Virus record (IMG/VR): IMGVR_UViG_3300027260_000002
Reading direction: 5' to 3' (one strand)
DNA: 64,000 bases
From: a virus
Lineage: Duplodnaviria > Heunggongvirae > Uroviricota > Caudoviricetes
In this document: positions 1 through 64,000 of the stretch, piece by piece
How positions within the stretch are numbered: the stretch's first letter is position 1
Layout: each line of letters begins with the position of its first letter
Made by a program: the position numbers and the translations under genes
Notes under the pieces: generated by a model
What the model was told of the DNA's origin: nothing
Seen by the model: only the letters and a program-made list of their open reading frames with translations
Databases searched by the model: none

Positions 1-204
1 GGCGATCGAAACTACGAGTGGCTAAGCGTCAATTCAAACGGAGATGCAATCCTTTGCTGCAATGATTATAACTTTGATTATATCTTTGGTAACATTCTTG
101 AACAAGAACTGAGTGAAATGTGGCACAGCGAGAAGCACGTCGAGACCATCGACAGAGCCTACAACAACATTTGTACAAAGTGTAGCGCATCAGTCACGAA
201 ATAG
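1..204 (+). CDS. partial CDS (3' end only, 5' end lies upstream of the window); Cys-rich C-terminal domain protein
   Basis: Frame 1 is open from position 1 to TAG at 202-204. Translation: ...GDRNYEWLSVNSNGDAILCCNDYNFDYIFGNILEQELSEMWHSEKHVETIDRAYNNICTKCSASVTK. CC and CxxC cysteine pairs suggest an Fe-S/Zn auxiliary domain (possibly SPASM/twitch-like) but the fragment is too short to assign. Confidence 0.35.
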   Translation, partial: GDRNYEWLSVNSNGDAILCCNDYNFDYIFGNILEQELSEMWHSEKHVETIDRAYNNICTKCSASVTK

Positions 205-217
205 TATAAATAGTCCT

Positions 218-505
218 ATGGGTTACGATACTATATTCAAACTTATTGGTGATGTCGGATTCCCCATCGCAGCAGCATTGCTCGGTGGGGTTTTCGTTTA
301 CTTCGTTATCAACTACATTCTTGAGAGTGTCGTGAAGGCAATCAAGGGAATGCAGGGTATTATTATGGGGCTTGACAATCGAGTCAAGACAATGAACCAT
401 GATATTATTCGCGTTGATGCAGTTGTAAGTTCCGCTCTTGGTCTGAAGCCAGATCTCGACAGAATCGCACGAGCAGACGGGAAGAACGATGCTCGGAAAG
501 ATTAA
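218..505 (+). CDS. small membrane protein, paralog A of a tandem pair
   Basis: ATG at 218 in the same frame as track ORF 113..505. It starts after the stop of the upstream partial gene. Hydrophobic segment GFPIAAALLGGVFVYFVINYI. Clear paralogy with the next ORF. Confidence 0.5.
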   Translation: MGYDTIFKLIGDVGFPIAAALLGGVFVYFVINYILESVVKAIKGMQGIIMGLDNRVKTMNHDIIRVDAVVSSALGLKPDLDRIARADGKNDARKD

Positions 506-768
506 TGGATCCACAAATAATTGCAGAACTGGTAAAACAATATGGATTTCCAATTGTCGCAGCGGTCGGCATGGGTTATTTTGTGTGGTTCATCTATAAG
601 TTCGTAACAGATAAACTAATGCCATTGATTGGCGAAACAAATGTAATTTTAATTGCGTTGATTGATCGTGTCCGTATGTTGGATAACGATCTTATTCGAT
701 TGAATCAGAAGGTGAACGTTGTATTGCAGATAAAGGAAGATCACAGTGAACATAAATCTAAAGATTGA
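505..768 (+). CDS. small membrane protein, paralog B of a tandem pair
   Basis: MDPQIIAELVKQYGFPIVAAVGMGYFVWFIYKF... aligns with 218..505 (shared GFPI(A/V)AA, G.FV.F, LI...R, D.IR). ATGA overlap with the previous stop. Confidence 0.5.
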   Translation: MDPQIIAELVKQYGFPIVAAVGMGYFVWFIYKFVTDKLMPLIGETNVILIALIDRVRMLDNDLIRLNQKVNVVLQIKEDHSEHKSKD

Positions 769-842
769 AATCATCAAGATCTTCACACTTGAATTTAGTC
801 TTTCTTCGAACAAAGATATACCTTTTAAGAGGGAAAAGAAAG

Positions 843-1283
843 ATGAAAAAGAGTCTGCTCCTGCTAGCTCTGATACTAAGCAGCCCAGCAAAAGCTGATC
901 CACTCGTACAGCAGTTTAAAAGTCCGTCCTTCAATGGATATGGATGGTCACAACATGTGCAGGCAATCGATGCGCAAGAACGTTCTCGTGAACAAGCAAT
1001 CAAAGATGCAGAAGCAGCAAAAGCCGCTCTTGCAAAAGCTGAAGCTTCGAACACTCCGCTTGCAAAGTTTATGGCTCTGTTTACCTCTCAGGTATATGCT
1101 CAGCTAGCCACACAGCTTTCAAACAATCTCTTTGCCGAAGGTTCTGCTCAGCAAGGCATGTTCAATCTCGATGGTAACACAATTAGCTATGTAAAAACTG
1201 GCACATCTGTGACGTTGACAGTTGTCGACAAATTTGGTAACACGACAGTCGTGACTGTTCCTATCGCAACGTTTGCGTTTTAA
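843..1283 (+). CDS. csgF: curli assembly component CsgF-like secreted protein
   Basis: ATG at 843 preceded by GAGGG. Signal peptide MKKSLLLLALILSSPAKA. Mature N-terminus DPLVQQFKSPSFNGYGW resembles E. coli CsgF FQFRNPNFGG. Lies immediately upstream of a strong CsgG homolog, matching the csgEFG gene order. Confidence 0.55.
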   Translation: MKKSLLLLALILSSPAKADPLVQQFKSPSFNGYGWSQHVQAIDAQERSREQAIKDAEAAKAALAKAEASNTPLAKFMALFTSQVYAQLATQLSNNLFAEGSAQQGMFNLDGNTISYVKTGTSVTLTVVDKFGNTTVVTVPIATFAF

Positions 1284-1292
1284 GGAGAAGTC

Positions 1293-2117
1293 ATGAAAAA
1301 GCTAATTTTACTTCCACTGCTTCTTGTCACAACTGCCTGCGCAGGCGGAGTGCATCCTCATCTCAATCAGTCGTATCTGATGAGAGAAGATGCCGAGGTA
1401 GAAAGATTTGCAAATCCTAAGTTGTTCAGAACTCTACCAGAACTTGACGGTCAGGTAATTCCGATTGCCATCTACTCGTTCACTGATAGAACAGGACAAC
1501 GCAAACCTTCTGCTACTCAAGCCAGCTTTTCGACAGCCGTGACTCAAGGTGCAGATGCTTATGTTATCAAAACATTGGCAGATGTCGGAGATGGCAAATG
1601 GTTTAAACCAGTCGAGCGTGTAGGCATCGATTCTTTAATTAAAGAACGTCAGCTCGTAAGACAGATGAGAGAGCAACAACTCGGAGAAGGTGCTGAGCCA
1701 CTTCCTCCTTTGATGGTTGCGGGTATCATTCTTGAAGGTGGTATTATTGACTATAGTTCAAATACCAAAACTGGTGGTAACGGTGCACGATTCCTTGGAA
1801 TCGGCCCTTATCAACAGTATGCAGAAGATCAAGTTACTATTAGTATGCGACTCGTATCAGTACAGACAGGAGAAGTCCTGACCTCTGTCACTGTTGAGAA
1901 GAATCTGCTCTCTACGTCCGAGGGAGTGACAGCATTTAAGTTTTTTGACATGGCAACAAAAGCTTTTGAATTCGATGGACAACAAACATCGAATGAAGCA
2001 GGTAGTTATGCGATCCGTTCAGCCATAGAAACGGCCGTTGTGGAATTGATCAAGGACGGTGAACGTAAAGGTCTATGGAGATTTAAGCAAAAGGAAACAA
2101 CAAATGAAGGTAATTAA
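1293..2117 (+). CDS. csgG: curli production/transport outer-membrane lipoprotein CsgG-like
   Basis: RBS AAGGAG. Signal peptide ending ...TTAC (possible lipobox Cys). Blocks IAIYSFTDRTGQRKP, GNGARFLGIG and SAIETAVVELIKDGERKGLW match conserved E. coli CsgG blocks (VSVYNIQDETGQFKP, GVGARYFGIG, SAIETGVIFLINDGIDRGLW). Confidence 0.85.
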   Translation: MKKLILLPLLLVTTACAGGVHPHLNQSYLMREDAEVERFANPKLFRTLPELDGQVIPIAIYSFTDRTGQRKPSATQASFSTAVTQGADAYVIKTLADVGDGKWFKPVERVGIDSLIKERQLVRQMREQQLGEGAEPLPPLMVAGIILEGGIIDYSSNTKTGGNGARFLGIGPYQQYAEDQVTISMRLVSVQTGEVLTSVTVEKNLLSTSEGVTAFKFFDMATKAFEFDGQQTSNEAGSYAIRSAIETAVVELIKDGERKGLWRFKQKETTNEGN

Positions 2118-2877
2118 ATCTTTATTCGTTGGAGCTGCTCTTCTTTATGGAACATCTGCGATTGCACAAACAGTGCTACCAACAGCCCCAACTCCACCAG
2201 CAATTGTAACTACGTCACCAAATGAAGTGACTGCAGCTGCAGTAGCTACAACAAACAAAGTATATATCGACCAAGAAGGTGGTAATGTAGATGTTAACAT
2301 TGTTCAAACTGGTACTGCTAATATCATTGGCGACAATGCTGATCCTATCTATTTACGAGGTGATAATCAAAGTGTCATCGCTGTTCAAACCGGTAACGGA
2401 AACGAACTCTACATGGGCGTGGTCTCCGCTACAGGAGCAACAGGAATCGCAGCAGTAACTGTTCGTCAGATCGGTAATCTCAACACTGCAGACATTCGTT
2501 GCGGCACGCTTCAATCTGATGCTATCTGTAACAAGTTTGATCTGAATGCCAGATTTACAGGCGATTCAAACTCGCTCGTATTCCATGGTTCAGGCGAAAA
2601 CATTCGTAACTCGATGGATATCACTGGTGACAACAATGCATTCAACATCGATGCACTCTCGCCTAACGCAACTCAAACCATTCTCGTGACTGGTGATTAC
2701 AATGACTTCGACGTGACACAAACAGGTCTCGGCGGAACATTCGGCCATTCTCTGTATGTGAACCTCACAGGTACACTGAACACCATTACAACCCAACAGT
2801 ACGGAGCTTCTGAAACCGTAATCAATATTAACTCGGCGGGTTCAAATGGTACGTTTAATATTAAAACTGGCCATTAA
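2104..2877 (+). CDS. secreted curlin-repeat protein (CsgA/CsgB-like amyloid subunit candidate)
   Basis: ATG 2104, signal peptide MKVIKSLFVGAALLYGTSAIAQ. Multiple Q-x-G-x-(G)-N-type repeats (IDQEGGNVDVNIVQTGTANIIGD, IAVQTGNGNELYMG, VTQTGLGGTFGH, TTQQYGASETVININ) reminiscent of curlin repeats. Confidence 0.55.
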   Translation: MKVIKSLFVGAALLYGTSAIAQTVLPTAPTPPAIVTTSPNEVTAAAVATTNKVYIDQEGGNVDVNIVQTGTANIIGDNADPIYLRGDNQSVIAVQTGNGNELYMGVVSATGATGIAAVTVRQIGNLNTADIRCGTLQSDAICNKFDLNARFTGDSNSLVFHGSGENIRNSMDITGDNNAFNIDALSPNATQTILVTGDYNDFDVTQTGLGGTFGHSLYVNLTGTLNTITTQQYGASETVININSAGSNGTFNIKTGH

Positions 2878-3982
2878 TGCACTCTTTCTGATATCGGTTC
2901 CAGCTTTTGCAGGCGTGGGATCGATATCAGAATTTCAGGGTGGAGGTTCTGTAAAGCGTGGTGCAAAAGTTGCACCTGCTGCTAAAGGCTCGAGTATCGA
3001 GAAGAACGATACTGTGTCGACCAATTCTCAAGGTAAATTTAAGATTCGATTCGTCGATGCCACCACTGTGAACATCACACAGAATTCACGGCTGGTCATC
3101 GACGATTTCGTATATGATGGAAACAATAAGAGCAAAGGCAAGCTCGGTTTGAAGCTAGCTTTAGGAACTGCAAGATATACTTCTGGAGCGATTGCTCATG
3201 GCAATGCTCGTGGTGTCGGTATACGTACACCGACTGCAACGATCGCCGTAAGAGGTACAGACTTTGTCATGTCTGTCGACGAAGCTGGCAGATCGACAGT
3301 CGTTCTTGTTCCTGAATGTTACAATGACAAAGATATCACAAAGATCAACTTCGAATGCCCATCAGGAGCTATCGACGTGATCACTGCTGCAGGTATCGTC
3401 ACTCTGACTCAGCCATTCCAAGCAACGATGGTCGAGAATTCTTATGCGCCTCCTGCTCCTCCTGTCGTCATCAATCCTTCAATGAAGGGTATGGACAACA
3501 ATATTCAGATCTCTCCCCTCGAAACCGATGATGGACAATCACTGATCACAGCAGCTCGTGAAGCTTTGAAGAAGTTTGTCAATCCTGCAAAAGCGGCATC
3601 TGACGATAACCAAGATCCAAATACTGGCGGAGATGGTGTAGAAGAAGTAGCGGTGGCTACACTTCGTTTGCCTACACAGAATGAACTTCAAGAAATTTAT
3701 GCAGAGTATAATTCTGGAAAGAGGCCTACAGAAACCGTTTATACGAACGTATCGCCCACTTTTAAGAAGTTGGTGCAGGTAGGTTGGGTATACTCGAGAA
3801 TCTCTGAAGATAAGAATCAAGTTGTCGTGGTATGGTTACCAAAAGATACTGAAATCCAAATGATTTCATCTCATAATGGTGTCGTCGACGCATACAATTT
3901 TATGGATGATAAATGGACTACGACTGGCACAGGTAGACCGCAAGGAAATATCACCGTGATACAAGAATCGGGTGTAAGATGA
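2846..3982 (+). CDS. secreted protein with FecR-like beta-sandwich region
   Basis: N-terminal hydrophobic signal. Central segment IRFVDATTVNITQNSRLVIDD...IAVRGTDFVMSVDEAGRSTVVLVPEC matches the FecR-domain pattern (GT.F.V ... V.V.EG). Start is uncertain because it overlaps the previous gene by 32 nt. Confidence 0.4.
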   Translation: MVRLILKLAINALFLISVPAFAGVGSISEFQGGGSVKRGAKVAPAAKGSSIEKNDTVSTNSQGKFKIRFVDATTVNITQNSRLVIDDFVYDGNNKSKGKLGLKLALGTARYTSGAIAHGNARGVGIRTPTATIAVRGTDFVMSVDEAGRSTVVLVPECYNDKDITKINFECPSGAIDVITAAGIVTLTQPFQATMVENSYAPPAPPVVINPSMKGMDNNIQISPLETDDGQSLITAAREALKKFVNPAKAASDDNQDPNTGGDGVEEVAVATLRLPTQNELQEIYAEYNSGKRPTETVYTNVSPTFKKLVQVGWVYSRISEDKNQVVVVWLPKDTEIQMISSHNGVVDAYNFMDDKWTTTGTGRPQGNITVIQESGVR

Positions 3983-5439
3983 TGAGATGGATCTTAACAC
4001 TACTACTGTTAACGTTCAGCGTACAGTTAAATGCGCAGACGCCTTCGAACTATGGTTTCGAAGATGGAAATTATGCGGGTTGGACGGTGTCGAACGGATC
4101 TACTGCACTTCGTACTTCATGGAGCGACACTGGTAACGGTGTACAAGTGACAACTGGAGTACAGAACTATTGCCCAGGCGGTGGTAAGTGCTGGACGATT
4201 ACTCCGTATGGATCGTACATGTTATCGATTCAAGCAGGAGGAAACTCGCCCAATTTTAATGCTGCGATGACTACTCTTGGGCTCAGCGCTTCTAACATTA
4301 CATCTATTCGTAACACGATCTATTCGAACGGATCGATGTATCCTACGAACGCTTCTTCAGTCAGTCGAACAGTATTCTTGCAGGCAGGAATTACATATTC
4401 GTTTGGTTGGCAGTATCTGTCGACAGACTATGTTCCGTATAACGATGGTTCTCTCATCACCTTGACGGGTGGACCGGGAACACCGACTCTCAACGGTCAA
4501 ACACAAAACTATGCGCTGTTAGGCTTTACAAATCCTGGAACTGGCAACTATTCGACTAACTCTTATAGTGCTACTGGCTGGCAAGTTGCCGTGTTCACGG
4601 TTCCAGCAGATGGCAACTATATGCTTGGATTCTCTTCTTTCAACCTCGGTGACACAGCTCTTTCGCCTATCTTATTCATCGATCAGTTACAAGGAACAAC
4701 GTCACTGAATGGTGCTACGTTTGCTCCTGTTGCACCGAACCAAGGATCTTCGGCACCGACTGCACCACCTCCACCTCCTGCAGAACCAGTATATCCAACT
4801 ACATCGATTACTACCAATCAAACTATCAAGCTCGGTCAAACGAATGCCATTACGAGCAACTCGATTTACATTCAAAATATCGGTGATAACAATACCGTCA
4901 ACATCGAGCAGTTCTCGAGGTTTAACGCTATCAGAGGTGTAAATGGTTCTCAATCGATGTTGATCAATGGTAGCAACAACTCCATTACTATCAATCAAGG
5001 TACTGCGGTCGCAATTCTTGGTAATAATCTTGCCGAAGTCTCTGTGACAGGAAACAATAACACCGTATCTCTGACTCAGCAATATAATGGCAAGTATGCA
5101 GAGCTAATAATGAATGGAACAGGAAATCAACTGACTGCCCAACAGAAAGATACTGGTGGAAAGTCTGCGTTCTTCAACATTTTAGGTAACTCGAATGTGA
5201 TTACGACTCTTCAACAAGGAACTGGTAATCATTTCCTCGATGTCAGTGCTCCGTATGGTGGGTTGAATGCAAATATCACTCAATCTGGTTCTGCACAGAA
5301 GCTGTTTAAATTGGTAATAAATAATCCTGGAATTGGAGTCACTGTATCGCAAACTGCCGCGAGCGTTACTGACTCAGTCTTAATGTCAATCACCTGCGCC
5401 ACTGGGCCATGTACTGGATACAGCTACGTAAAGAATTAA
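3979..5439 (+). CDS. secreted protein with N-terminal globular domain and C-terminal curlin-like repeats
   Basis: Signal peptide MMRWILTLLLLTFSVQLNAQ, Pro-rich linker APTAPPPPPAEP, then repeats SLTQQYNGKYAELIMNGTGNQLTAQQKDTGGKSAFFNILGNSNVITTLQQGTGNHFLDV (Q-x-G-x-G-N-x-A/L-x3-Q curlin motif). Confidence 0.55.
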   Translation: MMRWILTLLLLTFSVQLNAQTPSNYGFEDGNYAGWTVSNGSTALRTSWSDTGNGVQVTTGVQNYCPGGGKCWTITPYGSYMLSIQAGGNSPNFNAAMTTLGLSASNITSIRNTIYSNGSMYPTNASSVSRTVFLQAGITYSFGWQYLSTDYVPYNDGSLITLTGGPGTPTLNGQTQNYALLGFTNPGTGNYSTNSYSATGWQVAVFTVPADGNYMLGFSSFNLGDTALSPILFIDQLQGTTSLNGATFAPVAPNQGSSAPTAPPPPPAEPVYPTTSITTNQTIKLGQTNAITSNSIYIQNIGDNNTVNIEQFSRFNAIRGVNGSQSMLINGSNNSITINQGTAVAILGNNLAEVSVTGNNNTVSLTQQYNGKYAELIMNGTGNQLTAQQKDTGGKSAFFNILGNSNVITTLQQGTGNHFLDVSAPYGGLNANITQSGSAQKLFKLVINNPGIGVTVSQTAASVTDSVLMSITCATGPCTGYSYVKN

Positions 5440-5441
5440 TT

Positions 5442-6026
5442 ATGTTTATTTTTATACATGATAATGGCAATCTAAATGTTTTATCTATGACTAAGTGCGG
5501 TCATACGGCTATGTCATATTATTTTGGAATAGAACTACCAATGCAAAAAACATTTGCGCATTGGATAGAAGGAGAATCTCCGAAAGTAGTAGTATTAAGG
5601 CATCCAGTAGAACGTATGCATTCTGCTATTAATTTTCATGAAAAGCAATTTAATGAACGAATAGTAAAGTATAAAACCACCGGAGAATGCGACGACTTTT
5701 CTCTTATTGAAGACTTGATTAACTGGGATGATCGTCAACGAGAGTGGGAAATTGAAAGATTTATTTTTAATCAACACTGTCGTCCATATATGCATATTAT
5801 AAAAAATAGAGATTTTAGAATTATAAAATTTGAAGATCTATCTCAATATATTCCAAAGATATCACCCCGAGGCGCTGAAACCAATACTACTAATAGAAAT
5901 ATAGATCCTTTTCCAAAGAATAGATACTTTAAACGGGAAGATATGATAAAAGAGATTGAATTGTATGAGAGTCTTTTAGTAAATAGAGAAGTTATAACAC
6001 CCGAAGAATGGAAAGCGCTGACATGA
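5442..6026 (+). CDS. sulfotransferase-family protein
   Basis: ATG 5442 directly after the upstream stop. TKCGHTA (PAPS 5'-phosphosulfate-binding-like) and RHPVERMHSA (RxPxxR 3'-phosphate-binding-like). Markedly AT-rich relative to its neighbours. Confidence 0.45.
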   Translation: MFIFIHDNGNLNVLSMTKCGHTAMSYYFGIELPMQKTFAHWIEGESPKVVVLRHPVERMHSAINFHEKQFNERIVKYKTTGECDDFSLIEDLINWDDRQREWEIERFIFNQHCRPYMHIIKNRDFRIIKFEDLSQYIPKISPRGAETNTTNRNIDPFPKNRYFKREDMIKEIELYESLLVNREVITPEEWKALT

Positions 6027-8071
6027 TGAAAAAGATTCTACTGAGCCCGTGGTTGGCGCTCTTTACATTTGCAGTACTATTTACTTTTAAGTTACAAGAT
6101 CCATATCTAGTTGAAGCGACTCGTCTTAAATTTTATGACTACATCATGCTCGATAAAGCAAAACAATCTGAGCAGATTGTAGTCGTTAATTTAGGGGAGA
6201 AAGCAATTGAAAAATATGGCCAGTGGCCGTTCCCGCGTGAAGTCCACGCTGAAATTATTGGGAACATTTATGGCCGAGGGGCTGCTCTTGTTGGCAGCAC
6301 TGTACTTATGCCTGAGCCTGATCGGATGGGCACTGATCGAGTTCTTGTTGATACTCTAAGCAAGTATCCAGTTGTTCTTAGTCAGACTGTGTCGGCGGAT
6401 TGTGGTCGACCATCCAGTCGCGATGTTCGTCGGACAGGTGTGGCTGTTGTTGGGGATGGCCAGTCAACCGATTTTCTTCCGTCATATCCATGCGTCCTAT
6501 CGAATCTAGCATTGCTTCAGCAGCATGCTGCTGGTGTTGGAGTGACATCAACTCTTCCTGAACCTGACGGTGTTGTGCGACGAGTTCCGCTTCTCGCAAC
6601 CTCAGCGGGTGAATACTACCCTGCATTTGCTCTAGAAATGTTAAGAGTTGCTGCCGGAGATCCTTCGTATCAGGCAAAGATAAATGAGACTGGTGTGGAA
6701 GCATTACGAATTCCTTCTTTTGAAACTATTAAGACCGATGAATATGGTCGCGTGTTTATTAATCCAAACTATCGATTTGAGTCATACGAAATTGGCAAGG
6801 ATCCTTTGCCTGTCCTGAGTGGTAAAATCGTGATTCTCGGAGTAACTGCAGCTGGTGTAAGTAACCCTGTAGCGACTCCTTCAGGTGCGCAGTATCCCCA
6901 TCAGCTCCAGGCGAGTATTCTTGAGACTCTGATAAATGGTGATTCGGTTTCGATTCCGAATTGGACACAGCTTGTAGATCTTGCTGCTCTTCTTGTTTTG
7001 GCTCTGGCATTGATCATCATCTCTCGATTAAAATACTCTATCGTCTGGATAGGTTTAATTTTAGGCGGATATCTTTATCTGCCTATGTATTTATTCGCAA
7101 GCAAAGGAATCTTGTTAGACGTCACGTTTAACGTCATCGCAATTGCAATTATTTACATGCATATCTATACAGTGAAATTTATATCTGAATTCCTTCAGAA
7201 GCAACAAATCAAGAAACAGTTCGGCACATATCTGAGTCCAGATCTGGTAGCAAAATTGCAAAGACAACCAGATCTCTTGAAGTTAGGCGGAGAATCTCGC
7301 GAGCTTTCAATCATGTTCACAGACGTTCGAGGATTTACTACAATCTCTGAACACTATGGTGAAGATGTCCAAGGTTTGACTTCAATCATGAATCGTTATA
7401 TGACGGTCATGACAAGAGCGATCCTTGAAAACAATGGGACATTAGATAAGTATATTGGTGATGCACAGATGGCATTCTGGAATGCGCCGCTCGATAACAA
7501 ACAACATGCACGAGATGCAGTTCGAACAGCATTTCAAATGCTAAAAGACCTGGAGATATTTAATGAAGAAGTTGAAAGAGAAGGTATACCCGCTTTTGGC
7601 ATGGGTCTTGGTATTAACACTGCCACTGTGGTGGTTGGTAATATGGGCAGTAGCCAGCGTTTTGATTATACTTGTCTGGGTGATGGCGTTAATCTGGCTG
7701 CTCGTCTGGAAGGTCAATCCAAACCTTATGGCGTCAAACTCGTCGTCGGACCACAAACTGCCGAATTGGTTGGGGATGTATACCAAGTAGTTGAACTCGA
7801 CCTGATCGCCGTGAAAGGTAAGACAGAACCTGCTCGCATCTATACCATTTTTGATGTGGCAGATCCTGCTGGAGAATTGCTGCATAAAAAGTTCTTGGAC
7901 TTCTATCGTCAAGGTAAATGGGATGCAGCTATCAATCTGATAAAAGATCTGAAACGTTGCTGGGACGAAGAGCTGAATGCATACTACGATATGATGGAGA
8001 AACGCATTCAGAATCTAAAGTTTGAAGAACCCTGGGAATGGGACGGAGTTTATAGAGCTACAAGTAAGTGA
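6023..8071 (+). CDS. CHASE2-sensor class III adenylate/guanylate cyclase
   Basis: ATGA overlap at 6023. N-terminal signal/TM then a periplasmic CHASE2-like region. TM cluster (LVDLAALLVLALALIIISRL, IVWIGLILGGYLYLPMY...). C-terminal cyclase domain with LSIMFTDVRGFTTISE ... KYIGDAQMAFWNAP ... FDYTCLGDGVNLAARLEG. Confidence 0.8.
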   Translation: MMKKILLSPWLALFTFAVLFTFKLQDPYLVEATRLKFYDYIMLDKAKQSEQIVVVNLGEKAIEKYGQWPFPREVHAEIIGNIYGRGAALVGSTVLMPEPDRMGTDRVLVDTLSKYPVVLSQTVSADCGRPSSRDVRRTGVAVVGDGQSTDFLPSYPCVLSNLALLQQHAAGVGVTSTLPEPDGVVRRVPLLATSAGEYYPAFALEMLRVAAGDPSYQAKINETGVEALRIPSFETIKTDEYGRVFINPNYRFESYEIGKDPLPVLSGKIVILGVTAAGVSNPVATPSGAQYPHQLQASILETLINGDSVSIPNWTQLVDLAALLVLALALIIISRLKYSIVWIGLILGGYLYLPMYLFASKGILLDVTFNVIAIAIIYMHIYTVKFISEFLQKQQIKKQFGTYLSPDLVAKLQRQPDLLKLGGESRELSIMFTDVRGFTTISEHYGEDVQGLTSIMNRYMTVMTRAILENNGTLDKYIGDAQMAFWNAPLDNKQHARDAVRTAFQMLKDLEIFNEEVEREGIPAFGMGLGINTATVVVGNMGSSQRFDYTCLGDGVNLAARLEGQSKPYGVKLVVGPQTAELVGDVYQVVELDLIAVKGKTEPARIYTIFDVADPAGELLHKKFLDFYRQGKWDAAINLIKDLKRCWDEELNAYYDMMEKRIQNLKFEEPWEWDGVYRATSK

Positions 8072-8077
8072 GGTAAT

Positions 8078-8692
8078 ATGATTGATGATACGATGATGGC
8101 TTCTTATCGAGCTGAATTTGAGAAAAATGGTTTTGTTAAAATTAAAAACGTTCTGTCTCCTGAGATCATAGAGCTATATAAATCCTTTATCGATATCTCT
8201 CATCTCGATGATATGAGAAGGAGAGAAACGGGTCCATACTTAGGCGGAGACATTCAGTCTGTTGATGGCAACGTTCTCGATAATAGCATACTCTTATATT
8301 GCAAACATATCGTAGAAAAAATATGGGCAACCGATAATATGGTTCCTTCGTATGCCTATTCACGAGAATATTTTCGTGGAGCTGAACTCAAAAATCATCG
8401 AGATCGCGAAGCGTGCCAGTACTCCATCACTATCACGATGTGTAAGAGGGGAGAAGGAACGTCTGCGCTATTTTTTAGCGACTCAGATGATAAGAGCAAT
8501 CCGATACCGGTCGACCTTGATGAAGGTGATGCCATCATTTTCAATGGCGGATCAAACTATGGAGGCAAGTGGCACTGGAGAGATCCTCTCGAAATGGATT
8601 CATTAATCCAGCTATTCCTCCACTACGTCCATCCTGATGCATCACATCTTGCTGAAAGAGATTATCCAAGACCTTTTTATCGTTCACGCTGA
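8078..8692 (+). CDS. 2OG-Fe(II) oxygenase, phytanoyl-CoA dioxygenase (PhyH)-like
   Basis: N-terminus YRAEFEKNGFVKIKNVLSPEIIELYKSF is PhyH-like. HRD...H iron-binding candidates are present. Confidence 0.45.
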   Translation: MIDDTMMASYRAEFEKNGFVKIKNVLSPEIIELYKSFIDISHLDDMRRRETGPYLGGDIQSVDGNVLDNSILLYCKHIVEKIWATDNMVPSYAYSREYFRGAELKNHRDREACQYSITITMCKRGEGTSALFFSDSDDKSNPIPVDLDEGDAIIFNGGSNYGGKWHWRDPLEMDSLIQLFLHYVHPDASHLAERDYPRPFYRSR

Positions 8693-8741
8693 TTTTTAGC
8701 ATGTACATTTTATCAAAAGTTTGGTAAGGTGGACCTATAAT
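8693..8741 (+). promoter_or_regulatory. conserved early-promoter cassette (AATAA-CATGTACA-N17-TAAGGT-GGACC-TATAAT), PeSL-like
   Basis: ATGTACA at 8701-8707, 17-nt spacer, TAAGGT 8725-8730, TATAAT 8736-8741, then GAAGGA RBS. Near-identical copies at 18522, 18838, 56922 and 57354. Confidence 0.55.
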
Positions 8742-8757
8742 GATGAAGGACGAAAAC

Positions 8758-9225
8758 ATGAACATCACGATCACTGGTATGATTGGCAAGCGCAAAGAGA
8801 AAGCGCTCCTCAAGGAAGCCGCAGAATTCTTTGCAGCCCAACTCATGGATCCTCGCATGGTTCGCAACCTCACCCTCGACATCGAAGTTTACAACAACCT
8901 TGATGTTGAAGGCGAATGTGTCGATGAAGATGGTTTTCGCAATCCTCGTTGGTTCACCATCGGCCTGAAGAGCCAAGACATCAAAGACATGATCAAAACT
9001 CTCGGCCACGAAATGGTCCATGTTAAGCAGCATGCCAAGAACGAACTTCAGACTGGCCATGCAGTTGCTGCACGTGGCGGCCTCAAAATCTACAGCAAGT
9101 GGATGGGTGAAATCTGGAAAGCAAAACGCAAAGAAGATGATTACTTTGACTCTCCGTGGGAGATCGAAGCGTATGGCCGTGAAGTCGGTCTTTATGCAAA
9201 GTGGGTTCAATATAAAGGAAATTGA
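8758..9225 (+). CDS. HExxH zinc-metallopeptidase-like protein (SprT-like)
   Basis: ATG 8758 downstream of the cassette RBS. HEMVHVKQH...GH motif. Confidence 0.45.
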   Translation: MNITITGMIGKRKEKALLKEAAEFFAAQLMDPRMVRNLTLDIEVYNNLDVEGECVDEDGFRNPRWFTIGLKSQDIKDMIKTLGHEMVHVKQHAKNELQTGHAVAARGGLKIYSKWMGEIWKAKRKEDDYFDSPWEIEAYGREVGLYAKWVQYKGN

Positions 9226-9227
9226 TT

Positions 9228-9464
9228 ATGAAGATTATTGAAAAAGTTTTTAATGCCGTGTTCAGCTTTGGTGGTTTTATGACTATGGCTGGTATTCTAT
9301 TTCTACTCGGTCTTACGCTGATGATTAAAGGTGAGAATGCAGACAGGGCTCTAGTCGAGGCAACCACAAAGGCTTGCTATGACGGTGGTCTGATTAAAGT
9401 CGATACCGATGCAGGTTTTTATTGCGTTGCTCCTGCTAATCTTGTAAAGGTTGAAGTGAAATGA
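9228..9464 (+). CDS. small membrane protein
   Basis: ATG 9228 after AAGGA. TM segment FGGFMTMAGILFLLGLTLMI. Confidence 0.4.
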   Translation: MKIIEKVFNAVFSFGGFMTMAGILFLLGLTLMIKGENADRALVEATTKACYDGGLIKVDTDAGFYCVAPANLVKVEVK

Positions 9465-9673
9465 GTTTTTGGTTGATCGTATATCTGTTTACACAAGAAG
9501 GCGAGTTCATCGCCAAGGACGTTTATCAGACGGCTGATAAGGAACAGTGCGAGAGTTTTGCCGGCACTTATGCCAAGACCATTATCAATACCAAAACACA
9601 AGCACAGTTTCATTGTGTGAGTGACGATCACTATATGGGTCGTAAGCAAGACGAAGGTGTTGATTATGACTAA
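9461..9673 (+). CDS. hypothetical protein
   Basis: ORF with ATGA overlap to the upstream gene. No recognisable motifs. Confidence 0.35.
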   Translation: MSFWLIVYLFTQEGEFIAKDVYQTADKEQCESFAGTYAKTIINTKTQAQFHCVSDDHYMGRKQDEGVDYD

Positions 9674-9774
9674 TCATCCTCGTCAACGAGAGATGTGGGA
9701 TGGTCTGACTCGATCAGGTTGTCTCTATATGGTAATTTTGCTCATTATAGGAATGGTGATTGGAGTTTTAGTAA

Positions 9775-10194
9775 ATGGCATCTGAACGCGTAGGTATCGT
9801 AGCAAGTTGTTTTGATTTGTTTCATGCAGGTCATGTCCTTATGCTGATGGAAGCGAAGGAAAACTGTGATCGTCTGGTTGTGGCCTTGCAATCGGATCCG
9901 ACGATCGATCGTCCTGAGAAGAACAAGCCTGTTCAAGCTTTGTCTGAGCGTTATATTCAGTTGGAGGCATGTAAGTATGTTGATCAGATAATTCCATATG
10001 ACACAGAAGCAGATCTACTGAACCTGTTGACTGGATATGATTGGGATGTTCGATTCCTCGGTGATGACTATTTTCACCGTGATGATTATACTGGATATGG
10101 TTTAGATCTTCAAGTAAAGTTTCTTTCCAGGAAACACGATTATAGTTCGTCTGGTTTGCGTGATCGGATCTTAAAGGCAGGAAAAAGCAAATGA
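9775..10194 (+). CDS. cytidylyltransferase-like nucleotidyltransferase (HxGH motif; TagD/RfaE-domain-II-like)
   Basis: GIVASCFDLFHAGHVLML matches the (T/C)FD(L/I)xHxGH signature of glycerol-3-P cytidylyltransferase / ADP-heptose synthase domain II. Confidence 0.6.
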   Translation: MASERVGIVASCFDLFHAGHVLMLMEAKENCDRLVVALQSDPTIDRPEKNKPVQALSERYIQLEACKYVDQIIPYDTEADLLNLLTGYDWDVRFLGDDYFHRDDYTGYGLDLQVKFLSRKHDYSSSGLRDRILKAGKSK

Positions 10195-10634
10195 GTAAGT
10201 GGGCAGCACGATTCCTTGATCTCGCCGACCATGTTGCGACATGGTCAAAGGATCCTCGGACACAAGTAGGTTGTGTCATTGTAGATAAGCACAATCGTAT
10301 CGTCTCGCTTGGTTTCAATGGCTTTCCTCGTGGTGTAAAAGATCTTGCAGAGAGATACAACGATAGGCCTACGAAGCATCTGTTCGTAGCTCATGCCGAA
10401 CGGAACGCGCTCGACAATGCGCCACTGTCTGTCGAAGGCTGTACACTTTATAGTCCTCTTCTACCGTGCAGCGAATGCGCCAAGAGTATCATTCAGAAGG
10501 GAATTACGAAGGTGGTATCGTATGAGCCAGTTGAAGACGTCGAACATTTTCACTGGCATGTCACAAAACAAATGTTTTTAGAAGCTGGAGTTCAACTCTA
10601 TCTTATAAATAAAACTGTCACGCCTAATGGGTGA
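10191..10634 (+). CDS. cd: dCMP deaminase
   Basis: HAERNAL (zinc His/Glu) and PCSECAKSI (PCxxC) motifs of the cytidine/deoxycytidylate deaminase family. Confidence 0.8.
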   Translation: MSKWAARFLDLADHVATWSKDPRTQVGCVIVDKHNRIVSLGFNGFPRGVKDLAERYNDRPTKHLFVAHAERNALDNAPLSVEGCTLYSPLLPCSECAKSIIQKGITKVVSYEPVEDVEHFHWHVTKQMFLEAGVQLYLINKTVTPNG

Positions 10635-10667
10635 CAAACTTTAATCTCGCTTAATAAGGAGCAAAAT

Positions 10668-11186
10668 ATGAAAGAATTTTATTCAACTCAAGCCTTTGAT
10701 CGTTTCTTTGTAGGATTTGATCCAATCGTCAAGAAACTTTCTGAAGCAACAGAGCAGACCTTAAAGGCCGCTCAACAAAACTATCCTCCATATAATATCA
10801 AGAAGATTGATGAGAGCAAGTATCTTATCGAGATGGCTGTTGCTGGCTTCGGTAAGCAAGATCTTGAAATCGAACTTGCAGATGATAAGCTCATCATTAA
10901 AGGTAATGTTCAGTCTGGTGAACCTGCAGAACAGGGGTCAAATGGAGAGTGGACATGGCCAGCATTCCTTTATCAAGGACTCGCTAACCGTCCATTCACT
11001 CGCACGTTCAATCTCGCAGATAACGTAGAGATTCGTGGTGCATCTCTTCTGAATGGTATTCTGAAGATTGCTTTGGAAGCTATTATTCCTGAGCACAAGA
11101 AGCCGAAGAAGATAAAGATCGACGACGAAGATACCGAGTATCCGTCGCAAGCTGCCGAATTCTTGGCAGAAGGTAAAACTAAGTAA
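10668..11186 (+). CDS. hsp20: Hsp20/alpha-crystallin family small heat-shock protein
   Basis: AAGGAG RBS. IbpA-like core YNIKKIDESKYLIEMAVAGFGKQDLEIELADDKLIIKG. Confidence 0.8.
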   Translation: MKEFYSTQAFDRFFVGFDPIVKKLSEATEQTLKAAQQNYPPYNIKKIDESKYLIEMAVAGFGKQDLEIELADDKLIIKGNVQSGEPAEQGSNGEWTWPAFLYQGLANRPFTRTFNLADNVEIRGASLLNGILKIALEAIIPEHKKPKKIKIDDEDTEYPSQAAEFLAEGKTK

Positions 11187-11189
11187 AAA

Positions 11190-11215
11190 GAAGGGGAGCT
11201 TTCGCTCCCCTTCAA
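11190..11215. terminator. bidirectional rho-independent terminator between convergent genes
   Basis: GGGGAGC-TTTC-GCTCCCC hairpin with T-runs on both strands. Confidence 0.6.
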
Positions 11216-11216
11216 T

Positions 11217-12401
11217 TTATCCCCAATTGGCGTATTGTTTTGTTTTCTTTAAACGATCGTCAAGACCGTGTGTACCGCCATTCACTCTCTTCGAGATTTG
11301 AGTGATCACCGCATCGGTTACACCTTTGTCTGCAATTGCAAGCAATCCATTCTTACGGAAGAACCATAATGCAGACTCAAAAGCCAACTCACCAACCACA
11401 AGATCAGGATTCGTCAAGACGTCAGGACGTTTTACGTCAGCGGCAAAAGCTGTATAGTTGTCTTTCCCGGTCAGTTGGATCGGGCCTCGACCACGCCACT
11501 TCCAACCATCTCCAGAGGCTTCTGATCCGTTCCCCATCCGATTAGCATACACTTTGTTAGCAATCTTTTCTGGCTTACGAGCATAACCTGCGGTCGAAGC
11601 GATCGTAGGAAAATACTTCTTGAAGATGCCGTTGAGTCCCTTATCTGAGTAGTTCAGGTTCTCGGAGAACACCTTAAACCCGCCTGACTCGTGCGCACAC
11701 TGACCGAAGAAGTGCGCTGCTTGATTATTTGTCAGCTTGAAGTAATCTCTTGCTGCCTTATATGTGCCAGGTCCCCATTTACCGTCGGCAGTAATGCCGC
11801 ATTTTGTTTGGAGAGCAGCTAATGGACCAAGACCTGATACCTTTGAAGGAGCAGCCGGAGACGACTGAGGAGGCGCTTGCTTTGGCGCTGTGGCAATTGA
11901 AGGAGCCCCAGCAGCCTTTGTCGTCGATGGATCAAAGTCAGCGACCGTTGTATAGACGGTTCCGCCTGCCTTCGACTTCGTAGCGATCATACGCATCTTA
12001 CGATTGCCACCACCCTTCTTAATCGAAGCGTGAACCCAGCCAGAATTCTTATCGCCCTTTGTATAGAACTCAAGAATTACTTGGTCAAATTCGAGATTGT
12101 CGCCGATCCAATCCGCAACAACTTTGTTGTCAATACCAGGAATTTCGAAGTCGATCGCTTGGCCATTGACGTGCTGTGATGTCTTCGAACCGCCGACTGC
12201 CTTGTTCACCAACGGTGCACGATAAGACGAGTTGATTTGAACTGGTTTGCCAAAGTGATTACGAACTGGTTCGAGAATCTTTTCGCAGCAGTAACGCATG
12301 TTCTCAATGTGTTCTGGAGTTGGAGTGTTACTAAGTCCGAGTCTTTTTGCAGTAGGAGAAACAATCATCTCTGCCAAAGAAAAATGTTCAGTTAATTTCA
12401 T
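11217..12401 (-). CDS. multidomain endolysin: Peptidase_M15-like N-domain, peptidoglycan-binding domain, GH19 lysozyme/chitinase-like C-domain
   Basis: N-terminal SSYRAP...SQH..G.A.DF (M15 D-Ala-D-Ala carboxypeptidase-like). Middle CGITADGKWGPGT (PG_binding_1-like). C-terminal GQCAHESGGF ... NRMGNG ... WRGRGPIQLTG (GH19 signature blocks). Confidence 0.7.
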   Translation of the reverse strand: MKLTEHFSLAEMIVSPTAKRLGLSNTPTPEHIENMRYCCEKILEPVRNHFGKPVQINSSYRAPLVNKAVGGSKTSQHVNGQAIDFEIPGIDNKVVADWIGDNLEFDQVILEFYTKGDKNSGWVHASIKKGGGNRKMRMIATKSKAGGTVYTTVADFDPSTTKAAGAPSIATAPKQAPPQSSPAAPSKVSGLGPLAALQTKCGITADGKWGPGTYKAARDYFKLTNNQAAHFFGQCAHESGGFKVFSENLNYSDKGLNGIFKKYFPTIASTAGYARKPEKIANKVYANRMGNGSEASGDGWKWRGRGPIQLTGKDNYTAFAADVKRPDVLTNPDLVVGELAFESALWFFRKNGLLAIADKGVTDAVITQISKRVNGGTHGLDDRLKKTKQYANWG

Positions 12402-12478
12402 TTATTATCGCCTTTTGCTATGTACTTTATTTGGGTTTTAGGGTATAACTAATAATGCGGCCAGATACTGGAGATCCA

Positions 12479-14986
12479 ATGAATTTTTATACCAATGTTA
12501 CTCGTCATCGAAATCAAATTCTAGTTCGCGGAATATCTGACGGCAAACCTGTCAAGTTTTCTGTGAAATACAAACCTTATTTATTCGTTCAAGCAAGTGC
12601 ACAAACTGAACATAAGAACCTCAAAGGTGAATATGTCGGCAAGATGCAGTTCGATTCCATGTCTGAAACACGAGAGTTTCTGCAAAGTTATGAGAACGTG
12701 GCAGGCATGAACATCTACGGCCTCTCTGATTGGCCTTACATGTATATTTATGACAAGTATAAAGGTGAGATCAAGTATGATCCTGCCCTTGTTTCAGTTT
12801 GTTCGATCGATATCGAGACCAGCATCGAAGGCGGCTTTCCTGATATCGAGAAAGCTGACAACGAAATCACAGCGATTACCATCGGCCGCAATGGTAGGAA
12901 GACTACGTTTGGTTGCGGTGAATACAAGGAGCATCAAGACAATGTACAATATTACAAATGCGCAGACGAATCTGCACTCTTACTCGCCTTTCTCGAAGTC
13001 TGGAACGGATCACTCTATTCGCCTGACGTTGTCACGGGCTGGAACATCGAGTTCTTCGATATCCCATATCTTGTCAACAGGATTCGAAAAGTTCTTGGAT
13101 CTGATCACGCTGAACGTCTCTCTCCCTGGAAAATGCTCCGTGAATACAAAGTTAACAGCCGTGGACGAGAATGCATTTGCTATGCCCCTATCGGCATCGC
13201 AGTCCTTGATTACATCCAGCTTTATCGGAAGTTTACGTACACAGAGCAGGAATCTTACCGACTTGACTACATCGCTCAAGTTGAACTGAACGAAGGTAAG
13301 ATTGACTATCGTGACGAAGGTTATACCGACCTCGACGACCTTCGTCTCAGGAACTTCCAACGTTACATCGAATATAACGTTCGTGACGTTGAGATCGTTG
13401 AGAGGCTCGAAGATAAGCTGAAGCTCATCGAGTTGGTCTATGCTTTGGCTTATGACGCCAAGGTTAACTATGAAGATACTATGACAACCGTGAAACAGTG
13501 GGACGTGATCACTCACAACTACCTACTCGATCGAAACATCGTAGTGCCTCTCAACGATAAGAATAAACCCGACCGAGCCTTCGTAGGCGGATATGTCAAA
13601 GATCCAAAGGTCGGTATGAGTAAATGGGTTGTGTCGTTCGATTTGAATTCCCTTTATCCCCACCTTATCATGCAGTACAACATCTCCCCCGAGACGCTTG
13701 TTACTCGCTTAAAAGATAAGGTGTCAATCGACGACCTACTTGTTGGTGGCGCTAGTCAGTTCGGTGGCTATCTTGATAAAACGAACTGTACTATCGCCGC
13801 CAACCTTTGTATCTATACGAAAGAAAAACGAGGCTTCTTGCCATCGATTATGGATCGTATGTATGACGATCGTACTCGTTACAAAAAGCAGATGATCGAG
13901 TGCAAGAAGGAATACGAGAAGACGAAAGATCCTCGTCTTGTCAAGGAAATTGCACGACTCGATAACATGCAGATGGCCAAGAAGATTCAGCTGAACTCGG
14001 CTTATGGTGCTCTCGGTAATAAGTGGTTCCGTTGGTTTGACGTGAACAATGCCGAAGCCATCACCACATCTGGTCAGCTCAGCATTCGTTGGATCGAGAA
14101 CAAGCTCAACGACTATCTCAACAAACTGTTGAAGACAGAAAACTTTGACTATGTGTTGGCTTCCGATACCGACTCGGTTTATGTGACTCTCGAATACCTC
14201 GTCAAGAATGTATTCGGTGATGATGTGCCTGAAACCAAGAAGGTGATTCAGTATATCGACAAGATCTGTAAGGAACGTATCGAACCATTCATCGATCGTT
14301 CTTATCAAGAACTTGCCGAATATATGCACGCATATGCTCAGAAGATGCAAATGAAGCGAGAGAACATCGCAGACAAAGGCATCTGGAAAGCCAAGAAGAT
14401 GTACATTCTCAATGTATGGAACTCTGAAGGCGTTGAGTATGAGAAGCCGAAGTTGAAGATGACAGGCATCGAAGCGGTTCGATCCTCGACTCCGACTGCA
14501 TGCCGTGATGCCATTAAGAAGTCTCTCGAGATTATCATGGCTGGATCTGAATCGGATCTTCAGAAGTATGTCGCCAACTTCAAGGAAAAGTTTTCATCTC
14601 TTGGGTTTGACGACGTGGCTTTCACTCGCGGTGTCAAGGACATCGAGAAATATTGGGTAGGTGGTAGGTTCCAAAGCCAGACTCCTATCCATGTTCGTGG
14701 TTCTGTGGTCTACAACGAAATGTTGAAGAAGAAGAAACTTACAAATAAATATCAATCCATTACCAGCGGTGAGAAAATTAAGTTTGCATACTTGAAAAAC
14801 CCAAATCCGACACAAGACTATGTTATCTCGTGTCCGAATGGTCTACCGAAAGAATTGAAGATGGAAACTTACATCGACTATGCGGTGCAGTTCGAGAAAG
14901 GCTATCTCAGCCCTATCGAGTCGATCACTAACACCATGGGATGGCAAGCAGAAAAACGCGCAACACTGGAGGATTGGTTCTCATGA
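12479..14986 (+). CDS. 43: family-B DNA polymerase (T4 gp43-like)
   Basis: GGAG RBS. Exo motifs (DIETS, YNVRDVE), pol motifs (DLNSLYPH, KIQLNSAYG, YVLASDTDSVYV, KKMY). Long collinearity with T4 gp43. Confidence 0.95.
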   Translation: MNFYTNVTRHRNQILVRGISDGKPVKFSVKYKPYLFVQASAQTEHKNLKGEYVGKMQFDSMSETREFLQSYENVAGMNIYGLSDWPYMYIYDKYKGEIKYDPALVSVCSIDIETSIEGGFPDIEKADNEITAITIGRNGRKTTFGCGEYKEHQDNVQYYKCADESALLLAFLEVWNGSLYSPDVVTGWNIEFFDIPYLVNRIRKVLGSDHAERLSPWKMLREYKVNSRGRECICYAPIGIAVLDYIQLYRKFTYTEQESYRLDYIAQVELNEGKIDYRDEGYTDLDDLRLRNFQRYIEYNVRDVEIVERLEDKLKLIELVYALAYDAKVNYEDTMTTVKQWDVITHNYLLDRNIVVPLNDKNKPDRAFVGGYVKDPKVGMSKWVVSFDLNSLYPHLIMQYNISPETLVTRLKDKVSIDDLLVGGASQFGGYLDKTNCTIAANLCIYTKEKRGFLPSIMDRMYDDRTRYKKQMIECKKEYEKTKDPRLVKEIARLDNMQMAKKIQLNSAYGALGNKWFRWFDVNNAEAITTSGQLSIRWIENKLNDYLNKLLKTENFDYVLASDTDSVYVTLEYLVKNVFGDDVPETKKVIQYIDKICKERIEPFIDRSYQELAEYMHAYAQKMQMKRENIADKGIWKAKKMYILNVWNSEGVEYEKPKLKMTGIEAVRSSTPTACRDAIKKSLEIIMAGSESDLQKYVANFKEKFSSLGFDDVAFTRGVKDIEKYWVGGRFQSQTPIHVRGSVVYNEMLKKKKLTNKYQSITSGEKIKFAYLKNPNPTQDYVISCPNGLPKELKMETYIDYAVQFEKGYLSPIESITNTMGWQAEKRATLEDWFS

Positions 14987-15183
14987 TGGTAACAGAATAC
15001 AATGGCAATGGAAAATATGCAAATCGCCGAGCTGAATTGCATAAGCAAATCTATGATGATTATTACTATGTCAAGTTTTTTGAAAATGATGAGCATATTG
15101 AAACGCGAGTTTTAAAAGACAAAACATTACGATACGCAGAAGATTGCGCTGAAAACTGGACAATAGGAGTTATTAATGGCTAA
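14983..15183 (+). CDS. small hypothetical protein
   Basis: ATGA overlap with the polymerase stop. Confidence 0.35.
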   Translation: MMVTEYNGNGKYANRRAELHKQIYDDYYYVKFFENDEHIETRVLKDKTLRYAEDCAENWTIGVING

Positions 15184-15406
15184 ACTAGATATAGACTTAG
15201 ACTTTGATTTTGGTTTCACGACTTCATCTGAAGAAGAAATCAAACAAGAAGGCAACGATAAGGCACGTTACATGTACGATGCCATCATGCCTTTACTTAC
15301 AAACTTAAAGAAAGATGCAGACAAAAACCCGATCATCAACTGGCCTAATCGTGCCGAGAAAATCGATCTCTTCATTACTAAATTAAATAAGATTCTCGCA
15401 TCTTAA
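15176..15406 (+). CDS. small acidic hypothetical protein
   Basis: ORF with overlap coupling to the upstream ORF. Confidence 0.4.
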   Translation: MAKLDIDLDFDFGFTTSSEEEIKQEGNDKARYMYDAIMPLLTNLKKDADKNPIINWPNRAEKIDLFITKLNKILAS

Positions 15407-15462
15407 TGGTGTACAAATAAAGATATATCGTATATACTGGGACAATCAGACAAGGAGAAGTT

Positions 15463-16533
15463 ATGTCAGACCTATTAAATAAATTGCGTAAGAATACCAC
15501 AATCAAGGATTCAGATATTTTGTCTGATTCCAAGTTCTTCAATGCCAAGGACATGATCCGCACGACAGTGCCTGCAATCAACATTGCATTGAGTGGTAAA
15601 ATTAACGGTGGCTTCGTTCCTGGTCTGACCATTTGGGCAGGTCCATCGAAGCACTTCAAAACTTCTTTTAGTCTTCTCATGGCGAAAGCATACATGGACA
15701 CGTATCCAGATGCAGTCATGCTTTTCTATGACTCAGAATTTGGTACTCCTCAATCTTACTTCGACTCGTTCGGCATCGACACATCTCGAGTTCTCCATAC
15801 TCCCATCACAGATGTCGAACAGTTGAAGTTTGATATTATGCATCAGTTCGAAGAGATCAAGCGCGGCGATCGTGTCATCGTTGTGATCGACTCGGTCGGC
15901 AATCTCGCTTCGAAGAAGGAAGTCGAAGATGCACTCAAGCAGAACTCAGCCGCCGATATGACTCGCGCAAAACAGTTGAAGTCGCTCTTCCGCATGGTTA
16001 CGCCCCATCTTAACCTCAAGGATATTCCTCTGATCGTGGTCAACCACACTTATCAGACTCAAGAGATGTACTCGAAGGCCGTCGTATCTGGTGGCACTGG
16101 CATCTATTATTCGGCTGACAACATCTTCATTCTTGGTCGTCAACAAGAGAAAGATGGCAAGGAAGTCACTGGCTACAACTTCATCATCAACGTTGAGAAG
16201 TCTCGCTTTGTAAAAGAAAAGAGCAAGATTCCAATCGAAGTATCATGGGAAGAAGGCATCAGCAAATGGTCTGGTCTACTTGACATGGCTCTCGAGTCTG
16301 GTCACGTGATCAAGCCAAAGGTTGGTTGGTTCCAAAAGGTTGATATGACTACTGGAGAAATCTCCGATAAGTCGTATCGCCTGAATGATACTTATAACTT
16401 CAACTTCTGGCATCCTATTCTACAGTGTCCTAAGTTCAATGAGTTCGTTGAAAAGAAGTACGCTGCAGCAAACGGTGCCATTATGCAAAGTGAAGACGAA
16501 GTGGCAGATGTCTATGAGATGGAGGATGAATGA
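15463..16533 (+). CDS. uvsX: RecA-like recombinase UvsX
   Basis: GGAGAAG RBS. Collinear with T4 UvsX (SKFFN.KD..RT.IP..NIALSG...GG, AGPSK.FK, DSLGNLASKKE..DAL, TRAK..KSLFR, INHTYETQEMFSK). Confidence 0.95.
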   Translation: MSDLLNKLRKNTTIKDSDILSDSKFFNAKDMIRTTVPAINIALSGKINGGFVPGLTIWAGPSKHFKTSFSLLMAKAYMDTYPDAVMLFYDSEFGTPQSYFDSFGIDTSRVLHTPITDVEQLKFDIMHQFEEIKRGDRVIVVIDSVGNLASKKEVEDALKQNSAADMTRAKQLKSLFRMVTPHLNLKDIPLIVVNHTYQTQEMYSKAVVSGGTGIYYSADNIFILGRQQEKDGKEVTGYNFIINVEKSRFVKEKSKIPIEVSWEEGISKWSGLLDMALESGHVIKPKVGWFQKVDMTTGEISDKSYRLNDTYNFNFWHPILQCPKFNEFVEKKYAAANGAIMQSEDEVADVYEMEDE

Positions 16534-17945
16534 GAATTGAACACATCATATTTGGAAATCTTATTGAAAACGAGGATTATGCCCGCAAGGTCATTCCATT
16601 CCTCAAAGAAGAATACTTTACAGACACTGTAGATCGTAAGATCTTCTCTATCATTCATGAATACGTGGGAAAGTATAACAACTTTCCTACAAAATCTGCT
16701 GTCGAGATTGATCTTAACGAGGTAGGTGGTCTGTCTGACGATCAGTTCAAGCTTGCCAAAGAAGTTGTCTCTGGACTTGACAAGTCTGAAGATCGTGATG
16801 TGGCATGGCTCGTAGATAATACCGAGAAGTTTTGTAAAGACAAGGCATTGTATAATGCTTTGATGAAGTCTATTCAGTTGGTAGACGACAGCAAGAAGGA
16901 TAGCATCTCAGTCGGTGCTATTCCTCAGATCTTGACTGACGCACTCGGTGTTTCTTTCGATAGCCATATCGGCCACGACTTCTTGAATGATGCAGCAGAA
17001 CGCTATGAGTTCTATCATCGTAAGGAAGTTCGTATCGGTTTCGACCTTGATTTCTTTAACAAGATTACTCAAGGCGGTCTGCCTCGTAAGACACTGAACA
17101 TTGCTCTTGCTGGTACTGGTGTCGGTAAGTCATTGTTCATGTGTCATAACGCGGCTCAAAACTTGATGTCGGGTCAGAATGTCTTGTATATCACTTTGGA
17201 AATGGCAGAAGAAAGAATCGCCGAGCGTATCGATGCCAATCTCCTCGGTGTAACACTCGACGATCTGAAGGATCTACCTCAAGCCATCTACTACAAGTTG
17301 GTAGGCAAAGTCAAGGAACGAGCAAAAGGCAAGCTCATTGTGAAGGAGTATCCAACAGCATGCGCAGGATCCGCAAACTTTCGACATCTCTTGAACGAAT
17401 TGAAGATCAAGAAGAACTTTATCCCCGACATTATTTACATCGATTATCTGAACATCTGTGCGTCGTCGAGGATCAAGCCGGGATCGAACGTGAACTCGTA
17501 CACCTACATCAAGGCGATCGCCGAAGAACTTCGCGGCCTCGCCGTCGAGTTCAACGTGCCAATCGTTTCTGCTACTCAGACTAATCGTTCTGGTTTCAGC
17601 AACTCTGATGTCGGTCTCGAAGATACATCTGAATCGTTCGGTCTGCCAGCAACGGCCGACTTTATGTTTGCCTTGATTACGAGTGAAGAGCTACGTCAAC
17701 TCAATCAGATCATGGTAAAGCAGTTGAAGAATCGTTACGGCGATCCTTCAGTACACAAGCGATTCGTGATTGGTGTCGACTATTCGAAAATGCGTCTGTA
17801 TAATGTAGAAGCATCTGCTCAAGAAGATCTTGTGCAAGACGAAGATCGACCAGTCTTCGACAACTCCGCCTCTGGTTATCGACTCGAGAATGAATCGAAA
17901 CCAGTCAGTAAGTTTGAGAAAATTAAATTTGCAGGTTTCAAATGA
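16530..17945 (+). CDS. 41: DnaB-like replicative helicase (T4 gp41-like)
   Basis: N-terminus IEHIIFGNLIENEDYARKVIPFLKEEYF is gp41-like. Walker A GTGVGKS, Walker B IIYIDYL, SATQTNR. Confidence 0.9.
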   Translation: MRIEHIIFGNLIENEDYARKVIPFLKEEYFTDTVDRKIFSIIHEYVGKYNNFPTKSAVEIDLNEVGGLSDDQFKLAKEVVSGLDKSEDRDVAWLVDNTEKFCKDKALYNALMKSIQLVDDSKKDSISVGAIPQILTDALGVSFDSHIGHDFLNDAAERYEFYHRKEVRIGFDLDFFNKITQGGLPRKTLNIALAGTGVGKSLFMCHNAAQNLMSGQNVLYITLEMAEERIAERIDANLLGVTLDDLKDLPQAIYYKLVGKVKERAKGKLIVKEYPTACAGSANFRHLLNELKIKKNFIPDIIYIDYLNICASSRIKPGSNVNSYTYIKAIAEELRGLAVEFNVPIVSATQTNRSGFSNSDVGLEDTSESFGLPATADFMFALITSEELRQLNQIMVKQLKNRYGDPSVHKRFVIGVDYSKMRLYNVEASAQEDLVQDEDRPVFDNSASGYRLENESKPVSKFEKIKFAGFK

Positions 17946-18124
17946 TCGATAATCTCAGACGTGACTGGATAGTCAATACAGTCAAAAATCCTAAATACAG
18001 ATGGAAGTGCCAGATACTAAAGAATACTTGGTGGATGGTCGAGGAAGGCAATGAGCCTAATTGGTTTCATCGCAAGATGCAAGAACTTTGTTTTGGTTTT
18101 AAATGGGAGAAGATTGATGGTTAA
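17942..18124 (+). CDS. small Trp-rich hypothetical protein
   Basis: ATGA overlap with the helicase stop. Confidence 0.35.
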   Translation: MIDNLRRDWIVNTVKNPKYRWKCQILKNTWWMVEEGNEPNWFHRKMQELCFGFKWEKIDG

Positions 18125-18359
18125 CTATAAGATCGTAAATACTGGAAAGATCGTCGATGTCGGTGGCGGATTTGGCGAAAACAGCGGTGATATCCTTGAG
18201 ACCAAGACAGATCAGGTTGTAATCAAGGGTGTGCGTATGTCCAAAGTCAAAGAAATGGTTCGACATCTGAACTTTGGCGGTGGGTTTGACGGCCACACAC
18301 CAGCATTTTTTTTAGCCGAACGCGAAAAAACTTTAGAATTGACTGTAGAACTTGTATAA
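18117..18359 (+). CDS. small hypothetical protein
   Basis: Internal ATG 18117 in the frame of track ORF 18051..18359. Gly-rich VDVGGGFGENSGD. Confidence 0.4.
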   Translation: MVNYKIVNTGKIVDVGGGFGENSGDILETKTDQVVIKGVRMSKVKEMVRHLNFGGGFDGHTPAFFLAEREKTLELTVELV

Positions 18360-18393
18360 ATAGATGTACACTATGTGGTGCGTGGATATACAG
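18355..18393 (+). promoter_or_regulatory. TATAAATA (T4 late-promoter-like) overlapping a CATGTACA-N16-TATACA promoter
   Basis: TATAAATA 18355-18362, ATGTACA 18364-18370. Nothing but a terminator lies downstream, so this is a small non-coding transcription unit candidate. Confidence 0.4.
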
Positions 18394-18478
18394 TTTTAAC
18401 TGTGTAAGAGGCAAGTGTCTTAATTGACGACTGGAATAGGCAGGGTCACAGGTGGGGTTCCTCCTGCTACACGCATGA

Positions 18479-18508
18479 TGGGCGGCTTTCGGGTCGCCCA
18501 TTTTTTTG
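18479..18508 (+). terminator. rho-independent terminator
   Basis: TGGGCGGC-TTTCGG-GTCGCCCA hairpin plus TTTTTTT. Confidence 0.65.
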
Positions 18509-18521
18509 CTCTTTTTTTGAA

Positions 18522-18568
18522 ATAAACATGTACATTTTATCAAAACTTTGGTAAGGTGGACCTATAAT
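18522..18568 (+). promoter_or_regulatory. conserved early-promoter cassette (PeSL-like)
   Basis: AATAAACATGTACA (ATGTACA 18528-18534), N17, TAAGGT 18552-18557, TATAAT 18563-18568, then GAAGGA and ATG 18586. Confidence 0.55.
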
Positions 18569-18585
18569 CAAGAAGGAAAAAACAC

Positions 18586-18837
18586 ATGTACTCCATTCAA
18601 TATTTCGATCGTCTTAACAACAACCTCGACACCTCTTCGCCAAAATTCCCTACCATTCAACTTCTCGTCGATTTTATCAATCAAAATCCCGACCTCGAAT
18701 ATTCTATCGTCCTCTACAAAAACTTCTTCGTCGCACCAACCGTCGACGATATTATCCTTAACCAAAAACCTCGTCCAAAATTTGTCAAACTTATGACTAA
18801 AGTTTCTACCACTCTCGACAATTACGTATCTTCATAA
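18586..18837 (+). CDS. hypothetical protein
   Basis: First ORF after the promoter cassette. Confidence 0.4.
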   Translation: MYSIQYFDRLNNNLDTSSPKFPTIQLLVDFINQNPDLEYSIVLYKNFFVAPTVDDIILNQKPRPKFVKLMTKVSTTLDNYVSS

Positions 18838-18886
18838 AAATAAACATGTACATTTTATTGCAGATTTGGTAAGGTGGATCTATAAT
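18838..18886 (+). promoter_or_regulatory. conserved early-promoter cassette (PeSL-like)
   Basis: ATGTACA 18846-18852, N17, TAAGGT 18870-18875, TATAAT 18881-18886. Confidence 0.55.
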
Positions 18887-18998
18887 GAAGAAGGATATGA
18901 TGATGTCTGCTGAAGAACAAGAATTCTGGGAAGGTTATGAAGCTTGGCTCGATGAGCAAGCCGATCGTGCTGCATACGAACGTATGGTGGAAATGTGA
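18885..18998 (+). CDS. micro-ORF (37 aa, acidic)
   Basis: MKKDMMMSAEEQEFWEGYEAWLDEQADRAAYERMVEM. Its ATG is embedded in the cassette TATAATG, so the true start may be the MMM at 18897. Confidence 0.3.
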   Translation: MKKDMMMSAEEQEFWEGYEAWLDEQADRAAYERMVEM

Positions 18999-19633
18999 CT
19001 CGATTTGTAAACAGATTCGTTATCTCTGACCATCATCTTGGTCATACGAACTCGTGGGAAAAGTTCAAACTATCTGACGGCAGTCCGCTGCGTCCGTTCA
19101 CCTCGACTGAAGAGATGAACGAGACCATGATTGAACGCCACAATGCCAAAGTGAAAGAGCAGGACACTGTCTACTTTCTTGGCGACGTAGTAATCAATAA
19201 GAAGTATCTCGAACTGGTAAAGCGTATGAACGGCCGTAAGATCCTGATTCGTGGTAACCATGACATCTTTAAGGATGAAGACTATCGTGCAGTTGGCTTT
19301 GAGCAGATGCACGGTGTTCGTGTGTTTGTGGATAAGTTCATTCTGAGCCATATCCCACTGCACCCTGACTGTGTGACAGAACGTTTCAAGGTCAACGTCC
19401 ATGGACATCTTCATGCGAATGAGGTCAAAATGCCGTGGGGAGTTAATGCTGATAGAAACGAAATCATATATGCTGACTTCCCGGATCCTCGCTATCTGTG
19501 TGTCTCGGTTGAGCATACGAACTATGAGCCTCTGCACTTCGATGAAGTTCAAGCTCGCATCGATAAGCGTTGGGCAGATACTGGTTACACCGGTCCTGCC
19601 AAGGCTTGGGGTAATGGAAGTGGACCTGGTTGA
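18995..19633 (+). CDS. calcineurin-like metallophosphoesterase
   Basis: GTG start. SDHHLGH, GDVV, GNHD, GHLH motifs. Confidence 0.65.
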   Translation: MTRFVNRFVISDHHLGHTNSWEKFKLSDGSPLRPFTSTEEMNETMIERHNAKVKEQDTVYFLGDVVINKKYLELVKRMNGRKILIRGNHDIFKDEDYRAVGFEQMHGVRVFVDKFILSHIPLHPDCVTERFKVNVHGHLHANEVKMPWGVNADRNEIIYADFPDPRYLCVSVEHTNYEPLHFDEVQARIDKRWADTGYTGPAKAWGNGSGPG

Positions 19634-20007
19634 TGAGTAAACTAGTACAAGCAGTTGAGGCATCAGCTGGTCGCAATTATCAGCGCCGTATGAAGCCTGA
19701 GGGGCTCCTTTCTTCTATGATTAATGTAGAAGCCACGATGAATAAGGACGTGGTGCGCTACACACAGACGCGGTATAGTATCCGAGCCAAGCTCGGCGCT
19801 GATGCGTGGGTAGATGATCACCGCCCCGAAGCACTTCCTAAGGCCATCGTGCAAACGCAGCGAGCTATTACGGAAGCTGTGTTCGGGGAATTCAGACCAT
19901 ACTTTCGTGAGTTGAATCTGGCAGTGTTAGATGGTAAGTATGACGATCTTTATGAGATTCTAGATCGGTTTGAGAAGCAGATGTTTAAGGCAGATAGTTT
20001 CGAATAG
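19630..20007 (+). CDS. hypothetical protein
   Basis: ORF with ATGA coupling to the upstream ORF. Confidence 0.4.
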   Translation: MMSKLVQAVEASAGRNYQRRMKPEGLLSSMINVEATMNKDVVRYTQTRYSIRAKLGADAWVDDHRPEALPKAIVQTQRAITEAVFGEFRPYFRELNLAVLDGKYDDLYEILDRFEKQMFKADSFE

Positions 20008-20049
20008 CTGTTGCCATTATCTAATAAGTGATGTATAAGGAGATATAGA

Positions 20050-20226
20050 ATGAGTAAAATGATTTTCGCGTTTCTGGCTATCTTCGCAGTCGTGTTCCTT
20101 GCGATCCAAGGTTTCACTGCTGCAAGTGGTCGTGAAAAACTTCAGCTCGCCAAGGTGCTGGGGTATAGTTTGGCTTGTGCCACCTTGGCGACTGTGATTG
20201 CAGTTTCAATCGTTGTATTGTTTTAA
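20050..20226 (+). CDS. small two-TM membrane protein (58 aa)
   Basis: TAAGGAG RBS. MSKMIFAFLAIFAVVFLAIQGF...LACATLATVIAVSIVVLF. Below the ORF-track length cutoff. Confidence 0.45.
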   Translation: MSKMIFAFLAIFAVVFLAIQGFTAASGREKLQLAKVLGYSLACATLATVIAVSIVVLF

Positions 20227-20237
20227 AGGAATATATT

Positions 20238-21035
20238 ATGAAAAATGTTACTAAGGTTGCTGTTCTCGCTGGTCTGATGGCCACGACTGCTGCATGTACT
20301 CGTATCGAAACAGGTGAAGTTGGTGTTCGTCGTTCGTTCGACAAGACTATTGAAACCACTGAGTTGATGCCTGGTTCTGTTAATCAGACCATCTTCGGTG
20401 ATGTCATGACATTCCCAACGAAGGACGTTCAGGTTGATGTGTCTGACTTGACTCCATTGGCTTCGGACAACTCGACTGTTGCCGACTTCGATATGGCAGT
20501 GATCTACTCGATCAATCCAGGTTCTGTCGCAGAACTCTACATCGAGAAGAACCGTGGTTTTCACGCTGACACCGAAGAAGGTGATACTCTTCTGATGTAC
20601 AACTACATCCGTCAGCTTGGTCGTAATGCTGCCTATAAGGTTGCTCGTCGTTACGAGTCATTGAAGATGGCTGATAACCGTGCTGAGATGGAACAGTTGA
20701 TTCGTCAGGAAGTTGTAGCACAGCTCGCTTCTGAGAAGCTTGACGGTGCAATTTCAATCTCACAGGTTCTTGTTCGTCAGGTAAAGCCTGCTGCAAACAT
20801 CGTAGCCTCGGCTAATGCGCTTGTTCAAGCTCAGAATGCTGAGAAGCAGAAGCAAGTCGAAGTTCGTACTGCTAAGCTTGAAGCACAACGTATTGCTGCT
20901 CTGAATGCCAACGCTGGTGCAACGAAGTACATGGAAGCAACTGCTATCGTTACTATTGCCGAAGCTGTCAAGGACGGTAAGGTCAACACGATCGTTATCC
21001 CTTACGACTTCAAGGGTATCGTCAACGTAAAGTAA
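20238..21035 (+). CDS. SPFH/band-7 (stomatin/prohibitin-like) lipoprotein
   Basis: ATG 20238. Signal plus Cys (LMATTAAC). SPFH-like core IETGEVGVRRSF ... coiled-coil Ala/Gln-rich C-terminus. Confidence 0.55.
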   Translation: MKNVTKVAVLAGLMATTAACTRIETGEVGVRRSFDKTIETTELMPGSVNQTIFGDVMTFPTKDVQVDVSDLTPLASDNSTVADFDMAVIYSINPGSVAELYIEKNRGFHADTEEGDTLLMYNYIRQLGRNAAYKVARRYESLKMADNRAEMEQLIRQEVVAQLASEKLDGAISISQVLVRQVKPAANIVASANALVQAQNAEKQKQVEVRTAKLEAQRIAALNANAGATKYMEATAIVTIAEAVKDGKVNTIVIPYDFKGIVNVK

Positions 21036-21068
21036 GCATGTACAATTAATGCGTGGTAGTGTATACCA
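21030..21068 (+). promoter_or_regulatory. CATGTACA-N17-TATACC promoter
   Basis: ATGTACA 21038-21044, hexamer 21062-21067, then AGGAGG RBS and ATG 21090. Confidence 0.45.
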
Positions 21069-21089
21069 GAATCAGGAGGAAATTATATT

Positions 21090-21509
21090 ATGACAATGCA
21101 TCTTCTTGGTCCTGCTTACACTACCACTCATCATGGCAAGCGTAAGTCCAAAATGACAACTTCGAAGTATACCAAAATTGGTTTGGCTTGGCTCGAAGAC
21201 TGTAAGTTTTGCAAGCGTATTGGCGTCAAGCCAAAGACGTTCGAAGAATATCAGCAATACCGTGCAGGCAACTACAAGCCGAAGCTTCGTGGCACGCCGA
21301 TGCCTGATTACAACGTATCAGATCATCGTAAGAAGTACCCATCTCAGAACGAGATCGGTGTACACTACGCAAAGAATTCTTCTTACGAGAAAGAAAAGCT
21401 TGCCGTCAGTGGCAATTATATCATCGGCCAAGCCTATAACAAAGGCGGACTTGTTGTCCTTTCCAAGTCTGAAGCGGCCGATCCGGCAACTGGTAAGAGA
21501 CGCGGTTGA
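21090..21509 (+). CDS. hypothetical basic protein
   Basis: Strong AGGAGG RBS. Confidence 0.45.
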   Translation: MTMHLLGPAYTTTHHGKRKSKMTTSKYTKIGLAWLEDCKFCKRIGVKPKTFEEYQQYRAGNYKPKLRGTPMPDYNVSDHRKKYPSQNEIGVHYAKNSSYEKEKLAVSGNYIIGQAYNKGGLVVLSKSEAADPATGKRRG

Positions 21510-21540
21510 GCATCGTGTTCCTCCTCTCATCGTTGCCGTT

Positions 21541-21597
21541 CTTGGCGATCTTAGGCTTCTTCCTTTGGGTCGGGTTTAAGGTCGCCAAGATTTTTTT
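21541..21597 (+). terminator. candidate terminator (10-bp stem with large loop plus T7 run)
   Basis: CTTGGCGATC ... GGTCGCCAAG then ATTTTTTT. Followed by a degenerate cassette remnant TTGTAGTAAGGTGAACCTATG. Confidence 0.4.
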
Positions 21598-21689
21598 GCG
21601 ATTTGCCCTCTATGGTTTTCTTTTTATTATTTTGATTCTTCTCGCTTTAGGGGGTTTACAAAATTAGTTTTTTGTAGTAAGGTGAACCT

Positions 21690-21923
21690 ATGATTGACCA
21701 TACACCAACTTATTCCGCCTTTCGTACACCACTCGCAATGGCTGGCATCAATTTTCACGACCATCATTTGGTCGGTCTGACATGGCCATATATAAACTGT
21801 AAAGGCAAACAGTATCACGTCACGATGCTCGATCAAGGTTGGGTGTGTGACTGTCCTGGTTTTAACTTCTATAATAAATGTAAGCACATTACACAAGTGC
21901 ACGAAAAGGTGATAGCAGAATGA
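21690..21923 (+). CDS. SWIM-type zinc-finger protein
   Basis: CDCPGFNFYNKCKH fits the CxCx(n)CxH SWIM motif. Confidence 0.5.
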   Translation: MIDHTPTYSAFRTPLAMAGINFHDHHLVGLTWPYINCKGKQYHVTMLDQGWVCDCPGFNFYNKCKHITQVHEKVIAE

Positions 21924-22315
21924 TTGTTCAGAACGCAGTAAATTGTTTGTCATGTGGAGATCTCATCATCTCTAAACATCGTCATGACTTTGTAAATTGC
22001 ACTTGCGGTGCTGTATGGGTAGATGGCGGTCAGGACTACCTGCGTCGTGTAGGTGACTTTGAAAACGCCGTCGACTTGTCTTGGTCACTGCCAGACAAGT
22101 TATATTTTGATTGTGCTGATGCTGCTGGCCTTGCTATGGATAGCGGTCGTAATACTAAAGGCATCGCCAATGCAGTGATGCGTACTCTTCGTGAAGCTGG
22201 TCGAGTGATCGCCGAAGGTGAACAAAGAATTCTAGCTCATAATCCTCGTATGGATGAGATTATGGTCGAAGAAGCCGATGGCACCATCAATCGTTATAAG
22301 AAAGTTGTAGAATGA
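21920..22315 (+). CDS. hypothetical protein with N-terminal zinc-ribbon-like cysteines
   Basis: CLSCGD...CTCG. Confidence 0.4.
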   Translation: MIVQNAVNCLSCGDLIISKHRHDFVNCTCGAVWVDGGQDYLRRVGDFENAVDLSWSLPDKLYFDCADAAGLAMDSGRNTKGIANAVMRTLREAGRVIAEGEQRILAHNPRMDEIMVEEADGTINRYKKVVE

Positions 22316-23421
22316 AAGAAGCATGCATCGTCGGCTTTGGAATGATCGATGCGTTAGGTGATAATCCCATCGATTGTTGGGAGAATATGCTTAATGATCG
22401 AGACTTCCATAAACCTATCGATCCTCATGTTCATGAAGGCCACAATCTTAAAGTTAAGTACGGGTTTTATCCTGAAATTGATATCGATGAAGAATTACAA
22501 CCTCGAGCAGTAGCTTATGGTATGCATGCGGTTGAGCAAGCTTTACACATGGCAAATTTGCCGCATTCATCGAATGTAGGTGTCATCTTCTCGACTCTTT
22601 TAGGCGGCAACTCGACAAAAGCAAAGTTAGATGCCGAAGGTCGAAAGATGAAACCAAAACAGATCCTTCGCTCAACGATGGATTATCTCTGCAGTCAAAT
22701 CTCAATTAAGTATGGATATACTGGTATCAATACCATGGTGTATTCTGCTTGTGCTACAGGTTTGGTAAGCATCGAATATGCTATGCGAATGCTCGATGAG
22801 TATGACTATGTGATCGTAGGCGGTTCTGATGCTGGCGTAAATCACATGGATCTCTACTTCTTCTCGATTATCAAGGCGATCGGTTCGAAGTCGATGCCAT
22901 TCGATAAGAATCGCGACGGTTTTATTATGGGTGAAGGTGCAGGTTGCATCATCCTTCAGTCGAGAGAAAAGGCCGAAGCGATGGGTTCGAAGGTATATGC
23001 TCGCATCACTGGAGTTTCGAATGCTTCAGATGCACACGATCCGACTGCACCTTCTGGAGCCGGAGCTCGTCTTTGCTTGGAGAAGCTGGATCTCGAAGGA
23101 GTCGACTCAGTCAACTCGCATGGAACCAGCACTCCACTCGGAGATGTGGTAGAGTATGACGTGGTTCGCGAGTTTACTGATGCACCGATCTATTCCAATA
23201 AAGGAAAAATTGGACATACTTTCGCTGCAGCAGGTGTACTTGAAACAATTTACAGTGTACTGTCTATTCAGAACGGTGTGATTCCTCATACCGCTGGTTG
23301 TCAAGACACTGATATGGATGTGGTGATGGAGAACATCGAGACAGATGTCAAGAAAGTTCTTGTCAATTCATTTGGATTTGGTGGTAAGTGTTGTTCAATT
23401 ATTGTTGAAAAGGAAAAGTAA
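22312..23421 (+). CDS. beta-ketoacyl-ACP synthase (KAS I/II, FabB/FabF-like)
   Basis: Active-site blocks YSACATGL (Cys), HGTSTPLGD (His), GKIGHTFAAAG (His), and C-terminal NSFGFGG. Confidence 0.8.
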   Translation: MKEACIVGFGMIDALGDNPIDCWENMLNDRDFHKPIDPHVHEGHNLKVKYGFYPEIDIDEELQPRAVAYGMHAVEQALHMANLPHSSNVGVIFSTLLGGNSTKAKLDAEGRKMKPKQILRSTMDYLCSQISIKYGYTGINTMVYSACATGLVSIEYAMRMLDEYDYVIVGGSDAGVNHMDLYFFSIIKAIGSKSMPFDKNRDGFIMGEGAGCIILQSREKAEAMGSKVYARITGVSNASDAHDPTAPSGAGARLCLEKLDLEGVDSVNSHGTSTPLGDVVEYDVVREFTDAPIYSNKGKIGHTFAAAGVLETIYSVLSIQNGVIPHTAGCQDTDMDVVMENIETDVKKVLVNSFGFGGKCCSIIVEKEK

Positions 23422-23422
23422 A

Positions 23423-23668
23423 ATGTCTTCTGGATATACTGTAGAACTCGATTGGGAAACTGTAGACCACGTCGTGGTCGGTCAGCTGCGTAATACATGG
23501 GAAGCTTTAAAGGGCAATCTCGGCAATGGCGACTGGGTTTTTGTCTGGGGTGATCAAGAAGCCGATGATGCCGAGATCCAAAAGCACATCGACGCGCTCG
23601 AACTTCTCCTCAAGTGGTACTCCACTCCCGATGAGCTGGTAAAAATGGGACTCAAAGAAGGTGCCTAA
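23423..23668 (+). CDS. hypothetical acidic protein
   Basis: Internal ATG 23423 in the track ORF frame, immediately after the KAS stop. Confidence 0.4.
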   Translation: MSSGYTVELDWETVDHVVVGQLRNTWEALKGNLGNGDWVFVWGDQEADDAEIQKHIDALELLLKWYSTPDELVKMGLKEGA

Positions 23669-24047
23669 GTATCTTGTAGAGACAATCGACTTCTTTCGCA
23701 TGCGATATGTCGTGGAATGCGAGAGCGCAGAACATGCCAAAGACGTCGTGACGATGAAAGAAGCTGAAGAGTTCAGTCAATTATATCTTGACGAGACTAT
23801 CACTTCTACTCGCGTGATTGATGATGCAGAGTATCTTCGCATCTTCGACGAAGATAATGACTATCTCAAAGAGTGGTCAGAAGAAGAGAAATTTAAGTAT
23901 GTGCACGAAGTAGTCTATGATACTCCAAATCCAAGTATGAAAGAACTCGATCCGGATCAACGGGATTGGGAATATGATGGTTGTGGAGTAAAAGTCTGGA
24001 AAGGCACGATGCAACGTTATGAGGTAGAAAACGATGGAACAGAATAA
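23661..24047 (+). CDS. hypothetical protein
   Basis: ORF. No recognisable motifs. Confidence 0.4.
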   Translation: MPKYLVETIDFFRMRYVVECESAEHAKDVVTMKEAEEFSQLYLDETITSTRVIDDAEYLRIFDEDNDYLKEWSEEEKFKYVHEVVYDTPNPSMKELDPDQRDWEYDGCGVKVWKGTMQRYEVENDGTE

Positions 24048-24297
24048 AGTATATACAATTAAGCTTATGTCGGGCGAAGAACTCATTGCTCGTGTCAAGC
24101 AAGAAGGTGGTGTCACCGAACTGTTGAAGCCTCGTACAGTTGGTATGGGACCTCAGGGTTTTGCTATGATGCCATGGATGATGTCAGCTCCTGATAACAA
24201 CGTCGTAATCTCTGACACAGTCATTGTCGGTGCTACTGAAACGAGTGCACAGGTTGCTACACAATATCTGAAACAAGTAACAGGAATACAAGTCTAA
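24034..24297 (+). CDS. hypothetical protein
   Basis: ORF. No recognisable motifs. Confidence 0.4.
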   Translation: MEQNKVYTIKLMSGEELIARVKQEGGVTELLKPRTVGMGPQGFAMMPWMMSAPDNNVVISDTVIVGATETSAQVATQYLKQVTGIQV

Positions 24298-24713
24298 TGT
24301 TAGAATGTTTGATTATGGGCGATTCGATCGCCGTTGGAACGAAGATGTTTGCTCCGAAAGAATGTGTATCATATTCGAAGGGCGGTTGGAATACTTGGCA
24401 ATGGAACAAGAAGTGGGGTAAAACTCCGCTTGAAGCCAAGACAATCGTAATCAGCCTCGGAACAAACGATCATAGCGGCGTTGATACGAAAAAAGAGTTG
24501 ACAAAAATTAGAACTCGTGTTAAGGTAGGCAATGTAGTATGGATTATGCCTCCTTGTAACAAAGGCTTTTGTAAACCTAAGGTCAACGCCATAGTAAAAA
24601 GCATTGCCGTAAGCTACGGAGATCGTATCATTGCTACATCGTATGTTCAACCTGATGATATCCATCCATCGTGGCGTGGATATAAAGATCTCGTAAAGAA
24701 AGCTGGAATATGA
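24297..24713 (+). CDS. SGNH/GDSL-type hydrolase
   Basis: IMGDSIAVG (GDS block), SLGTND (GxND), DDIHPS (DxxH). Confidence 0.55.
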   Translation: MLECLIMGDSIAVGTKMFAPKECVSYSKGGWNTWQWNKKWGKTPLEAKTIVISLGTNDHSGVDTKKELTKIRTRVKVGNVVWIMPPCNKGFCKPKVNAIVKSIAVSYGDRIIATSYVQPDDIHPSWRGYKDLVKKAGI

Positions 24714-25267
24714 ATCTTTTCATTCTCGACAGTGATCCTGTAGTTGCTGCGCAGCTGCAGTGTGACAAGCATGTCGTGAAGATGATCGTCGAGAGTGCTC
24801 AAATGCTCTCGACTGTACATCGTATGCTCGACGGTGTAGAGACACGTGTGCCTTCAAAGTCTGGTAAGACAATGTCGAAGGCATGGACTCTACCTGACGA
24901 GCGCGAAGATACATTCTATCGTGCAGTGCATATGCACCATCCTTGTACGATTTGGACTGCACAAAGTAATAACAACTACAACTGGCATTACGTCCACTTT
25001 GTAGCTCTTTGTGACGAGTATACATATCGCTACGGCAAGGTTCATAGCACAGATACATTGCTTCGCGAAGCACTCAAGCAATTGCCTCGTAACATTCCTG
25101 TCGGTTACAAGACTCCTCAGCCGTTGGCAATGAAGGCCAATCCTGAGTGTATCGACTACAATGATATCGTAGGTTCATATCGTAAGTTCTATCAGACGAA
25201 GCAGGCTCGATTCAAGATGGCATGGACTAAACGTCCAATTCCAGAATGGTTTGCAGTCGCAGCCTAA
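24710..25267 (+). CDS. hypothetical protein
   Basis: ORF with ATGA coupling to the upstream ORF. Confidence 0.45.
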   Translation: MNLFILDSDPVVAAQLQCDKHVVKMIVESAQMLSTVHRMLDGVETRVPSKSGKTMSKAWTLPDEREDTFYRAVHMHHPCTIWTAQSNNNYNWHYVHFVALCDEYTYRYGKVHSTDTLLREALKQLPRNIPVGYKTPQPLAMKANPECIDYNDIVGSYRKFYQTKQARFKMAWTKRPIPEWFAVAA

Positions 25268-25290
25268 CAACATAAATAGAAGTAATACGA

Positions 25291-25322
25291 CCGCTCCAGT
25301 ATACTGGGGCGGTTTTCTTTTG
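25291..25322 (+). terminator. rho-independent terminator
   Basis: CCGCTCCAG-TATA-CTGGGGCGG hairpin plus TTTTCTTTT. Confidence 0.6.
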
Positions 25323-25351
25323 TTTAATAAATAAGTTTAGAACTTAGAACG

Positions 25352-26635
25352 GTGCAACGAATGCTTTCTACTGATGCAAAATCCCAATCTGCTATTATTT
25401 CAGAATATGAAGCAGAGTTGGCAAAGAAAAACATCAAGATAGTAAAGTCATCTCGTGGAGGAAAGCATCTTCGATTCTCATATCCAGGAGATCATAAGAA
25501 ACTCCTAAACGATATTATTAAATGTGAGCTTACGGATAGTACGTTTGTAATCTCAGGAAAATATCGTACAGAAGAACTTACTATCAAAGAAGCGGTAGAT
25601 GGAGCCAAGGTCGGAGACAAGATCTATGTCGTCAATGCTGTGTCATCTCGTGGCGAACTTCGTACAAAAGAATTGACACCTGAACGTATCGGTGTGGCTA
25701 CTGGCAAAAAGATCGGCAAGTTAGAATTTAAGAGAAAGGTGATGCAAGGCATCAACAGCCTCGGAGTTTCGGTTGTCGTCAAAGAGTTTATGAAAGATCT
25801 CATGGATTCTGCCGAAACAATGGGTGGTAAAATCAGATCAGAATATATCGAACAGATATCGGATTCAGATATCAACATTATCGCCAAAGATTTCGGTGAA
25901 GTCACAGGCGCATGGTGGTTTTTAAACGTATACGATAAGACTGCGGACGGGATCATATATCCTACTCAGAGCAATCTCAGACTGGTCGACTACTATGCCA
26001 CATATCCAAAGAAACCTAACCTTGCGATATCAGCCAAGGCTGGTAAAGGTGCACCTCCATCTATCGATGCGATCGCCGATATTTTAGATAAGATCAATTA
26101 CACTGACTCGAAGAAGAAGATAGCCAAGAACCTTATTATCGCCATTCGTAACAGCTCTGTGTTAGATGGCATCGTTCGTGGTTCTGCCGAGGTAAAAACT
26201 CCCGGCTGGAATGCACTCGTCAAACTGATGGGAAACAATATCACTCCAGCCTCGATTGAAATATTCTTATCAAAATATAAAACTGCAGAAGAACTCCTAA
26301 AAGTTTTAGATCCGCTATACAAGATTATGGGAAGAGCGGCTTCTATGGACATCACAAAACGGATCGTTGGAAATAGGGCAAAGAGAAACGGTTTGATACT
26401 GTCACCGCTTGCATATCACCTCGTAGATATGATGAACGCAGACAAGACATATTCTAACGTTCTGAATGAAGCCACAAAGCAGATCAACGTGAGTCAGCTC
26501 TACATCAATATCTACAAGACTCAGAAGCTGGTAAAATACAACATTCAGGAGTTTAAGGACATCGACTTCAAGTTCGAGTACAACGGAAACGCTGGCATGC
26601 CAGGCCTGAAAAAAATCTCATTCAAAGCGAAATAA
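25352..26635 (+). CDS. hypothetical protein (AT-rich gene)
   Basis: 427-aa ORF of noticeably lower GC than its neighbours. Confidence 0.45.
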   Translation: MQRMLSTDAKSQSAIISEYEAELAKKNIKIVKSSRGGKHLRFSYPGDHKKLLNDIIKCELTDSTFVISGKYRTEELTIKEAVDGAKVGDKIYVVNAVSSRGELRTKELTPERIGVATGKKIGKLEFKRKVMQGINSLGVSVVVKEFMKDLMDSAETMGGKIRSEYIEQISDSDINIIAKDFGEVTGAWWFLNVYDKTADGIIYPTQSNLRLVDYYATYPKKPNLAISAKAGKGAPPSIDAIADILDKINYTDSKKKIAKNLIIAIRNSSVLDGIVRGSAEVKTPGWNALVKLMGNNITPASIEIFLSKYKTAEELLKVLDPLYKIMGRAASMDITKRIVGNRAKRNGLILSPLAYHLVDMMNADKTYSNVLNEATKQINVSQLYINIYKTQKLVKYNIQEFKDIDFKFEYNGNAGMPGLKKISFKAK

Positions 26636-26668
26636 GCATGTACATTATTTCGAAAACAATATAGAGTG
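26630..26668 (+). promoter_or_regulatory. CATGTACA-N17-TAGAGT promoter
   Basis: ATGTACA 26638-26644, hexamer 26662-26667. Confidence 0.4.
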
Positions 26669-26673
26669 TAACT

Positions 26674-27279
26674 ATGATAAAGAAACGATTTAGAGAGTTT
26701 GTTGGTAGTGGTACACTCACGATATTCGATATCGATGAGACGCTGTTCCATACATATGCAAAGGTTGCCGTTGTCAAAGATGGCAAGGTTGTTCGAATGC
26801 TAGACAACCAAGAGTTCAACACTTACAAGCGTAAGAAGGGTGAAACCTACGACTTCGGAGAGTTTGCTAACGCAGAAGTATTCCGCAAGTCATCGAAGCC
26901 TATCACTCGTATGGTTGCTAAAACGAAAGCTATCTTTGCCAACTCTCGTAAGAATCCTCATAGTCGAGTGATTATCTGTACAGCACGAGCTGACTTCGAT
27001 AACAAGGATATCTTCCTTCAGACGTTTCGAGATCATGGTCTACCTATCGATAATATCCATGTAGAACGAGCTGGTAACCTGAAGATCGACTCTTCGGCAG
27101 AAGCCAAGAAGATCATCTTCCGTAAATATATAAATACTAAGAATTACGTAAAGCTTCGGTTGTTTGATGATGCTCCTAGCAATCTTCAGGCATTTCTTTC
27201 GTTGAAGAAAGAGTTTCCTGATATTACGTTCGAAGCCTTCTTTGTAAATCCTGATGGATCGGTAAAAACAGTACGATGA
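26674..27279 (+). CDS. HAD-superfamily phosphatase
   Basis: IFDIDETLF (DxDxT motif I). Confidence 0.55.
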   Translation: MIKKRFREFVGSGTLTIFDIDETLFHTYAKVAVVKDGKVVRMLDNQEFNTYKRKKGETYDFGEFANAEVFRKSSKPITRMVAKTKAIFANSRKNPHSRVIICTARADFDNKDIFLQTFRDHGLPIDNIHVERAGNLKIDSSAEAKKIIFRKYINTKNYVKLRLFDDAPSNLQAFLSLKKEFPDITFEAFFVNPDGSVKTVR

Positions 27280-28445
27280 CAAGTTTTAGAAATTTCCTTG
27301 CAGAAGAGCTTGACGAAACTAAGCTGAAGCATCTTGAGCATGCCGAAGATCACGTGATCAATGCTGGCCATGAAGGCTTTTCTCATGCCTATCACAATCT
27401 CAAAGATGTGCATGACAGGTTGACAGGCAAGAAGAACGACACAAGAATCACCATGAAGTATGATGGTTCTCCTTCTGTGGTATTCGGTCGTCATCCTGAA
27501 ACTGGTCGTTTCTTTGTAGCATCGAAGTCTGCCTTTAACAAGAATCCAAAGATCAACTATACGCTAGAAGATATCGAGCGTAACCATGGTCATGCCCCTG
27601 GCCTCGTATCGAAGCTACGAGCTGCTTTACAGCATCTTCCAAAGGTAACACCAAAGAAGGGTGTTTTCCAAGGCGATATCATGCACACTGCTGAGGACGT
27701 GCATGAATCTGATGGGCGTGTACACTTTACACCTAACACCATCACTTACTCTGCTCCGAAAAATTCAGCACATGGTAAGGCTGCTCTCAACTCGAAGATT
27801 GGCGTAGCTATTCATACCAAGTATAATGGTAAGAACCTCGAGGATATGCAAGCCGAGCACGGCGCTCAGCTAAATGACTTTGGATTGCACAAAGACGTGC
27901 ATCTGATTTCGACAGAACATCATCTCGATAACATCAAGTTCACGCCTCAGAATCGCGAGCGCTTTGCAAAGGCTATGACTGCAGCTGCAGCACATAACAA
28001 AAAGGCAAAGCCTGAAACTTATGAAGCTATCAAAGGCCATGAGATTCCTTTGAAAACTTACATTAATCATACTGTTCGTACTGGTACTAAGCCTAGCGTA
28101 GAAGGTTTCATGAACCACTACATGAAGGCACATCAGAAGAAGATCGAAGGTGTGAAGATGGCAGCATCGAAGGCATCTAAGACTGCTGCGATGGAATCAG
28201 ACATCGGTCACGTTCAACGTAATCGTGCTCACTTTGAAAACGTTCTGAACCAGCACAAGCATCTGCAAAAAGCAAAGGATATTCTTGCGCATACGCTGTC
28301 AAGCTCTGCGGAGTTTGATCACAGCATTAACGGCAAGAAGTCGAAGCCTGAAGGATTCGTAGTAGTCAGACATAATCGTCCTACTAAAATCGTAGATCGC
28401 GCTGAATTCTCGGCTGCCAATTTCAATAAGGTTAAAGCTCAATGA
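27276..28445 (+). CDS. His-rich nucleotidyltransferase, ligase/capping-enzyme superfamily-like
   Basis: MKYDGS (KxDG motif I candidate) and PEGFVVVRHNRPTKIVDRAEF (motif IV/V-like EGxVV...K). Intermediate motifs are not convincing. Confidence 0.3.
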   Translation: MTSFRNFLAEELDETKLKHLEHAEDHVINAGHEGFSHAYHNLKDVHDRLTGKKNDTRITMKYDGSPSVVFGRHPETGRFFVASKSAFNKNPKINYTLEDIERNHGHAPGLVSKLRAALQHLPKVTPKKGVFQGDIMHTAEDVHESDGRVHFTPNTITYSAPKNSAHGKAALNSKIGVAIHTKYNGKNLEDMQAEHGAQLNDFGLHKDVHLISTEHHLDNIKFTPQNRERFAKAMTAAAAHNKKAKPETYEAIKGHEIPLKTYINHTVRTGTKPSVEGFMNHYMKAHQKKIEGVKMAASKASKTAAMESDIGHVQRNRAHFENVLNQHKHLQKAKDILAHTLSSSAEFDHSINGKKSKPEGFVVVRHNRPTKIVDRAEFSAANFNKVKAQ

Positions 28446-29053
28446 AATCGATTCATATCACACAAGGACGATTCAATCCTGTTCATGCAGGCCACGAGAT
28501 GGTCGTCAAGCATGTGATGGCAGCTGCCAAGAAAGAAGGCGCAGATCATAAGATCTTGACGACTGGATCTCATGATGCCAAGAAGAATCCTCTGACACCT
28601 GAGCAGAAGGTCAAGCACCTTTCTCGTGCTGTCAAGGGTGCACATGTAGAGGCGATGACGAAGGAACATCCGACTCTGCTCCATCAGATGTCGAAGCTGC
28701 ACAAAGCTGGTTACACACACGTGACTATGCATGTCGGTTCTGATCGTGTTAAAGAGTTTCATGATTTACTTCATAAGTATAACGGTGCAGATATGAAGCA
28801 CGGTCACTACAACTTCAAGAGCATTAAAGTCAAGTCAGTAGGCGGTGAACGTAAAGAAGGCGGAGGTGGAATTGAATCTGCTTCTGGTACGGCTATGCGT
28901 AAGCACGTTACTGCAGGTGATAAGGAATCATTCCATAAGATGGCACCATCGGGAATGAGTAAAGCCCACAAAGATGAGTTATATCACGATGTCCGCAAAG
29001 GCATGGGTGTGAACGAATCATTCATTGTCAGATTTAAAAACTGGATTAGTTGA
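28442..29053 (+). CDS. NadM-like nicotinamide-nucleotide adenylyltransferase-family protein
   Basis: GRFNPVHAGH matches the archaeal/bacterial NMNAT G(R)FQPFHKGH HxGH signature. Confidence 0.5.
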   Translation: MKSIHITQGRFNPVHAGHEMVVKHVMAAAKKEGADHKILTTGSHDAKKNPLTPEQKVKHLSRAVKGAHVEAMTKEHPTLLHQMSKLHKAGYTHVTMHVGSDRVKEFHDLLHKYNGADMKHGHYNFKSIKVKSVGGERKEGGGGIESASGTAMRKHVTAGDKESFHKMAPSGMSKAHKDELYHDVRKGMGVNESFIVRFKNWIS

Positions 29054-29072
29054 CCTGTTAAAGTTTCCTTGT

Positions 29073-29080
29073 TATAAATA
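29073..29080 (+). promoter_or_regulatory. TATAAATA late-promoter-like motif
   Basis: Exact T4 late consensus, 62 nt upstream of the ATG of a Lys-rich candidate virion protein. Confidence 0.35.
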
Positions 29081-29141
29081 GATTTGCGGTTAGGCTACGG
29101 CAATCCCGTTTGTTTAACAGATAAGCCCAAGGGAAACTCTG

Positions 29142-31298
29142 ATGGAAGATAAGAAGAATAAACCGGTTGATACGAAGCAGTTAAAAAAGCCAACCGGCAC
29201 GTCTGTAACTGGCAAACCACTTGATGGCATCGAGATCCGTCCTCAGCTCAAAGGTCTCGGCAATCGCCAGCACAACGAGGATACCGTAGTCCTAACTGAC
29301 ACTCTCGCTGAGAAGAAAGCACTGACACTCGTTCAGCGCCAACGCAGAGCGCGTGCTCTTCGAGCTAAAGAGCCGAAGATGCAGAGAGCCAAAGAAGTTG
29401 CTCAACACAAACTCGCCTCGGACGAAAAGCTAAAGGCTCGAGCAATTGTCAAAGCAAGAAACATGGTCAAGATGAGGTTTGCAGCTCGGAAGGGAACTCC
29501 TTATACCGAGCTCACCACATCTGAAAAAATTCAAGTCGATAAGGTAGTCGATAAGAAGGTCAAGCTGATCAGAAGATTAGCTGCTCGCCTTCTACCTGCT
29601 CTTCGTAAAGCAGAAGTCAATCGTCTCGCTTCATTCCAATCGGGATCAAAAATCCAGCACGCGACTGCTGCCCCGGTCAACGAAGAATTCAATACAATCG
29701 TAGAGAGTCTTGACAATAAGACTTCTATGCAACTCGTTGACATTATCAACGATTCTATCGATGCTCTCAACGAGAATAATAACTCGATGGGTATCACGCT
29801 GAAGAGACTGCTAAGCGCTGTCCTTCCAGAAGACGTAGCAACTTCTACACTTATGAAAAAAGCCGAGAAGACCGGCATACCGTTCTCGACCCTCAGAGAG
29901 GTGTTCGAGCGCGGTTCTTTTGCGTGGGAAGACGACGGCAAAACTACGCAAGAACAGTTCTCATTCTCAAGAGTGAATAGCTACATTGCCAAAGGCAGAG
30001 CGTGGACACTCGATGCAGATCTTCGCGAAGAGAAGGAAGTCAACGACAAGCTCGATAAAATGTTCGAATCCGCTTATCATACTGGCTTGAGTGCTTCGAC
30101 TGCTAAGGCACGCGAATCTCACTGGAAAAAGATGGAAAAGTATTCTGATCGAGATCCACGTGCATATCAAGATGCGCCAGGTGACAAGGCAGCTCGTAAG
30201 AAAAATATGCCTCAATCTGTACATACGAAGAAGTATCATGCGATGTACGGCGAAGAGATCGAGCAGCTGGTCAATGAAGCCTCTGACGGTCTTGCTGCAA
30301 AGGCCAGCAAATCAGGTGTTTCCTTATCTACTCTGAAGAAAGTGTATGCTCGCGGTGTTGCTGCATGGAACAGCGGTCACCGTCCAGGAACTACACCACA
30401 ACAGTGGGGTATGGCTCGCGTAAACTCTTACATCACAAAGGGCAAAGGCACTTATCACGGCGCTGATAAGGATCTGCATGAAGATGATGTAAATGAAGGC
30501 CTATGGGCTAACATTCATGCTAAGCGTAAGAGAATTAAAGCTGGATCTGGCGAACGTATGCGTAAGCCTGGATCGAAGGGCGCTCCGACTGCCGCGGGTT
30601 TTAGATCAGCACAAGAAGCAGTCGAAGATCAAGTAGGCAATCAGATTGCTGATACAGGAAGACATGGTAAAGTAAGATATGTCGGTGTAAGAACTGCTGC
30701 TCATAAAGAAACTGGTACACAAGAGCGTCAAGAAGTTCAGTATATTAAGCGTCATAAGATGCATACGAAAAGAGAGACTGACGCCGATCCGCAACAGATT
30801 CGTATCGCTCAGGATCAGATCAAAAAGAAAGTGATCGACGAGTCGAACAACACGCCATACGTCAAGCCTTTCACAGAAAAAGGTAGTACAGAACAACGTG
30901 GTTGGAAAGCTTCGAACAAGCATGGCAAGGTAAAGTACTTTGGCATGGACTTCAAGGCTTCTGCACATAAGCATGCTGGAATCAATGAAGATACATCAGC
31001 AGATCGCGAAGTTGGTACGAAATCGCTCGTCAAGAAGTATCAAAAGGAAACTCCTGGACAGAAAAAAGCAGATCTGAACGAGTCGTTCAATATCGAGTTC
31101 GCCGCTGGAATTGGTGTAGGTCTGACTGCTAACGAATGTGGTATCTTCATCAAGCCAGGGTTCGAGATGCATCCTGATGTCGTAGAAGAAGATATCGAAA
31201 GAAGAGGCGACTTCAAGATGGTTAAAGTTCGCACTCCAAAAGGATATGTTTGGAAAAAAGTTCGCCGCGAAGTTGATATCGAGAGGGACGCAGAATGA
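29142..31298 (+). CDS. Lys-rich charged protein with duplicated RG-AW...RPG-T-QQW-ARVNSYI domain (paralog family member 1)
   Basis: Two copies of ~45-aa module (FSTLREVFERGSFAWEDDGKTTQEQFSFSRVNSYIAKGRAWT and LSTLKKVYARGVAAWNSGHRPGTTPQQWGMARVNSYITKGKGTY). Extreme K/E/R content. Confidence 0.5.
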   Translation: MEDKKNKPVDTKQLKKPTGTSVTGKPLDGIEIRPQLKGLGNRQHNEDTVVLTDTLAEKKALTLVQRQRRARALRAKEPKMQRAKEVAQHKLASDEKLKARAIVKARNMVKMRFAARKGTPYTELTTSEKIQVDKVVDKKVKLIRRLAARLLPALRKAEVNRLASFQSGSKIQHATAAPVNEEFNTIVESLDNKTSMQLVDIINDSIDALNENNNSMGITLKRLLSAVLPEDVATSTLMKKAEKTGIPFSTLREVFERGSFAWEDDGKTTQEQFSFSRVNSYIAKGRAWTLDADLREEKEVNDKLDKMFESAYHTGLSASTAKARESHWKKMEKYSDRDPRAYQDAPGDKAARKKNMPQSVHTKKYHAMYGEEIEQLVNEASDGLAAKASKSGVSLSTLKKVYARGVAAWNSGHRPGTTPQQWGMARVNSYITKGKGTYHGADKDLHEDDVNEGLWANIHAKRKRIKAGSGERMRKPGSKGAPTAAGFRSAQEAVEDQVGNQIADTGRHGKVRYVGVRTAAHKETGTQERQEVQYIKRHKMHTKRETDADPQQIRIAQDQIKKKVIDESNNTPYVKPFTEKGSTEQRGWKASNKHGKVKYFGMDFKASAHKHAGINEDTSADREVGTKSLVKKYQKETPGQKKADLNESFNIEFAAGIGVGLTANECGIFIKPGFEMHPDVVEEDIERRGDFKMVKVRTPKGYVWKKVRREVDIERDAE

Positions 31299-31588
31299 TC
31301 GGATTTAAGGAATTCATCACTGAGCGTGGCGAAGATTCGAAAGGTCACTTCATCGCCACCGAGAAGGGTGCAGGTATGACAGCGAAAGGTGTAAAAGCCT
31401 ATCGTGCCAAGAATCCTGGATCAAAGCTTCAGACAGCTGTCACTGGCAAAGTAAAGCCTGGATCTAAAGATGCAGGTAGACGTAAGTCTTTCTGCGCTCG
31501 TATGAGTGGAGTCAAAGGTCCGATGAAAGATGAAAAAGGTAGACCGACTCGTAAAGCAATGTCATTAAGAAGATGGAAGTGTAACTAA
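31295..31588 (+). CDS. small basic protein (DUF3008-like)
   Basis: GMTAKGVKAYRAKNPGSKLQTAVT...GRRKSFCARM pattern. Confidence 0.4.
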   Translation: MIGFKEFITERGEDSKGHFIATEKGAGMTAKGVKAYRAKNPGSKLQTAVTGKVKPGSKDAGRRKSFCARMSGVKGPMKDEKGRPTRKAMSLRRWKCN

Positions 31589-32025
31589 TGGAAGAGATTA
31601 CAAACCCTTTAAAGGTCGCGTTTGCAGACACCTATGCACTTTACGTGAAGGCTCAGAACTATCATTGGAATGTCGAAGGACCGATGTTCCCGATGTATCA
31701 TGAATTTTTTGGTAATATCTATGAAGAAGTTGGTGGTGCTATTGATCGTTTTGCCGAAGAGATTCGAGCCCAAAAATCTTATGCTCCGGCATCGTTCGGA
31801 AGATTCAATGAACTATCAACAATTGAAGATGAATCTCTTATTCAGTTACTTCCAATAACCATGGTAACTAATCTTTTCGAAGATAATAATCGAGTTCTTG
31901 CTTCTCTTCAACTTGCAAGAGATGCAGCAGACAAATACAATCAAAACGGTCTTGTTAACTTCCTTGAAGAGAGACTCGATCAGCACAACAAACACGCATG
32001 GATGCTCCGCGCATCGATGAAATAA
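31588..32025 (+). CDS. dps: Dps/ferritin-like DNA-protection protein
   Basis: YALYVKAQNYHWNVEGPMFPMYHEFF ... DRFAEEIRA ... matches the Dps ferroxidase-site pattern (HW...G..F...H). Confidence 0.65.
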   Translation: MEEITNPLKVAFADTYALYVKAQNYHWNVEGPMFPMYHEFFGNIYEEVGGAIDRFAEEIRAQKSYAPASFGRFNELSTIEDESLIQLLPITMVTNLFEDNNRVLASLQLARDAADKYNQNGLVNFLEERLDQHNKHAWMLRASMK

Positions 32026-32059
32026 TTTCATAAATAGATTTAAATTTACGGAGCAAAAA

Positions 32060-33985
32060 ATGTTAACGAATAAAATCACAGGATTCAGTGCTGATCTTCT
32101 TAATACTGTTCGTAGTATTCTCGGAGAAGCGAAGAAATGTCCAGCTGACTGCGAGTGCGAAAAGTGCGAAGCAGAAGAGATGGAAGAAGGCCATATGCCT
32201 ACTGCCGACGAACCGACTGATGCAAATAAAAAGACAGCGCAGAAGATTCGCGACATGATGGCCAAAGAAAAGAAGCCAGTCAAGGAAGAGACTAAAGAAG
32301 ATCTTCCTTTTGAAGGTCCTTATAGAAAAACTGGTGAACGCAAGGACGAATACGGCAACAAAGTAAAGAATGTTGCTAAGCATCTTGCGAAGAAGGCAAT
32401 GAAGGCTAACGAAGATTTAGAACATACTAACTGTGGAACTCCCGAATGCTGTGGTCAATGCGATACGCCTGGACAGATCGATGAGATTTCTGCAAAGACT
32501 GCAGTAAATGCTTATGCCAAGCGTAATGCCAAAGCATTCAACGACGGTCAATACGATGATGAAGCTGAAAAAGACTATAACAAGTTAGACAAACAAGGTG
32601 ATAGAATTCAAAGAAAGTTTGGTGACAAAACTGTTCGTAAAGCACAGAGTGCCGCTTATAAGAAGATCTTTGGAGAAGAAGTCGAAAATCTCGATGAAAC
32701 TGCAAAGATCGTTGCTCATCTTCAAAAGCGTTATGGTGATAACATTCGTAAGAGCCATGTTCGCTCGGCAGCTAGCGATTTCGGTGTTGATGCAGCGAAG
32801 TTAGCAAAAGCAGTACGTACTAAGTTGGGCAAGAATATGCTTGGTGAAGAAGAGCAGATCGATGAGATCTCGAAGGGAACACTTGGTCGTTACATCAACA
32901 AAGCCAAAGATTCTATTGATATGGCTTCTTATAGACAAGGCCACAAAGAAGCTCATGGCAGTTCTTCGAAGCCACTTGAAAAGAAGTTGACAAAGCGTCA
33001 TAAAGGTATTTCAACTGCAGTCAATAAATTGACCAAGGAAGCTTCTGGCGACCAACACATTGAAGTAACACACGCCGTTACTGGTCAAAAGAAAAAGGTT
33101 CCTGTTCATCCTGATAATGCTTTTAAAGCTCTAAACCATTATAAGAGTCTTTCGTCAACGAAGTCGGCTCGTATTGTTTCAGAAGAATCCGAGCAGATCG
33201 ATGAACTCTCAAAGGGAACAATGGGTCGTTACATCAACAAGGCTGCTACAAAAATGGGTAGTCAAGGTGTTACTGCTGGTCTGAAGATTGCTGCAGACGA
33301 AAAGTCAAGCAAGAACTTTAAGGATATGGGCAAGCGCGAAAAGGGTATCAAACTCGCCGTCAATAAGCTGACAAAGGAAGAGCAAGACTTCATCGACTCG
33401 CTGAACGATGCTGATATCGAACAGATCGATGAGATCTCAAAGGGTGCTGCATTGAAGTATCTTTCTGCCAATAAGAAAGACGATACTAAGGCTCGTGAAA
33501 CTGGCGATTATGACAGAATGACTAAGCGTATGCGTGGTACTGATATGGCTGTTCGTAAGTATACTGCTAAGCCAGGTTCTAAGTCTGTTCGTGTTCCTGC
33601 CACCGAAGAAGTAGAAATCACTGAAGCGCGCGGGCGTCCAAGAAAGGCTGGCGCCAAGGATTTCACGATCCATCCGAAGACAAAAGAAAAGCTCATGCAT
33701 AATAATCCTGAGCACATGAAAAAGATCGAAGCTCTTCAGAAGAACAAAGTTCTTGAGAAGCCAAAGATTGAAGCTGGTCAGCATATCATGAACCAGCTAC
33801 AGAAAGCTAAAACATCGATGCTAGGTGGTAGCACGATTCACTTTACACATGGTGACTCGAAGCACGTTTCTGGTACTCATGCTGCAAAGCTTCTGTCTAA
33901 ATATGCGGGCATGAAACCGAATGAGAAAGAAGACTTCCAAAAGAAGATCGGCCACTCACACGAACAACTAATGAAGCACGTATAA
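32060..33985 (+). CDS. Lys-rich repeat protein (paralog family member 2), three tandem ~65-aa repeats
   Basis: Repeats beginning EQIDEISKGTLGRYINKAK / EQIDELSKGTMGRYINKAA / EQIDEISKGAALKYLSANKK, each followed by a K-rich segment ending AVNKLTKE. Upstream ATAAATAG motif. Confidence 0.5.
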   Translation: MLTNKITGFSADLLNTVRSILGEAKKCPADCECEKCEAEEMEEGHMPTADEPTDANKKTAQKIRDMMAKEKKPVKEETKEDLPFEGPYRKTGERKDEYGNKVKNVAKHLAKKAMKANEDLEHTNCGTPECCGQCDTPGQIDEISAKTAVNAYAKRNAKAFNDGQYDDEAEKDYNKLDKQGDRIQRKFGDKTVRKAQSAAYKKIFGEEVENLDETAKIVAHLQKRYGDNIRKSHVRSAASDFGVDAAKLAKAVRTKLGKNMLGEEEQIDEISKGTLGRYINKAKDSIDMASYRQGHKEAHGSSSKPLEKKLTKRHKGISTAVNKLTKEASGDQHIEVTHAVTGQKKKVPVHPDNAFKALNHYKSLSSTKSARIVSEESEQIDELSKGTMGRYINKAATKMGSQGVTAGLKIAADEKSSKNFKDMGKREKGIKLAVNKLTKEEQDFIDSLNDADIEQIDEISKGAALKYLSANKKDDTKARETGDYDRMTKRMRGTDMAVRKYTAKPGSKSVRVPATEEVEITEARGRPRKAGAKDFTIHPKTKEKLMHNNPEHMKKIEALQKNKVLEKPKIEAGQHIMNQLQKAKTSMLGGSTIHFTHGDSKHVSGTHAAKLLSKYAGMKPNEKEDFQKKIGHSHEQLMKHV

Positions 33986-33993
33986 GGTGTAAT

Positions 33994-34296
33994 ATGACAA
34001 TTCATGTCGGAACTTTTATAGTAAAAAATACTACGCCTTCTATCGAAAGTGAAGAAGTTGCTGCGTTGCATGAAACTACAACTAATATCAAAGTTGGGAA
34101 TTTTGTAGTAAAAAATAAACCGATTGTAACCGAGACTTTACCAGAAGTTGAAGTTGTTATTGAAAATGAAGAAGCTGTGCCTCTACCTCAAGTTGTGCAA
34201 ATGGAAGAAGGTACTGTTATTCATAACGGCCAACCAAAAAAGTTTAATAAAAAAATGTCAGCATACATGATTGATATGCTTACATCCGAAGAATGA
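33994..34296 (+). CDS. hypothetical protein with internal duplication
   Basis: VGTFIVKNTTP / VGNFVVKNKP. Confidence 0.4.
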   Translation: MTIHVGTFIVKNTTPSIESEEVAALHETTTNIKVGNFVVKNKPIVTETLPEVEVVIENEEAVPLPQVVQMEEGTVIHNGQPKKFNKKMSAYMIDMLTSEE

Positions 34297-34330
34297 TAAA
34301 TAAAACAAAGAATCTTTAGGAGAAACGAAG

Positions 34331-35200
34331 ATGGCTCAATGGGGCAATACAGACGATGCTGCAAACTCGGTCCTATGGGCCACAACTGCAGTGAATAAAA
34401 CACCTAACACAGTAAACCAAACTGCACTGTTCGGTAACACTACTGTCGGCGCATTTACTGCTGGCGAAGCAGTCGGCCAATTCGGTCTTGATGTAAATGA
34501 AATTTCAATCGCCGTTGGTAATACGGCAGTTGCTCAGTATATCATTACGAATCCAGGTTCTGGATACAATGCAAATGCTGCTGTAACTGTTGCAAATACA
34601 ACAGGCGGTGCAAACACACTCGCCGCTAACTCAACAGTTTCGGCAGGTAAAGTAACTGCACTCACGGCAAACGGCACGATTATTCGTGGTTACACCGCTG
34701 CACCGGCAGTTACAATCGCTGCACCAGCTCTTATTATCTTCAATGGTAATACTGCTGTTACACCAAACAATGATATTGGCGCGTTCATTGCTATTGCAAC
34801 AGCAAATTCGTTCTTAGCAGTTGGTGACAAAGTTACCTATGCCGGTAATGCTACGTCAACACCAGCAACTCTAACTGATACTCGTCCGTATTATGTTAGC
34901 TTTGCTAATACGTCGGGCATCAAACTTTCAGACGAGCCTAACACAGCAAACATCAACTTTGCAAAGGCAAGCGGCAATGGCACGACTGCTGGCGGTGCAA
35001 CTCTTCGCGGTGAAACAGCTACAGCAACTGCTGTTCTAACAGGTCGTGGTTACATCGACGGTGCTGCTCATACTGGTTGGGTTCTTCGTACAGTTGGTAC
35101 TGGTGGTCGCGCTGGTCGCGTACAGTTTGAAACACTCGTTGCAATGGGTGGAAACTTCTCGACTGACGCATCTGACGACGCAATCTTGCCAGACGCATAA
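34331..35200 (+). CDS. Ala/Thr/Asn-rich fibrous structural-protein candidate
   Basis: Low-complexity A/T/N/G composition typical of phage fibre/decoration proteins. Confidence 0.45.
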   Translation: MAQWGNTDDAANSVLWATTAVNKTPNTVNQTALFGNTTVGAFTAGEAVGQFGLDVNEISIAVGNTAVAQYIITNPGSGYNANAAVTVANTTGGANTLAANSTVSAGKVTALTANGTIIRGYTAAPAVTIAAPALIIFNGNTAVTPNNDIGAFIAIATANSFLAVGDKVTYAGNATSTPATLTDTRPYYVSFANTSGIKLSDEPNTANINFAKASGNGTTAGGATLRGETATATAVLTGRGYIDGAAHTGWVLRTVGTGGRAGRVQFETLVAMGGNFSTDASDDAILPDA

Positions 35201-35209
35201 GGATAATAT

Positions 35210-35461
35210 ATGAGTGATCGTGCCAAGAAAATAACTGAACTGACTTCGATTGGCACGGCTAATACGTCGATCGCTAGCGGGGATATCTTTATTGTAGAGG
35301 ATATCTCCGCTAATACGACCAAGTCTGCTACATTATCTACGTTGCGTAAAGCTATTGTACAAGGTCCCTTTGCTAATAACACTGCCGCAAATACAGGCGG
35401 TGTTGCACTCGGTCAACTATACTATACTGCGGCAGGGGATGTGAAAGTAAGAAATGCCTAA
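35210..35461 (+). CDS. small structural-like protein
   Basis: Similar A/T/N-rich composition. Follows the previous gene closely. Confidence 0.4.
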   Translation: MSDRAKKITELTSIGTANTSIASGDIFIVEDISANTTKSATLSTLRKAIVQGPFANNTAANTGGVALGQLYYTAAGDVKVRNA

Positions 35462-35850
35462 TGATTGAAAAACTTGATGATTCGAATTTCTTGATATATG
35501 CTGCTAAGTGTTATGATAATCCACAATGTTTTGAGGATCTTGAATTTTACGAAGACTTAGCTCGATTCAAATATATTAAGAGATTACTTAATCGCTATGA
35601 AGAGTCCGGAGATTTAAAAGATAGATTAATCGTCAATCATCTCGTTGTTCTGTACAATGTGTTCGGTAACGAAGCTACCAGATTACTCTTCTTTAAGTTA
35701 GATGGCTATCATCATATGTTGAAGCCGTTCATTATTTTATTAGGAAGACTTCCTGAGAAGATACCGAATATAGGCATAGATAATAAAACACTTATTACTA
35801 ACGATATTGTTGCAGACGAAGTCATAGTACAAAAACTAAGGAAGATTTAA
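35461..35850 (+). CDS. hypothetical protein (AT-rich gene)
   Basis: ATGA coupling to the upstream ORF. Confidence 0.4.
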   Translation: MIEKLDDSNFLIYAAKCYDNPQCFEDLEFYEDLARFKYIKRLLNRYEESGDLKDRLIVNHLVVLYNVFGNEATRLLFFKLDGYHHMLKPFIILLGRLPEKIPNIGIDNKTLITNDIVADEVIVQKLRKI

Positions 35851-36503
35851 TGGCCAACAAAGAAAAGCAAGAGTATGACTACGAAGGCGATATGGCCATG
35901 TCACAACTCAAGTCTATCATTGCCAACGCTCAGCGTATGCATGACATGCTGAAGGTAGATACAAATCTTCCTGAATGGGTTCAGTCGAAGATCACATTAG
36001 CTGAAGACTACATCTCTACTGCTTCGAATTATATGCAAGGCGAGATGAGCGAAGCCGTAGACATGACTAAAAAGAATCAGGCGAAAGCGATGAAAGCTGG
36101 CGCCAATCTAAAAATGGATTCGGATACTGGAACACCAGATCACTTCACTGCTGCGGCGCGCCGCAAAAAAGGTTTACCAGAAGAAGTTCAGATCAATGAG
36201 CTTTCTAAAAATACGGTAATTTCGTATCTAAATAAAAACAAAAAAGATGTTTTTAATAAAATATTACAAGTAGGTAAAGCTCGTAAAAAAGAAGATTCTG
36301 TAGAAGTCAAAAAAATATCTAATAAAATTGTTAAAAGACACAACGGCGAGCATTTAGCAAAAGACAAACTTAGAAAACTTGCTAAAGAAGAAGTTGCGGC
36401 GAATTCTGTTGGTGCTGGCAATGTAGCGGGTCTACAAGGTGAACCGCCGGTAAATAAGAAAAAGAAAAACGTGATGTCTTTCAATAGATTTATGAAGAAA
36501 TAA
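35850..36503 (+). CDS. Lys-rich repeat protein (paralog family member 3)
   Basis: QINELSKNTVISYLNKNKK...KKISNKIVKRHNGEHLAKDKLRKLAKEE matches the repeat unit of 32060..33985. Confidence 0.45.
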   Translation: MANKEKQEYDYEGDMAMSQLKSIIANAQRMHDMLKVDTNLPEWVQSKITLAEDYISTASNYMQGEMSEAVDMTKKNQAKAMKAGANLKMDSDTGTPDHFTAAARRKKGLPEEVQINELSKNTVISYLNKNKKDVFNKILQVGKARKKEDSVEVKKISNKIVKRHNGEHLAKDKLRKLAKEEVAANSVGAGNVAGLQGEPPVNKKKKNVMSFNRFMKK

Positions 36504-36504
36504 T

Positions 36505-37017
36505 ATGTTAGGAATGATCCCACTGCCATATAAGTTGCTTGCAGGTGCTGCACTCATGGCAGGGATCTTCGTCTTTGGTTATATGAAAGGATCTGCTTAT
36601 GCTGAAGCTGAATTGGCTCGTTTCTCTGCACAAAAGAGTGAGCAAATCGCGGAATTGGAGAGGAAGAATTCTGCAATTTCTACTGAGGTAGTTACTGAAT
36701 ATGTTGATCGAGTTAACACAATTAGAGAGAAAGAATATGTATATCGCGACGTCGTTAAAGACTCTGTTCCTACTCAGCACGATATGTCTAATGGCTGGGT
36801 GTACACGCACGACCTTAGTGCCACATCCGGTGATGCCGACTCCGCCAGAGCTTCTGATGCGAGCCCCTCAGGAATTACAGACACTACAGCCCTCCTCGCC
36901 ATCATCGGCAACTACTCCAGATGCCAAGCCAACGCCGAGCAGCTAAGACAACTCCAGCAGTGGATAATTCAGAATAAAGAAGCTGTTGATGCCATGGCAA
37001 AAGAGAAGAAGAAATGA
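36505..37017 (+). CDS. i-spanin (Rz-like)
   Basis: N-terminal TM LLAGAALMAGIFVFGY, coiled-coil periplasmic domain, charged C-terminus. Contains an embedded +1-frame lipoprotein ORF. Confidence 0.55.
   Translation: MLGMIPLPYKLLAGAALMAGIFVFGYMKGSAYAEAELARFSAQKSEQIAELERKNSAISTEVVTEYVDRVNTIREKEYVYRDVVKDSVPTQHDMSNGWVYTHDLSATSGDADSARASDASPSGITDTTALLAIIGNYSRCQANAEQLRQLQQWIIQNKEAVDAMAKEKKK
36737..36946 (+). CDS. o-spanin (Rz1-like) embedded in the +1 frame of the Rz gene
   Basis: MYIATSLKTLFLLSTICLMAGC lipobox (LMAGC) followed by a Pro-rich mature peptide TRTTLVPHPVMPTPPELL... Confidence 0.5.
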   Translation: MYIATSLKTLFLLSTICLMAGCTRTTLVPHPVMPTPPELLMRAPQELQTLQPSSPSSATTPDAKPTPSS

Positions 37018-37226
37018 AAAAGTTTAAAGAAGTACCAGAAGAAGATTCGAACGACAGTTTGATTACCATTATTGCCAACTCTCTCAATAGAGCGAGCAGC
37101 GGCAATAAAGATGATACGCGCGGTCTCCTACTTTTGATCGCCGCGCTGGGACTTCTTAATCTTTCAAAAGACGGGCTTCCTGCAAGCGTTGCAAGAAAAC
37201 TCGCATCAACATCAAATAGAAAATAA
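37014..37226 (+). CDS. hypothetical small protein
   Basis: Has a C-terminal hydrophobic segment LLLLIAALGLLNL. Confidence 0.35.
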   Translation: MKKFKEVPEEDSNDSLITIIANSLNRASSGNKDDTRGLLLLIAALGLLNLSKDGLPASVARKLASTSNRK

Positions 37227-37237
37227 CGGAGATTCTT

Positions 37238-37420
37238 ATGTGGGAAAAAATTAAAAAGTGGTTTGGTTTTCTTGATCTAAACAAAGACGGTAAAGTATCG
37301 GCCGAAGATCTTGAACTTGCTCGTGCTTTGGCTGATAAGAAAGCCAAAGAAGCAAATGAAACTATCAATGCAGTTGTTGAAGCCGCAGAGAAAATTAAGA
37401 AAGTTAGAAAAAAGAAATGA
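37238..37420 (+). CDS. small EF-hand calcium-binding-motif protein
   Basis: DLNKDGKVSAEDLE fits the canonical 12-residue EF-hand loop (D-x-N-x-D-G-x-V-S-x-x-D/E). Confidence 0.45.
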   Translation: MWEKIKKWFGFLDLNKDGKVSAEDLELARALADKKAKEANETINAVVEAAEKIKKVRKKK

Positions 37421-37866
37421 GTCTAATGTCGTTTTTCTCATCACCGCCGATTACTAGTTTCGAGCAACTCGAGCTAGAAAAAGGTAAGATCCAACTAACT
37501 ATCATGAAGATGGTAACACTCGTCTTATCATCTATTATGTTAGCAGTTGTCGGTATCTTTCTGATTGGCCTCTTTTTGCCAAATCACGTGATCGATAATA
37601 ACGAGATCTTTAAGATCATCGGTCCTGCATTCTCTATGATTATTGGTGCCTTTGTCGGTGCATTCGCTACGATGATGGGAATGAAGACCGCAGAATTTGA
37701 TCCGAATGTTAAGACACAAGAACTCGGTAAGACAGATCATAAGCAACTCGCAGAAGCACATGTCATCAACGCACAAGCTGAAACAATTGAAACCGAAAAT
37801 GAAATTAAGATGATGGCAGCTATCGATAAATACAAAGATAGCGACGAGGATTTCGGTCCTTTCTAA
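37417..37866 (+). CDS. membrane protein (holin/antiholin candidate)
   Basis: Two predicted TM segments (VTLVLSSIMLAVVGIFLIGLFL; IIGPAFSMIIGAFVGAFATMMG). Position in the lysis region. Confidence 0.4.
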   Translation: MSLMSFFSSPPITSFEQLELEKGKIQLTIMKMVTLVLSSIMLAVVGIFLIGLFLPNHVIDNNEIFKIIGPAFSMIIGAFVGAFATMMGMKTAEFDPNVKTQELGKTDHKQLAEAHVINAQAETIETENEIKMMAAIDKYKDSDEDFGPF

Positions 37867-37900
37867 ATTATGATTTCGTTAACCTAACGGAGTCGAAGAA

Positions 37901-38140
37901 ATGTTTAAAAAAATAAAAGATCTGATTTTCCAAACATTCACTGGAAAAGATAATAAGACACTTGATCTTGGTAGAATTCTATGGGCCAAAGGCGTAATGC
38001 TTTTCTTTGGTCTATCGATCTACGACATCTATCGTGGTGCAGAATTTGATGCATCGACTTGGGGTGTAGGATTAGGTGCAGTACTCGCAGCAGGCGGTGC
38101 AGCTCTTGCACTCAAAGCTAGTACGGAACCAACAGAATAA
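37901..38140 (+). CDS. small two-TM membrane protein (holin candidate)
   Basis: 79 aa with TM1 ILWAKGVMLFFGLSIY and TM2 GVGLGAVLAAGGAALAL, and a charged C-terminus. Confidence 0.4.
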   Translation: MFKKIKDLIFQTFTGKDNKTLDLGRILWAKGVMLFFGLSIYDIYRGAEFDASTWGVGLGAVLAAGGAALALKASTEPTE

Positions 38141-38622
38141 TGGCAACACCATCGGTCAACAAGTTAGCTGAAGATGTGTCGTATCTAAGTAGAGATATGG
38201 CAGTCGTCAATACGCTTGTTGGCCGTTTGGATACAACCATTGATAAGCTGACTGACATTTCAAGCAGTGTGTCGAATCTTCTTGCTGTGCACGAAACCAA
38301 GTTGACTTCCCAGGAAATCATAAGTAAACAACTATCAGATTTAGTGGAAGCACGCAGAGTGGAAACAGACGACAAGGTCCAGCTATTGCACGAAAGAATT
38401 TCTTCAGGCGAGCGCGAGCTCAAAGAAAGCATCGACGATCAGTACGACGAACTCATGAAAGAAATTAAAGAGATGCGTGCTGAGTCGACAGTACAGCATA
38501 ATACGTTGAGCGATCGAATCACTGCCATGGAAAAATGGATGTGGACAGTCATCGGCGGTGCTGCTATCGTAGGTGGTATTATTACGTTGGTGCCATGGAG
38601 TACAATATTCGGAATTGGATAA
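38140..38622 (+). CDS. coiled-coil protein with C-terminal TM anchor
   Basis: Long heptad-like region then WMWTVIGGAAIVGGIITLVPW. Confidence 0.4.
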   Translation: MATPSVNKLAEDVSYLSRDMAVVNTLVGRLDTTIDKLTDISSSVSNLLAVHETKLTSQEIISKQLSDLVEARRVETDDKVQLLHERISSGERELKESIDDQYDELMKEIKEMRAESTVQHNTLSDRITAMEKWMWTVIGGAAIVGGIITLVPWSTIFGIG

Positions 38623-38625
38623 ATT

Positions 38626-39168
38626 ATGAGACGTGTGATTGATGACTTCTTACCAAGAGGTTATTTTAATGAAATAAAACAGATGATCGAACATCCAGCA
38701 TTTCGCTGGAACTTCTCATCGATACTTCCTGAAGGATATCACGACCAGACTGAAAAAGACTGGTACTTCATGAAGAGAATCTATACAGAAAATGAACACA
38801 TCGAAGATGCATTCGGGTACTGGCAAACGATCAGGCCGATGTTCTATTTCTTTGAAGAAAAACTTAATTTCCTTACAGAACATGTCATCAGTGTGAATGT
38901 CAATAGCATGATGAATCAGGGTCGTAAGCGTGCCCATGGTTGGCACAACGATTGTCCGTATAAGCATTACGTAGCTCTGTTTTATATCAATACTTGTAAT
39001 ACTGCTCCAACATTATTTGAAGATGGATCAGAAGTCGAGCATATCGAGAATCGATTACTGTTCTTTGAAGGCGGAGATCATATTGATAATCGGCACAGTA
39101 CTAATCTTCCATTAGATGTCGAAAGAAGATTAGCGATTAATTTTAATCTTCAAGGCTCTTTATTCTAA
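38626..39168 (+). CDS. 2OG-Fe(II) oxygenase-superfamily-like protein
   Basis: HGWHND (HxD) and downstream His candidates. Weak assignment. Confidence 0.35.
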   Translation: MRRVIDDFLPRGYFNEIKQMIEHPAFRWNFSSILPEGYHDQTEKDWYFMKRIYTENEHIEDAFGYWQTIRPMFYFFEEKLNFLTEHVISVNVNSMMNQGRKRAHGWHNDCPYKHYVALFYINTCNTAPTLFEDGSEVEHIENRLLFFEGGDHIDNRHSTNLPLDVERRLAINFNLQGSLF

Positions 39169-39205
39169 AATAAACATGTACAATAATCACAATCTGTGTA
39201 TAATG
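39168..39205 (+). promoter_or_regulatory. CATGTACA-N16-TATAAT promoter
   Basis: ATGTACA 39176-39182, TATAAT 39199-39204. Confidence 0.45.
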
Positions 39206-39227
39206 AAGTTAACAGATTGGAGTTATA

Positions 39228-40247
39228 ATGCTTTGGATTGAACACAAATACATCAGCCTTCTCTCAGGTCGCCTCGAGAGATTTCAGCGGGTCAACAACA
39301 CGGTCTATCGGTTCCGTTGCCCTATCTGCGGCGACTCAAAGAAAGATCGTCGTAAAACTCGTGGGCATTTGATCGAGAAGGGCGGCAAGGTCCGCTTTTA
39401 TTGTCACAACTGTAGCGCGAGCATGCAGTTCAGATATTTTATGAAAGAGATCGATCCGACTCTTTATCTCGAATACATCAAGGAACAGATGAAAGAATCT
39501 GGTAATCAAAAAGATGTCGAGACTTTTGCCGAGAAAATGAAACCTCCAGTCTTTGTCAAGACCACAGCTCTGTCAAAGATAAAGAAGGTAAGTCAGCTCG
39601 ATCCGAACCATCCTGTCAAGAAGTACGTGGATAGTCGGCAAATCCCTCCGCATTTGCATTATAAGTTATTCTATGCTCCAAAATTTGGCGCGTGGGTCAA
39701 TACTATGATTCCTGACAAGATCAAGATCGGAGAGAAGGACGAACCACGTCTGATCATACCATTTCTTGATAAGGAAAAGAATCTCTTTGGTTTTCAAGGC
39801 AGATCATTCAAGAAAGATGGTGTTCGATATATCACCATCATGCTGGACGATTCGAAACCAAAAGTATTCGGTATGGATACTATCGATGAGGACAAAGATA
39901 TATATTTACTAGAGGGACCGATCGATTCGATGTTCTTGCCAAATGCCATGGCAGCGGCAGGTGGAGATCTTGCTGCACAAGTCGAACAAACCGGTTTACT
40001 TAAAGAGAAAATTGTGGTAGTATTTGATAATGAGCCGAGGCATTCGGATACTATCAAGAGAATGCAGAAGGCGATTGATGCTGGATATCGTGTAGTCATA
40101 TGGCCTTCAGACATCGAGCATAAAGATGTCAACGATATGATTTTAGCTGGCTACACGCCAGAATATATTAAGGATGTTTTAGATGAATGCAATTACTCAG
40201 GACCAACTGCAAAACTACACTTTGCGATATGGAGAAAAGACCGTTGA
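39228..40247 (+). CDS. 61: DNA primase (T4 gp61-like)
   Basis: N-terminal zinc ribbon RCPICGDSKKDRRKTRGHL...CHNC, and Toprim-like YLLEGPIDSMFL. Confidence 0.8.
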   Translation: MLWIEHKYISLLSGRLERFQRVNNTVYRFRCPICGDSKKDRRKTRGHLIEKGGKVRFYCHNCSASMQFRYFMKEIDPTLYLEYIKEQMKESGNQKDVETFAEKMKPPVFVKTTALSKIKKVSQLDPNHPVKKYVDSRQIPPHLHYKLFYAPKFGAWVNTMIPDKIKIGEKDEPRLIIPFLDKEKNLFGFQGRSFKKDGVRYITIMLDDSKPKVFGMDTIDEDKDIYLLEGPIDSMFLPNAMAAAGGDLAAQVEQTGLLKEKIVVVFDNEPRHSDTIKRMQKAIDAGYRVVIWPSDIEHKDVNDMILAGYTPEYIKDVLDECNYSGPTAKLHFAIWRKDR

Positions 40248-40461
40248 AGCGGTGCTAGCTCTACCTGAAGAGAAGCTTACGTGGGTAGTATATAATGCCA
40301 ACATGGTGCAAACCGCAGTAACTCTGATTATTTCATTGCGTGGCATGGATTTCTTTGATGACTACGTGAAGGTTATTTCAAGAGAATGCGGTGACGGAGC
40401 TCAAGGTGCATTGTACTTTGATCCTAACATCTTCAATCTAATAGGAAACGGATATGACTGA
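40183..40461 (+). CDS. hypothetical protein
   Basis: ORF overlapping the primase 3' end by 65 nt, so its start is uncertain. Confidence 0.3.
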   Translation: MNAITQDQLQNYTLRYGEKTVEAVLALPEEKLTWVVYNANMVQTAVTLIISLRGMDFFDDYVKVISRECGDGAQGALYFDPNIFNLIGNGYD

Positions 40462-40726
40462 GTTAGTAGACAACGAGTTTGGGGTCGAGTACGAGCAGAT
40501 CCCGATAAAGAAACTTCGGATCTTCCGAGTTGGCAAGCAGTGGCTTGTCGAGTATCAACGTTATGTTCGTCTTTGGGCGCCATGGGACCATTTCTGGTGG
40601 TACAATGACGGGCAGTATGTAGAGTACTATGATGCCCTTGCTCGTGTGAATGAACTCAAGGCCAACGGCTACGCTAATGTTCCACGGTTCCAAAAGGTGA
40701 AAACGTTCGATGTCTCATCTGAGTGA
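40454..40726 (+). CDS. hypothetical Trp-rich protein
   Basis: ORF. No recognisable motifs. Confidence 0.4.
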   Translation: MTELVDNEFGVEYEQIPIKKLRIFRVGKQWLVEYQRYVRLWAPWDHFWWYNDGQYVEYYDALARVNELKANGYANVPRFQKVKTFDVSSE

Positions 40727-40858
40727 TAATAACATAAGTTATTTTAAGCACATGTTGAGATCATGGCGCTGGGGAGCAATACTGTTTATTCATGGTTTAT
40801 TTCCAAACGTATTTAAGACAACAGTAAGCGATGAAATGTGTAATCATAAGGATTAATA

Positions 40859-40996
40859 ATGCGTGAACCGATTACAAAGATAGATGAATATGAAATGAAA
40901 ACGGCGAGTGGCGATATTTGGATTGTTACTCTTCTTGGTGATAAAGCCACGAATGGTCAACGGTATTGTGAAGCACATATAAAGGGTAAAAAATGA
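40859..40996 (+). CDS. micro-ORF (45 aa)
   Basis: ATG 40859. Stop overlaps the thyX start (ATGA). Confidence 0.3.
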   Translation: MREPITKIDEYEMKTASGDIWIVTLLGDKATNGQRYCEAHIKGKK

Positions 40997-41694
40997 GTGA
41001 AGTAAATCTGGTCGGCCTCACCAAGCCGAGTGCATACACAGAATGCACAACTGCAAACGAACTGATTGCATGGGCTGCTCGAGTATCGAATCCATCGAAT
41101 CAAAACAATACTGCAACAGCACCGAAACTGGTTCAATATCTTATTAAGAACCAACATTGGTCACCTTTGGAGATGGTCCATGTCTCAATGGAAATCAGAA
41201 CGACAAGAGATATCGCTCGACAAATTCTTAGACATCGTTCTTTCATGTTCCAAGAGTACTCTCAGCGTTACGCCGATCCAACGAAAGATCTTGGCTTTGT
41301 TAATCGAGAAGCCAGACTTCAAGATGCCAAGAACAGGCAGAACTCAATCGAAGTTGGCGATAACAAATTACTACAAGAAAATTGGAATATACGACAAGCC
41401 CGAGTAATCAGCGAGTCGTTGTATGCCTATAACTGGGCAATTGAAAATGGTATCGCCAAAGAACAAGCTCGTGCCGTTCTTCCTGAAGGCAATACAGAAT
41501 CGGTCATGATCGTGACTGGCACGCTTCGTTCATGGGTTCACTATTGCCAGTTGCGTATGGATAAGGCAACTCAGAAAGAACATCGTATCATTGCCGAACA
41601 GTGCTGGGATATTATTGCGCACCATTTCCCTGATGTGAAGAAGGCTCTTGACGATATGGCTGCGCAAGCAGAGTTTGAAAGGAAACTACCATGA
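40993..41694 (+). CDS. thyX: flavin-dependent thymidylate synthase ThyX
   Basis: RHRSFMFQEYSQRY ThyX signature (RHRxxxxxxS). Confidence 0.85.
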   Translation: MSEVNLVGLTKPSAYTECTTANELIAWAARVSNPSNQNNTATAPKLVQYLIKNQHWSPLEMVHVSMEIRTTRDIARQILRHRSFMFQEYSQRYADPTKDLGFVNREARLQDAKNRQNSIEVGDNKLLQENWNIRQARVISESLYAYNWAIENGIAKEQARAVLPEGNTESVMIVTGTLRSWVHYCQLRMDKATQKEHRIIAEQCWDIIAHHFPDVKKALDDMAAQAEFERKLP

Positions 41695-41837
41695 TTAATT
41701 GGCTAGTATACAATAAAAATGATATCGTCGTTGCAGACGTTGAGTCTGAAGAAGAAGCCCTCGAAGTTGTACAAGATCTTACAGAAGATCCATGGTGGAA
41801 AGACGAAGCGCCTTATCGAATAGAGATGTTACCATGA
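41691..41837 (+). CDS. micro-ORF (48 aa, acidic)
   Basis: ATGA overlaps at both ends. Confidence 0.3.
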   Translation: MINWLVYNKNDIVVADVESEEEALEVVQDLTEDPWWKDEAPYRIEMLP

Positions 41838-42010
41838 GTCATAGCACCGTAGTGAAAGAAACTGAAGACGGCGAATTGTACATAGAATTATCAGATGAAC
41901 TTATGGAAGCCATGGGTTGGGATATAGATACTGAACTAGTATGGACCGTTTATGACGACGGCAAAATTGGATTAAGAAAGAGAACAGATGATTCAAGTAA
42001 CGAAACGTGA
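41834..42010 (+). CDS. small acidic protein
   Basis: ATG 41834 in the frame of the track ORF. Confidence 0.35.
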   Translation: MSHSTVVKETEDGELYIELSDELMEAMGWDIDTELVWTVYDDGKIGLRKRTDDSSNET

Positions 42011-44255
42011 TGGAACGCGAGAACCACTCGATATTAATAAGTTCCATAAAGTAGCGCTGCATGCGTGTGAAGGTTTAAGCGGCGTTTCTGTTTCAGATCT
42101 TGAAATCAAAACTCATATTCAATTTTATGATAAGATCAAGTCTTCTGATATTCAAGAGACTCTGATCAAGGCAGCTGCTGAACTCATTACAGAAGAACAA
42201 CCTAACTATCAGTATGTTGCTGGTCGTCTAATCAACTATAATCTTCGTAAACAAGTCTACGGCACGTACAATCCTGAACCGCTCTTAAAGCACTATATTC
42301 GTGTACGCGATGAAGGTTATTATGATAAGGAAATGGGCGATGTATATTCTGTAGAAGAGTTCGATGAACTTGAAAAATACATCGACCACGACCGTGATAA
42401 CCTACTGACCTATGCTGCCATGGAACAATTCCGTGGAAAGTATCTCATTCGTAATCGTGTGACGAATAAGTTCTACGAAACGCCACAGATGGCATTCATG
42501 TTGATTGCCATGACACTCTTTCAAAATTACACCACAAATAGAATGAAATGGGTAAAGGACCTTTACGATGCTATCAGTACATTTGACATTAGTCTTCCTA
42601 CTCCTATTATGGCAGGAGTGCGCTCACCTCAACGTCAGTTTAGTTCGTGCGTACTTATCGAAACTGACGACTCGCTGGATTCCATAAATGCAACAGCCTC
42701 CGCAATTGTTAAGTATGTTTCTCAGAAAGCTGGTATTGGTATTGGCGGCGGTCGTATTAGGGCTGTTGGATCTCCTATACGCAATGGCGATGCTTCTCAC
42801 ACTGGTGTTATTCCTTTTTATAAGCATTTCCAGTCAGCTGTTAAATCTTGTAGCCAAGGTGGTGTCCGTGGTGGAGCAGCGACTCTCTATTACCCCCTTT
42901 GGCATTACGAAGTGGAGGATATTCTTGTCCTAAAGAATAATAAGGGCACTGAAGATAACCGTATCCGTCATCTTGATTATGGTGTGCAATTTAATAAGGT
43001 AATGTATGAAAGACTTTTATCTGGAGGTAATATCACCCTCTTCTCACCTAGTGATGTCCCGGATCTCTATGAAGCCTTTTACAAAAGCGCTGAAGACTTT
43101 AGAGAACTCTACGAAAAGTACGAACGTAGTAAGGTTAGAAAGAAAACCATCCCTGCGATTGATCTCTTCTCAGCCTTCGTTACCGAACGAAAAGACACCG
43201 GACGAATCTATCTGATGAACGTAGACCATGCCAACGAGCATGGTTCATTCACCAAAGATACTCCGATCAAGATGAGCAACCTGTGCTGTGAGATTACATT
43301 GCCAACAACACCACTAAAGGATATTCATGATGAAACAGGCGAGATTAGCCTATGCACGCTTGCAGCGATCAATTGGGGAAAGATTAGAAAGCCAGCTGAT
43401 TTCGAAAAGCCATGCACCATTGCAGTACGCGCTTTGGATGCCCTACTTGATTATCAGGACTATCCTGTTCGAGCCGCTGCTATTGGTACTCGGAATCGTA
43501 GGCCTCTTGGTATTGGTATCATTAACTTTGCTTATTGGTTGGCTCGTAATGACACTAATTACTCTGATCCTAACCTTGAGCTTGTTCATGAGTATGCTGA
43601 AGCATGGAGTTATTACCTTATTAAAGCCTCGGTCGACTTGGCTGAAGAAGTAGGTTCTTGCCCTCTTGATTATCAGACAAAGTATGCATATGGTACTATG
43701 CCAATCGATACATACAAAAAAGATGTAGACGAATTGGTCGCTCCTAACTATAAGATGCCATGGAGTGTATTGTCAAGCCGAGCATTGTCATCTGGCATTC
43801 GTAACTCGACTCTCATGGCTCTGATGCCAGCCGAGACTTCTGCTCAGATCAGTAACTCGACCAATGGTATCGAACCACCTCGTGCACTCATCTCGATCAA
43901 GCAATCGAAAGATGGTGTACTGAAGCAAGTTGTTCCAGAGTTAAGACGACTGAAGAATAAATACGAATTACTATGGGATCAAAAGTCTCCAGAAGGTTAT
44001 CTGAAGATTATGGCAGTCCTACAGAAGTTTATCGATCAGGCAATCTCGGTAAACACTTCTTATAATCCTCGTCACTATGAGGATGAGAAGATTCCGATGT
44101 CAGAGATGATTAAACATATTTTGATGCACTACAAGTACGGCGGTAAGACGCTCTACTATTTCAACACCTTCGACGGTGCTGGTGAAATTGAAGAATCTAA
44201 ACCGCTAGCACAAGGGCAACTAGATGATGAGGACTGTGACTCTTGTAAAATCTAA
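41988..44255 (+). CDS. nrdA: ribonucleotide reductase class I alpha subunit NrdA
   Basis: ATP-cone N-terminus VTKRDGTREPLDINKFHKV. Active-site blocks (NLCCEI, PTPIMAG, SSCVLIE). C-terminal CDSCKI redox pair. Confidence 0.95.
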   Translation: MIQVTKRDGTREPLDINKFHKVALHACEGLSGVSVSDLEIKTHIQFYDKIKSSDIQETLIKAAAELITEEQPNYQYVAGRLINYNLRKQVYGTYNPEPLLKHYIRVRDEGYYDKEMGDVYSVEEFDELEKYIDHDRDNLLTYAAMEQFRGKYLIRNRVTNKFYETPQMAFMLIAMTLFQNYTTNRMKWVKDLYDAISTFDISLPTPIMAGVRSPQRQFSSCVLIETDDSLDSINATASAIVKYVSQKAGIGIGGGRIRAVGSPIRNGDASHTGVIPFYKHFQSAVKSCSQGGVRGGAATLYYPLWHYEVEDILVLKNNKGTEDNRIRHLDYGVQFNKVMYERLLSGGNITLFSPSDVPDLYEAFYKSAEDFRELYEKYERSKVRKKTIPAIDLFSAFVTERKDTGRIYLMNVDHANEHGSFTKDTPIKMSNLCCEITLPTTPLKDIHDETGEISLCTLAAINWGKIRKPADFEKPCTIAVRALDALLDYQDYPVRAAAIGTRNRRPLGIGIINFAYWLARNDTNYSDPNLELVHEYAEAWSYYLIKASVDLAEEVGSCPLDYQTKYAYGTMPIDTYKKDVDELVAPNYKMPWSVLSSRALSSGIRNSTLMALMPAETSAQISNSTNGIEPPRALISIKQSKDGVLKQVVPELRRLKNKYELLWDQKSPEGYLKIMAVLQKFIDQAISVNTSYNPRHYEDEKIPMSEMIKHILMHYKYGGKTLYYFNTFDGAGEIEESKPLAQGQLDDEDCDSCKI

Positions 44256-44267
44256 CAGGAGTTTTAA

Positions 44268-44414
44268 ATGGCAAGAAAAGCGCCAGCAGCTGGAGCTGTA
44301 CAACACGTAAAGATCGTAACAGGCACATCACAAGATACAAGACGTCCTAAGTTGTCGTCGATGAATAAGCATAAGAAGAAAAACTTTAAAGCGTATCGTG
44401 GACAAGGTAGATAA
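44268..44414 (+). CDS. micro-ORF, highly basic 48-aa peptide
   Basis: AGGAG RBS. MARKAPAAGAVQHVKIVTGTSQDTRRPKLSSMNKHKKKNFKAYRGQGR. Confidence 0.3.
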   Translation: MARKAPAAGAVQHVKIVTGTSQDTRRPKLSSMNKHKKKNFKAYRGQGR

Positions 44415-44602
44415 TGCAATATATTAAACTAGACAATGACATGTGGGCCGATGCAGGTAAAATTTGGTTTGTTCATAAACATGAAACAAGCCCAAACACA
44501 ACTGCAGTGAAGCTTACGATTGAAGACACCAAAACAGGTGAAATTGAAACACGAACGGTTCCTCAAAACCAAATTGAGTGGCTCGAAGCGAAGGACTGGT
44601 AG
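44414..44602 (+). CDS. hypothetical protein
   Basis: TAATG coupling to the upstream micro-ORF. Confidence 0.4.
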   Translation: MQYIKLDNDMWADAGKIWFVHKHETSPNTTAVKLTIEDTKTGEIETRTVPQNQIEWLEAKDW

Positions 44603-45144
44603 TGCTATATACGGGATCAGGAAATCTTCCGCATCATATCTATTGTTGGGTAGATTCTTCGTTCATTCGTAAAGATGCCAAACCATACACGTTCGAACCA
44701 TGTGTATGGTTTGCACTTCATGCCAAAGCTGGTCATTCTTGGGGATGTCACGTGATGCTCGAATGTGGAGCAGTTTATCGTGGAGTTCCACCTCATGCAC
44801 TGGCATTTCGACCGAATACATCAACTTGGCATCTTGAAGATACACAGTTGTGGGATTGTTACGGCGATCAGTTTTCAGTATTGATATATAATTATCTACA
44901 CAGTCAACAAGCAGAGATTCGAAAGAGCGGCCTTTTTGGCCGTTATCTTTTTACAGTGATTCCAATGCACGATGGATATTCACAAGATCCTTCTCAGTCG
45001 AAGGAATTTATGTTTATTCAATTAGACAATGGCAGACTGACTATCATGCCGACAAACGAACTTCGATTCCATGATAAATCATATACCGAAGGCGATTGGC
45101 CGAAAGATATTAAACTAAACACCAGCACCTGGAGAGTTGAATGA
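44578..45144 (+). CDS. hypothetical protein
   Basis: His/Trp-rich 188-aa ORF lying between nrdA and nrdB. Confidence 0.4.
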   Translation: MARSEGLVVLYTGSGNLPHHIYCWVDSSFIRKDAKPYTFEPCVWFALHAKAGHSWGCHVMLECGAVYRGVPPHALAFRPNTSTWHLEDTQLWDCYGDQFSVLIYNYLHSQQAEIRKSGLFGRYLFTVIPMHDGYSQDPSQSKEFMFIQLDNGRLTIMPTNELRFHDKSYTEGDWPKDIKLNTSTWRVE

Positions 45145-46205
45145 CAGTTTTTTCAAACGAAATGTTTGATGCTACAGAACAGACTTGTTTCTTTGGAAAG
45201 CAAGTCAATATTGCCCGTTACGATAAGCAACGTTACAATATCTTCGAGAAGCTGACAGATAAGCAACTCGGATTTTTTTGGCGGCCAGAAGAAGTAGATC
45301 TGTCAAGAGACGGCAAAGACTTTAAAGGGTTAAGCGACCATGAAAAGCACATCTTTACAAGCAATCTCAAGCGTCAGATTCTTCTTGACTCTGTACAGGG
45401 ACGTGCGCCTAGCTTGGCATTTCTACCGATTTGTTCGCTCCCCGAACTCGAAACCTGGATCCAAACATGGACATTTTCCGAAACGATTCATAGTCGATCC
45501 TACACTCATATCATTCGAAACGTTTATTCAGATCCGTCAAGGGTATTTGACGAGATGCTCGACATCCAAGAAATAGCTGACTGCGCTGCTGATATCAGTA
45601 AGTACTATGATAACTTAATTGCATTCAATAGTGTTATGCGATATAATTATGATCACAAGAAAGCACTATGGCTCTGTCTAAATGCTGTGAATGCTTTAGA
45701 AGGAGTAAGGTTCTATGTCTCGTTTGCATGTAGTTGGGCTTTTGCGGAAGTTAAGAAGATGGAGGGTAACGCCAAGATCATCAAGCTCATCGCGCGGGAC
45801 GAGAACGTTCATCTTGCCTCGACACAACAGCTCCTCAAAATTCTACCGAAAGAGGATCCAGACTTTGCTCGCATACAAGAAGAGACACGAGATGAGTGCA
45901 TCAGCATGTTTCATCGAGTGGTCGAGCAAGAAAAAAGTTGGGCACATTACCTTTTCCAGAACGGTTCGATGATTGGTCTGAACGAAGAACTTCTTTGTAA
46001 CTACGTAGACCATATTGCCGCGAAACGTATGGGCGCAATCGGTCTGAACGGAAAGCCAGGAGCGAATCCTTTGCCATGGACACAGAAGTGGATTTCAGGT
46101 TCTGACGTACAAGTTGCCCCGCAAGAAACAGAAATTACTAGCTATGTGATTGGTGGTGTCAAAAAAGACGTCGACGAAAATACTTTCAAAGGATTTACTT
46201 TATAA
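45141..46205 (+). CDS. nrdB: ribonucleotide reductase class I beta subunit NrdB
   Basis: Di-iron ligands (ETIHSRSYTHII, ...E..H...). C-terminal tail for alpha binding. Confidence 0.9.
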   Translation: MTVFSNEMFDATEQTCFFGKQVNIARYDKQRYNIFEKLTDKQLGFFWRPEEVDLSRDGKDFKGLSDHEKHIFTSNLKRQILLDSVQGRAPSLAFLPICSLPELETWIQTWTFSETIHSRSYTHIIRNVYSDPSRVFDEMLDIQEIADCAADISKYYDNLIAFNSVMRYNYDHKKALWLCLNAVNALEGVRFYVSFACSWAFAEVKKMEGNAKIIKLIARDENVHLASTQQLLKILPKEDPDFARIQEETRDECISMFHRVVEQEKSWAHYLFQNGSMIGLNEELLCNYVDHIAAKRMGAIGLNGKPGANPLPWTQKWISGSDVQVAPQETEITSYVIGGVKKDVDENTFKGFTL

Positions 46206-46552
46206 TGTGTACAGTATCTAATATCGGTGATGGTTATCGGGATAACTTTCCTCCTCGTTGGCGAGGAATTGTTCATCCAAACCCTTGGCCAGCACAACCA
46301 ACAAGTGTTCCATATCCGTCACAACCAGGCATACCAGGATATCCTTTGGTTATTGATACTTCTGGAGTTTCGAAAGAAGAATTCGAAGCACTGAAGAAAG
46401 AGGTTGAGGAACTTAAGCAACTGCTAAAAGCTGCAAAGAAGTTCGACGAAGAAACCGGTCAACCTGATTGCCACATGGATGACAAAGTAGATTTCATTAA
46501 GAAGCTAGCAGAATATGTTGGTGTTGATTTAGAAGACATCTTTAAAAAATAA
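46205..46552 (+). CDS. hypothetical protein (Pro-rich N-terminus, coiled-coil C-terminus)
   Basis: ORF. No recognisable motifs. Confidence 0.4.
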   Translation: MCTVSNIGDGYRDNFPPRWRGIVHPNPWPAQPTSVPYPSQPGIPGYPLVIDTSGVSKEEFEALKKEVEELKQLLKAAKKFDEETGQPDCHMDDKVDFIKKLAEYVGVDLEDIFKK

Positions 46553-46563
46553 GAGGAACTAAG

Positions 46564-46701
46564 ATGGATTGGATAACCTGCCCGTCATGCGACGAGGAAT
46601 TTAAAATAATCACAGAAAACACCGCTCTTCCAGAATACTGTCCATACTGTTCTGCAGAGCTTGATCTTGAAGATCCATTCGAAGAAGAATATGACGAATA
46701 A
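46564..46701 (+). CDS. zinc-ribbon micro-protein (45 aa)
   Basis: CPSCDEE...CPYCSAE. Confidence 0.35.
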   Translation: MDWITCPSCDEEFKIITENTALPEYCPYCSAELDLEDPFEEEYDE

Positions 46702-46731
46702 ATAGATCATTCTCCAAATGGAACGTGATCT

Positions 46732-47154
46732 ATGAGTTGGTTATACGAAGATAAAGAATTTACTGATGTTGAAGATTATTACGGCTTCATATATTTGATT
46801 GAAAATTTGGTAAACGGCAAGAAATATATAGGTCGTAAGTATCTAACAAAAGCCGGATACAAAACTGTCAAAGGTAAACGAAAGAAGCTTCGCGTAGAGT
46901 CCGATTGGCGAGACTACTACGGATCTTCTACTTCCCTCAAAGAAGACATTGATCTCTACGGAAAAGATAACTTTCGTAGAACGATCTTAAGACTCTGCAA
47001 GGGTCGCGGAGAATGTAATTACTTTGAAACAAAATATATATTCGATACAGATGCCATTTTAGATCCTAAATATTACAATAGTTGGGTATCTTGTAAAATT
47101 CAAACAAGCCACGTGAAGGCTTTACTTTTCAACCCCGAACAGGAGAATTTATGA
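46732..47154 (+). CDS. GIY-YIG nuclease-domain protein (homing-endonuclease-like)
   Basis: YGFIYLIENLVNGKKYIGRK is a GIY-YIG signature. Located in the nrd/speD neighbourhood. Confidence 0.55.
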   Translation: MSWLYEDKEFTDVEDYYGFIYLIENLVNGKKYIGRKYLTKAGYKTVKGKRKKLRVESDWRDYYGSSTSLKEDIDLYGKDNFRRTILRLCKGRGECNYFETKYIFDTDAILDPKYYNSWVSCKIQTSHVKALLFNPEQENL

Positions 47155-47155
47155 G

Positions 47156-47542
47156 GTGGGTAAGGTACTAGAACACAAGCATTTGATTGTAAGAGCAGAG
47201 CTGAACAATCCTCCGCAATGCACATCGGCGATCGATGAGTGGATGAAGAAACTGGTTAATCAGATTGATATGAAAATTTTAATGGGACCATACACGGTGT
47301 ATTCTGATATGGTCGGTAATCGCGGATTGACTGCCGTGACTATCATCGAGACCAGTCATATTGCTCTACATGTATGGGACGAATGCGAGCCTGCAATGGC
47401 TCAGCTAGATGTTTACACGTGCAGCACATTAAATATTCAAGATGTGTTCGATGCCATCACCGAATGGGATCCTACAAAAGTAGAGTATAAGTATATAGAC
47501 CGAGAAAACGGGTTGACATTAATTGAGAAAAATGTTATATAA
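47156..47542 (+). CDS. speD: S-adenosylmethionine decarboxylase proenzyme (SpeH/SpeD class 1b)
   Basis: IETSHIALHVWDE pyruvoyl-forming Ser motif. Size ~128 aa is typical. Confidence 0.7.
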   Translation: MGKVLEHKHLIVRAELNNPPQCTSAIDEWMKKLVNQIDMKILMGPYTVYSDMVGNRGLTAVTIIETSHIALHVWDECEPAMAQLDVYTCSTLNIQDVFDAITEWDPTKVEYKYIDRENGLTLIEKNVI

Positions 47543-47886
47543 TGTATAAGAGAACAACTAGAACTAATGGTCCTAAGCGTACCACATACACGCAGTCGTC
47601 TAAAGGTTCTAGTCGTTCTTCTAAAATGTCTCAGAAGTTACTACGACTACAAATTTAAATACTGGCGAAAGAAAGACTTATCTTACTCAGAGAACCGCAG
47701 ACGGCTGGGTTTCAAGAAAGAGTCTATCAGCTCCTAAGCCCAAGACAACCAAGTTTAAAAAAACAAAAACAATCCGAATGAAAAAGTCTAAACCTTTAGG
47801 CGTCACAGGTTGGATTGTTTTAGGAATTATAATTATACTATTATTAGCAAGTAATTGAAGTAAAAACAAGAAGTGAGGATTAAATA

Positions 47887-48156
47887 ATGGGTAAGAAGAG
47901 AACACGTAAGACAGTCGTATCGAAAGGCCAACGTCGTTCGATCGTGGCTGGCGTGAAAGAAGTTCGTCAAGATCGTAGCGAAGGCGAAAAGGCCTACAAT
48001 AAGCTGAAAGCTTGGCGCAAAGGCCAGAATCCATGGATTACTGTTCCTGGTCCGCAGTCTAACATGCGCTTTATTAAAGTGCGGGCGAACGGTGTTTGGG
48101 GTAATCCAAAAAATCGATCAACAGGCATTTACAGTAAGGCGACAAGCGATGAATAA
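47887..48156 (+). CDS. small basic protein
   Basis: GTGAGGA RBS. KKRTRKTVVSKGQRRS... Confidence 0.4.
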   Translation: MGKKRTRKTVVSKGQRRSIVAGVKEVRQDRSEGEKAYNKLKAWRKGQNPWITVPGPQSNMRFIKVRANGVWGNPKNRSTGIYSKATSDE

Positions 48157-48403
48157 GAATATTCTAATCTATACGAAAGACAACTGCCCTTTTTGTGTAC
48201 AAGCGAAAAACTTGTTTACAAATAAAGGAGAACAGTATATAGAGAAGAAGATAGGAAAAGATATTACGCGCGAAGAGTTTATGGAAAACTTTCCTGACGT
48301 AAGAACAGTTCCTTTCATTATAATTGACACAGAAAAGGTAGGTGGTTATGACAAACTCGTTGAATGGTACGACAGACCAGAACGATCGTTCTTGGCAGAA
48401 TGA
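48149..48403 (+). CDS. grx: glutaredoxin (NrdC/Grx-like)
   Basis: Internal ATG 48149 (MNKNILIYTKDNCPFCVQAKNLF) with ATGAATAA coupling. CPFC active site. Confidence 0.75.
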   Translation: MNKNILIYTKDNCPFCVQAKNLFTNKGEQYIEKKIGKDITREEFMENFPDVRTVPFIIIDTEKVGGYDKLVEWYDRPERSFLAE

Positions 48404-48653
48404 ATATTTAAAGGGCGTTCTCCAAACTGGAATCGCAAATGTATCCTTCATGAAGAAGGACGGAACACAGCGAAATCTTCTATGCACTCTGTTGCCGAGC
48501 GAATTGCCGGCACAGACTGATCTTGAAGAAGCCGTACAGAAGAAGACTCCAAATCCTGAAGTGCTTGCTGTATGGGATCTTGAAAATAAAGGATGGCGTT
48601 CGTTCCGTTACGACTCGGTCCTCGGCTTTAGTGTACTGTCACTCGACGCATGA
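48342..48653 (+). CDS. hypothetical protein
   Basis: Track ORF. Its 5' part overlaps grx, so the real start may be the ATG at 48447 (MKKDGTQRN...). Confidence 0.3.
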   Translation: MVMTNSLNGTTDQNDRSWQNEYLKGVLQTGIANVSFMKKDGTQRNLLCTLLPSELPAQTDLEEAVQKKTPNPEVLAVWDLENKGWRSFRYDSVLGFSVLSLDA

Positions 48654-48991
48654 TTTACATGGTAGACATTGATCAGACCATCTGTAAAACGCCATATACA
48701 GATGGTCAACATCGCTATGGATTGGCAACTCCATTTAAGCATCGTATCGAGAAGATAAATAAACTATACGATCAGGGTAATACCATCATCTATTGGACAG
48801 CCCGTGGTTCAGGATCGGGAATCGACTGGACCGAACTTACTACAAAACAACTAAAAGATTGGGGATGCAAGTTCCACGAAGTCCGTCTCGGAAAGCCATC
48901 ATACGACGTATGGATCGATGATAAGGCAATTGGCGACGGGTTCTTCTTTTACGATGAAGATATGGAATTGCTGAACGCTACTAAGGAATAA
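48650..48991 (+). CDS. small HAD-like phosphatase (GmhB-like candidate)
   Basis: MIYMVDIDQTI (DxDxT). In an operon with heptose-pathway genes. Confidence 0.45.
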   Translation: MIYMVDIDQTICKTPYTDGQHRYGLATPFKHRIEKINKLYDQGNTIIYWTARGSGSGIDWTELTTKQLKDWGCKFHEVRLGKPSYDVWIDDKAIGDGFFFYDEDMELLNATKE

Positions 48992-48993
48992 TA

Positions 48994-49983
48994 ATGAATA
49001 ACCAAGATAAGATTGAACTGAACGAACTGAACAAGGAATCGAATGGTGGAACAGAACTTACCACTCGAAATCTCTTCCACCGACTTTCAAGTGATGAACT
49101 CGATGGTGTCCAAATTATCACTGCTCGCGTCCGCGACCTCGATCCTGACCGAATTAAGATCTATCATTTACATGATCTCGCTGGCGATCCGGAAGCTTCA
49201 CACCTTCAAGATCCAGCTTCTCGAGCTCGCTTTCAAAAGTTGGTCTTCAGTTCTAACTGGCAGTATCAACAGTATCGTGATTATCTTGGAGTTCCATATA
49301 GCAATCATTCAACAGTTATCGAAACAGGCATCGAGCCTATTCCACTCGTTGAGAAACCAAAGGATAAGATACGTCTCATTTATACGTCCACACCTCATCG
49401 TGGACTGGAGATTCTGGTTCCTGTCTTTTGCGCTCTCGCCGAGAAGTATCCTAACATCGAATTAGATGTCTTCTCTTCGTTTGGCATCTATGGTCCAGGT
49501 TGGGAGGGCCGCGACGAAGCGTACAAGCCTCTCTTCGATCGGATGAAGGAGCACCCACAAATCAACTATCATGGTTGGGCAGATCAGGAGACAGTACGTG
49601 CCGCATATCAAAAAGCCCACATCTTTGCGTATCCTTGTATCTGGCCGGAAACTTCGTGCAGGTCTCTTATTGAAGCTATGTCAGCTGGTTGTTTGGCGGT
49701 TCATCCTAACTTCTCTGCTTTGGCTGACACGTCGGGTGGGCTAACTGTCCAGTATGACGGTGATCATGAGAATCCAAATCTGCATGCTAACATCTTTGCT
49801 CACACTCTGATGTATGCCATCGAGAACGTGCAGAACAACGACATTACTAACATGATGTCATTCGTCAAAGCCTACGCAGACACTCGCTTCGGTTGGGATT
49901 CAGTGATTCCCAAGTGGAAGGGACTCATCGCTTCGTTAAAGGAACAACACCGTGATATTGGCCAAAGCACCACTCAGAGTTAG
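48994..49983 (+). CDS. glycosyltransferase (GT-B fold, GT4-like)
   Basis: C-terminal ETSCRSLIEAMSAGCLAV matches the E-x7-E GT4 motif. Confidence 0.6.
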   Translation: MNNQDKIELNELNKESNGGTELTTRNLFHRLSSDELDGVQIITARVRDLDPDRIKIYHLHDLAGDPEASHLQDPASRARFQKLVFSSNWQYQQYRDYLGVPYSNHSTVIETGIEPIPLVEKPKDKIRLIYTSTPHRGLEILVPVFCALAEKYPNIELDVFSSFGIYGPGWEGRDEAYKPLFDRMKEHPQINYHGWADQETVRAAYQKAHIFAYPCIWPETSCRSLIEAMSAGCLAVHPNFSALADTSGGLTVQYDGDHENPNLHANIFAHTLMYAIENVQNNDITNMMSFVKAYADTRFGWDSVIPKWKGLIASLKEQHRDIGQSTTQS

Positions 49984-50902
49984 TTTTTTCGGCGGGGGTA
50001 GTGATATCCCCGCCCACTTTGCACAATGGGGTGGAGCAACCATCTCAACTGCCATCGACAAGTATGTCTATGTAGCAGTCATGCACACTCCTCACGACCA
50101 TGTCAAAGTTTCTTATTCGAAACAAGAGTGTGTAGAGAACGTTGAGGATCTTCAGAACGATATTGTCAAGAACGCTTTGAAATTCTTCGGTATCAAATCC
50201 AACATCGAGATCACATCATTCGCAGACATCCCTACGATCGGCAACGGTCTTGGTGGATCGTCTGCTTTTACTTGTGCTTTGATTAAGGCTTTATCAGCCT
50301 ATCTTGGTTTCGAATACGTAAATCCTTATCTTGTTGCGAAGACTGCTTGCCACATCGAGATCGATCTATGTGGTTGGAAGATCGGCATGCAAGATCAGTT
50401 TGCATCTGCTTTCGGTGGCATGAACTACATTCAATATGCAAATGAGCTTGGCAATGGACGAGTAGATGTGAAGCGTCTCGACTCGAATGCAATCGAGAAC
50501 TACATGATCTTGATTCCTACAAACGTAGAGCATCATGCAGCTAAGATCCTTGATAATATCAACTTTGAAGCAAAGACATTTATTATTCGTCAAATGGCTG
50601 ATATGGCAAATATGCAGGGAACACAGCAAGTGAATATCAATACGTACAGTCAGTTGCTTGATTCTGCATGGGTTCTGAAGAAACAGATGAGTGAAGAGAT
50701 CTCCAACAGTGATATAGATATTATGTACGAACGTTGCAAATCTTCTGGTGCTTTTGGCGCTAAGTTACTTGGAGCAGGAGGCGGAGGATACATGCTAGCG
50801 CTTACAGATTCTAAGAGTGCAATCCGCCAAGAATTCTCAGACAGAACATGCCTCGATGTAGGCATCTCACATGAAGGAGCAAGAGTTGTCTATCGAGACT
50901 GA
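49952..50902 (+). CDS. GHMP-family sugar kinase (D-glycero-D-manno-heptose 7-phosphate kinase HddA-like)
   Basis: GTG start. KAPLRVSFFGGGSD N-terminus and GLGGSSAFTCALIKAL ATP-binding motif. Confidence 0.65.
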   Translation: MILAKAPLRVSFFGGGSDIPAHFAQWGGATISTAIDKYVYVAVMHTPHDHVKVSYSKQECVENVEDLQNDIVKNALKFFGIKSNIEITSFADIPTIGNGLGGSSAFTCALIKALSAYLGFEYVNPYLVAKTACHIEIDLCGWKIGMQDQFASAFGGMNYIQYANELGNGRVDVKRLDSNAIENYMILIPTNVEHHAAKILDNINFEAKTFIIRQMADMANMQGTQQVNINTYSQLLDSAWVLKKQMSEEISNSDIDIMYERCKSSGAFGAKLLGAGGGGYMLALTDSKSAIRQEFSDRTCLDVGISHEGARVVYRD

Positions 50903-51467
50903 CATTATATTCGATCACCTCGGCCTGATTAATATCGGCTTTGCAAGTATCGATCATGAAGAATTTAAAAAAGCAGCAGAACTCATTTGGCTGACAAGCA
51001 TTTCTAATCATCGGAATAACATCTATACAATTGGTAATGGTGCATCTGCTTCCATCGCTCAGCATTGGGCATGCGACTATACCAAAGGTTGTAAGAAAGG
51101 TGGGCTGCGACCAAGAGTTATTTCTTTGGCAGCAAATATTCCACTCATGACAGCCGTGGCGAATGACATCTCTTACGACGATGTTTACTCGTTCCAGCTC
51201 GATGCACTCGGACAAGAAGGCGACGTACTCGTAGCCATCTCTTCGAGTGGTAATTCTCCGAATGTTGTCAAGGCAATTGAGACTGCTAAGTCATTGAAAA
51301 TAAAGACTATTGCCTTGACAGGTTTTTCTCCAGATAATAAGTGCGCTCAACTCGCAGATATCTCTCTACATGTCGATATCCAAGAATACGAGGCAGCAGA
51401 AGACGTCCACCAAGCTATTATGCATATGATTGCTAAATATATCAGAAACAGAGGTAAGGTTACATAA
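50871..51467 (+). CDS. gmhA: SIS-domain phosphoheptose isomerase GmhA-like
   Basis: TIGNGASASIAQH and ISSSGNSPNV ... LTG SIS blocks. Confidence 0.7.
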   Translation: MKEQELSIETDIIFDHLGLINIGFASIDHEEFKKAAELIWLTSISNHRNNIYTIGNGASASIAQHWACDYTKGCKKGGLRPRVISLAANIPLMTAVANDISYDDVYSFQLDALGQEGDVLVAISSSGNSPNVVKAIETAKSLKIKTIALTGFSPDNKCAQLADISLHVDIQEYEAAEDVHQAIMHMIAKYIRNRGKVT

Positions 51468-52222
51468 TGTCACAACAACCAGTATCGATCCATCAGATCC
51501 AAGCACAATTCGGCACAGATAGCGCAAACTATGAAGTACTCACTGACGCAGCCATTCGATCAAAGGGTGTAGAAGGTGCAGCAGTCGAGATTGGTGTCCG
51601 TATGGGCGGTGGTCTACAGTGTATCATCGACGGTCTCGTAGAAAGCGGTCAGACTCCTGAGAAGCCAGTCTTTGGTATCGATCCTTATGGGAACATCGAG
51701 TATTATCGTGACGAGATCTTCAAGGAAGGTCGCTGCGACTATACCAATGAGATGCGCGACATATGCATGATCAACTTATATCTGTATTGCCGTCAGAAAA
51801 ACGTCAACTTCTATATGTTCAACCTCGAAGATACAGAATTCTTTAATCGTTATGCAGACGGTGTTCCTGTCTATGCAGAGCATAAGAGTCTTGTCAATAA
51901 GTATAGCGTAGTTCACTTCGATGGTCCTCACACACTCGAAGCTCTCGATGCCGAGATTGCATTCTTCCTTGAGCGGTCAGATCCTGGCGCTGTCTTCGTC
52001 TTCGATGACGTAGAGATGTACGAACACGGTGCTGTGCACAATCAGTTGCTTGAGCATGGTATGGAAATTGCCATGGAAACTCCTCGCAAGTGGTCGTATT
52101 TCAAGAAAGAACATGTCGACAAAAAGTGGGAACCAGTCGTTGGAACTCCTGGTTGGGAGCCAAACGCAACTCAATATACACCCACCGCCGGTCCAAGTTT
52201 TAATTATAAAATCGACTTGTGA
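51467..52222 (+). CDS. SAM-dependent methyltransferase (TylF/MycF-like O-methyltransferase candidate)
   Basis: EIGVRMGGG glycine-rich motif I. Acidic metal-site candidates FDD/FDG. Confidence 0.45.
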   Translation: MSQQPVSIHQIQAQFGTDSANYEVLTDAAIRSKGVEGAAVEIGVRMGGGLQCIIDGLVESGQTPEKPVFGIDPYGNIEYYRDEIFKEGRCDYTNEMRDICMINLYLYCRQKNVNFYMFNLEDTEFFNRYADGVPVYAEHKSLVNKYSVVHFDGPHTLEALDAEIAFFLERSDPGAVFVFDDVEMYEHGAVHNQLLEHGMEIAMETPRKWSYFKKEHVDKKWEPVVGTPGWEPNATQYTPTAGPSFNYKIDL

Positions 52223-52261
52223 AAATAAGCATGTACAAATTATCAAAACTGTAGTAGATTG
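52223..52261 (+). promoter_or_regulatory. CATGTACA-N17-TAGATT promoter
   Basis: ATGTACA 52231-52237, hexamer 52255-52260. Confidence 0.45.
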
Positions 52262-52293
52262 AATAATACAAACAAGGAACTACAGAGGTAAAT

Positions 52294-53382
52294 ATGGTCA
52301 TTAAGGTTAAAGCTAAACCCAAACAGATCTCTCGTGCGGCTATTCGGTCGATCGATGACAAAGCCTATGGCTCAGAACCCATCGTAATCGATGGCTATAG
52401 CAATGCCTTGAACTGGTATAACTACATGGCATCTGATGATCAGTCGCGTGACTGGTTCTTCACTTATGCCAAGAAGAATTATACCAAGGACCAACTCGTA
52501 CTCCTACGCAAACTTCCAAAGTGGAAGATTTCCAAGACTCTTGGTAACGTTGCACGTATTCTACTGAATGGCAATGAGCTGCCGCAAAAGAATCTCGACT
52601 ACTTCAATGATAGTGTAAAGAATCTCCTTGCGGCAGCTACTCAGATTGTCGAAGAAGTCGAAGACACACCAAAGTCTGTCGTCGATATTCAAGCTCGCAT
52701 TCGTGAGAAGGCCAACTACATCATCACGAGTCTCGAAGAAGAACTCGATAATGTCATCGATGGCAAAGAGTTCTCGATGTACACCTTCTGTCAAGCGAAC
52801 GAGCTGAACGCACAGATTCTCGGCATCGTAGCTGACTATTATCGTCCTCAATATACAGAGATTATGTCGAATGACGAGCAAGTTCAAGAAGCTTTCGGCA
52901 AGCGTCTAAAGTTTTGGATTAACTTTTGGCAGAGTTTCTTCGGTGACATCGATCGTTATGTAAATAACAAGAAGGCTGTCAAGGTTCGTAAGCCACGTGA
53001 AAAGAAAGCAAAGTCTGCTGTCGATCTGGTCAAGAACCTTAAATACCAGAAGGAAGAGCCTTCACTCAAGATTGTCTCTGTCCATCCAGCAGAGGTCGTA
53101 GGATGTACACAGCTATGGGCTTACAACACCAAATACAAGAAGTTGGCTCGATATGATTCGAGTGGTCCAGCTGGAATCCAAGTCAAAGGCACTACCTTGA
53201 TCGGTTATGACGTCGAGACTTCTACAAGCAAAAGCTTGCGTAAGCCAGACGTTTCTATTCAAGCGTTGCTTGGTGCAGGTAAAGTTAGCCTGCGCAAGTT
53301 CATGGACGAGATCAAGACCGTAGAGTCGAAGCCGAATGGCCGAATCAATCAAGACACCATTCTACTAAGGGTTATTAAATGA
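52294..53382 (+). CDS. hypothetical protein
   Basis: 362-aa ORF after a promoter cassette. No assignable motifs. Confidence 0.45.
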   Translation: MVIKVKAKPKQISRAAIRSIDDKAYGSEPIVIDGYSNALNWYNYMASDDQSRDWFFTYAKKNYTKDQLVLLRKLPKWKISKTLGNVARILLNGNELPQKNLDYFNDSVKNLLAAATQIVEEVEDTPKSVVDIQARIREKANYIITSLEEELDNVIDGKEFSMYTFCQANELNAQILGIVADYYRPQYTEIMSNDEQVQEAFGKRLKFWINFWQSFFGDIDRYVNNKKAVKVRKPREKKAKSAVDLVKNLKYQKEEPSLKIVSVHPAEVVGCTQLWAYNTKYKKLARYDSSGPAGIQVKGTTLIGYDVETSTSKSLRKPDVSIQALLGAGKVSLRKFMDEIKTVESKPNGRINQDTILLRVIK

Positions 53383-53729
53383 CGGACAACGTAATCTTAT
53401 TTCCAGGTGTCAAGCGCGACGAGGCGCCGCCTCAGAACTTAGATGAAATTCATGATAAGGTTACTCAGACTCGTAAAGAACACGTGGCTGGAGTCATGAA
53501 TGACATGATTCCTGACATAATTAATATGTTCGGAGCCTACGGCGTAGATATTAATGACGATAAATACATCAAAGATGTAGCCTTAGTCATGGAAGGCATC
53601 AAGGCATTGTTGCACAGACAGTATAATCTCGAGCATCCATTTCATAATATGTCTGACAACATATTCGAATTTAGATATAATGAAGACAGTACAATTGAAT
53701 ATACGTATACTTTACCAGATGAAGAGTGA
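53379..53729 (+). CDS. hypothetical protein
   Basis: ATGA coupling to the upstream ORF. Confidence 0.4.
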   Translation: MTDNVILFPGVKRDEAPPQNLDEIHDKVTQTRKEHVAGVMNDMIPDIINMFGAYGVDINDDKYIKDVALVMEGIKALLHRQYNLEHPFHNMSDNIFEFRYNEDSTIEYTYTLPDEE

Positions 53730-53738
53730 GAAATTGAA

Positions 53739-54590
53739 ATGATTATTATGGACCTTTCGCAGGTTATGATTTCCAATCTAATGATACAACTTGGAAACCA
53801 CACGAATGCAGATATCGAAGAAGATCTTTTACGACACATGGTGCTAAACTCTGTTCGCGCTTATAATGTCAAGTTTAAGGACGAATTCGGCGAGATGATT
53901 ATCGCATGCGATGCTGGTAATAACTGGCGCCGTCAAGTATTTCCCTATTACAAAGCCAATCGTCGTAAGAATCGTGAGAAGTCCGAGATCAACTGGACTG
54001 CCGTATTCGAGACTCTCAATAAAGTCCGCGATGAACTCAAGGATTACTTTCCTTATCGAGTCATTCGTGTCGATGGCGCCGAAGCTGATGACATCATCGG
54101 CACTCTTGCACAAACCTATGGCAATACCAACGAGAAGATCTTGATTCTTTCTGGTGACAAAGACTTTGTGCAGCTTCAAGCTTACATGAACGTACAGCAG
54201 TTTGATCCTGTACAGAAGAAGTGGCGTAAGACGAACGACGTCGATAAGTTCATCAAAGAACATATCATTCGCGGTGATACTGGCGACGGTGTTCCTAACT
54301 TCTTGTCAGCAGATGACACGTTCGTTGTCGGTGCCAGACAGAAACCTATTAGTCAGAAAAAATTAGATCAATGGCTCAACTCAGATCCAAAGGAATTCTG
54401 TGACGAGAAGATGCTGCGCGGTTATCTTCGTAATCAGCAACTCGTTGATCTCAACTTCATTCCTCCTGATATTAAGAAGGAAGTGCTCGTACAGTACGAG
54501 CAGCAAGCTGGTAAAGGAAGAGATAAACTCTTCAACTACTTTATCGAACGTCGTCTCAAACTCCTATTAGAAAGCATTAACGAGTTTTAA
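53739..54590 (+). CDS. rnh: RNase H / 5'-3' flap exonuclease (T4 rnh-like)
   Basis: Collinear with T4 RNase H, including the C-terminal ...LLESINEF (T4 ...LTNSINEF) and DGAEADDIIG, SGDKDF acidic clusters. Confidence 0.85.
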   Translation: MIIMDLSQVMISNLMIQLGNHTNADIEEDLLRHMVLNSVRAYNVKFKDEFGEMIIACDAGNNWRRQVFPYYKANRRKNREKSEINWTAVFETLNKVRDELKDYFPYRVIRVDGAEADDIIGTLAQTYGNTNEKILILSGDKDFVQLQAYMNVQQFDPVQKKWRKTNDVDKFIKEHIIRGDTGDGVPNFLSADDTFVVGARQKPISQKKLDQWLNSDPKEFCDEKMLRGYLRNQQLVDLNFIPPDIKKEVLVQYEQQAGKGRDKLFNYFIERRLKLLLESINEF

Positions 54591-54591
54591 T

Positions 54592-55020
54592 ATGCAAAGA
54601 ACATTAGCGATCTCAGAGATCCTTGATCTTGTCAAGGAAGCCAAGGATGTACAGACAAAGGTTTCTCTCCTTCGTCAGTATGATAATGAAACACTTCGGT
54701 ATATCCTTGAATTGGCATTCCATCCTAACGTAGGATGGTGGCTACCAGAAGGAGCTCCTCCTTATAAGCCGAGCGAAGTGCTCGACAGCGAAGGAAGACT
54801 CTATCAAGAGGCACGTACACTTCCTCTTTACCTCAGCGGCAATCGTCCTGACATTAAACAAGTTCAGCGCGAAATGCTTTTCATCGGTCTTCTCGAATCT
54901 CTTCATCCGAAGGATGCAAATCTTTTGATTGCAGTCAAGGATAAGAAAGTCGAAGGACTCAACATCGCAACAATTAACGAAGCTTTTCCAGGGTTAATTC
55001 CAAATGAGCAACACGGTTAA
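54592..55020 (+). CDS. hypothetical protein
   Basis: ORF. No recognisable motifs. Confidence 0.4.
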   Translation: MQRTLAISEILDLVKEAKDVQTKVSLLRQYDNETLRYILELAFHPNVGWWLPEGAPPYKPSEVLDSEGRLYQEARTLPLYLSGNRPDIKQVQREMLFIGLLESLHPKDANLLIAVKDKKVEGLNIATINEAFPGLIPNEQHG

Positions 55021-55171
55021 GCGTTTTAGAAAATACAATGAAGAATATGACGACTCGAAAAATACATCACACGATCATCGTCAGCATTTGAGTGAGAAGC
55101 GGCTTCGATCTGCTCTTCGTTCTAAAGCAAAAAGCACCCTTTTAGATCTGATAGAAGATGAAGATTATTAA
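55004..55171 (+). CDS. micro-ORF (55 aa, charged)
   Basis: ATG 55004. TAATG coupling to the next ORF. Confidence 0.3.
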   Translation: MSNTVKRFRKYNEEYDDSKNTSHDHRQHLSEKRLRSALRSKAKSTLLDLIEDEDY

Positions 55172-55470
55172 TGCCTATATACGAATTTAGACTCAAAGAA
55201 ACCGGAGAAGTTTTCGAGGAATTCTTTAACTATCAACAGAAAATCGATTTTCTCGAGGCCAATCCAGACATCGAAGAGATTATAGGTGCACCTCATGTGA
55301 TATCAGGAATAGCAGGAGTGACTCATAAGAATGACTCTGGCTTTAACGATCTACTCAATAGAATCGGTAATGCTAACCCACACTCCCCACTCGGTCAACA
55401 GCACGGTGACAAAGATATTAAAAGTACAAAGATCAGAGAGGCAGTGAATAAGGCTCGCAATAAAAAATAA
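55171..55470 (+). CDS. hypothetical protein
   Basis: ORF. No recognisable motifs. Confidence 0.4.
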   Translation: MPIYEFRLKETGEVFEEFFNYQQKIDFLEANPDIEEIIGAPHVISGIAGVTHKNDSGFNDLLNRIGNANPHSPLGQQHGDKDIKSTKIREAVNKARNKK

Positions 55471-55479
55471 GGACAACTA

Positions 55480-56232
55480 GTGCAACATAGCCAACCTCGT
55501 TTAACTAAGAGAGAAAAAAGAATCGCCAGACAAAATGGTGACACACAAGAAGGGCTGACATTTAAAACTCAAAATTTCAATTTAAAAAATATAAATCCAC
55601 TCACAGAAAACCAGCGCATTGCGTTTGATGCTTTTGATGATGGAAAACATTTGATGTTGCACGGCATGGCTGGTACAGGTAAAACGTTTATTGCTCTGTA
55701 TAAGGCCATCGAATCGATGATGGAAAATACCGGTGTACAAAATAAGATTTATATTGTAAGATCGGTAGTACCAACACGAGATATGGGTTTTCTTCCTGGA
55801 AACCAGAAGGAAAAGATGAAGGTCTATGAGGCACCTTACTATGCCATCTGCACCGAACTGTTTGATCGGTCCGATGCATACGAGATCCTCAAGCAGAAGA
55901 ACGCAGTCGAGTTTATCTCAACGTCGTTCGTTCGTGGTATTACCATGAACAACTGTTTTGTTATCGTGGACGAAGTCAATAACATGACGTTCCACGAACT
56001 GGACTCGGTGATCACTCGTATTGGCAAGGGTTGTAGAGTATTGTTCTGCGGCGACTTTCGTCAGTCAGATCTTACGAAGGACCAAGAACGCAGCGGACTG
56101 AAAGACTTCATGCGAGTCATCGGTAAGTTGAATGATTTTGTACATGTTGACTTTCTCGAACAGGATATCGTTCGATCGAAATTAGTGAAGGAATATATAA
56201 TTGCTCGTCAAAAACTCGGACTTCAACCGTAA
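55480..56232 (+). CDS. phoH: PhoH-like ATPase
   Basis: GTG start after AAGGA. Walker A GMAGTGKTF and PhoH blocks (VVPTRDMGFLPG, FCGDFRQSDL). Confidence 0.85.
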   Translation: MQHSQPRLTKREKRIARQNGDTQEGLTFKTQNFNLKNINPLTENQRIAFDAFDDGKHLMLHGMAGTGKTFIALYKAIESMMENTGVQNKIYIVRSVVPTRDMGFLPGNQKEKMKVYEAPYYAICTELFDRSDAYEILKQKNAVEFISTSFVRGITMNNCFVIVDEVNNMTFHELDSVITRIGKGCRVLFCGDFRQSDLTKDQERSGLKDFMRVIGKLNDFVHVDFLEQDIVRSKLVKEYIIARQKLGLQP

Positions 56233-56890
56233 AGGTTTCGAATACGATTTGCTAGACTTTGCGGAGCTGCAAAGGATAGATGGTCCAACACGTCTCTATG
56301 AGACGCCAGAAGGGAAGAGATATCCGTCTGTCACCGCCGTCCTCGGTAAGATGACTGATAAATCTGCTCTTGAAGCTTGGAAGAAAAGAGTCGGCGAGGA
56401 CGAAGCAGCTCGAGTTTCATCTCGGGCTGCCACTCGCGGAACGAACATCCATACGATGTGTGAGAACTACGTGTTAGGTCATGACATCGATACGTCGATG
56501 CCTCATAACATGATGATGTTCCGCCAGATCAAGATGATCCTTGACGACAAGGTCGACATGATCAGAGCCACAGAATGCACTCTGTTCTCTGATCATCTCA
56601 AGCTAGCAGGTTCATGCGACCTCATAGCAGACTACGACGGTCGTCTGTCGATCATCGATTACAAGACGTCTGCGAAACTCAAACGTAAGGAATGGATCGA
56701 AGGATACTTTCTACAGACCAGTCTCTATGCATACATGCTATGGGAGATGACAGGCATCTTAGTGAAGGACATCGTGATCATCATCGGTGTCGATGATTCT
56801 CTCGAGGCACAGGTGTTTAGGGAACGACCTCAAAACTACCTTGAGAAAGCGACCGATCTGGTTCGATCTTACCATCAAATGTACGGATAA
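56201..56890 (+). CDS. PD-(D/E)xK-superfamily nuclease (Cas4/RecB-like fold)
   Basis: SCDLIADYDGRLSIIDYKTS matches the D...(D/E)xK core. Confidence 0.5.
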   Translation: MLVKNSDFNRKGFEYDLLDFAELQRIDGPTRLYETPEGKRYPSVTAVLGKMTDKSALEAWKKRVGEDEAARVSSRAATRGTNIHTMCENYVLGHDIDTSMPHNMMMFRQIKMILDDKVDMIRATECTLFSDHLKLAGSCDLIADYDGRLSIIDYKTSAKLKRKEWIEGYFLQTSLYAYMLWEMTGILVKDIVIIIGVDDSLEAQVFRERPQNYLEKATDLVRSYHQMYG

Positions 56891-56894
56891 GAAA

Positions 56895-56919
56895 ATGCGG
56901 CTTCGGTCGCATTTTTTTT
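56895..56919 (+). terminator. rho-independent terminator (UUCG tetraloop)
   Basis: ATGCGGC-TTCG-GTCGCAT plus TTTTTTTT. Confidence 0.65.
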
Positions 56920-56921
56920 GA

Positions 56922-56971
56922 CAATAAACATGTACAATATTTCGAAAACAATGTAAGGTGGACCTATAATC
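56922..56971 (+). promoter_or_regulatory. conserved early-promoter cassette (PeSL-like)
   Basis: ATGTACA 56930-56936, N17, TAAGGT 56954-56959, TATAAT 56965-56970, GAAGGA. Confidence 0.55.
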
Positions 56972-56988
56972 AAGAAGGAAAAAATATT

Positions 56989-57192
56989 ATGACTCGCTTA
57001 TTTGAATACATTCTCGCTCAAGATGATCCTTTCGATTTCATCTATGAAGCCCTCGGTGGAACTCATGGTGTTGAAACCATGAACACCTGCACTGAGATGT
57101 ACTACGATATCTCTGCAGACTATCGTTTGCATCCAGATGATGACTTCGAACGCATCATTGAGATTATGGTCGATCAGATGGAGGTTGTATGA
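56989..57192 (+). CDS. small acidic protein
   Basis: First ORF after the cassette. Confidence 0.4.
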   Translation: MTRLFEYILAQDDPFDFIYEALGGTHGVETMNTCTEMYYDISADYRLHPDDDFERIIEIMVDQMEVV

Positions 57193-57359
57193 CTAGTCCT
57201 GTTATCGGTTACTTCGGTCGCGACACCGTTCAGCGAGCAATCGCCGAATACTTCTCCAAGCATGGCATCACAGAAGATGTTCGTGACTATCTGATGGTCC
57301 TCGAGGATGAAAAGCCCGATGATTTTTTTCAGCTAGTTTGTGATTTTATCGAAAAATAA
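57189..57359 (+). CDS. micro-ORF (56 aa)
   Basis: ATGA coupling to the upstream ORF. Below the track cutoff. Confidence 0.3.
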   Translation: MTSPVIGYFGRDTVQRAIAEYFSKHGITEDVRDYLMVLEDEKPDDFFQLVCDFIEK

Positions 57360-57403
57360 ACATGTACATTTTATCAAAACTTTGGTAAGGTGGACCTATA
57401 ATG
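57354..57403 (+). promoter_or_regulatory. conserved early-promoter cassette (PeSL-like)
   Basis: ATGTACA 57362-57368 ... TATAAT 57397-57402. Confidence 0.55.
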
Positions 57404-57418
57404 AAGAAGGAAGCAAAC

Positions 57419-57562
57419 ATGAACAAGATTATTCAAGTTATCAGCGATATGAAGGCTACTATGACTCCTGCAGAGTTTCGCAACGAGATGCTCGCTAGCC
57501 TCGCTTTTCTCATTATGGCTCCAATCCTGTTCGCAGGTTTTTGGATCATTACTCCAGCGTAA
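57419..57562 (+). CDS. micro-ORF with C-terminal TM (47 aa)
   Basis: MNKIIQVISD...LAFLIMAPILFAGFWIITPA. Confidence 0.3.
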   Translation: MNKIIQVISDMKATMTPAEFRNEMLASLAFLIMAPILFAGFWIITPA

Positions 57563-57600
57563 ATTAAACATGTACAAATAGGCCATTCTATGGTAGAATG
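57562..57600 (+). promoter_or_regulatory. CATGTACA-N17-TAGAAT promoter
   Basis: ATGTACA 57570-57576, hexamer 57594-57599. Confidence 0.45.
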
Positions 57601-57631
57601 GTTATACCAAATTGAAAAAGGAAACTATATT

Positions 57632-58579
57632 ATGGCTCATATGATTGAATTTCTCGACGGCAAGGCTTCGATGGCTTATGCAGGCGAAACACCATGGCAT
57701 CACCTCGGCACGAAGGTCTCGAACGACCTTACTCCGAATCAGATGCTGAAGGCAGCAAACCTCGACTGGAAGGTCAATCCAGTTCCTGCTTTCGCCGAAA
57801 TCGGTGGCAAGCAAGTCGACATCGGTCACTCCGCTCTGGTTCGTGACGTCGACAACAAGATCCTCGACGTAATCACTAACGATTGGGTTCCTAATCAGAA
57901 CGAATCAGCCTTCGAATTCTTCAATGATTTCGTTGCAGCTGGTGAGATGGAAATGCACACCGCTGGTTCGCTTCGCGACGGTCAGCTTGTTTGGGCCTTG
58001 GCAAAGGTGAAGGATTCCTTCGAATTGTTCAAGGGCGATCAGGTCGATTCCTATCTGCTCTTCACCAATCCGCATAAGTATGGTTGGTCGATCGATGTTC
58101 GCTTCACTCCAGTTCGCGTTGTTTGCAACAACACTCTGACTCTCTCGCTGAACAGTCAGTCGAGCAAGATCGTCAAGGTCAGCCATCGTCGTGAGTTTGA
58201 CGGTGACGTTGTCAAGGAAACACTCGGTGTTGCCAAGGAAAAGCTTGCCAAATACAAAGAAATGGCTGCTTATCTTGGTTCGAAGCGTTACACTGACGAA
58301 AACATCGTCGAGTATTTCCAGCGTGTATTCCCTGTCACCGGTTCGAAGAAGGACCTCAGCAAGAATGCTGGTATCGCTCTCGAAATCATGGACCAACAGC
58401 CTGGTGCCGAGTTTGGCGAAGGTAGTTGGTGGCAGGCTTTCAACGCGGTTACCTTCATGACTGATCACATGATTGGTCGCAATGCAGATAATCGTATGAC
58501 TTCTGCTTGGTACGGTTCGAACAAGAACCTCAAGACGAAGGCATTGGAAACTGCCATCGAATTTGCAGACGCAGCATGA
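57632..58579 (+). CDS. DUF932-like phage/plasmid-related protein
   Basis: ATG 57632 after AAAAAGGAAA. N-terminal MAYAGETPWHHLGTKV resembles the conserved PWHGLG block of that family. Confidence 0.45.
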   Translation: MAHMIEFLDGKASMAYAGETPWHHLGTKVSNDLTPNQMLKAANLDWKVNPVPAFAEIGGKQVDIGHSALVRDVDNKILDVITNDWVPNQNESAFEFFNDFVAAGEMEMHTAGSLRDGQLVWALAKVKDSFELFKGDQVDSYLLFTNPHKYGWSIDVRFTPVRVVCNNTLTLSLNSQSSKIVKVSHRREFDGDVVKETLGVAKEKLAKYKEMAAYLGSKRYTDENIVEYFQRVFPVTGSKKDLSKNAGIALEIMDQQPGAEFGEGSWWQAFNAVTFMTDHMIGRNADNRMTSAWYGSNKNLKTKALETAIEFADAA

Positions 58580-58917
58580 TGTTTGAGGTTAAGAGTCGGT
58601 CCCCAGAATCCTGGGGACCTCTTGCTTCTCTAAGCGAGAGTAAGTTCAATCAGATCCTCAACAGTCAGCCCGGTTCTACAAAGGATAAGATCAAGAAGCT
58701 CAAGAAGCTCAAGACGTATAAGGTTACATTCAAAAAGGTTTGGAACTCAGATAGCTTTGAGATTCAGGCTGAAACCGAATATGGTGTGCAGATTGCAGCT
58801 AAGCAATACTTTAAGCAGAATGCAGAATCTATCGGTTTCAAGGAACAAGCTCGTAATCAGTGGGCAGATGGTTATCCTGGTTATGATTCAATTAGTTATG
58901 TAAGAATAAGGAGTTAA
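58576..58917 (+). CDS. hypothetical protein
   Basis: ATGA-coupled internal start MMFEVKSR. Confidence 0.4.
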   Translation: MMFEVKSRSPESWGPLASLSESKFNQILNSQPGSTKDKIKKLKKLKTYKVTFKKVWNSDSFEIQAETEYGVQIAAKQYFKQNAESIGFKEQARNQWADGYPGYDSISYVRIRS

Positions 58918-58920
58918 GTT

Positions 58921-59163
58921 ATGTTTTGGTTATATGGTTTTATTGCATTGCTTTTAGGACGGACGTTCTATGCAGGCATGAATTATAAGACTTTGTTTTA
59001 TCGTGATCCTAAGCACTATGGTGAAACAGGTCAGCAGGTGTGTGAAGATAGAGTTGTCGGTTATGCTTTGAGAACATTTGCTGTCGCACTTACTTGGCCG
59101 ATATCTTTGCCTTTGATCGGCATCTTCAAAATTGGTCAGAAGTTTGGTAGGAAGGAAGCTTAA
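58921..59163 (+). CDS. small membrane protein
   Basis: Two hydrophobic segments. Confidence 0.4.
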   Translation: MFWLYGFIALLLGRTFYAGMNYKTLFYRDPKHYGETGQQVCEDRVVGYALRTFAVALTWPISLPLIGIFKIGQKFGRKEA

Positions 59164-59164
59164 T

Positions 59165-59404
59165 ATGTGGTTATGGTTAATTGTTGCTATTGTACTCTTT
59201 GCAGTCAGTACATATTGTATCGGGCGGTTTGATCTAGATGGTGGTGATCCAGCCGGTCTGTTGTGGGTATGTTTTCTTGGTTCGCTATTGTGGCCGCTTG
59301 TACTCACTGCCGTAGTTATTGGTGGTCCATTCGTCGGTCTCTTCTGGCTCGGTGATCGCAAGCGTGAGAAGCTCAAGAAGGAAAAATCTACCGATAATAA
59401 ATAA
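59165..59404 (+). CDS. small membrane protein
   Basis: ATG 59165. MWLWLIVAIVLFAVSTYCIG ... LLWPLVLTAVVIGGPFVGLFWL. Confidence 0.4.
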   Translation: MWLWLIVAIVLFAVSTYCIGRFDLDGGDPAGLLWVCFLGSLLWPLVLTAVVIGGPFVGLFWLGDRKREKLKKEKSTDNK

Positions 59405-59408
59405 GTGA

Positions 59409-59597
59409 ATGGTAGAAGAAAATGGTACTTACTTTGTAGGAATGTCTTTCGAAACCGAGGATGACGATGAGATCGTTTTCCCGGTGATGTTCCACACGAA
59501 GAATTACAAAGAAGCGCTGACACTCACTCGATGCATTGCCGCTGGCGATCCAAGAAAACGAGTGATGTTTGCAGATATTGACGAGGACTACATATGA
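59409..59597 (+). CDS. hypothetical acidic protein
   Basis: ORF. No recognisable motifs. Confidence 0.35.
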   Translation: MVEENGTYFVGMSFETEDDDEIVFPVMFHTKNYKEALTLTRCIAAGDPRKRVMFADIDEDYI

Positions 59598-59944
59598 AAA
59601 AATTAATTGCATCTTTAGTTGTCGGTAGTATGCTAATCTCTACTCCTGCCTTTGCTGATCATCGTCGAGATCGAAATCGCGACCATGTCCAGCAAGAGCG
59701 TCGTAAAGCTGGCTGTGGCTGGCTTTGCGGCGCTATCATCGGTGGTGTTGTAGTTGGTGCTCTCAGCTCAGGTAATCGCGATCGCGAGAGGGATCGTGAG
59801 CGAGAAAGAGATTATGAGCCGCGCGACGATAATCGCTACTATCCACCAGATTATAGATATGATAGACGCTATTGCGTTCGTGAACAAATCACCGAATGGT
59901 ATCGTGGCGAACGCTACGTTTATTGGGAAACCCGTTGTAACTAA
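59594..59944 (+). CDS. secreted protein with glycine-zipper and RD/RE dipeptide repeats
   Basis: Signal MKKLIASLVVGSMLISTPAFA; GAIIGGVVVGA; RDRERDRERERDYEPRDD. Confidence 0.45.
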   Translation: MKKLIASLVVGSMLISTPAFADHRRDRNRDHVQQERRKAGCGWLCGAIIGGVVVGALSSGNRDRERDRERERDYEPRDDNRYYPPDYRYDRRYCVREQITEWYRGERYVYWETRCN

Positions 59945-59954
59945 GGAATAATAC

Positions 59955-60392
59955 ATGAAAAATTTTATTGCGCTAGCACTCGTGTTGCTGGCAACTCCAG
60001 CTATTGCACAGAAGACACCTACAGGTGTGACATATGACACTACCATTGTTCGTGCGATTGATGGTGATACGATCGTCATTACCGCACCGTATCTGCCAGC
60101 TCCTCTAAAGCCTGAACTTGGTGTTCGAATCTTTGGTGTCGATACACCTGAAAAGAGCTTTCGTGCCAAGTGTGAGAGCGAGAAGAAGCGTGGCGAACAA
60201 TCTAGTGAATTCACCAATTTGGTAATCAAATCTACAAAGAAGCATCAGGTTGTTCTGTACGATTGGGATAAGTTCGGTGGACGTGTTCTTGGAGATATTC
60301 TCCTTGATGGCATGAGCCTTCGAGACCTTCTCATCAAGAATGGTTTTGCACGTGCATATTTTGGTGATGCAAAGCAATCTTGGTGCAATTAA
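59955..60392 (+). CDS. secreted thermonuclease (staphylococcal-nuclease-like, SNase fold)
   Basis: Signal peptide, then VRAIDGDTIVI...VRIFGVDTPE...GGRVLGDILLDG...LIKNGFARAY matches SNase catalytic blocks. Confidence 0.75.
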   Translation: MKNFIALALVLLATPAIAQKTPTGVTYDTTIVRAIDGDTIVITAPYLPAPLKPELGVRIFGVDTPEKSFRAKCESEKKRGEQSSEFTNLVIKSTKKHQVVLYDWDKFGGRVLGDILLDGMSLRDLLIKNGFARAYFGDAKQSWCN

Positions 60393-60424
60393 GCATGTAC
60401 AATTAAAGCCCGTTGGGGTATAAA
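60387..60424 (+). promoter_or_regulatory. CATGTACA-N17-TATAAA(TAG) promoter upstream of the tmRNA gene
   Basis: ATGTACA 60395-60401, TATAAATA 60419-60426. Confidence 0.45.
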
Positions 60425-60430
60425 TAGAAT

Positions 60431-60495
60431 ATCAGTTGTTGACAATCAACAATAAAGGCGGAAAGACCGGGGTTCGACTCCCCGCACCTCCACCA
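60431..60495 (+). ncRNA. ssrA: tmRNA acceptor piece (3' tRNA-like half) of a circularly permuted two-piece tmRNA; 5' boundary approximate
   Basis: T-arm CGGGG-TTCGACT-CCCCG at 60468-60484, acceptor 3' strand CACCTCC 60485-60491, discriminator A 60492, encoded CCA 60493-60495. The complementary 5' strand lies downstream, not upstream, so the gene is permuted. Confidence 0.75.
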
Positions 60496-60577
60496 TGGAC
60501 ACACAGTCTTTCAACCACATTGCACAGGATGTAATGTCACGACAGATTGACTGAGTTGCGCAACGTGTGTCCATGAT
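60496..60577 (+). other. intervening segment of the permuted tmRNA precursor, closed by a 10-bp inverted repeat
   Basis: ATGGACACAC (60495-60504) pairs perfectly with GTGTGTCCAT (60565-60574). This juxtaposes the CCA end and the GGGGGTG 5' end, as in alphaproteobacterial ssrA precursors. Confidence 0.6.
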
Positions 60578-60900
60578 GGGGGTGACTATGGAATTCGATT
60601 TTCGTGTAATAGGGCGGTTTGAGACTGATTGCTTGGCAAAGTGCCACTAAACATAAATGCTAACGATAACGATAGCTTTGCAGATATCCGCCTAGCGGCA
60701 TGATCTACACGGGTATGGCTCCACCTTGGAACAGAACGGGCCACTTACTACCAGTTGAATGACTGGTGCTACGAGTCGCCAGAAAAACTGCTGGCGGTAG
60801 TATAAATAAAATATCACGACGGAGGTTAGAATCCTCCATTGACTCTTGCAAAACTTCAAGTCTTAGATGGCTAGAAAGCGGCATCATTCGGATGCCACCG
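60578..60900 (+). ncRNA. ssrA: tmRNA coding piece (5' acceptor strand, D-loop analog, PK1, tag ORF, downstream pseudoknot region); 3' boundary uncertain
   Basis: GGGGGTG 60578-60584 pairs with CACCTCC giving G3:U70 (the AlaRS identity pair). ACUAUGGAAUUCGAU is a D-loop analog like E. coli AUUCUGGAUUCGAC. Tag ORF GCT AAC GAT AAC GAT AGC TTT GCA GAT ATC CGC CTA GCG GCA TGA at 60659-60703 = ANDNDSFADIRLAA*, preceded by an A-rich tract. Confidence 0.75.
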
Positions 60901-61062
60901 ACGAAAACACTAATGATTTTGCATTTCCAGTAAGAGGGAAATGGATGGAAGATACTTCGTTATTCTCTTGTGTATCTTCTTATAGCGGCAGAAAACTATA
61001 TGGCTGGGATGCCTGTAAAGTAGTCTCTGTTTGCCAAAGTCATTGAGACTAAGAGGAAGAAC

Positions 61063-61641
61063 ATGAAACTTTTCGAAACTAGAAAAGATTTCCCGTATCT
61101 ACGCTGGGCCGAAGGCTTTGTCATAGGTATCATTGCAGTAACAGGTGTGGCTTTGGCTACACCAAACAAAGAACCTGAAGTCAAGATCGTAAAGGTCCCA
61201 GTTATTCAGGTAATCGAAAAAGAAAAGGTCGTAAAGAAGCCAGTCTATCTGAGCAACTACGACAAAAAACAAATCCAATGCATGGCCGAGAATACATACT
61301 TCGAAGCTGGCCATGAACCTTATAAAGGTAGGATTGCGGTAAACAATGTTGTTTTGAACCGCGCAAAAGACGATCGTTTCCCAAGCACGCCATGTGGAGT
61401 TATCAATCAGAGAACTGCGCGCGTATGCCAATTTTCATGGAAGTGTGAGGGTGGAAAAAGAATTCGTGATGGTGTAGCCTTTGCAAAAGCAAGGGAAATC
61501 GCCGAACATGTGTATCTCGGAAATTACGGTGACGTAACAAAGGGAGCAAAGTTTTACCACGCTGACTACGTAAGTCCGTCATGGGGTAGAGTGTTTGCTC
61601 GTACGACTAAGATTGGTGCACACATTTTTTATAGAGGATGA
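61063..61641 (+). CDS. SleB-family cell-wall hydrolase (N-terminal TM anchor)
   Basis: C-terminal domain CMAENTYFEAGHEPYKGRIAVNNVVLNRAKDDRFPSTPCGVINQ...QFSW...YHADYVSPSW fits the Hydrolase_2/SleB pattern. Confidence 0.7.
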   Translation: MKLFETRKDFPYLRWAEGFVIGIIAVTGVALATPNKEPEVKIVKVPVIQVIEKEKVVKKPVYLSNYDKKQIQCMAENTYFEAGHEPYKGRIAVNNVVLNRAKDDRFPSTPCGVINQRTARVCQFSWKCEGGKRIRDGVAFAKAREIAEHVYLGNYGDVTKGAKFYHADYVSPSWGRVFARTTKIGAHIFYRG

Positions 61642-61892
61642 TTATTATGGTGGACGACGTCATTTCAACGAAAGCATTGACTTCTGAAAAGTTCATTAAA
61701 GAAATTGAACGATTGGTTATTAATTATGATTTAGATTATATGGATGCCGTCGTCCACTATTGTGAAAAGAATAACATCGAGATCGAGGCTGCCGCGAGTA
61801 TCATTCGCAGTAACATTCGTATCAAGGCTCGTCTACAAGACGAAGCAGAAGATCTTAACTTCTTGCCAAAGAGGGCTAAGCTACCAGTATGA
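61638..61892 (+). CDS. dsbA: DsbA-like dsDNA-binding late-transcription accessory protein (T4 dsbA-like)
   Basis: YMDAVVHYCEKNNIEIE...DLNFLPKRAKLPV resembles the T4 DsbA C-terminal region. Position upstream of gp59-gp32 as in T4. Confidence 0.55.
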   Translation: MIIMVDDVISTKALTSEKFIKEIERLVINYDLDYMDAVVHYCEKNNIEIEAAASIIRSNIRIKARLQDEAEDLNFLPKRAKLPV

Positions 61893-62464
61893 CTCCATTC
61901 GAGAGCTACACCACTTTCCTCGCCCTTAAAAACCACTTCACAACAGACAGCTATGACTACATCAAATACAACGGTAAGATAGGTGCAAAGCCTTCGAGCT
62001 TTGATGTACGTAAGGACAAGTATCAGTTCTATAAGTTGTCGAAACATAAAGATCCGCTCAAATATCTGGTTGCCAACTTTGTAGATGGCGATTTGAAATG
62101 GATAGGCGATCTGTTTGATGATGACTCAGAGAAAGTGTACAATGAATGGTTGAAGAGACAGCAGTCTCTTTCTTATATCTTCGAAGAAGACGTAAAAAAA
62201 CTATGTACAAATTTCAATGATTGTGTTATTGTAAAGAATGGGCAACATCCCTTCTTACTGAAACAATATCTTCGTCGAGAGATTTCTATCGAGACGGTGA
62301 TTATCCTCAATGATATCTTCGGGTTCTTCGGTCATTGGAACAAGAAGATTGAGGATGGTGTCCTATGGCCCAGCATCCACAAGAAGCTGCTGAAGTATAA
62401 GCCCTTTTTTCATTATGATGCATTTAAATGTAGAAAAATTGTCAAGGATGCTTTTACTTCATGA
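61889..62464 (+). CDS. 59: helicase-loading protein (T4 gp59-like)
   Basis: YDYIKYNGKIG...RKDKYQFYKLSKHK...WIGDL...FEEDVKKL parallels T4 gp59 (YDVIKYN...RRDKYFFQKLSEKY...WIGDI...FEEDIRNI). Confidence 0.7.
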   Translation: MTPFESYTTFLALKNHFTTDSYDYIKYNGKIGAKPSSFDVRKDKYQFYKLSKHKDPLKYLVANFVDGDLKWIGDLFDDDSEKVYNEWLKRQQSLSYIFEEDVKKLCTNFNDCVIVKNGQHPFLLKQYLRREISIETVIILNDIFGFFGHWNKKIEDGVLWPSIHKKLLKYKPFFHYDAFKCRKIVKDAFTS

Positions 62465-62529
62465 TAAATACAATTGCAGTTCGCTGCAATCTAAATACTT
62501 CGAAACACACCGACATATAGGAGATAACT

Positions 62530-63426
62530 ATGTCATTTGCAGACCTCAAGCGTTCTTCCAGCTCTTCTTTTGAGAGGCTCACTAAAGAACTTGCTAAACA
62601 AAATACCACATATTCAGATCCCGATGAGGGCAAATATTGGAAGCCTACCGTCGATAAGGCTGGTAACGGATACGCCGTGATTCGTTTCCTTCCTGCGCCA
62701 GTCAACGAAGACATTCCTTTCACTCGCATCTGGGACCATGGATTCCAAGGACCAACAGGTCTTTGGTATATCGAGAAGTCGTTGACGACTCTCGGTAAAG
62801 ACGATCCCGTGTCAGAATACAACAGCGTTCTTTGGAACACTGGTCTTGACTCTGATAAGGAGATCGCACGCAAGCAGAAGCGCCGCTTGGCATACCACAG
62901 CAACATCTATGTTGTGAAGGATCCAGGCAATCCTGCGAACGAAGGTAAGGTCTTCCTGTACAAGTACGGAAAGAAGATCTTCGATAAGCTTAACGACCTC
63001 ATGAACCCAGGTTTTGAGGACGAGAAGCCAGTAAATCCTTTCGATCTTTGGAACGGTGCTAATTTCAAGCTCAAAATTCGTAAGGTCGAAGGTTGGCCTA
63101 ATTACGATAAGTCAGAATTCGACTCTCCCGCACCACTGTTCGATGATGACAGTGAGCTTGAACGTGTCTACACTCAAGAGTATTCGCTTGCGGAACTCGT
63201 AGATAAAAAGCAATTCAAGTCTTATGAGGATCTCAAGACTCGTCTGAACACTGTCTTGGCTCTTTCTGCGGAACCTGCCAAGATTCGCGGAGTTGATCGT
63301 GATGAAGAGGAGTATAGAGCTCCTGCGCCTACCTTCAAGGCGGCTGCTGCACCTGCTGCAGCTTCTACGGTCGATGAAGACGACGATGATCTCGATTTCT
63401 TCAAACGACTTGCCGAAGAAGATTGA
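62530..63426 (+). CDS. 32: ssDNA-binding protein (T4 gp32-like)
   Basis: KAGNGYAVIRFLPAP, HGFQGPTGLWYIE, VVKDPGNPANEGKVFLYKYGKKIFDKLN and an acidic C-terminal tail all parallel T4 gp32. Confidence 0.9.
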   Translation: MSFADLKRSSSSSFERLTKELAKQNTTYSDPDEGKYWKPTVDKAGNGYAVIRFLPAPVNEDIPFTRIWDHGFQGPTGLWYIEKSLTTLGKDDPVSEYNSVLWNTGLDSDKEIARKQKRRLAYHSNIYVVKDPGNPANEGKVFLYKYGKKIFDKLNDLMNPGFEDEKPVNPFDLWNGANFKLKIRKVEGWPNYDKSEFDSPAPLFDDDSELERVYTQEYSLAELVDKKQFKSYEDLKTRLNTVLALSAEPAKIRGVDRDEEEYRAPAPTFKAAAAPAAASTVDEDDDDLDFFKRLAEED

Positions 63427-63434
63427 TAAGGTGG

Positions 63435-63466
63435 GAAAGGGGGCCGAAAGGTCCCCTTTCTTTTTA
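63435..63466 (+). terminator. rho-independent terminator after gene 32
   Basis: GAAAGGGGGCC-GAAA-GGTCCCCTTTC plus TTTTT. Confidence 0.65.
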
Positions 63467-63488
63467 GGCTCTCATACCACCAAGAGCA

Positions 63489-64000
63489 TTATACCTTACT
63501 TTGTTGTAATCCAAGCCCCATGCGCGTAAGATAATAATCGATAGATGACATATCAGAAGCAGTCGGAGCATTTTGAATAAAGTCTGTACTGCCACTCTTA
63601 CTAATATTCGGTGGATCTTTAATCATTGGACCAGTCTCGATGGCAGGAGTATTTACTTCTGCCATTTTTGCATTCTTGCTTACTGCTGCTATAGCTATTT
63701 CACCTGCAGTGTTAGGAGCAGTTTGCATCAATGATTCAGTGATGCTACGACTTGCCATCGGTCCAAGACCAGCACTAATTACAGATCCAAGAGCTTCAAT
63801 TGCTCCAGCTCCTAGATTCCACAATTGAGAAGTGGCGTTTTGAGCCATTCCCATAAGATTGTCTCCAGTTCCACTTCCATCGTCGGCGCCATATCCAGTT
63901 CTATTTGCTCCCGACAAAAAGTTTGCCGGCTCTTGCATCTGGCGACCTTTCCAAATTTCAAAGTGTAAGTGAGGAGGGGTGCCTTTAGCATTTCCTGTAT
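63489..64000 (-). CDS. M23-family peptidase-domain protein (partial; N-terminus beyond window end)
   Basis: The minus-strand frame stays open to the window edge. Translation of 63939-64000 gives ...TGNAKGTPPHLHFEIWKGRQ, the M23/LytM G.TG.S.GPHLHFE signature. Gly/Ala/Ser-rich C-terminal tail. Confidence 0.55.
   Translation of the reverse strand, partial: TGNAKGTPPHLHFEIWKGRQMQEPANFLSGANRTGYGADDGSGTGDNLMGMAQNATSQLWNLGAGAIEALGSVISAGLGPMASRSITESLMQTAPNTAGEIAIAAVSKNAKMAEVNTPAIETGPMIKDPPNISKSGSTDFIQNAPTASDMSSIDYYLTRMGLGLQQSKV

Follow-up and report, generated by a model that had tools for sequence, protein, structure and literature searches.

Described heptose routes and related phage clusters

In the characterized pathways (Kneidinger 2001/2002), the GHMP kinase HddA yields the alpha-anomer, and HldC-type transferases use the beta-anomer. 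In viruses, NDP-heptose biosynthetic enzymes are already known, without a known role (PMC11573728). A cluster from a metagenomic phage, consisting of a HAD/kinase, a cytidylyltransferase, and a GT-B glycosyltransferase, yields heptosyl-5hmC in E. coli (bioRxiv 10.1101/2023.12.21.572611), and in Acinetobacter phage DLP3, gp81 is the sugar-bisphosphate phosphatase of an arabinosyl-DNA pathway (PMC13326640).

The locus described here lies in a T4-like phage sequence, of which the whole 64-kb stretch analyzed is called the window (Table 1). Its enzyme set is unlike either textbook route and forms a hybrid in which an HddA-like kinase is combined with an HldC/TagD-like nucleotidyltransferase (NT) and a HAD phosphatase of the EcbF/AfhF type. 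Because the HddA kinase and HldC differ in anomer, one of the two must differ in the window set. We read the locus as encoding a phage pathway that provides activated heptose, along with an enzyme to consume it, and we put the probability of this reading at about 0.72.

Gene layout, conservation, and the nucleotidyltransferase

Table 1. Coordinates in the window of the cassette genes, their upstream neighbor, and the nucleotidyltransferase.
Feature	Length (aa)	Position	Strand	Basis
WYL_2 (DUF2693) small protein gene, upstream of HAD		48342..48653	+	PF10902
Mini-HAD phosphatase gene (HAD)	113	48650..48991	+	DxDxT and other motifs
GT4-type GT-B glycosyltransferase gene (GT)	329	48994..49983	+	Pfam
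GHMP sugar kinase gene, HddA/WcbL-like, GTG start	316	49952..50902	+	Pfam, NCBIfam, PDB
GmhA-like SIS-domain isomerase gene (SIS)	198	50871..51467	+	Pfam, NCBIfam, PDB
TylF/MycF-type SAM-dependent sugar O-methyltransferase gene (MT)	251	51467..52222	+	Pfam, AF2/Foldseek
Cytidylyltransferase-fold nucleotidyltransferase gene (NT)	139	9775..10194	+	Pfam PF01467

The five-gene cassette that the preliminary description had placed at 48650-52222 consists of ORFs with exactly these boundaries, co-oriented and tightly packed. The genes had been called overlapping, which is nearly right because four of the five junctions counted do overlap: the WYL_2 stop and HAD start by 4 nt (ATGA), the GT/kinase and kinase/SIS pairs by 32 nt each, and SIS/MT by 1 nt (TAATG). 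The exception is the HAD-GT junction, which has a 2-nt gap. The cassette genes are real rather than chance ORFs, since Pfam gathering thresholds are passed by the GT, kinase, SIS, and MT (as also by the NT), dN/dS is low in all five (0.04 to 0.25 against four related contigs, similar to RNase H), and 59 of 59 related IMG/VR loci share the gene order WYL2-HAD-GT-kinase-SIS. All five are under strong purifying selection. The WYL_2 protein (PF10902 match, 1e-13) is a constant upstream neighbor, found in front of the HAD in 59/59 loci and also in phiM12, a phage without heptose genes; we do not claim it as a member of the pathway. Around the cassette in the window lie the genes for nrdA/nrdB, ThyX, glutaredoxin, and RNase H; its vicinity shows no T4-type late promoter motif.

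Conservation in the region is highest for the GT (median identity of 95% across 67 loci). Cr30, phiM12/phiN3, DLP6, and a number of MAG-binned phage contigs have orthologs with 40 to 48% identity at the same position (grx-GT-...-rnh), and the GT occurs without the kinase or SIS in phiM12, phiN3, RHph_I1_18, DLP6, and MAG-binned phage contigs L100 to L106. Because many related T4-like phages thus carry the GT alone at the same position, the heptose genes are accessory to a GT core: the GT is an older, conserved phage gene (glutaredoxin-GT-...-RNase H synteny), around which the heptose genes were recruited as lineage-specific donor-supply genes. When 185,579 species genomes were scanned by profile, the matches were almost exclusively phage-like contigs, so that no cellular LPS cluster stands out as the parent. 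The MT is an optional tailoring step: 37 of the 64 related loci covering its slot have it and 27 lack it, and in one locus (L086) a Methyltransf_11/23 enzyme takes its place.

A distance of 39 kb separates the NT from the cassette, and the NT stop overlaps the start of a dCMP deaminase gene (10191-10634). Described earlier as TagD/RfaE-II-like, it is a cytidylyltransferase-like protein (CTP_transf_like PF01467, 1.6e-13 in Pfam; phrog_7878, 6e-37) for which the NCBIfam models rfaE_dom_II (1.9e-18; 67 bits versus a cut-off of 181) and TagD (7.5e-17) are in a near tie, both below cut-off. In NCBIfam and the PDB, it is equally close to glycerol-3-phosphate/ethanolamine-phosphate cytidylyltransferases and to HldC, and many phages that lack heptose genes also carry a member of its family by itself. 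Three independent gene contexts favor the earlier proposal that it serves the cassette. First, in cyanophage SynMITS9220M01, a HAD-NT fusion (SynMITS9220M01_206) has GT-kinase-SIS and a gene annotated as heptose epimerase for neighbors; its N-terminal half is 51% identical to the window HAD and its C-terminal half 43% identical to the window NT. Second, two loci (L084/L085) have the order NT-GT-kinase-SIS-MT, with the NT directly upstream of the GT. Third, in two others (L097/L098), all six genes are contiguous, in the order NT-HAD-GT-kinase-SIS-MT. In Cr30, which has GT-kinase-x-SIS, the NT comes ∼4 kb later on the circularly permuted map, and an NT-...-endolysin-DNA polymerase neighborhood is common to Cr30 and the window. 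Judged by these contexts, the window NT is the predicted missing partner of the cassette.

Enzyme families and the proposed route

The family assignments, conservation, and genetic linkage of the six genes were established from sequence, predicted structures, and genome comparison. The SIS protein (Pfam SIS_2, 1e-18) groups with GmhA, as had been claimed: its top NCBIfam match is gmhA TIGR00441 (4.6e-33; 114 bits, cut-off 209 bits), and in the PDB it matches GmhA at 7e-26, with all matches down to E 6.5e-17 being GmhA or DiaA. Its metal/catalytic positions 61/65/172/180 are H/D/E/H in 7/7 aligned phage homologs, compared to H/E/Q/H in V. cholerae GmhA. H61 and H180 are kept, and the changes from E65 to D and from Q172 to E are conservative and common to the phage homologs examined. 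The kinase, which matches both GHMP_kinases_N and GHMP_kinases_C in Pfam, carries the two motifs attributed to it, PLRVSFFGGGSD at residues 7 to 18 and GLGGSS at residues 99 to 104. It groups with heptokinases and not with mevalonate kinase or galactokinase: the top NCBIfam match is HddA (1e-33; 117 bits, cut-off 600 bits) compared to 4.5e-20 for mevalonate kinase, and the top PDB matches are the heptokinases 4n3o, WcbL 4usk/4usm, and 3k85 (∼1e-27) compared to 6e-10 for mevalonate kinase. A Cr30 gene annotated as D,D-heptose 7-phosphate kinase is 37% identical to it.

The HAD had been called GmhB-like. It is a small HAD phosphatase, with DxDxT (D6-I-D8-Q-T10), T50, K82, and DD90-91 readable in its sequence, but it falls outside the GmhB family. 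It matches phrog_1238 (5e-29), whose label "phosphoheptose isomerase" is a mislabel; the match to TIGR01689 EcbF/BcbF in NCBIfam is weak, and the top PDB match is 9iqw, a "capsule biosynthesis protein" (4e-8). It is 38% identical to DLP3 gp81 (E 1e-12). In L097/L098, the slot is filled by a GmhB-type HAD of a different family, and this nonorthologous replacement pins down the function of the slot.

The GT (Glycos_transf_1 and Glyco_trans_1_4 above gathering; phrog_2170, 3.5e-40) is of the retaining GT4 type. The GT-B fold with E-x7-E proposed for it holds, E219-x7-E227 having both residues invariant among 54 homologs. The top Foldseek matches of its AF2 model (pLDDT 93.7) are SenB, glycogen synthase, HepE, SdgB, GtfA, TarM, PimA, and BshA, which indicate no single acceptor class. 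The MT has a glycine-rich SAM loop, EIGVRMGGG, with Methyltransf_24 above gathering and a weak TylF match. The top Foldseek matches of its model (pLDDT 90.9) are all sugar O-methyltransferases (MeT1 6g80, SpnH, MycF, NovP, and CalS11), in keeping with the tailoring role suggested for it.

We infer heptose as the substrate and the following order of steps. The SIS isomerase would convert host sedoheptulose 7-phosphate to D-glycero-D-manno-heptose 7-phosphate, which the kinase would phosphorylate at C1 to give heptose 1,7-bisphosphate. The mini-HAD would take off the 7-phosphate, leaving heptose 1-phosphate, from which the NT would form NDP-heptose with an NTP. The GT would then transfer the heptose to a putative acceptor, and the MT, where present, may O-methylate a sugar hydroxyl, acting before transfer, on the NDP-sugar, or afterward. 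The earlier view of an activated-heptose pathway with a transferase and tailoring enzymes is thus supported, with refinements; the HAD fusion and the adjacency to the cassette point to the NT as the missing partner. All of the pathway enzymes score below the NCBIfam equivalog cut-offs, far below in the case of HddA, gmhA, and rfaE_dom_II; therefore, the true substrate could be another ketose or aldose phosphate.

Candidate acceptors of the sugar

A rough division gives protein and host envelope glycan equal, tentative shares as the acceptor and gives DNA and any other acceptor smaller shares, again equal. The phages that conserve the GT infect Sinorhizobium, Caulobacter, Stenotrophomonas, and unnamed freshwater hosts, and compared to phiM12, Cr30, and DLP6, the N-terminal domain is 35 to 48% identical and the C-terminal domain 47 to 53%. 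Because the GT, including its N-terminal (acceptor) domain, is conserved across hosts, a strain-specific host O-antigen may be a less likely acceptor than something common to these infections, for example a macromolecule made by the phage (DNA, or a protein of the virion or otherwise). This is the weakest step of the argument.

It is possible that the GT O-heptosylates protein, placing (methyl)heptose on virion proteins (capsid, decoration, or fiber) or on a cytoplasmic protein of host or phage. A conserved phage protein as acceptor would explain the host-independent conservation of the GT. Among the structural neighbors of the GT are SdgB and GtfA, two cytoplasmic protein O-glycosyltransferases. 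Bacterial protein heptosylation from ADP-heptose is mentioned as known in PMC11573728, and phage-encoded virion glycosylation is established for mycobacteriophages (Freeman 2023, as cited in PMC12801897). The GT homolog of Pelagibacter podophage HTVC027P is flanked by a tail-collar-domain gene and an annotated putative structural protein gene; the genes around it are mostly hypothetical. However, the cassette sits in the replication/nucleotide module of the window and its relatives, away from any late promoter motif, a candidate acceptor gene is not consistently found next to it, and the downstream 362-aa basic protein is also found in phages without the GT. In L097/L098, a P4H-type 2OG-Fe(II) oxygenase directly upstream of the six-gene operon recalls hydroxyproline-linked glycosylation, but this adjacency may be due to chance because such oxygenases are so common in aquatic phages.

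An equally tentative reading is remodeling of the host envelope, in which the phage, using what is termed an LPS auxiliary metabolic gene, boosts or diverts heptose supply and (methyl)heptose is added to LPS core, O-antigen, capsule, or S-layer glycan. This is the usual interpretation of homologous genes in cyanophages and pelagimyophages (PMC7378029, PMC7029224). The nearest solved or curated relatives of the HAD are capsule-biosynthesis phosphatases, GT4 enzymes are typical of LPS/EPS synthesis, and GT homologs are labeled "RfaG" or "LPS glucosyltransferase." A large cluster of S-SM2 combines the HAD and NT families with GT11, GT25, and an annotated capsular polysaccharide biosynthesis protein. 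The acidic GT (pI 5.6) also fits, and the variable MT slot recalls O-antigen-type diversification. Against this, the GT ortholog and its acceptor-side domain are conserved in phages of very different hosts, the gene is fixed in the replication module outside any host-recognition island, and the profile scan found almost only phage-like contigs. No flippase, polymerase, ligase, or other membrane-associated partner lies near the cassette.

Hypermodification of DNA, in which the GT would heptosylate a hydroxylated base of phage DNA as T4 glucosylates 5hmC and the MT would add a further layer, appears unlikely. The isomerase-kinase-HAD-NT-GT-B architecture is that of the arabinosyl-5-hydroxycytosine clusters of RB69 and the A. 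baumannii phage DLP3 (PMC13326640), the window HAD is a true homolog of DLP3 gp81, and the heptosyl-5hmC cluster is a precedent. The genes surrounding the cassette, the overlap of the NT with the dCMP deaminase gene, and the lack of a nearby T4-type late promoter motif fit as well. DLP6, whose GT is 48% identical, is listed with restriction-resistant DNA (PMC8228603, table), and 18 restriction enzymes were tried on its DNA (PMC5349666). However, no enzyme that would create the acceptor hydroxyl was found: C5-methyltransferase and TET/JBP domains were absent among the ∼55 ORFs scanned in the window, which covers only 64 kb of the genome and carries ThyX, and both canonical residues, D169 and N177, are retained in ThyA of L086 and Cr30. 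The GT is unrelated in sequence to DLP3 gp79, none of its top 50 structural matches in the PDB carries a T4 alpha- or beta-glucosyltransferase annotation, and it and its orthologs are acidic (pI 5.6 to 6.4). That Cr30 and phiM12 are generalized transducing phages also speaks against DNA as the acceptor.

Least probable is that the SIS/GHMP/HAD/NT set activates another sugar (another ketose-derived aldose or a hexose) or makes a free metabolite, as might be suggested by the scores of all four enzymes below equivalog cut-offs, the distinct H/D/E/H site of the phage SIS subfamily, an NT indistinguishable from TagD-like enzymes, the use of the same isomerase-kinase-HAD-NT logic for arabinose in RB69 and DLP3 (PMC13326640), and the action of SenB, the top structural match of the GT, on a small molecule; the best NCBIfam and PDB matches of the SIS and kinase are heptose enzymes, 7 to 17 orders of magnitude ahead of the next non-heptose family, and the HAD type that replaces the window HAD in L097/L098 includes GmhB.

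On the heptose reading, the gene set of this T4-like phage should make activated heptose, attach it, and methylate it. If the acceptor is protein, the modification would change stability, adsorption, or recognition. If it is the host envelope, superinfection would be blocked or progeny kept off debris, and if it is DNA, the phage would evade restriction and other nucleases.

The cassette and its genomic setting

The window comes from a T4-like myovirus: its gp43-type DNA polymerase is 49% identical to cyanomyovirus polymerases, and it also encodes UvsX, gp41 helicase, primase, gp59, gp32, RNase H, NrdA/NrdB, ThyX, dCMP deaminase, PhoH, and Hsp20. A megablast search with the cassette against 50,697 phage records gave no match, no GenBank phage being similar in DNA, and relatives of the cassette appear to be detectable at the protein level only. 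Kinase orthologues with 83 to 95% protein identity were present in at least 80 IMG/VR contigs, which indicates that the clade is abundant and uncultivated. The five ORFs, all on the plus strand, were recovered at exactly the location assigned in the preliminary description, together with the motifs it had cited. The WYL_2 gene directly upstream overlaps the HAD gene at ATGA, a 2-nt spacer separates HAD from the glycosyltransferase (GT), the GT/kinase and kinase/SIS junctions are 32-nt overlaps, and the SIS and methyltransferase (MT) genes overlap at TAATG. Judging from Pfam domains above gathering thresholds and from dN/dS ratios, the ORFs are evidently genuine genes; the ratios, calculated against four relatives, were 0.04 to 0.25 for all five, similar to that of RNase H. 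The order WYL2-HAD-GT-kinase-SIS was unchanged in 59 out of 59 related loci covering the region.

In a scan of 47.4 to 53.5 kb, sigma-70 promoter and terminator sites were no more numerous than in shuffled sequence. The T4-type late promoter motif TATAAATA, in contrast to a shuffle mean of 2.2 with no shuffle reaching 7, occurred seven times in the window, always on the plus strand. It was absent between 29 kb and 60 kb, which places the cassette within a late-promoter-free stretch.

Mosaicism was seen in the region. In a patch covering the last third (3′) of the kinase gene, DNA identity drops to 65 to 79% with two related contigs, L038 and L030, compared to mostly 90 to 99% in the flanks, and is 73 to 89% with three other relatives; the WYL_2 gene has a similar low-identity patch compared to the same two contigs. 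These patches suggest recombination between diverged alleles inside the cassette. At 1.5 kb upstream, the cassette is preceded by a gene for a homing endonuclease of the GIY-YIG type, similar to SegE. A GIY-YIG endonuclease gene also interrupts the HAD-GT junction on contig L098, and the otherwise near-identical L097 is without it, a presence/absence pattern that fits regional mosaicism.

The cassette is followed by a gene for a basic 362-aa protein (pI 9.4; phrog_11903, no Pfam match), which stands directly after the GT in phages phiM12, phiN3, and RHph_I1_18. It was rejected as a component of the system because it also occurs in phages that have no GT (PA5oct, Moby, and ACP17), and it probably represents a conserved gene of the replication module in its own right. 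Two lineages without this protein after the cassette carry related proteins (on L084 and L097) right after the MT gene, with one small ORF between in L097. These share two homologous segments (E values of 6e-18 and 2e-14), including a "MYATATKQAMGE" motif, and are possible lineage-specific partners.

Other genes of the window deserve mention. One encodes a homologue of the curli-secretion protein CsgG (PF03783, 2e-51); a protein in which a curlin repeat is weakly recognizable comes next, and then a FecR-domain protein and a 687-aa adenylate/guanylate cyclase with a CHASE2 sensor. We know of no description of a membrane sensor-cyclase linked to phage curli-like genes. Pelagimyophages are on record as carrying a curli-like operon (PMC7029224). 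A complete beta-ketoacyl synthase (ketoacyl-synt N domain, 3e-28; C domain, 2e-19), an unusual auxiliary gene, is encoded amid the replication region.

Positions of the features discussed, in the window and in compared contigs or records
Feature	Sequence	Position	Strand	Remark
Cassette (HAD, GT, kinase, SIS, MT)	window	48650-52222	+	
Nucleotidyltransferase (NT)	window	9775-10194	+	
HAD-NT fusion SynMITS9220M01_206	L002 (SynMITS9220M01)	7448-8200		recorded as 'hypothetical protein'
Late promoter motif TATAAATA	window	205, 10604, 18355, 27129, 29073, 60419, 60801	+	
CsgG homologue	window	1293-2117		
Weak-curlin protein	window	2059-2877		
FecR-domain protein	window	2846-3982		
CHASE2 cyclase	window	6008-8071		
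2OG-Fe(II)-oxygenase-like gene	window	8078-8692		
Beta-ketoacyl synthase	window	22312-23421		
DUF6267 gene	window	27276-28445		
CTP_transf_like ORF	window	28442-29053		
SegE-like GIY-YIG endonuclease	window	46732-47154		
Low-identity patch, WYL_2 gene	window	48334-48634		
Low-identity patch, kinase gene	window	50434-50880		
362-aa protein	window	52294-53382		
GIY-YIG endonuclease	L098	2692-3291		
P4H-type oxygenase (2OG-FeII_Oxy_3)	L097	1926-2504		
2OG-FeII oxygenase	L099 (HTVC027P)	1304-1897		
Post-MT protein	L084	11250-12374		
Post-MT protein	L097	7189-9249		

Enzyme assignments and the putative heptose pathway

The best NCBIfam family for the SIS protein was GmhA (4.6e-33), and 15 of its 16 PDB sequence matches were GmhA or the paralogue DiaA, with GmhA structures at the top; the NCBIfam scores lay below the GmhA cut-offs (114.5 bits versus 209.45 for TIGR00441 and 109 versus 276 for NF010546). 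Published structures place the GmhA catalytic/metal tetrad at H61, E65, Q172, and H180 (E. coli/V. cholerae numbering). In the window they read H/D/E/H instead of H/E/Q/H, that is, H61 and H180 are kept, E65 is replaced by D, and Q172 by E. Six other phage homologues have the same H/D/E/H site, which looks like a conservative, subfamily-wide variant, and the S-x-S-G-N-S loop, which binds phosphate, is retained along with the N-D motif. The kinase has GHMP_N and GHMP_C domains above gathering. Its NCBIfam match to HddA (1e-33) was followed by mevalonate kinase (4.5e-20), and in the PDB the C. jejuni 4n3o, B. pseudomallei WcbL, and 3k85 entries scored ∼1e-27 compared to 6e-10 for mevalonate kinase. 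By these scores it groups with heptokinases rather than other GHMP kinases, as the preliminary description had proposed in calling it HddA-like, while remaining below the HddA equivalog cut-off (NF049969; 117 bits versus 600). Of the two outcomes named as arguing against a heptose operon, a galactokinase or mevalonate kinase grouping was not observed, and a loss of the GmhA catalytic residues from the SIS protein is not apparent, H61 and H180 being kept and the other two changes conservative.

The phosphatase, introduced as a "GmhB-like HAD," carries the four HAD core motifs, and that part of the claim stood; membership in the GmhB family did not. There was no Pfam HAD family at an E value of <0.01, the match to TIGR01689 (EcbF/BcbF) was weak, and the best PDB match was 9iqw. 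The enzyme is not a family member but probably a functional analogue of GmhB. The curated or solved relatives of its family are capsule-biosynthesis phosphatases, and it is 38% identical (E value of 1e-12) to gp81 of A. baumannii phage DLP3, which in the arabinosyl-DNA pathway is the phosphatase whose assigned substrate is arabinose-1,5-bisphosphate (PMC13326640). In L097 and L098 the HAD slot holds a Hydrolase_like/HAD_2 enzyme, the HAD type of GmhB, and this nonorthologous replacement is a strong argument that a sugar-bisphosphate phosphatase is required at that position. Both PHROGs and GenBank wrongly call the small HAD family (T4-like GC 306, phrog_1238) "phosphoheptose isomerase," although it is actually a phosphatase, and the present analysis corrects this widespread error; SSM2_207 and SSM2_210 of S-SM2 are among the misannotated public records.

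The NT, located away from the cassette, has a cytidylyltransferase fold (PF01467, 1.6e-13; TIGR00125, 59 bits versus a cut-off of 27.7) with its HxGH motif as FHAGH at residues 16 to 20. It scored 66.7 bits with rfaE_dom_II (TIGR02199), below the cut-off of 181.5 and close to the 61.6 bits for TagD, and ECT and TagD ranked above HldC (5x9q) in the PDB. By sequence alone, it is therefore ambiguous between HldC-like and TagD/ECT-like enzymes. Its C-terminal motif, RKHDYSSS, has tyrosine in place of the arginine of (F/L)xxGRSTT, the "STTR5" hallmark that marks NTP-promiscuous heptose nucleotidyltransferases (PMC11573728). Gene fusion and neighborhood settle its partnership and are the basis of its putative heptose assignment. 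A 250-aa "hypothetical protein" of cyanophage SynMITS9220M01 is 51% identical to the window HAD in its first half and 43% identical to the window NT in its second half, and its gene belongs to a row encoding GT, heptokinase, isomerase, the fusion, and heptose epimerase. Contigs L084 and L085 have the order NT-GT-kinase-SIS-MT. In L097 and L098 all six functions are contiguous as NT-HAD-GT-kinase-SIS-MT. The NT of Caulobacter phage Cr30 lies a few kilobases past the cassette, immediately ahead of the genes for endolysin and DNA polymerase, and this NT-...-endolysin-polymerase neighborhood is common to Cr30 and the window. These contexts support the pairing that had been proposed between this NT and the cassette. 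The nearest NT homologues, in Acinetobacter and Vibrio phages, stand alone in uninformative contexts. Another, weak CTP_transf_like ORF (PF01467, 1.6e-5, and a weaker FAD_syn match) lies downstream of a DUF6267 gene with a 4-nt overlap. It was rejected as the partner because the fusion and neighborhood evidence all falls on the family of the first NT (phrog_7878), and it may be an NMN/FAD-type adenylyltransferase.

Family assignments and genetic linkage were shown; from them we infer the heptose substrate and the order of steps. The SIS isomerase would convert sedoheptulose 7-phosphate to heptose 7-phosphate, the GHMP kinase would form heptose 1,7-bisphosphate, the HAD enzyme would dephosphorylate this to heptose 1-phosphate, and the NT would make NDP-heptose, from which the GT would heptosylate an acceptor, with O-methylation as an option. 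The combination of an HddA-type kinase, an HldC-type transferase, and a non-GmhB phosphatase fits neither textbook route. In known systems the HddA-type kinase forms the alpha-anomer and the HldC-type transferase uses the beta-anomer, and therefore one of the two specificities must differ from that of the characterized enzymes.

The GDP-D-glycero-alpha-D-manno-heptose pathway (GmhA, HddA, GmhB, and HddC), which serves the S-layer glycan of Aneurinibacillus and the capsules of Campylobacter and Burkholderia, likewise has a GmhA-like SIS isomerase and a GHMP-family heptokinase. It runs through isomerase, kinase, phosphatase, and nucleotidyltransferase to glycosyl transfer, often with O-methylation of the heptose. 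However, the window NT has the cytidylyltransferase fold (PF01467) rather than the HddC-type NTP_transferase fold, its phosphatase is a 113-aa EcbF/AfhF-type mini-HAD rather than GmhB, and its SIS site is H/D/E/H rather than H/E/Q/H. With the ADP-L-glycero-beta-D-manno-heptose pathway (GmhA, HldE or HldA plus HldC, and GmhB) and the viral "HBE" enzymes the window shares the HldC/RfaE domain II fold of the NT, whose best NCBIfam match is rfaE_dom_II, below the cut-off; the window kinase is GHMP (HddA-like) and not a PfkB-type HldA/HldE domain I. The HBE nucleotidyltransferases, from which the window NT differs in the absence of the STTR5 arginine, make ADP-, CDP-, or UDP-heptose according to the summary of Tang et al. 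in PMC11573728, where the role of NDP-heptose enzymes in viruses is called unknown.

The glycosyltransferase and its candidate acceptors

PDB sequence searches with the GT and with the MT returned zero matches, and structure prediction was therefore used. The GT scored above gathering with PF00534 (31.3 versus 26.4) and PF13692 (32.6 versus 27), its E-x7-E motif (E219 and E227) was invariant, and its AF2 model (pLDDT of 93.7) showed a two-Rossmann GT-B architecture with GT4-type structure matches at E values of 1e-12 to 1e-10. The protein is thus predicted to be a GT4-type GT-B enzyme. Foldseek searches of PDB and BFVD gave generic GT4-type matches and no single acceptor class, the acceptors among them being small molecules, proteins, teichoic acid, lipid, and glycogen. 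For the MT, PF13578 was above gathering and PF05711 (TylF) reached 16.9 compared to a cut-off of 23. The top 21 Foldseek PDB matches of its model (pLDDT of 90.9) were MeT1, SpnH, MycF, NovP, and CalS11, which refines "SAM methyltransferase" to a predicted TylF/MycF-type sugar O-methyltransferase of the class I SAM fold. The MT slot is variable, being filled in 37 of 64 close relatives and empty in 27, and in contig L086 it holds a Methyltransf_11/23 enzyme instead. The best structural match, MeT1 (6g80, E value of 8e-9), belongs to the mycobacterial methylmannose polysaccharide system, whose GT4-like mannosyltransferase ManT (7qsg) ranked 18th among the GT matches. Both systems pair a small GT-B enzyme with a TylF-type sugar O-methyltransferase in the cytoplasm. 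However, identity is only 12 to 15%, and the mycobacterial enzymes build a cytoplasmic polysaccharide from mannose donated by GDP-mannose, without participation of sugar-activation genes, so the likeness is one of parts only.

The GT is the most conserved gene of the neighborhood (median identity of 95% compared to 91% for RNase H and NrdB), and ∼2,500 homologues were found in metagenomes. Orthologues with 40 to 48% identity occupy the glutaredoxin-(WYL_2)-GT-...-RNase H-DUF6433 position in Sinorhizobium phages phiM12, phiM7, and phiN3, in Rhizobium phage RHph_I1_18, and in several MAG contigs, evidently misbinned T4-like phages; kinase and isomerase genes are absent from all of these. The GT of Stenotrophomonas phage DLP6 also follows glutaredoxin, but at another genome location. 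A GT profile scan of 185,579 species genomes gave only 10 loci, essentially no cellular homologues, and at least five of the 10 had T4-like phage synteny and look like misbinned phage contigs, which means that no bacterial parent cluster was found among these genomes. Donor-side additions differ by lineage: the window clade has gained the heptose set, Cr30 has this set together with a UDP-glucose 4-epimerase, and DLP6 combines a methyltransferase with a GT-A enzyme. The stable element is the GT, not the heptose genes.

Protein and the host envelope are each possible acceptors, with roughly three chances in ten apiece, and DNA is a doubtful one. Heptosylation of protein is suggested by the presence of SdgB and GtfA among the structural neighbors of the GT, by a Pelagibacter podophage homologue encoded between a tail-collar-domain gene and an annotated putative structural protein gene, and by the P4H-type oxygenase at the head of the L097/L098 operon, but the cassette sits in the stretch lacking late promoter motifs. 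Such genes have traditionally been read as modifying the host envelope (PMC7378029 and PMC7029224), and this role is consistent with the capsule-related relatives of the HAD phosphatase and with the multi-GT sugar cluster around the S-SM2 genes; speaking against it, the GT is conserved regardless of host and is fixed in the replication module.

Action on phage DNA would follow the module logic of the arabinosyl-5-hydroxycytosine clusters of RB69 and DLP3, also T4-like phages, which combine a SIS isomerase, a kinase, an HAD phosphatase (in DLP3 the homologous gp81), a nucleotidyltransferase, and a GT-B of ∼315 to 330 aa (PMC13326640). In a metagenomic cluster, "contig 53," the nucleotidyltransferase is likewise a cytidylyltransferase and the transferred sugar is heptose, the product being heptosyl-5hmC (bioRxiv 10.1101/2023.12.21.572611). 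The cassette likewise sits among nucleotide-metabolism genes, and DLP6 DNA was reported to be restriction resistant (PMC8228603). Unlike those clusters, no associated thymidylate-synthase-like hydroxylase, C5-methyltransferase, or TET enzyme was found here. A ThyA N177D/D169N variant or a C5-methyltransferase with a TET-like oxygenase was sought among the scanned ORFs of the 64-kb window, and none was found; nor did the scanned parts of Cr30 and DLP6 yield a base-hydroxylating enzyme. Thymidylate synthase is ThyX in the window and canonical ThyA in L086 and Cr30, and the DLP6 nrdA-nrdB "methyltransferase" was rejected as a base-modifying enzyme because it is FkbM-like, not a nucleotide enzyme. 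In addition, the GT is acidic, and no T4 DNA glucosyltransferase occurred among its best 50 PDB structural matches. The kinase is GHMP in the window and a protein-kinase-like or APH-like domain in RB69/DLP3-type clusters. Kinship of the GT with the DNA arabinosyltransferase gp79 of DLP3 was rejected after hhalign of the GT profile showed no relation, as was kinship of the SIS protein with the arabinose-5-P isomerase gp83, with no detectable sequence relation. Some other acceptor is about as doubtful as DNA.

Genes for 2OG-Fe(II) oxygenases recur near these enzymes. In the window, one such gene without a Pfam match lies 1.1 kb upstream of the NT and matches phrog_2954 and phrog_3531, both mislabelled "ferrochelatase." A P4H-type gene directly precedes the six-gene operon in L097 and L098, and Pelagibacter phage HTVC027P has another 2OG-FeII oxygenase close to its GT homologue. 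The hydroxyl on the acceptor could come from one of these enzymes, or their proximity could be due to chance, since such genes are common in aquatic phages. That the conserved glutaredoxin-linked GT4 enzyme of this large T4-like phage group is a DNA glycosyltransferase, one that in cassette lineages would add heptose or O-methyl-heptose to a hydroxylated base, seems quite unlikely; the base would then be made by a hitherto unrecognized enzyme, for example an unassigned 2OG-Fe(II) oxygenase that hydroxylates thymine or cytosine of DNA in the manner known for base J.

Meaning for T4-like phages

Phage heptose genes have long been noted and were classed as "LPS genes." Systems of this kind are already known, from heptose genes annotated in several phage genomes and from demonstrated viral NDP-heptose enzymes. 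What is new is a defined six-gene hybrid pathway, abundant in freshwater T4-like phages, that is tied to a conserved phage-specific GT4 enzyme and has an optional sugar O-methyltransferase. As a putative complete pathway, the locus makes the question of viral heptose concrete and testable, and the gene for its output enzyme ranks among those best conserved in a highly abundant group of freshwater T4-like phages. The GT occurs in cultivable phages (Cr30, phiM12, and DLP6), in Cr30 together with kinase, isomerase, and NT and thus most of the pathway, so that viral heptose use is directly testable. If the acceptor is DNA or protein, this would be a new modification, bearing on restriction evasion, phage therapy, and sequencing bias; if the DNA-glycosyltransferase reading is true, methyl-heptosyl DNA would be widespread in freshwater and soil phages. 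The alternative outcome, if true, would mean that these phages really do re-sugar the host surface.

Follow-up and report, generated by a model that had tools for sequence, protein, structure and literature searches.

The locus and its RNA gene

Towards its 3' end the window (the whole stretch of viral DNA that was analysed, 64,000 nucleotides long) has an ORF-free gap of 670 nt at 60393-61062, flanked on the same (+) strand by protein-coding genes whose Pfam assignments had been precomputed on identical contigs. Upstream lies the gene of a 145-aa protein with the staphylococcal-nuclease fold, whose N-terminus resembles a signal peptide (59955..60392, PF00565 SNase), and downstream are a Hydrolase_2/SleB-type cell-wall hydrolase (61063-61641, PF07486), a gp33-like late-transcription coactivator (61638-61892, PF16805), a gp59-like helicase loader (61889-62464, PF08993) and the gp32 ssDNA-binding protein (62530-63426, PF08804), the last being 55-61% identical to cyanomyovirus gp32 and 59% to that of phage Melnitz. 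An identical gp32 is encoded on a 63-kb JGI contig, 3300027531 Ga0208682_1000020. A sequence-only reading of this DNA had described the same setting, with the nuclease on one side and SleB, gp59 and gp32 on the other, and erred in one gene, named dsbA, which is the gp33-like coactivator. By its gene content the phage falls within the Melnitz/pelagimyophage-like group.

ARAGORN, run as that reading had suggested, makes a single RNA-gene call over the whole 64 kb, which is a permuted tmRNA (tmRNA*) at 60400-60794 with the predicted tag ANDNDSFADIRLAA. The Rfam family RF04321 (tmRNA_permuted) matches 60434-60703 over its full model length (1-213) with 90.3 bits (E = 4.7e-16), well over its gathering score of 47 bits, and is the sole Rfam family above threshold in the window. 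RF01849 (alpha_tmRNA), the best-scoring of the clan's tmRNA families for the window, also aligns over its full model length (E = 2.6e-12), with 48.1 bits, just under its gathering score of 50 bits; we count this against our preferred reading. The covariance check is thus positive for the first family and sub-threshold for the second, and the permuted tmRNA originally proposed is upheld by ARAGORN, by RF04321 and by the comparative evidence presented below. The ORF-free interval (put at ca. 650 nt) is real as well, but the tmRNA fills only ~60432-60745 of it, and the former end coordinate of 60900 reaches into a separate element downstream. No ORF of at least 60 aa in the ORF list overlaps 60432-60745. 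The tRNA-like T-arm is the one feature that could point to a plain tRNA gene, or to coding sequence, misread as a tmRNA; ARAGORN calls no tRNA there, there is neither an anticodon arm nor an upstream 5' acceptor strand, the overlapping ORFs are short and unconserved, and the RF04321 covariance model matches from end to end. We regard this possibility as refuted.

The acceptor piece comes first (~64 nt, 60432..60495, its 5' end placed from the promoter, with the Rfam model beginning at 60434). It contains the 3' strand of P2a (60458-60464), the T-arm (60468-60484, made of CGGGG 60468-60472, TTCGACT 60473-60479 and CCCCG 60480-60484), the acceptor 3' strand CACCTCC (60485-60491), the discriminator A73 (60492) and an encoded CCA (60493-60495). 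The coding piece (~168 nt, 60578..60745) starts 82 nt past the CCA with the acceptor 5' strand GGGGGTG (60578-60584), so that G1 lies at 60578, downstream of the CCA. Then follow a D-loop analog (60585-60598), the P2a 5' strand TTTTCGT (60599-60605), a hairpin at the PK1 position (60634-60637 with 60643-60646) and the tag frame GCT...GCA (60659..60703), which runs from the resume codon GCT at 60659 to the stop TGA at 60701-60703 and encodes ANDNDSFADIRLAA. Just ahead of the TGA there is a stop-codon helix (CCGC 60688-60691 / GCGG 60695-60698), and the piece finishes with PK2 (60711..60742; stem 1 GGGT 60711-60714 / ACCT 60723-60726, stem 2 GGCTC 60717-60721 / GGGCC 60738-60742), which has the conserved loop GGAACAGAA. 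In the acceptor stem 60580 pairs with 60489, giving G3:U70, which together with A73 makes up the alanine identity elements. The sequence elements listed previously, among them the permuted order, the identity elements, the D-loop analog from 60585 on and the intact frame of GCU, ANDNDSFADIRLAA and UGA, were all found by direct reading where they had been placed, and ARAGORN agrees on order and frame. Their co-occurrence at these positions is far beyond chance.

We place the end of the coding piece at ~60745 because the alpha_tmRNA model stops there, because the relatives diverge or carry insertions directly 3' of ...GGGCCAC, and because the model likewise stops after PK2 in the Melnitz tmRNA. 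The divergence and insertions right past PK2 also speak against the ARAGORN end at 60794 and against any longer coding piece, such as the 250-320 nt first estimated. Besides, in L010, L012, L035 and L043 a gene with its own ribosome-binding site begins within ~25 nt, and two hairpins at 60751..60797 (CCAGT...ACTGG and CGCCAG...CTGGCG) go with the downstream unit. This unit (~60746-61062) is separate from the tmRNA, a conserved and structured leader that is non-coding and precedes the gene of the SleB-type hydrolase. The two hairpins show compensatory changes (CCAGC/GCTGG in L003, CACCAG/CTGGTG in L059), and in L010, L025, L067 and L084 an insertion of ~280 nt parts them from PK2. A second TATAAATA motif (60801-60808) heads the leader region proper (60801..61062, ~250 nt), in which hairpins and a 10-bp long-range helix are again accompanied by compensatory changes in relatives; no Rfam family matched 60801-61062 at E up to 10. 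An ORF of 59 aa (60867-61046) was rejected as a gene, given its in-frame stops and frameshifts in relatives and a flat distribution of variable columns over the codon positions (27/29/27).

Upstream of the tmRNA, 60396..60426 is probably its sigma-70-type promoter, with TGTACA at 60396-60401, a 17-nt spacer and TATAAA within TATAAATA at 60419-60426. Conservation in the family starts exactly at TATAAAT, and the sequences diverge 5' of it. At the same 17-nt spacing the relatives have a -35 of TGTACA (17 distinct upstream sequences) or TTGACA/TTGACT (10), and their -10 is TATAAATA or TATATATA. A simple promoter scanner made no call at 60396-60426. Taking TATAAATA at 60419 for a T4 late promoter was given less weight, as many relatives have TATATATA there and a canonical TTGACA 17 nt upstream; for the window itself a late promoter is still conceivable. 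The window has more TATAAATA sites than expected (7 vs 2.2), and every one of them is on the + strand.

Conservation and co-variation among viral relatives

The same gene is carried by ~85 IMG/VR viral contigs, which were retrieved with an exact 25-mer of the T-arm/acceptor region plus a pattern for the 5' strand. In the ~50 distinct relatives conservation extends from the promoter through PK2, while the flanks and the intervening segment diverge. The acceptor piece is almost invariant and the most conserved part of the gene. Its acceptor-stem and T-arm pairs are 100% paired across 22 sequences, an invariance that is in part by construction, since the relatives were fetched with the 25-mer and the 5'-strand pattern from those very regions; G3:U70 is also kept in Melnitz, which was fetched independently of the 25-mer search. 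A local 7-bp hairpin in the acceptor piece (60436-60452) was discarded, its support being weak (broken in 6 of the 22).

Taking the proposed helices together, 95.4% of cells pair in 22 diverse sequences, whereas shuffles reach 86.2% and sliding the partners gives no more than 57.6%, and 19 pairs have changed on both sides where 6.6 were expected, a value reached by none of 500 shuffles. Such double changes affect 5 of the 7 pairs of P2a, all 6 of PK2 stem 2 and 2 of the 4 of PK2 stem 1 (in PK2, for example, GUGGGA/UCCCAC, CUAGUUU/AAACUAG and UGGGAGA/UCUCCCA). At the PK1 position there is a co-varying hairpin for which no second stem was found, another point that we count against our preferred reading, and the outer P2 helices show no co-variation and fit the model poorly, with non-standard pairs marked. 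When the two pieces were co-folded thermodynamically, the acceptor stem was recovered and P2a was missed, 60456-60462 pairing with 60687-60693 instead; the missed P2a likewise counts against our reading. We rejected this pairing: the partner lies inside the tag and relatives have other tags, so that it could not be conserved.

The tag codons tell a similar story. ANDNDSFADIRLAA is found in 44 viral contigs under two coding sequences, told apart by one synonymous codon exchange (CTA/TTA), and the sibling tag ANDNNAYEGLALAA is encoded by three, with synonymous differences only, complementary across the stop-codon helix. Compensatory helix changes and synonymous-only variation of the tag show that the tmRNA gene is under purifying selection. 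They weigh directly against a non-functional passenger, in which host ssrA sequence, acquired by chance and perhaps left over from the attachment site of a temperate ancestor, would now be decaying. The notion has some grounds, as integration often takes place at tmRNA genes and prophages can contain pieces of them (PMC9004378, PMC4383910), and incomplete copies do exist: four of the viral contigs scanned give no tmRNA call, the match lying at the contig end with the remainder of the gene missing (L011, L053, L056), and in L030 the ARAGORN call is a one-piece tmRNA that runs up to the end of the contig. However, the gene is complete and conserved from promoter to PK2 in the ~50 distinct relatives while its flanks diverge, it sits in the replication-gene module of a T4-like genome, and there is no integrase among ten large ORFs scanned in the window. 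We therefore consider a passenger highly improbable, and the earlier statement that this is not an attP remnant is very probably right.

Much the same evidence bears on the idea that the tRNA-like domain alone is at work, as a sponge for SmpB that inhibits host trans-translation, as proposed for mycobacteriophage DS6A. A tag-less tmRNA-like RNA of the DS6A type has been reported as a tmRNA inhibitor (PMC4131195, PMC11915505), and the strong conservation of the acceptor piece would suit such a role. Yet the resume context, tag frame, stop-codon helix and PK2 are conserved and co-varying here, and a sponge would need none of them, which makes this alternative very unlikely indeed.

The 82-nt intervening segment (60496..60577, +) would be removed on maturation. 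It is closed by a 10-bp helix (60495-60504 / 60565-60574), the inverted repeat ATGGACACAC / GTGTGTCCAT, in which the first A of ATGGACACAC is the last A of the CCA, and a 3-nt linker, GAU (60575-60577), lies between this helix and G1. Segment length is hypervariable across the family (5-157 nt, a natural 5-nt version being TTTAC), and a terminal helix of 9-14 bp, of differing sequence, is found in 35 of the 37 distinct family segments of at least 28 nt (shuffled mean ~3 bp), where compensatory changes preserve the pairing. Hence the inverted repeat that had been noticed is present and conserved by compensation; that it juxtaposes the two processing sites, as had also been suggested, is plausible. 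The closing helix is retained in the predicted fold of the window's segment, and beyond it the segment folds no better than shuffles (z = -1.22). Given this value and ARAGORN, which finds no tRNA in the intervening segment of any relative, a hidden tRNA there was rejected. Some intervening segments in the family carry tRNA-like T-arm motifs or a small ORF; where such ORFs lie in long segments (L009 and L015), they lack Pfam support and were not accepted as genes. The family genes are mosaic, with intervening segments and tags recombined in different combinations. It is conceivable, if rather doubtful, that all of this describes a modular, fast-evolving device, in which ssrA has a phage-specific, fate-redirecting tag and the intervening segment serves as a cargo slot. 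If so, processing would free accessory RNAs from the segment.

Proposed mechanism and the fate of tagged proteins

The evidence supports a phage-encoded two-piece tmRNA with an intact proteolysis-tag frame at ~60432-60745. The best explanation, to which we give a probability of roughly 0.85, is that it is a functional circularly permuted ssrA of a lytic T4-like marine myophage, which would act as follows and to the benefit of ribosome rescue. The sigma-70-type promoter TGTACA-N17-TATAAATA would drive a single precursor RNA, in which the acceptor piece with its encoded CCA is followed by the 82-nt intervening hairpin and the coding piece. The closing helix may place the CCA end beside G1; host tRNA-processing enzymes would then act, with RNase P cleaving on the 5' side of G1 (60578) and the 3' terminus being trimmed back to the CCA at 60495. 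The products, by analogy with the two-piece tmRNA of Caulobacter, would be an acceptor RNA of ~64 nt and a coding RNA of ~168 nt, joined by the 7-bp acceptor stem and P2a. Through G3:U70 and A73 the RNA would be charged by the host alanyl-tRNA synthetase and, with host SmpB and EF-Tu, would enter stalled ribosomes, where translation would resume at GCU and add ANDNDSFADIRLAA. No match to SmpB was found in the 64-kb window with an approximate SmpB sequence as query, so the RNA would have to depend on the SmpB of the host. The C-terminal LAA would mark the tagged product for ClpXP-type proteolysis. As to the likely benefit, rescue capacity may be kept high during infection, a time of high need since host RNA synthesis fails and mRNA breakdown yields many non-stop messages.

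There is another possible view of the same facts, in which trans-translation is real and the gene is kept for a phage-specific tag that competes with the host tmRNA, so that rescued products escape a host adaptor such as SspB, or a phage factor recognises the tag. It overlaps the rescue explanation and differs from it only in what is selected for. The distribution of the tag fits: a degenerate scan for any sequence coding for ANDNDSFADIRLAA gave 0 matches among 185,579 species representatives of bacteria and archaea, against the 44 viral contigs that have it, and in sibling phage lineages the middle of the tag varies while the ANDN start and the LAA end are fixed. Selective tagging has also been raised as a possibility by Buchholz et al. 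(PMC9004378). On the other hand, the ordinary ANDN...LAA form argues for ordinary ClpXP targeting, the middles of bacterial tags vary widely too without a known change of fate, and no phage protease or adaptor was identified. We think that selection for a reprogrammed tag is unlikely, if worth keeping in mind, and prefer rescue by a functional permuted tmRNA. A literature search on the tag strings found no papers.

Neither the tag nor the acceptor core pointed to a host. The 0 matches of ANDNDSFADIRLAA in the species representatives bear on how distinctive the tag is and name no host. The 31-nt acceptor core is not lineage-diagnostic, since the matches listed are one-piece tmRNAs spread over a wide range of unrelated phyla, with Actinomarina, Acidobacteriota and Clostridia among them.

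Relation to known tmRNAs and significance

Two-piece tmRNA was reportedly described in Caulobacter crescentus by Keiler, Shapiro and Williams in 2000. The window gene has in common with the Caulobacter type (RF01849) the order of acceptor piece, intervening segment and coding piece, G3:U70 and A73, a tag of the ANDN...AA type and a PK2 with the CAACAGAA loop. Compared to alphaproteobacterial tmRNA it is phage-borne, scores under the threshold, has poorly matched outer P2 helices and carries a tag absent from all bacterial species representatives scanned.

Among phages, a permuted ssrA has been reported at the same locus in Methylophilales phage Melnitz EXVC044M (MZ577097), the related pelagimyophages HTVC008M and Mosig also have ssrA, and 53 permuted phage tmRNAs are listed by Buchholz et al. 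2022 (PMC9004378). The novelty that the sequence-only reading had implied for a phage tmRNA is thereby lost: permuted ssrA at this locus of lytic T4-like marine phages was published in 2022, and nothing here changes the concept. Melnitz and the window share a permuted two-piece tmRNA in a T4-like marine myophage, upstream of the gp33-like coactivator, gp59 and gp32. They also share the promoter architecture (TTGACA-N17-TATAAATA in Melnitz), a gene that ends straight after a PK2 with an AACAGAA loop and the ANDN...LAA type of tag. Both genomes have curli-like CsgF/CsgG, cyclase, thyX, PhoH, hydrolase, gp59 and gp32. There is no DNA-level similarity between the two beyond the tRNA-like core. They differ in the tag (ANDNYVPVDYALAA in Melnitz vs ANDNDSFADIRLAA), in the intervening segment (142 vs 82 nt) and in the alpha_tmRNA score (106.7 vs 48.1 bits). 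A glutamine riboswitch (RF01739, 52.8 bits) lies directly 3' of the tmRNA in Melnitz and is missing from the window; neither RF01739 nor RF01704 matched 60300-61100 at E up to 10, in a search that does find the Melnitz riboswitch. Instead, the window has the two hairpins, the second TATAAATA and the unclassified structured leader, followed by an extra, inserted SleB-type hydrolase gene between tmRNA and coactivator.

Other phage permuted tmRNAs are known from Ruegeria phage RpAliso, roseophage DSS3_MAL1 and phiCbK-like phages of Caulobacter, and from the T4-like cyanophages S-CAM1, S-CAM3, S-SSM7 and S-CRM01 (PMC9004378 Table S1); they have different tags and belong to different virus families and loci. 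RpAliso has 35 nt identical to the window over the T-arm, acceptor strand and CCA and, as in the window, a closing helix (11 bp, on a 30-nt intervening segment) and a co-varying PK2, whereas its tag is ANENFAPVEMAVAA and its gene lies in a tRNA cluster. The mycobacteriophage Bxz1 group and Bacillus phage G (Hudson, Lau and Williams 2014, PMC4131195) also supply their own trans-translation RNA, but in the standard, non-permuted one-piece form and for Gram-positive hosts.

Carriage of a tmRNA shows that upkeep of working ribosomes after host shutdown is something in which large lytic phages invest. The gene described here adds a well-populated, uncultured lineage of ~85 viral contigs to the published set of pelagimyophages, Melnitz and cyanophages, and comparison within its family clearly brings out a minimal two-piece tmRNA (~64 nt + ~168 nt) with PK2 as the sole full pseudoknot. 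What is new lies in the details, namely a closing helix conserved on a freely evolving segment, mosaic combinations of segment and tag, a tag unseen in bacterial species representatives and the absence of the riboswitch found in Melnitz. These details could guide work on the processing of permuted precursors and on the function of phage versus host tags.

The permuted tmRNA gene and its structure

The region is a genuine permuted tmRNA gene maintained by selection. Direct reading of positions 60200-61200 located the elements that the sequence-only reading had claimed: the T-arm CGGGG/TTCGACT/CCCCG (60468-60484), the acceptor 3' strand CACCTCC (60485-60491), the discriminator A73 (60492) and the encoded CCA (60493-60495), together with the complementary acceptor 5' strand GGGGGTG (60578-60584), 82 nt 3' of the CCA, the pairing of the two strands giving G3:U70. 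A D-loop analog lies 3' of the acceptor 5' strand, an A-rich run precedes the resume codon GCT (60659), and the tag frame ANDNDSFADIRLAA ends at TGA (60701-60703); the 10-bp inverted repeat (60495-60504 / 60565-60574), which begins on the final A of the CCA, is also in place. ARAGORN called a single RNA gene in the whole window, this permuted tmRNA with tag ANDNDSFADIRLAA, and RF04321 (tmRNA_permuted) was the sole Rfam family above threshold, matching 60434-60703 (90.3 bits, gathering score 47). At permissive thresholds the alpha_tmRNA model aligned end to end over 60392-60745 (48.1 bits, cut-off 50), and no riboswitch or other relevant Rfam family was found in 60300-61100.

Seven proposed helices were tested in an alignment (A1) of 22 diverse members of the family, Ruegeria phage RpAliso and Methylophilales phage Melnitz among them, in which each acceptor piece had been joined to its coding piece and the unalignable intervening segment excised. 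Paired cells amounted to 95.4% (shuffles, 86.2%; partners slid, 57.6% or less), for a structure drawn on the window's own sequence and with the invariance of the T-arm and acceptor partly built in by the method used to fetch relatives. Changes on both sides were found at 19 pairs (6.6 expected; reached in none of 500 shuffles), involving all six pairs of stem 2 and two of four in stem 1 of PK2, the pseudoknot that follows the tag frame, 5/7 pairs of P2a, the helix joining the two pieces, and 3/4 pairs of the hairpin at the PK1 position. The local hairpin at 60436-60452 was weakly supported, and the PK1 second stem and outer P2 helices were not established in this comparative analysis. Because its register differs from one tag group to another, the stop-codon helix is not scorable by column. 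Among the three coding sequences of one tag (ANDNNAYEGLALAA) all differences are synonymous, and those at third positions on the two sides of CUAGC are complementary (A/U, G/C, U/A).

Thermodynamic co-folding of the two pieces, proposed by the sequence-only reading as a way to find the inter-piece helix, recovered the intermolecular acceptor stem and missed P2a. The minimum-energy solution favoured over P2a the pairing of AGGCGGA (60456-60462, acceptor piece) with the fully complementary UCCGCCU (60687-60693) within the tag frame. This pairing is probably accidental, because it is not kept in relatives with other tags.

Limits of the gene and the downstream leader

In ca. 50 distinct relatives conservation starts exactly at TATAAAT (60419), with divergent sequence upstream. 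At 17 nt upstream of the TATAAA, the window shares TGTACA with 16 further distinct sequences, and ten have TTGACA or TTGACT at the same spacing; the -10 element is TATAAATA or TATATATA across relatives, and Melnitz has TTGACA-N17-TATAAATA upstream of its own tmRNA. These motifs correspond to a putative promoter of sigma-70-type architecture, with a predicted transcription start at ca. 60432 that coincides with the start of the Rfam model (60434). At the other end, relatives remain alignable as far as PK2, the tag included, and their sequences part after ...GGGCCAC, near 60745, which is followed within ca. 25 nt by a ribosome-binding site and ATG in four related contigs (L010, L012, L035, L043), directly by a TATAAATA motif in two (L015, L021) and by a ca. 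510-nt insertion in another (L026). The alpha_tmRNA model ends at 60745 in the window and at the equivalent point in Melnitz. From the 5' limit set by conservation and promoter, the 3' divergence and the end of the model, we predict mature RNAs of ca. 64 nt (acceptor piece) and ca. 168 nt (coding piece), the latter replacing the 250-320 nt originally suggested.

TATAAATA is also the T4-type late-promoter consensus. It occurs at seven sites in the window (205, 10604, 18355, 27129, 29073, 60419, and 60801), all on the + strand, vs 2.2 expected (0/100 shuffles reach seven), and the copies flanking the tmRNA lie within a 19-nt direct repeat (GTATAAATAgAATATCAg / GTATAAATAaAATATCAc).

Two hairpins at 60751-60797 (CCAGT...ACTGG and CGCCAG...CTGGCG, the second extendable by GCUAC/GUAGU) carry compensatory substitutions in relatives, are followed by no T-run and remain with the downstream unit when insertions part it from the tmRNA. 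The stretch 60801-61062 comprises the second TATAAATA motif, at 60801, and a conserved leader of ca. 250 nt that precedes the SleB-type hydrolase gene. Several hairpins of the leader co-vary (e.g., GGCAUC/GAUGCC, GGUAGG/CCUACC, GGAAUU/AAUUCC), and immediately 5' of the ribosome-binding site a multi-branch domain is closed by a 10-bp long-range helix (AAUGAUUUUG...CAAAGUCAUU); a 59-aa ORF within the leader is not coding. The leader matches no Rfam family and, since it occupies the position where Melnitz carries a glutamine riboswitch (RF01739, 52.8 bits), we consider it a candidate for a new cis-regulatory RNA.

Tags and intervening segments among relatives

An exact 25-mer spanning the T-arm and acceptor end matched 92 IMG/VR viral contigs, ca. 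85 of which had a permuted tmRNA called by ARAGORN; many are syntenic with the window over 59900-61700 (80-99.9% identity). The window's tag ANDNDSFADIRLAA is carried by 44 contigs, ANDNVAFAGYALAA by 27, ANDNNAYEGLALAA by six and ANDNNAYGAFALAA by three, besides a few point variants. Among 185,579 species representatives of bacteria and archaea none encoded ANDNDSFADIRLAA, a second scan of bacterial and archaeal genomes was uninformative on the host, and none of the contigs' tags appears in the searchable literature.

The intervening segment varies in length between 5 and 157 nt, and different groups have unrelated sequences there. The inverted repeat described for the window proved to be a family-wide feature, as the ends of 35 of the 37 distinct segments of at least 28 nt are joined by a helix of 9-14 bp (ca. 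3 bp in shuffles). One end of this helix lies at A76, the final base of the CCA, or two bases beyond it; at the other end a linker of 3 nt (GAU) or 5 nt (UUGAU) separates it from the first base of the coding piece (G1, 60578 in the window), and its stem sequence varies between groups. It helps but is dispensable, because in seven contigs with the window's tag (L003, L024, L033, L036, L048, L060, and L070) just 5 nt (TTTAC or TCTAC) separate G1 from the CCA. Five segment types occur with two tags each (L005/L016, L022/L037, L012/L091, and L014/L064 among them), a mosaicism that shows recombination within the gene and implies that co-circulating phages exchange its 5' and 3' halves.

In the segments of L007, L093, L010, and L043 a tRNA-like T-arm motif (GGTTCGAATCC or GGTTCAATTCC) lies within the closing helix, and ARAGORN called no tRNA in them. 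The two longest, of 133 nt (L009 group) and 157 nt (L015), each hold one small candidate ORF (57 or 56 aa), cysteine-rich and without a Pfam match, that starts within the segment and extends into the tRNA-like domain; that of L009 has a good ribosome-binding site (AAGAGGAAATT-ATG).

The phage and other phage-borne tmRNAs

Among 50,697 deposited phage genomes there was no close relative of the window. Its gp32 shows 55-61% identity to the gp32 of T4-like cyanomyoviruses, and identical gp32 proteins were found on metagenome contigs with precomputed Pfam annotation, in the order SNase, gap, Hydrolase_2 (SleB-type), Trans_coact (gp33-like), gp59, gp32. Other products encoded in the window are a family-B DNA polymerase, a DnaB-like helicase, NrdA/NrdB and a CHASE2-cyclase; an approximate E. 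coli SmpB query had no match in the 64 kb. Genes shared with Melnitz, i.e., curli-like CsgF and CsgG (CsgG 49% identity), the cyclase (41% over 664 aa), thyX (56%), PhoH, a cell-wall hydrolase, gp59 and gp32 (59%), place this phage in the Melnitz/pelagimyophage-like group. The stretch 765-8071 opens with the curli-like cluster (26-49% identity to that of Melnitz), made up of CsgF-like (765-1283), CsgG-like (1293-2117) and further ORFs, after which comes the 687-aa CHASE2 adenylate/guanylate cyclase (6008-8071); this curli module, rare in phages, is the one discussed by Buchholz et al. (PMC9004378).

An earlier listing of phage tmRNAs held one-piece forms only (PMC4131195), and the tmRNA database has 79 unique phage sequences (PMC11915505). 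Buchholz et al. (2022, PMC9004378) counted 53 permuted tmRNAs in deposited phage genomes, of which 50 were marine or aquatic, and reported that 17 of 47 contigs of the Melnitz-like or pelagimyophage kind carry one; their Table S1 names HTVC008M, Mosig, several T4-like cyanophages, phiCbK-like phages and a roseophage. We also noticed a permuted tmRNA, unannotated in GenBank, in RpAliso (L001, OR257569; 2441-2784, tag ANENFAPVEMAVAA), adjoining a tRNA cluster. Caulobacter phage CcrBL10 (L002, 2501-2544) and three related Caulobacter phages have a 44-nt stretch that matches the T-arm/acceptor region at 84% identity, unannotated and with no ARAGORN call in any of the four. The window's gene thus adds to an already published kind, the phage-borne permuted tmRNA. 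Particular to its family are a tag absent from the bacterial and archaeal representatives, the lack of a glutamine riboswitch, mosaic combinations of segment and tag, and an intervening segment that is very plastic and whose closing helix is conserved.
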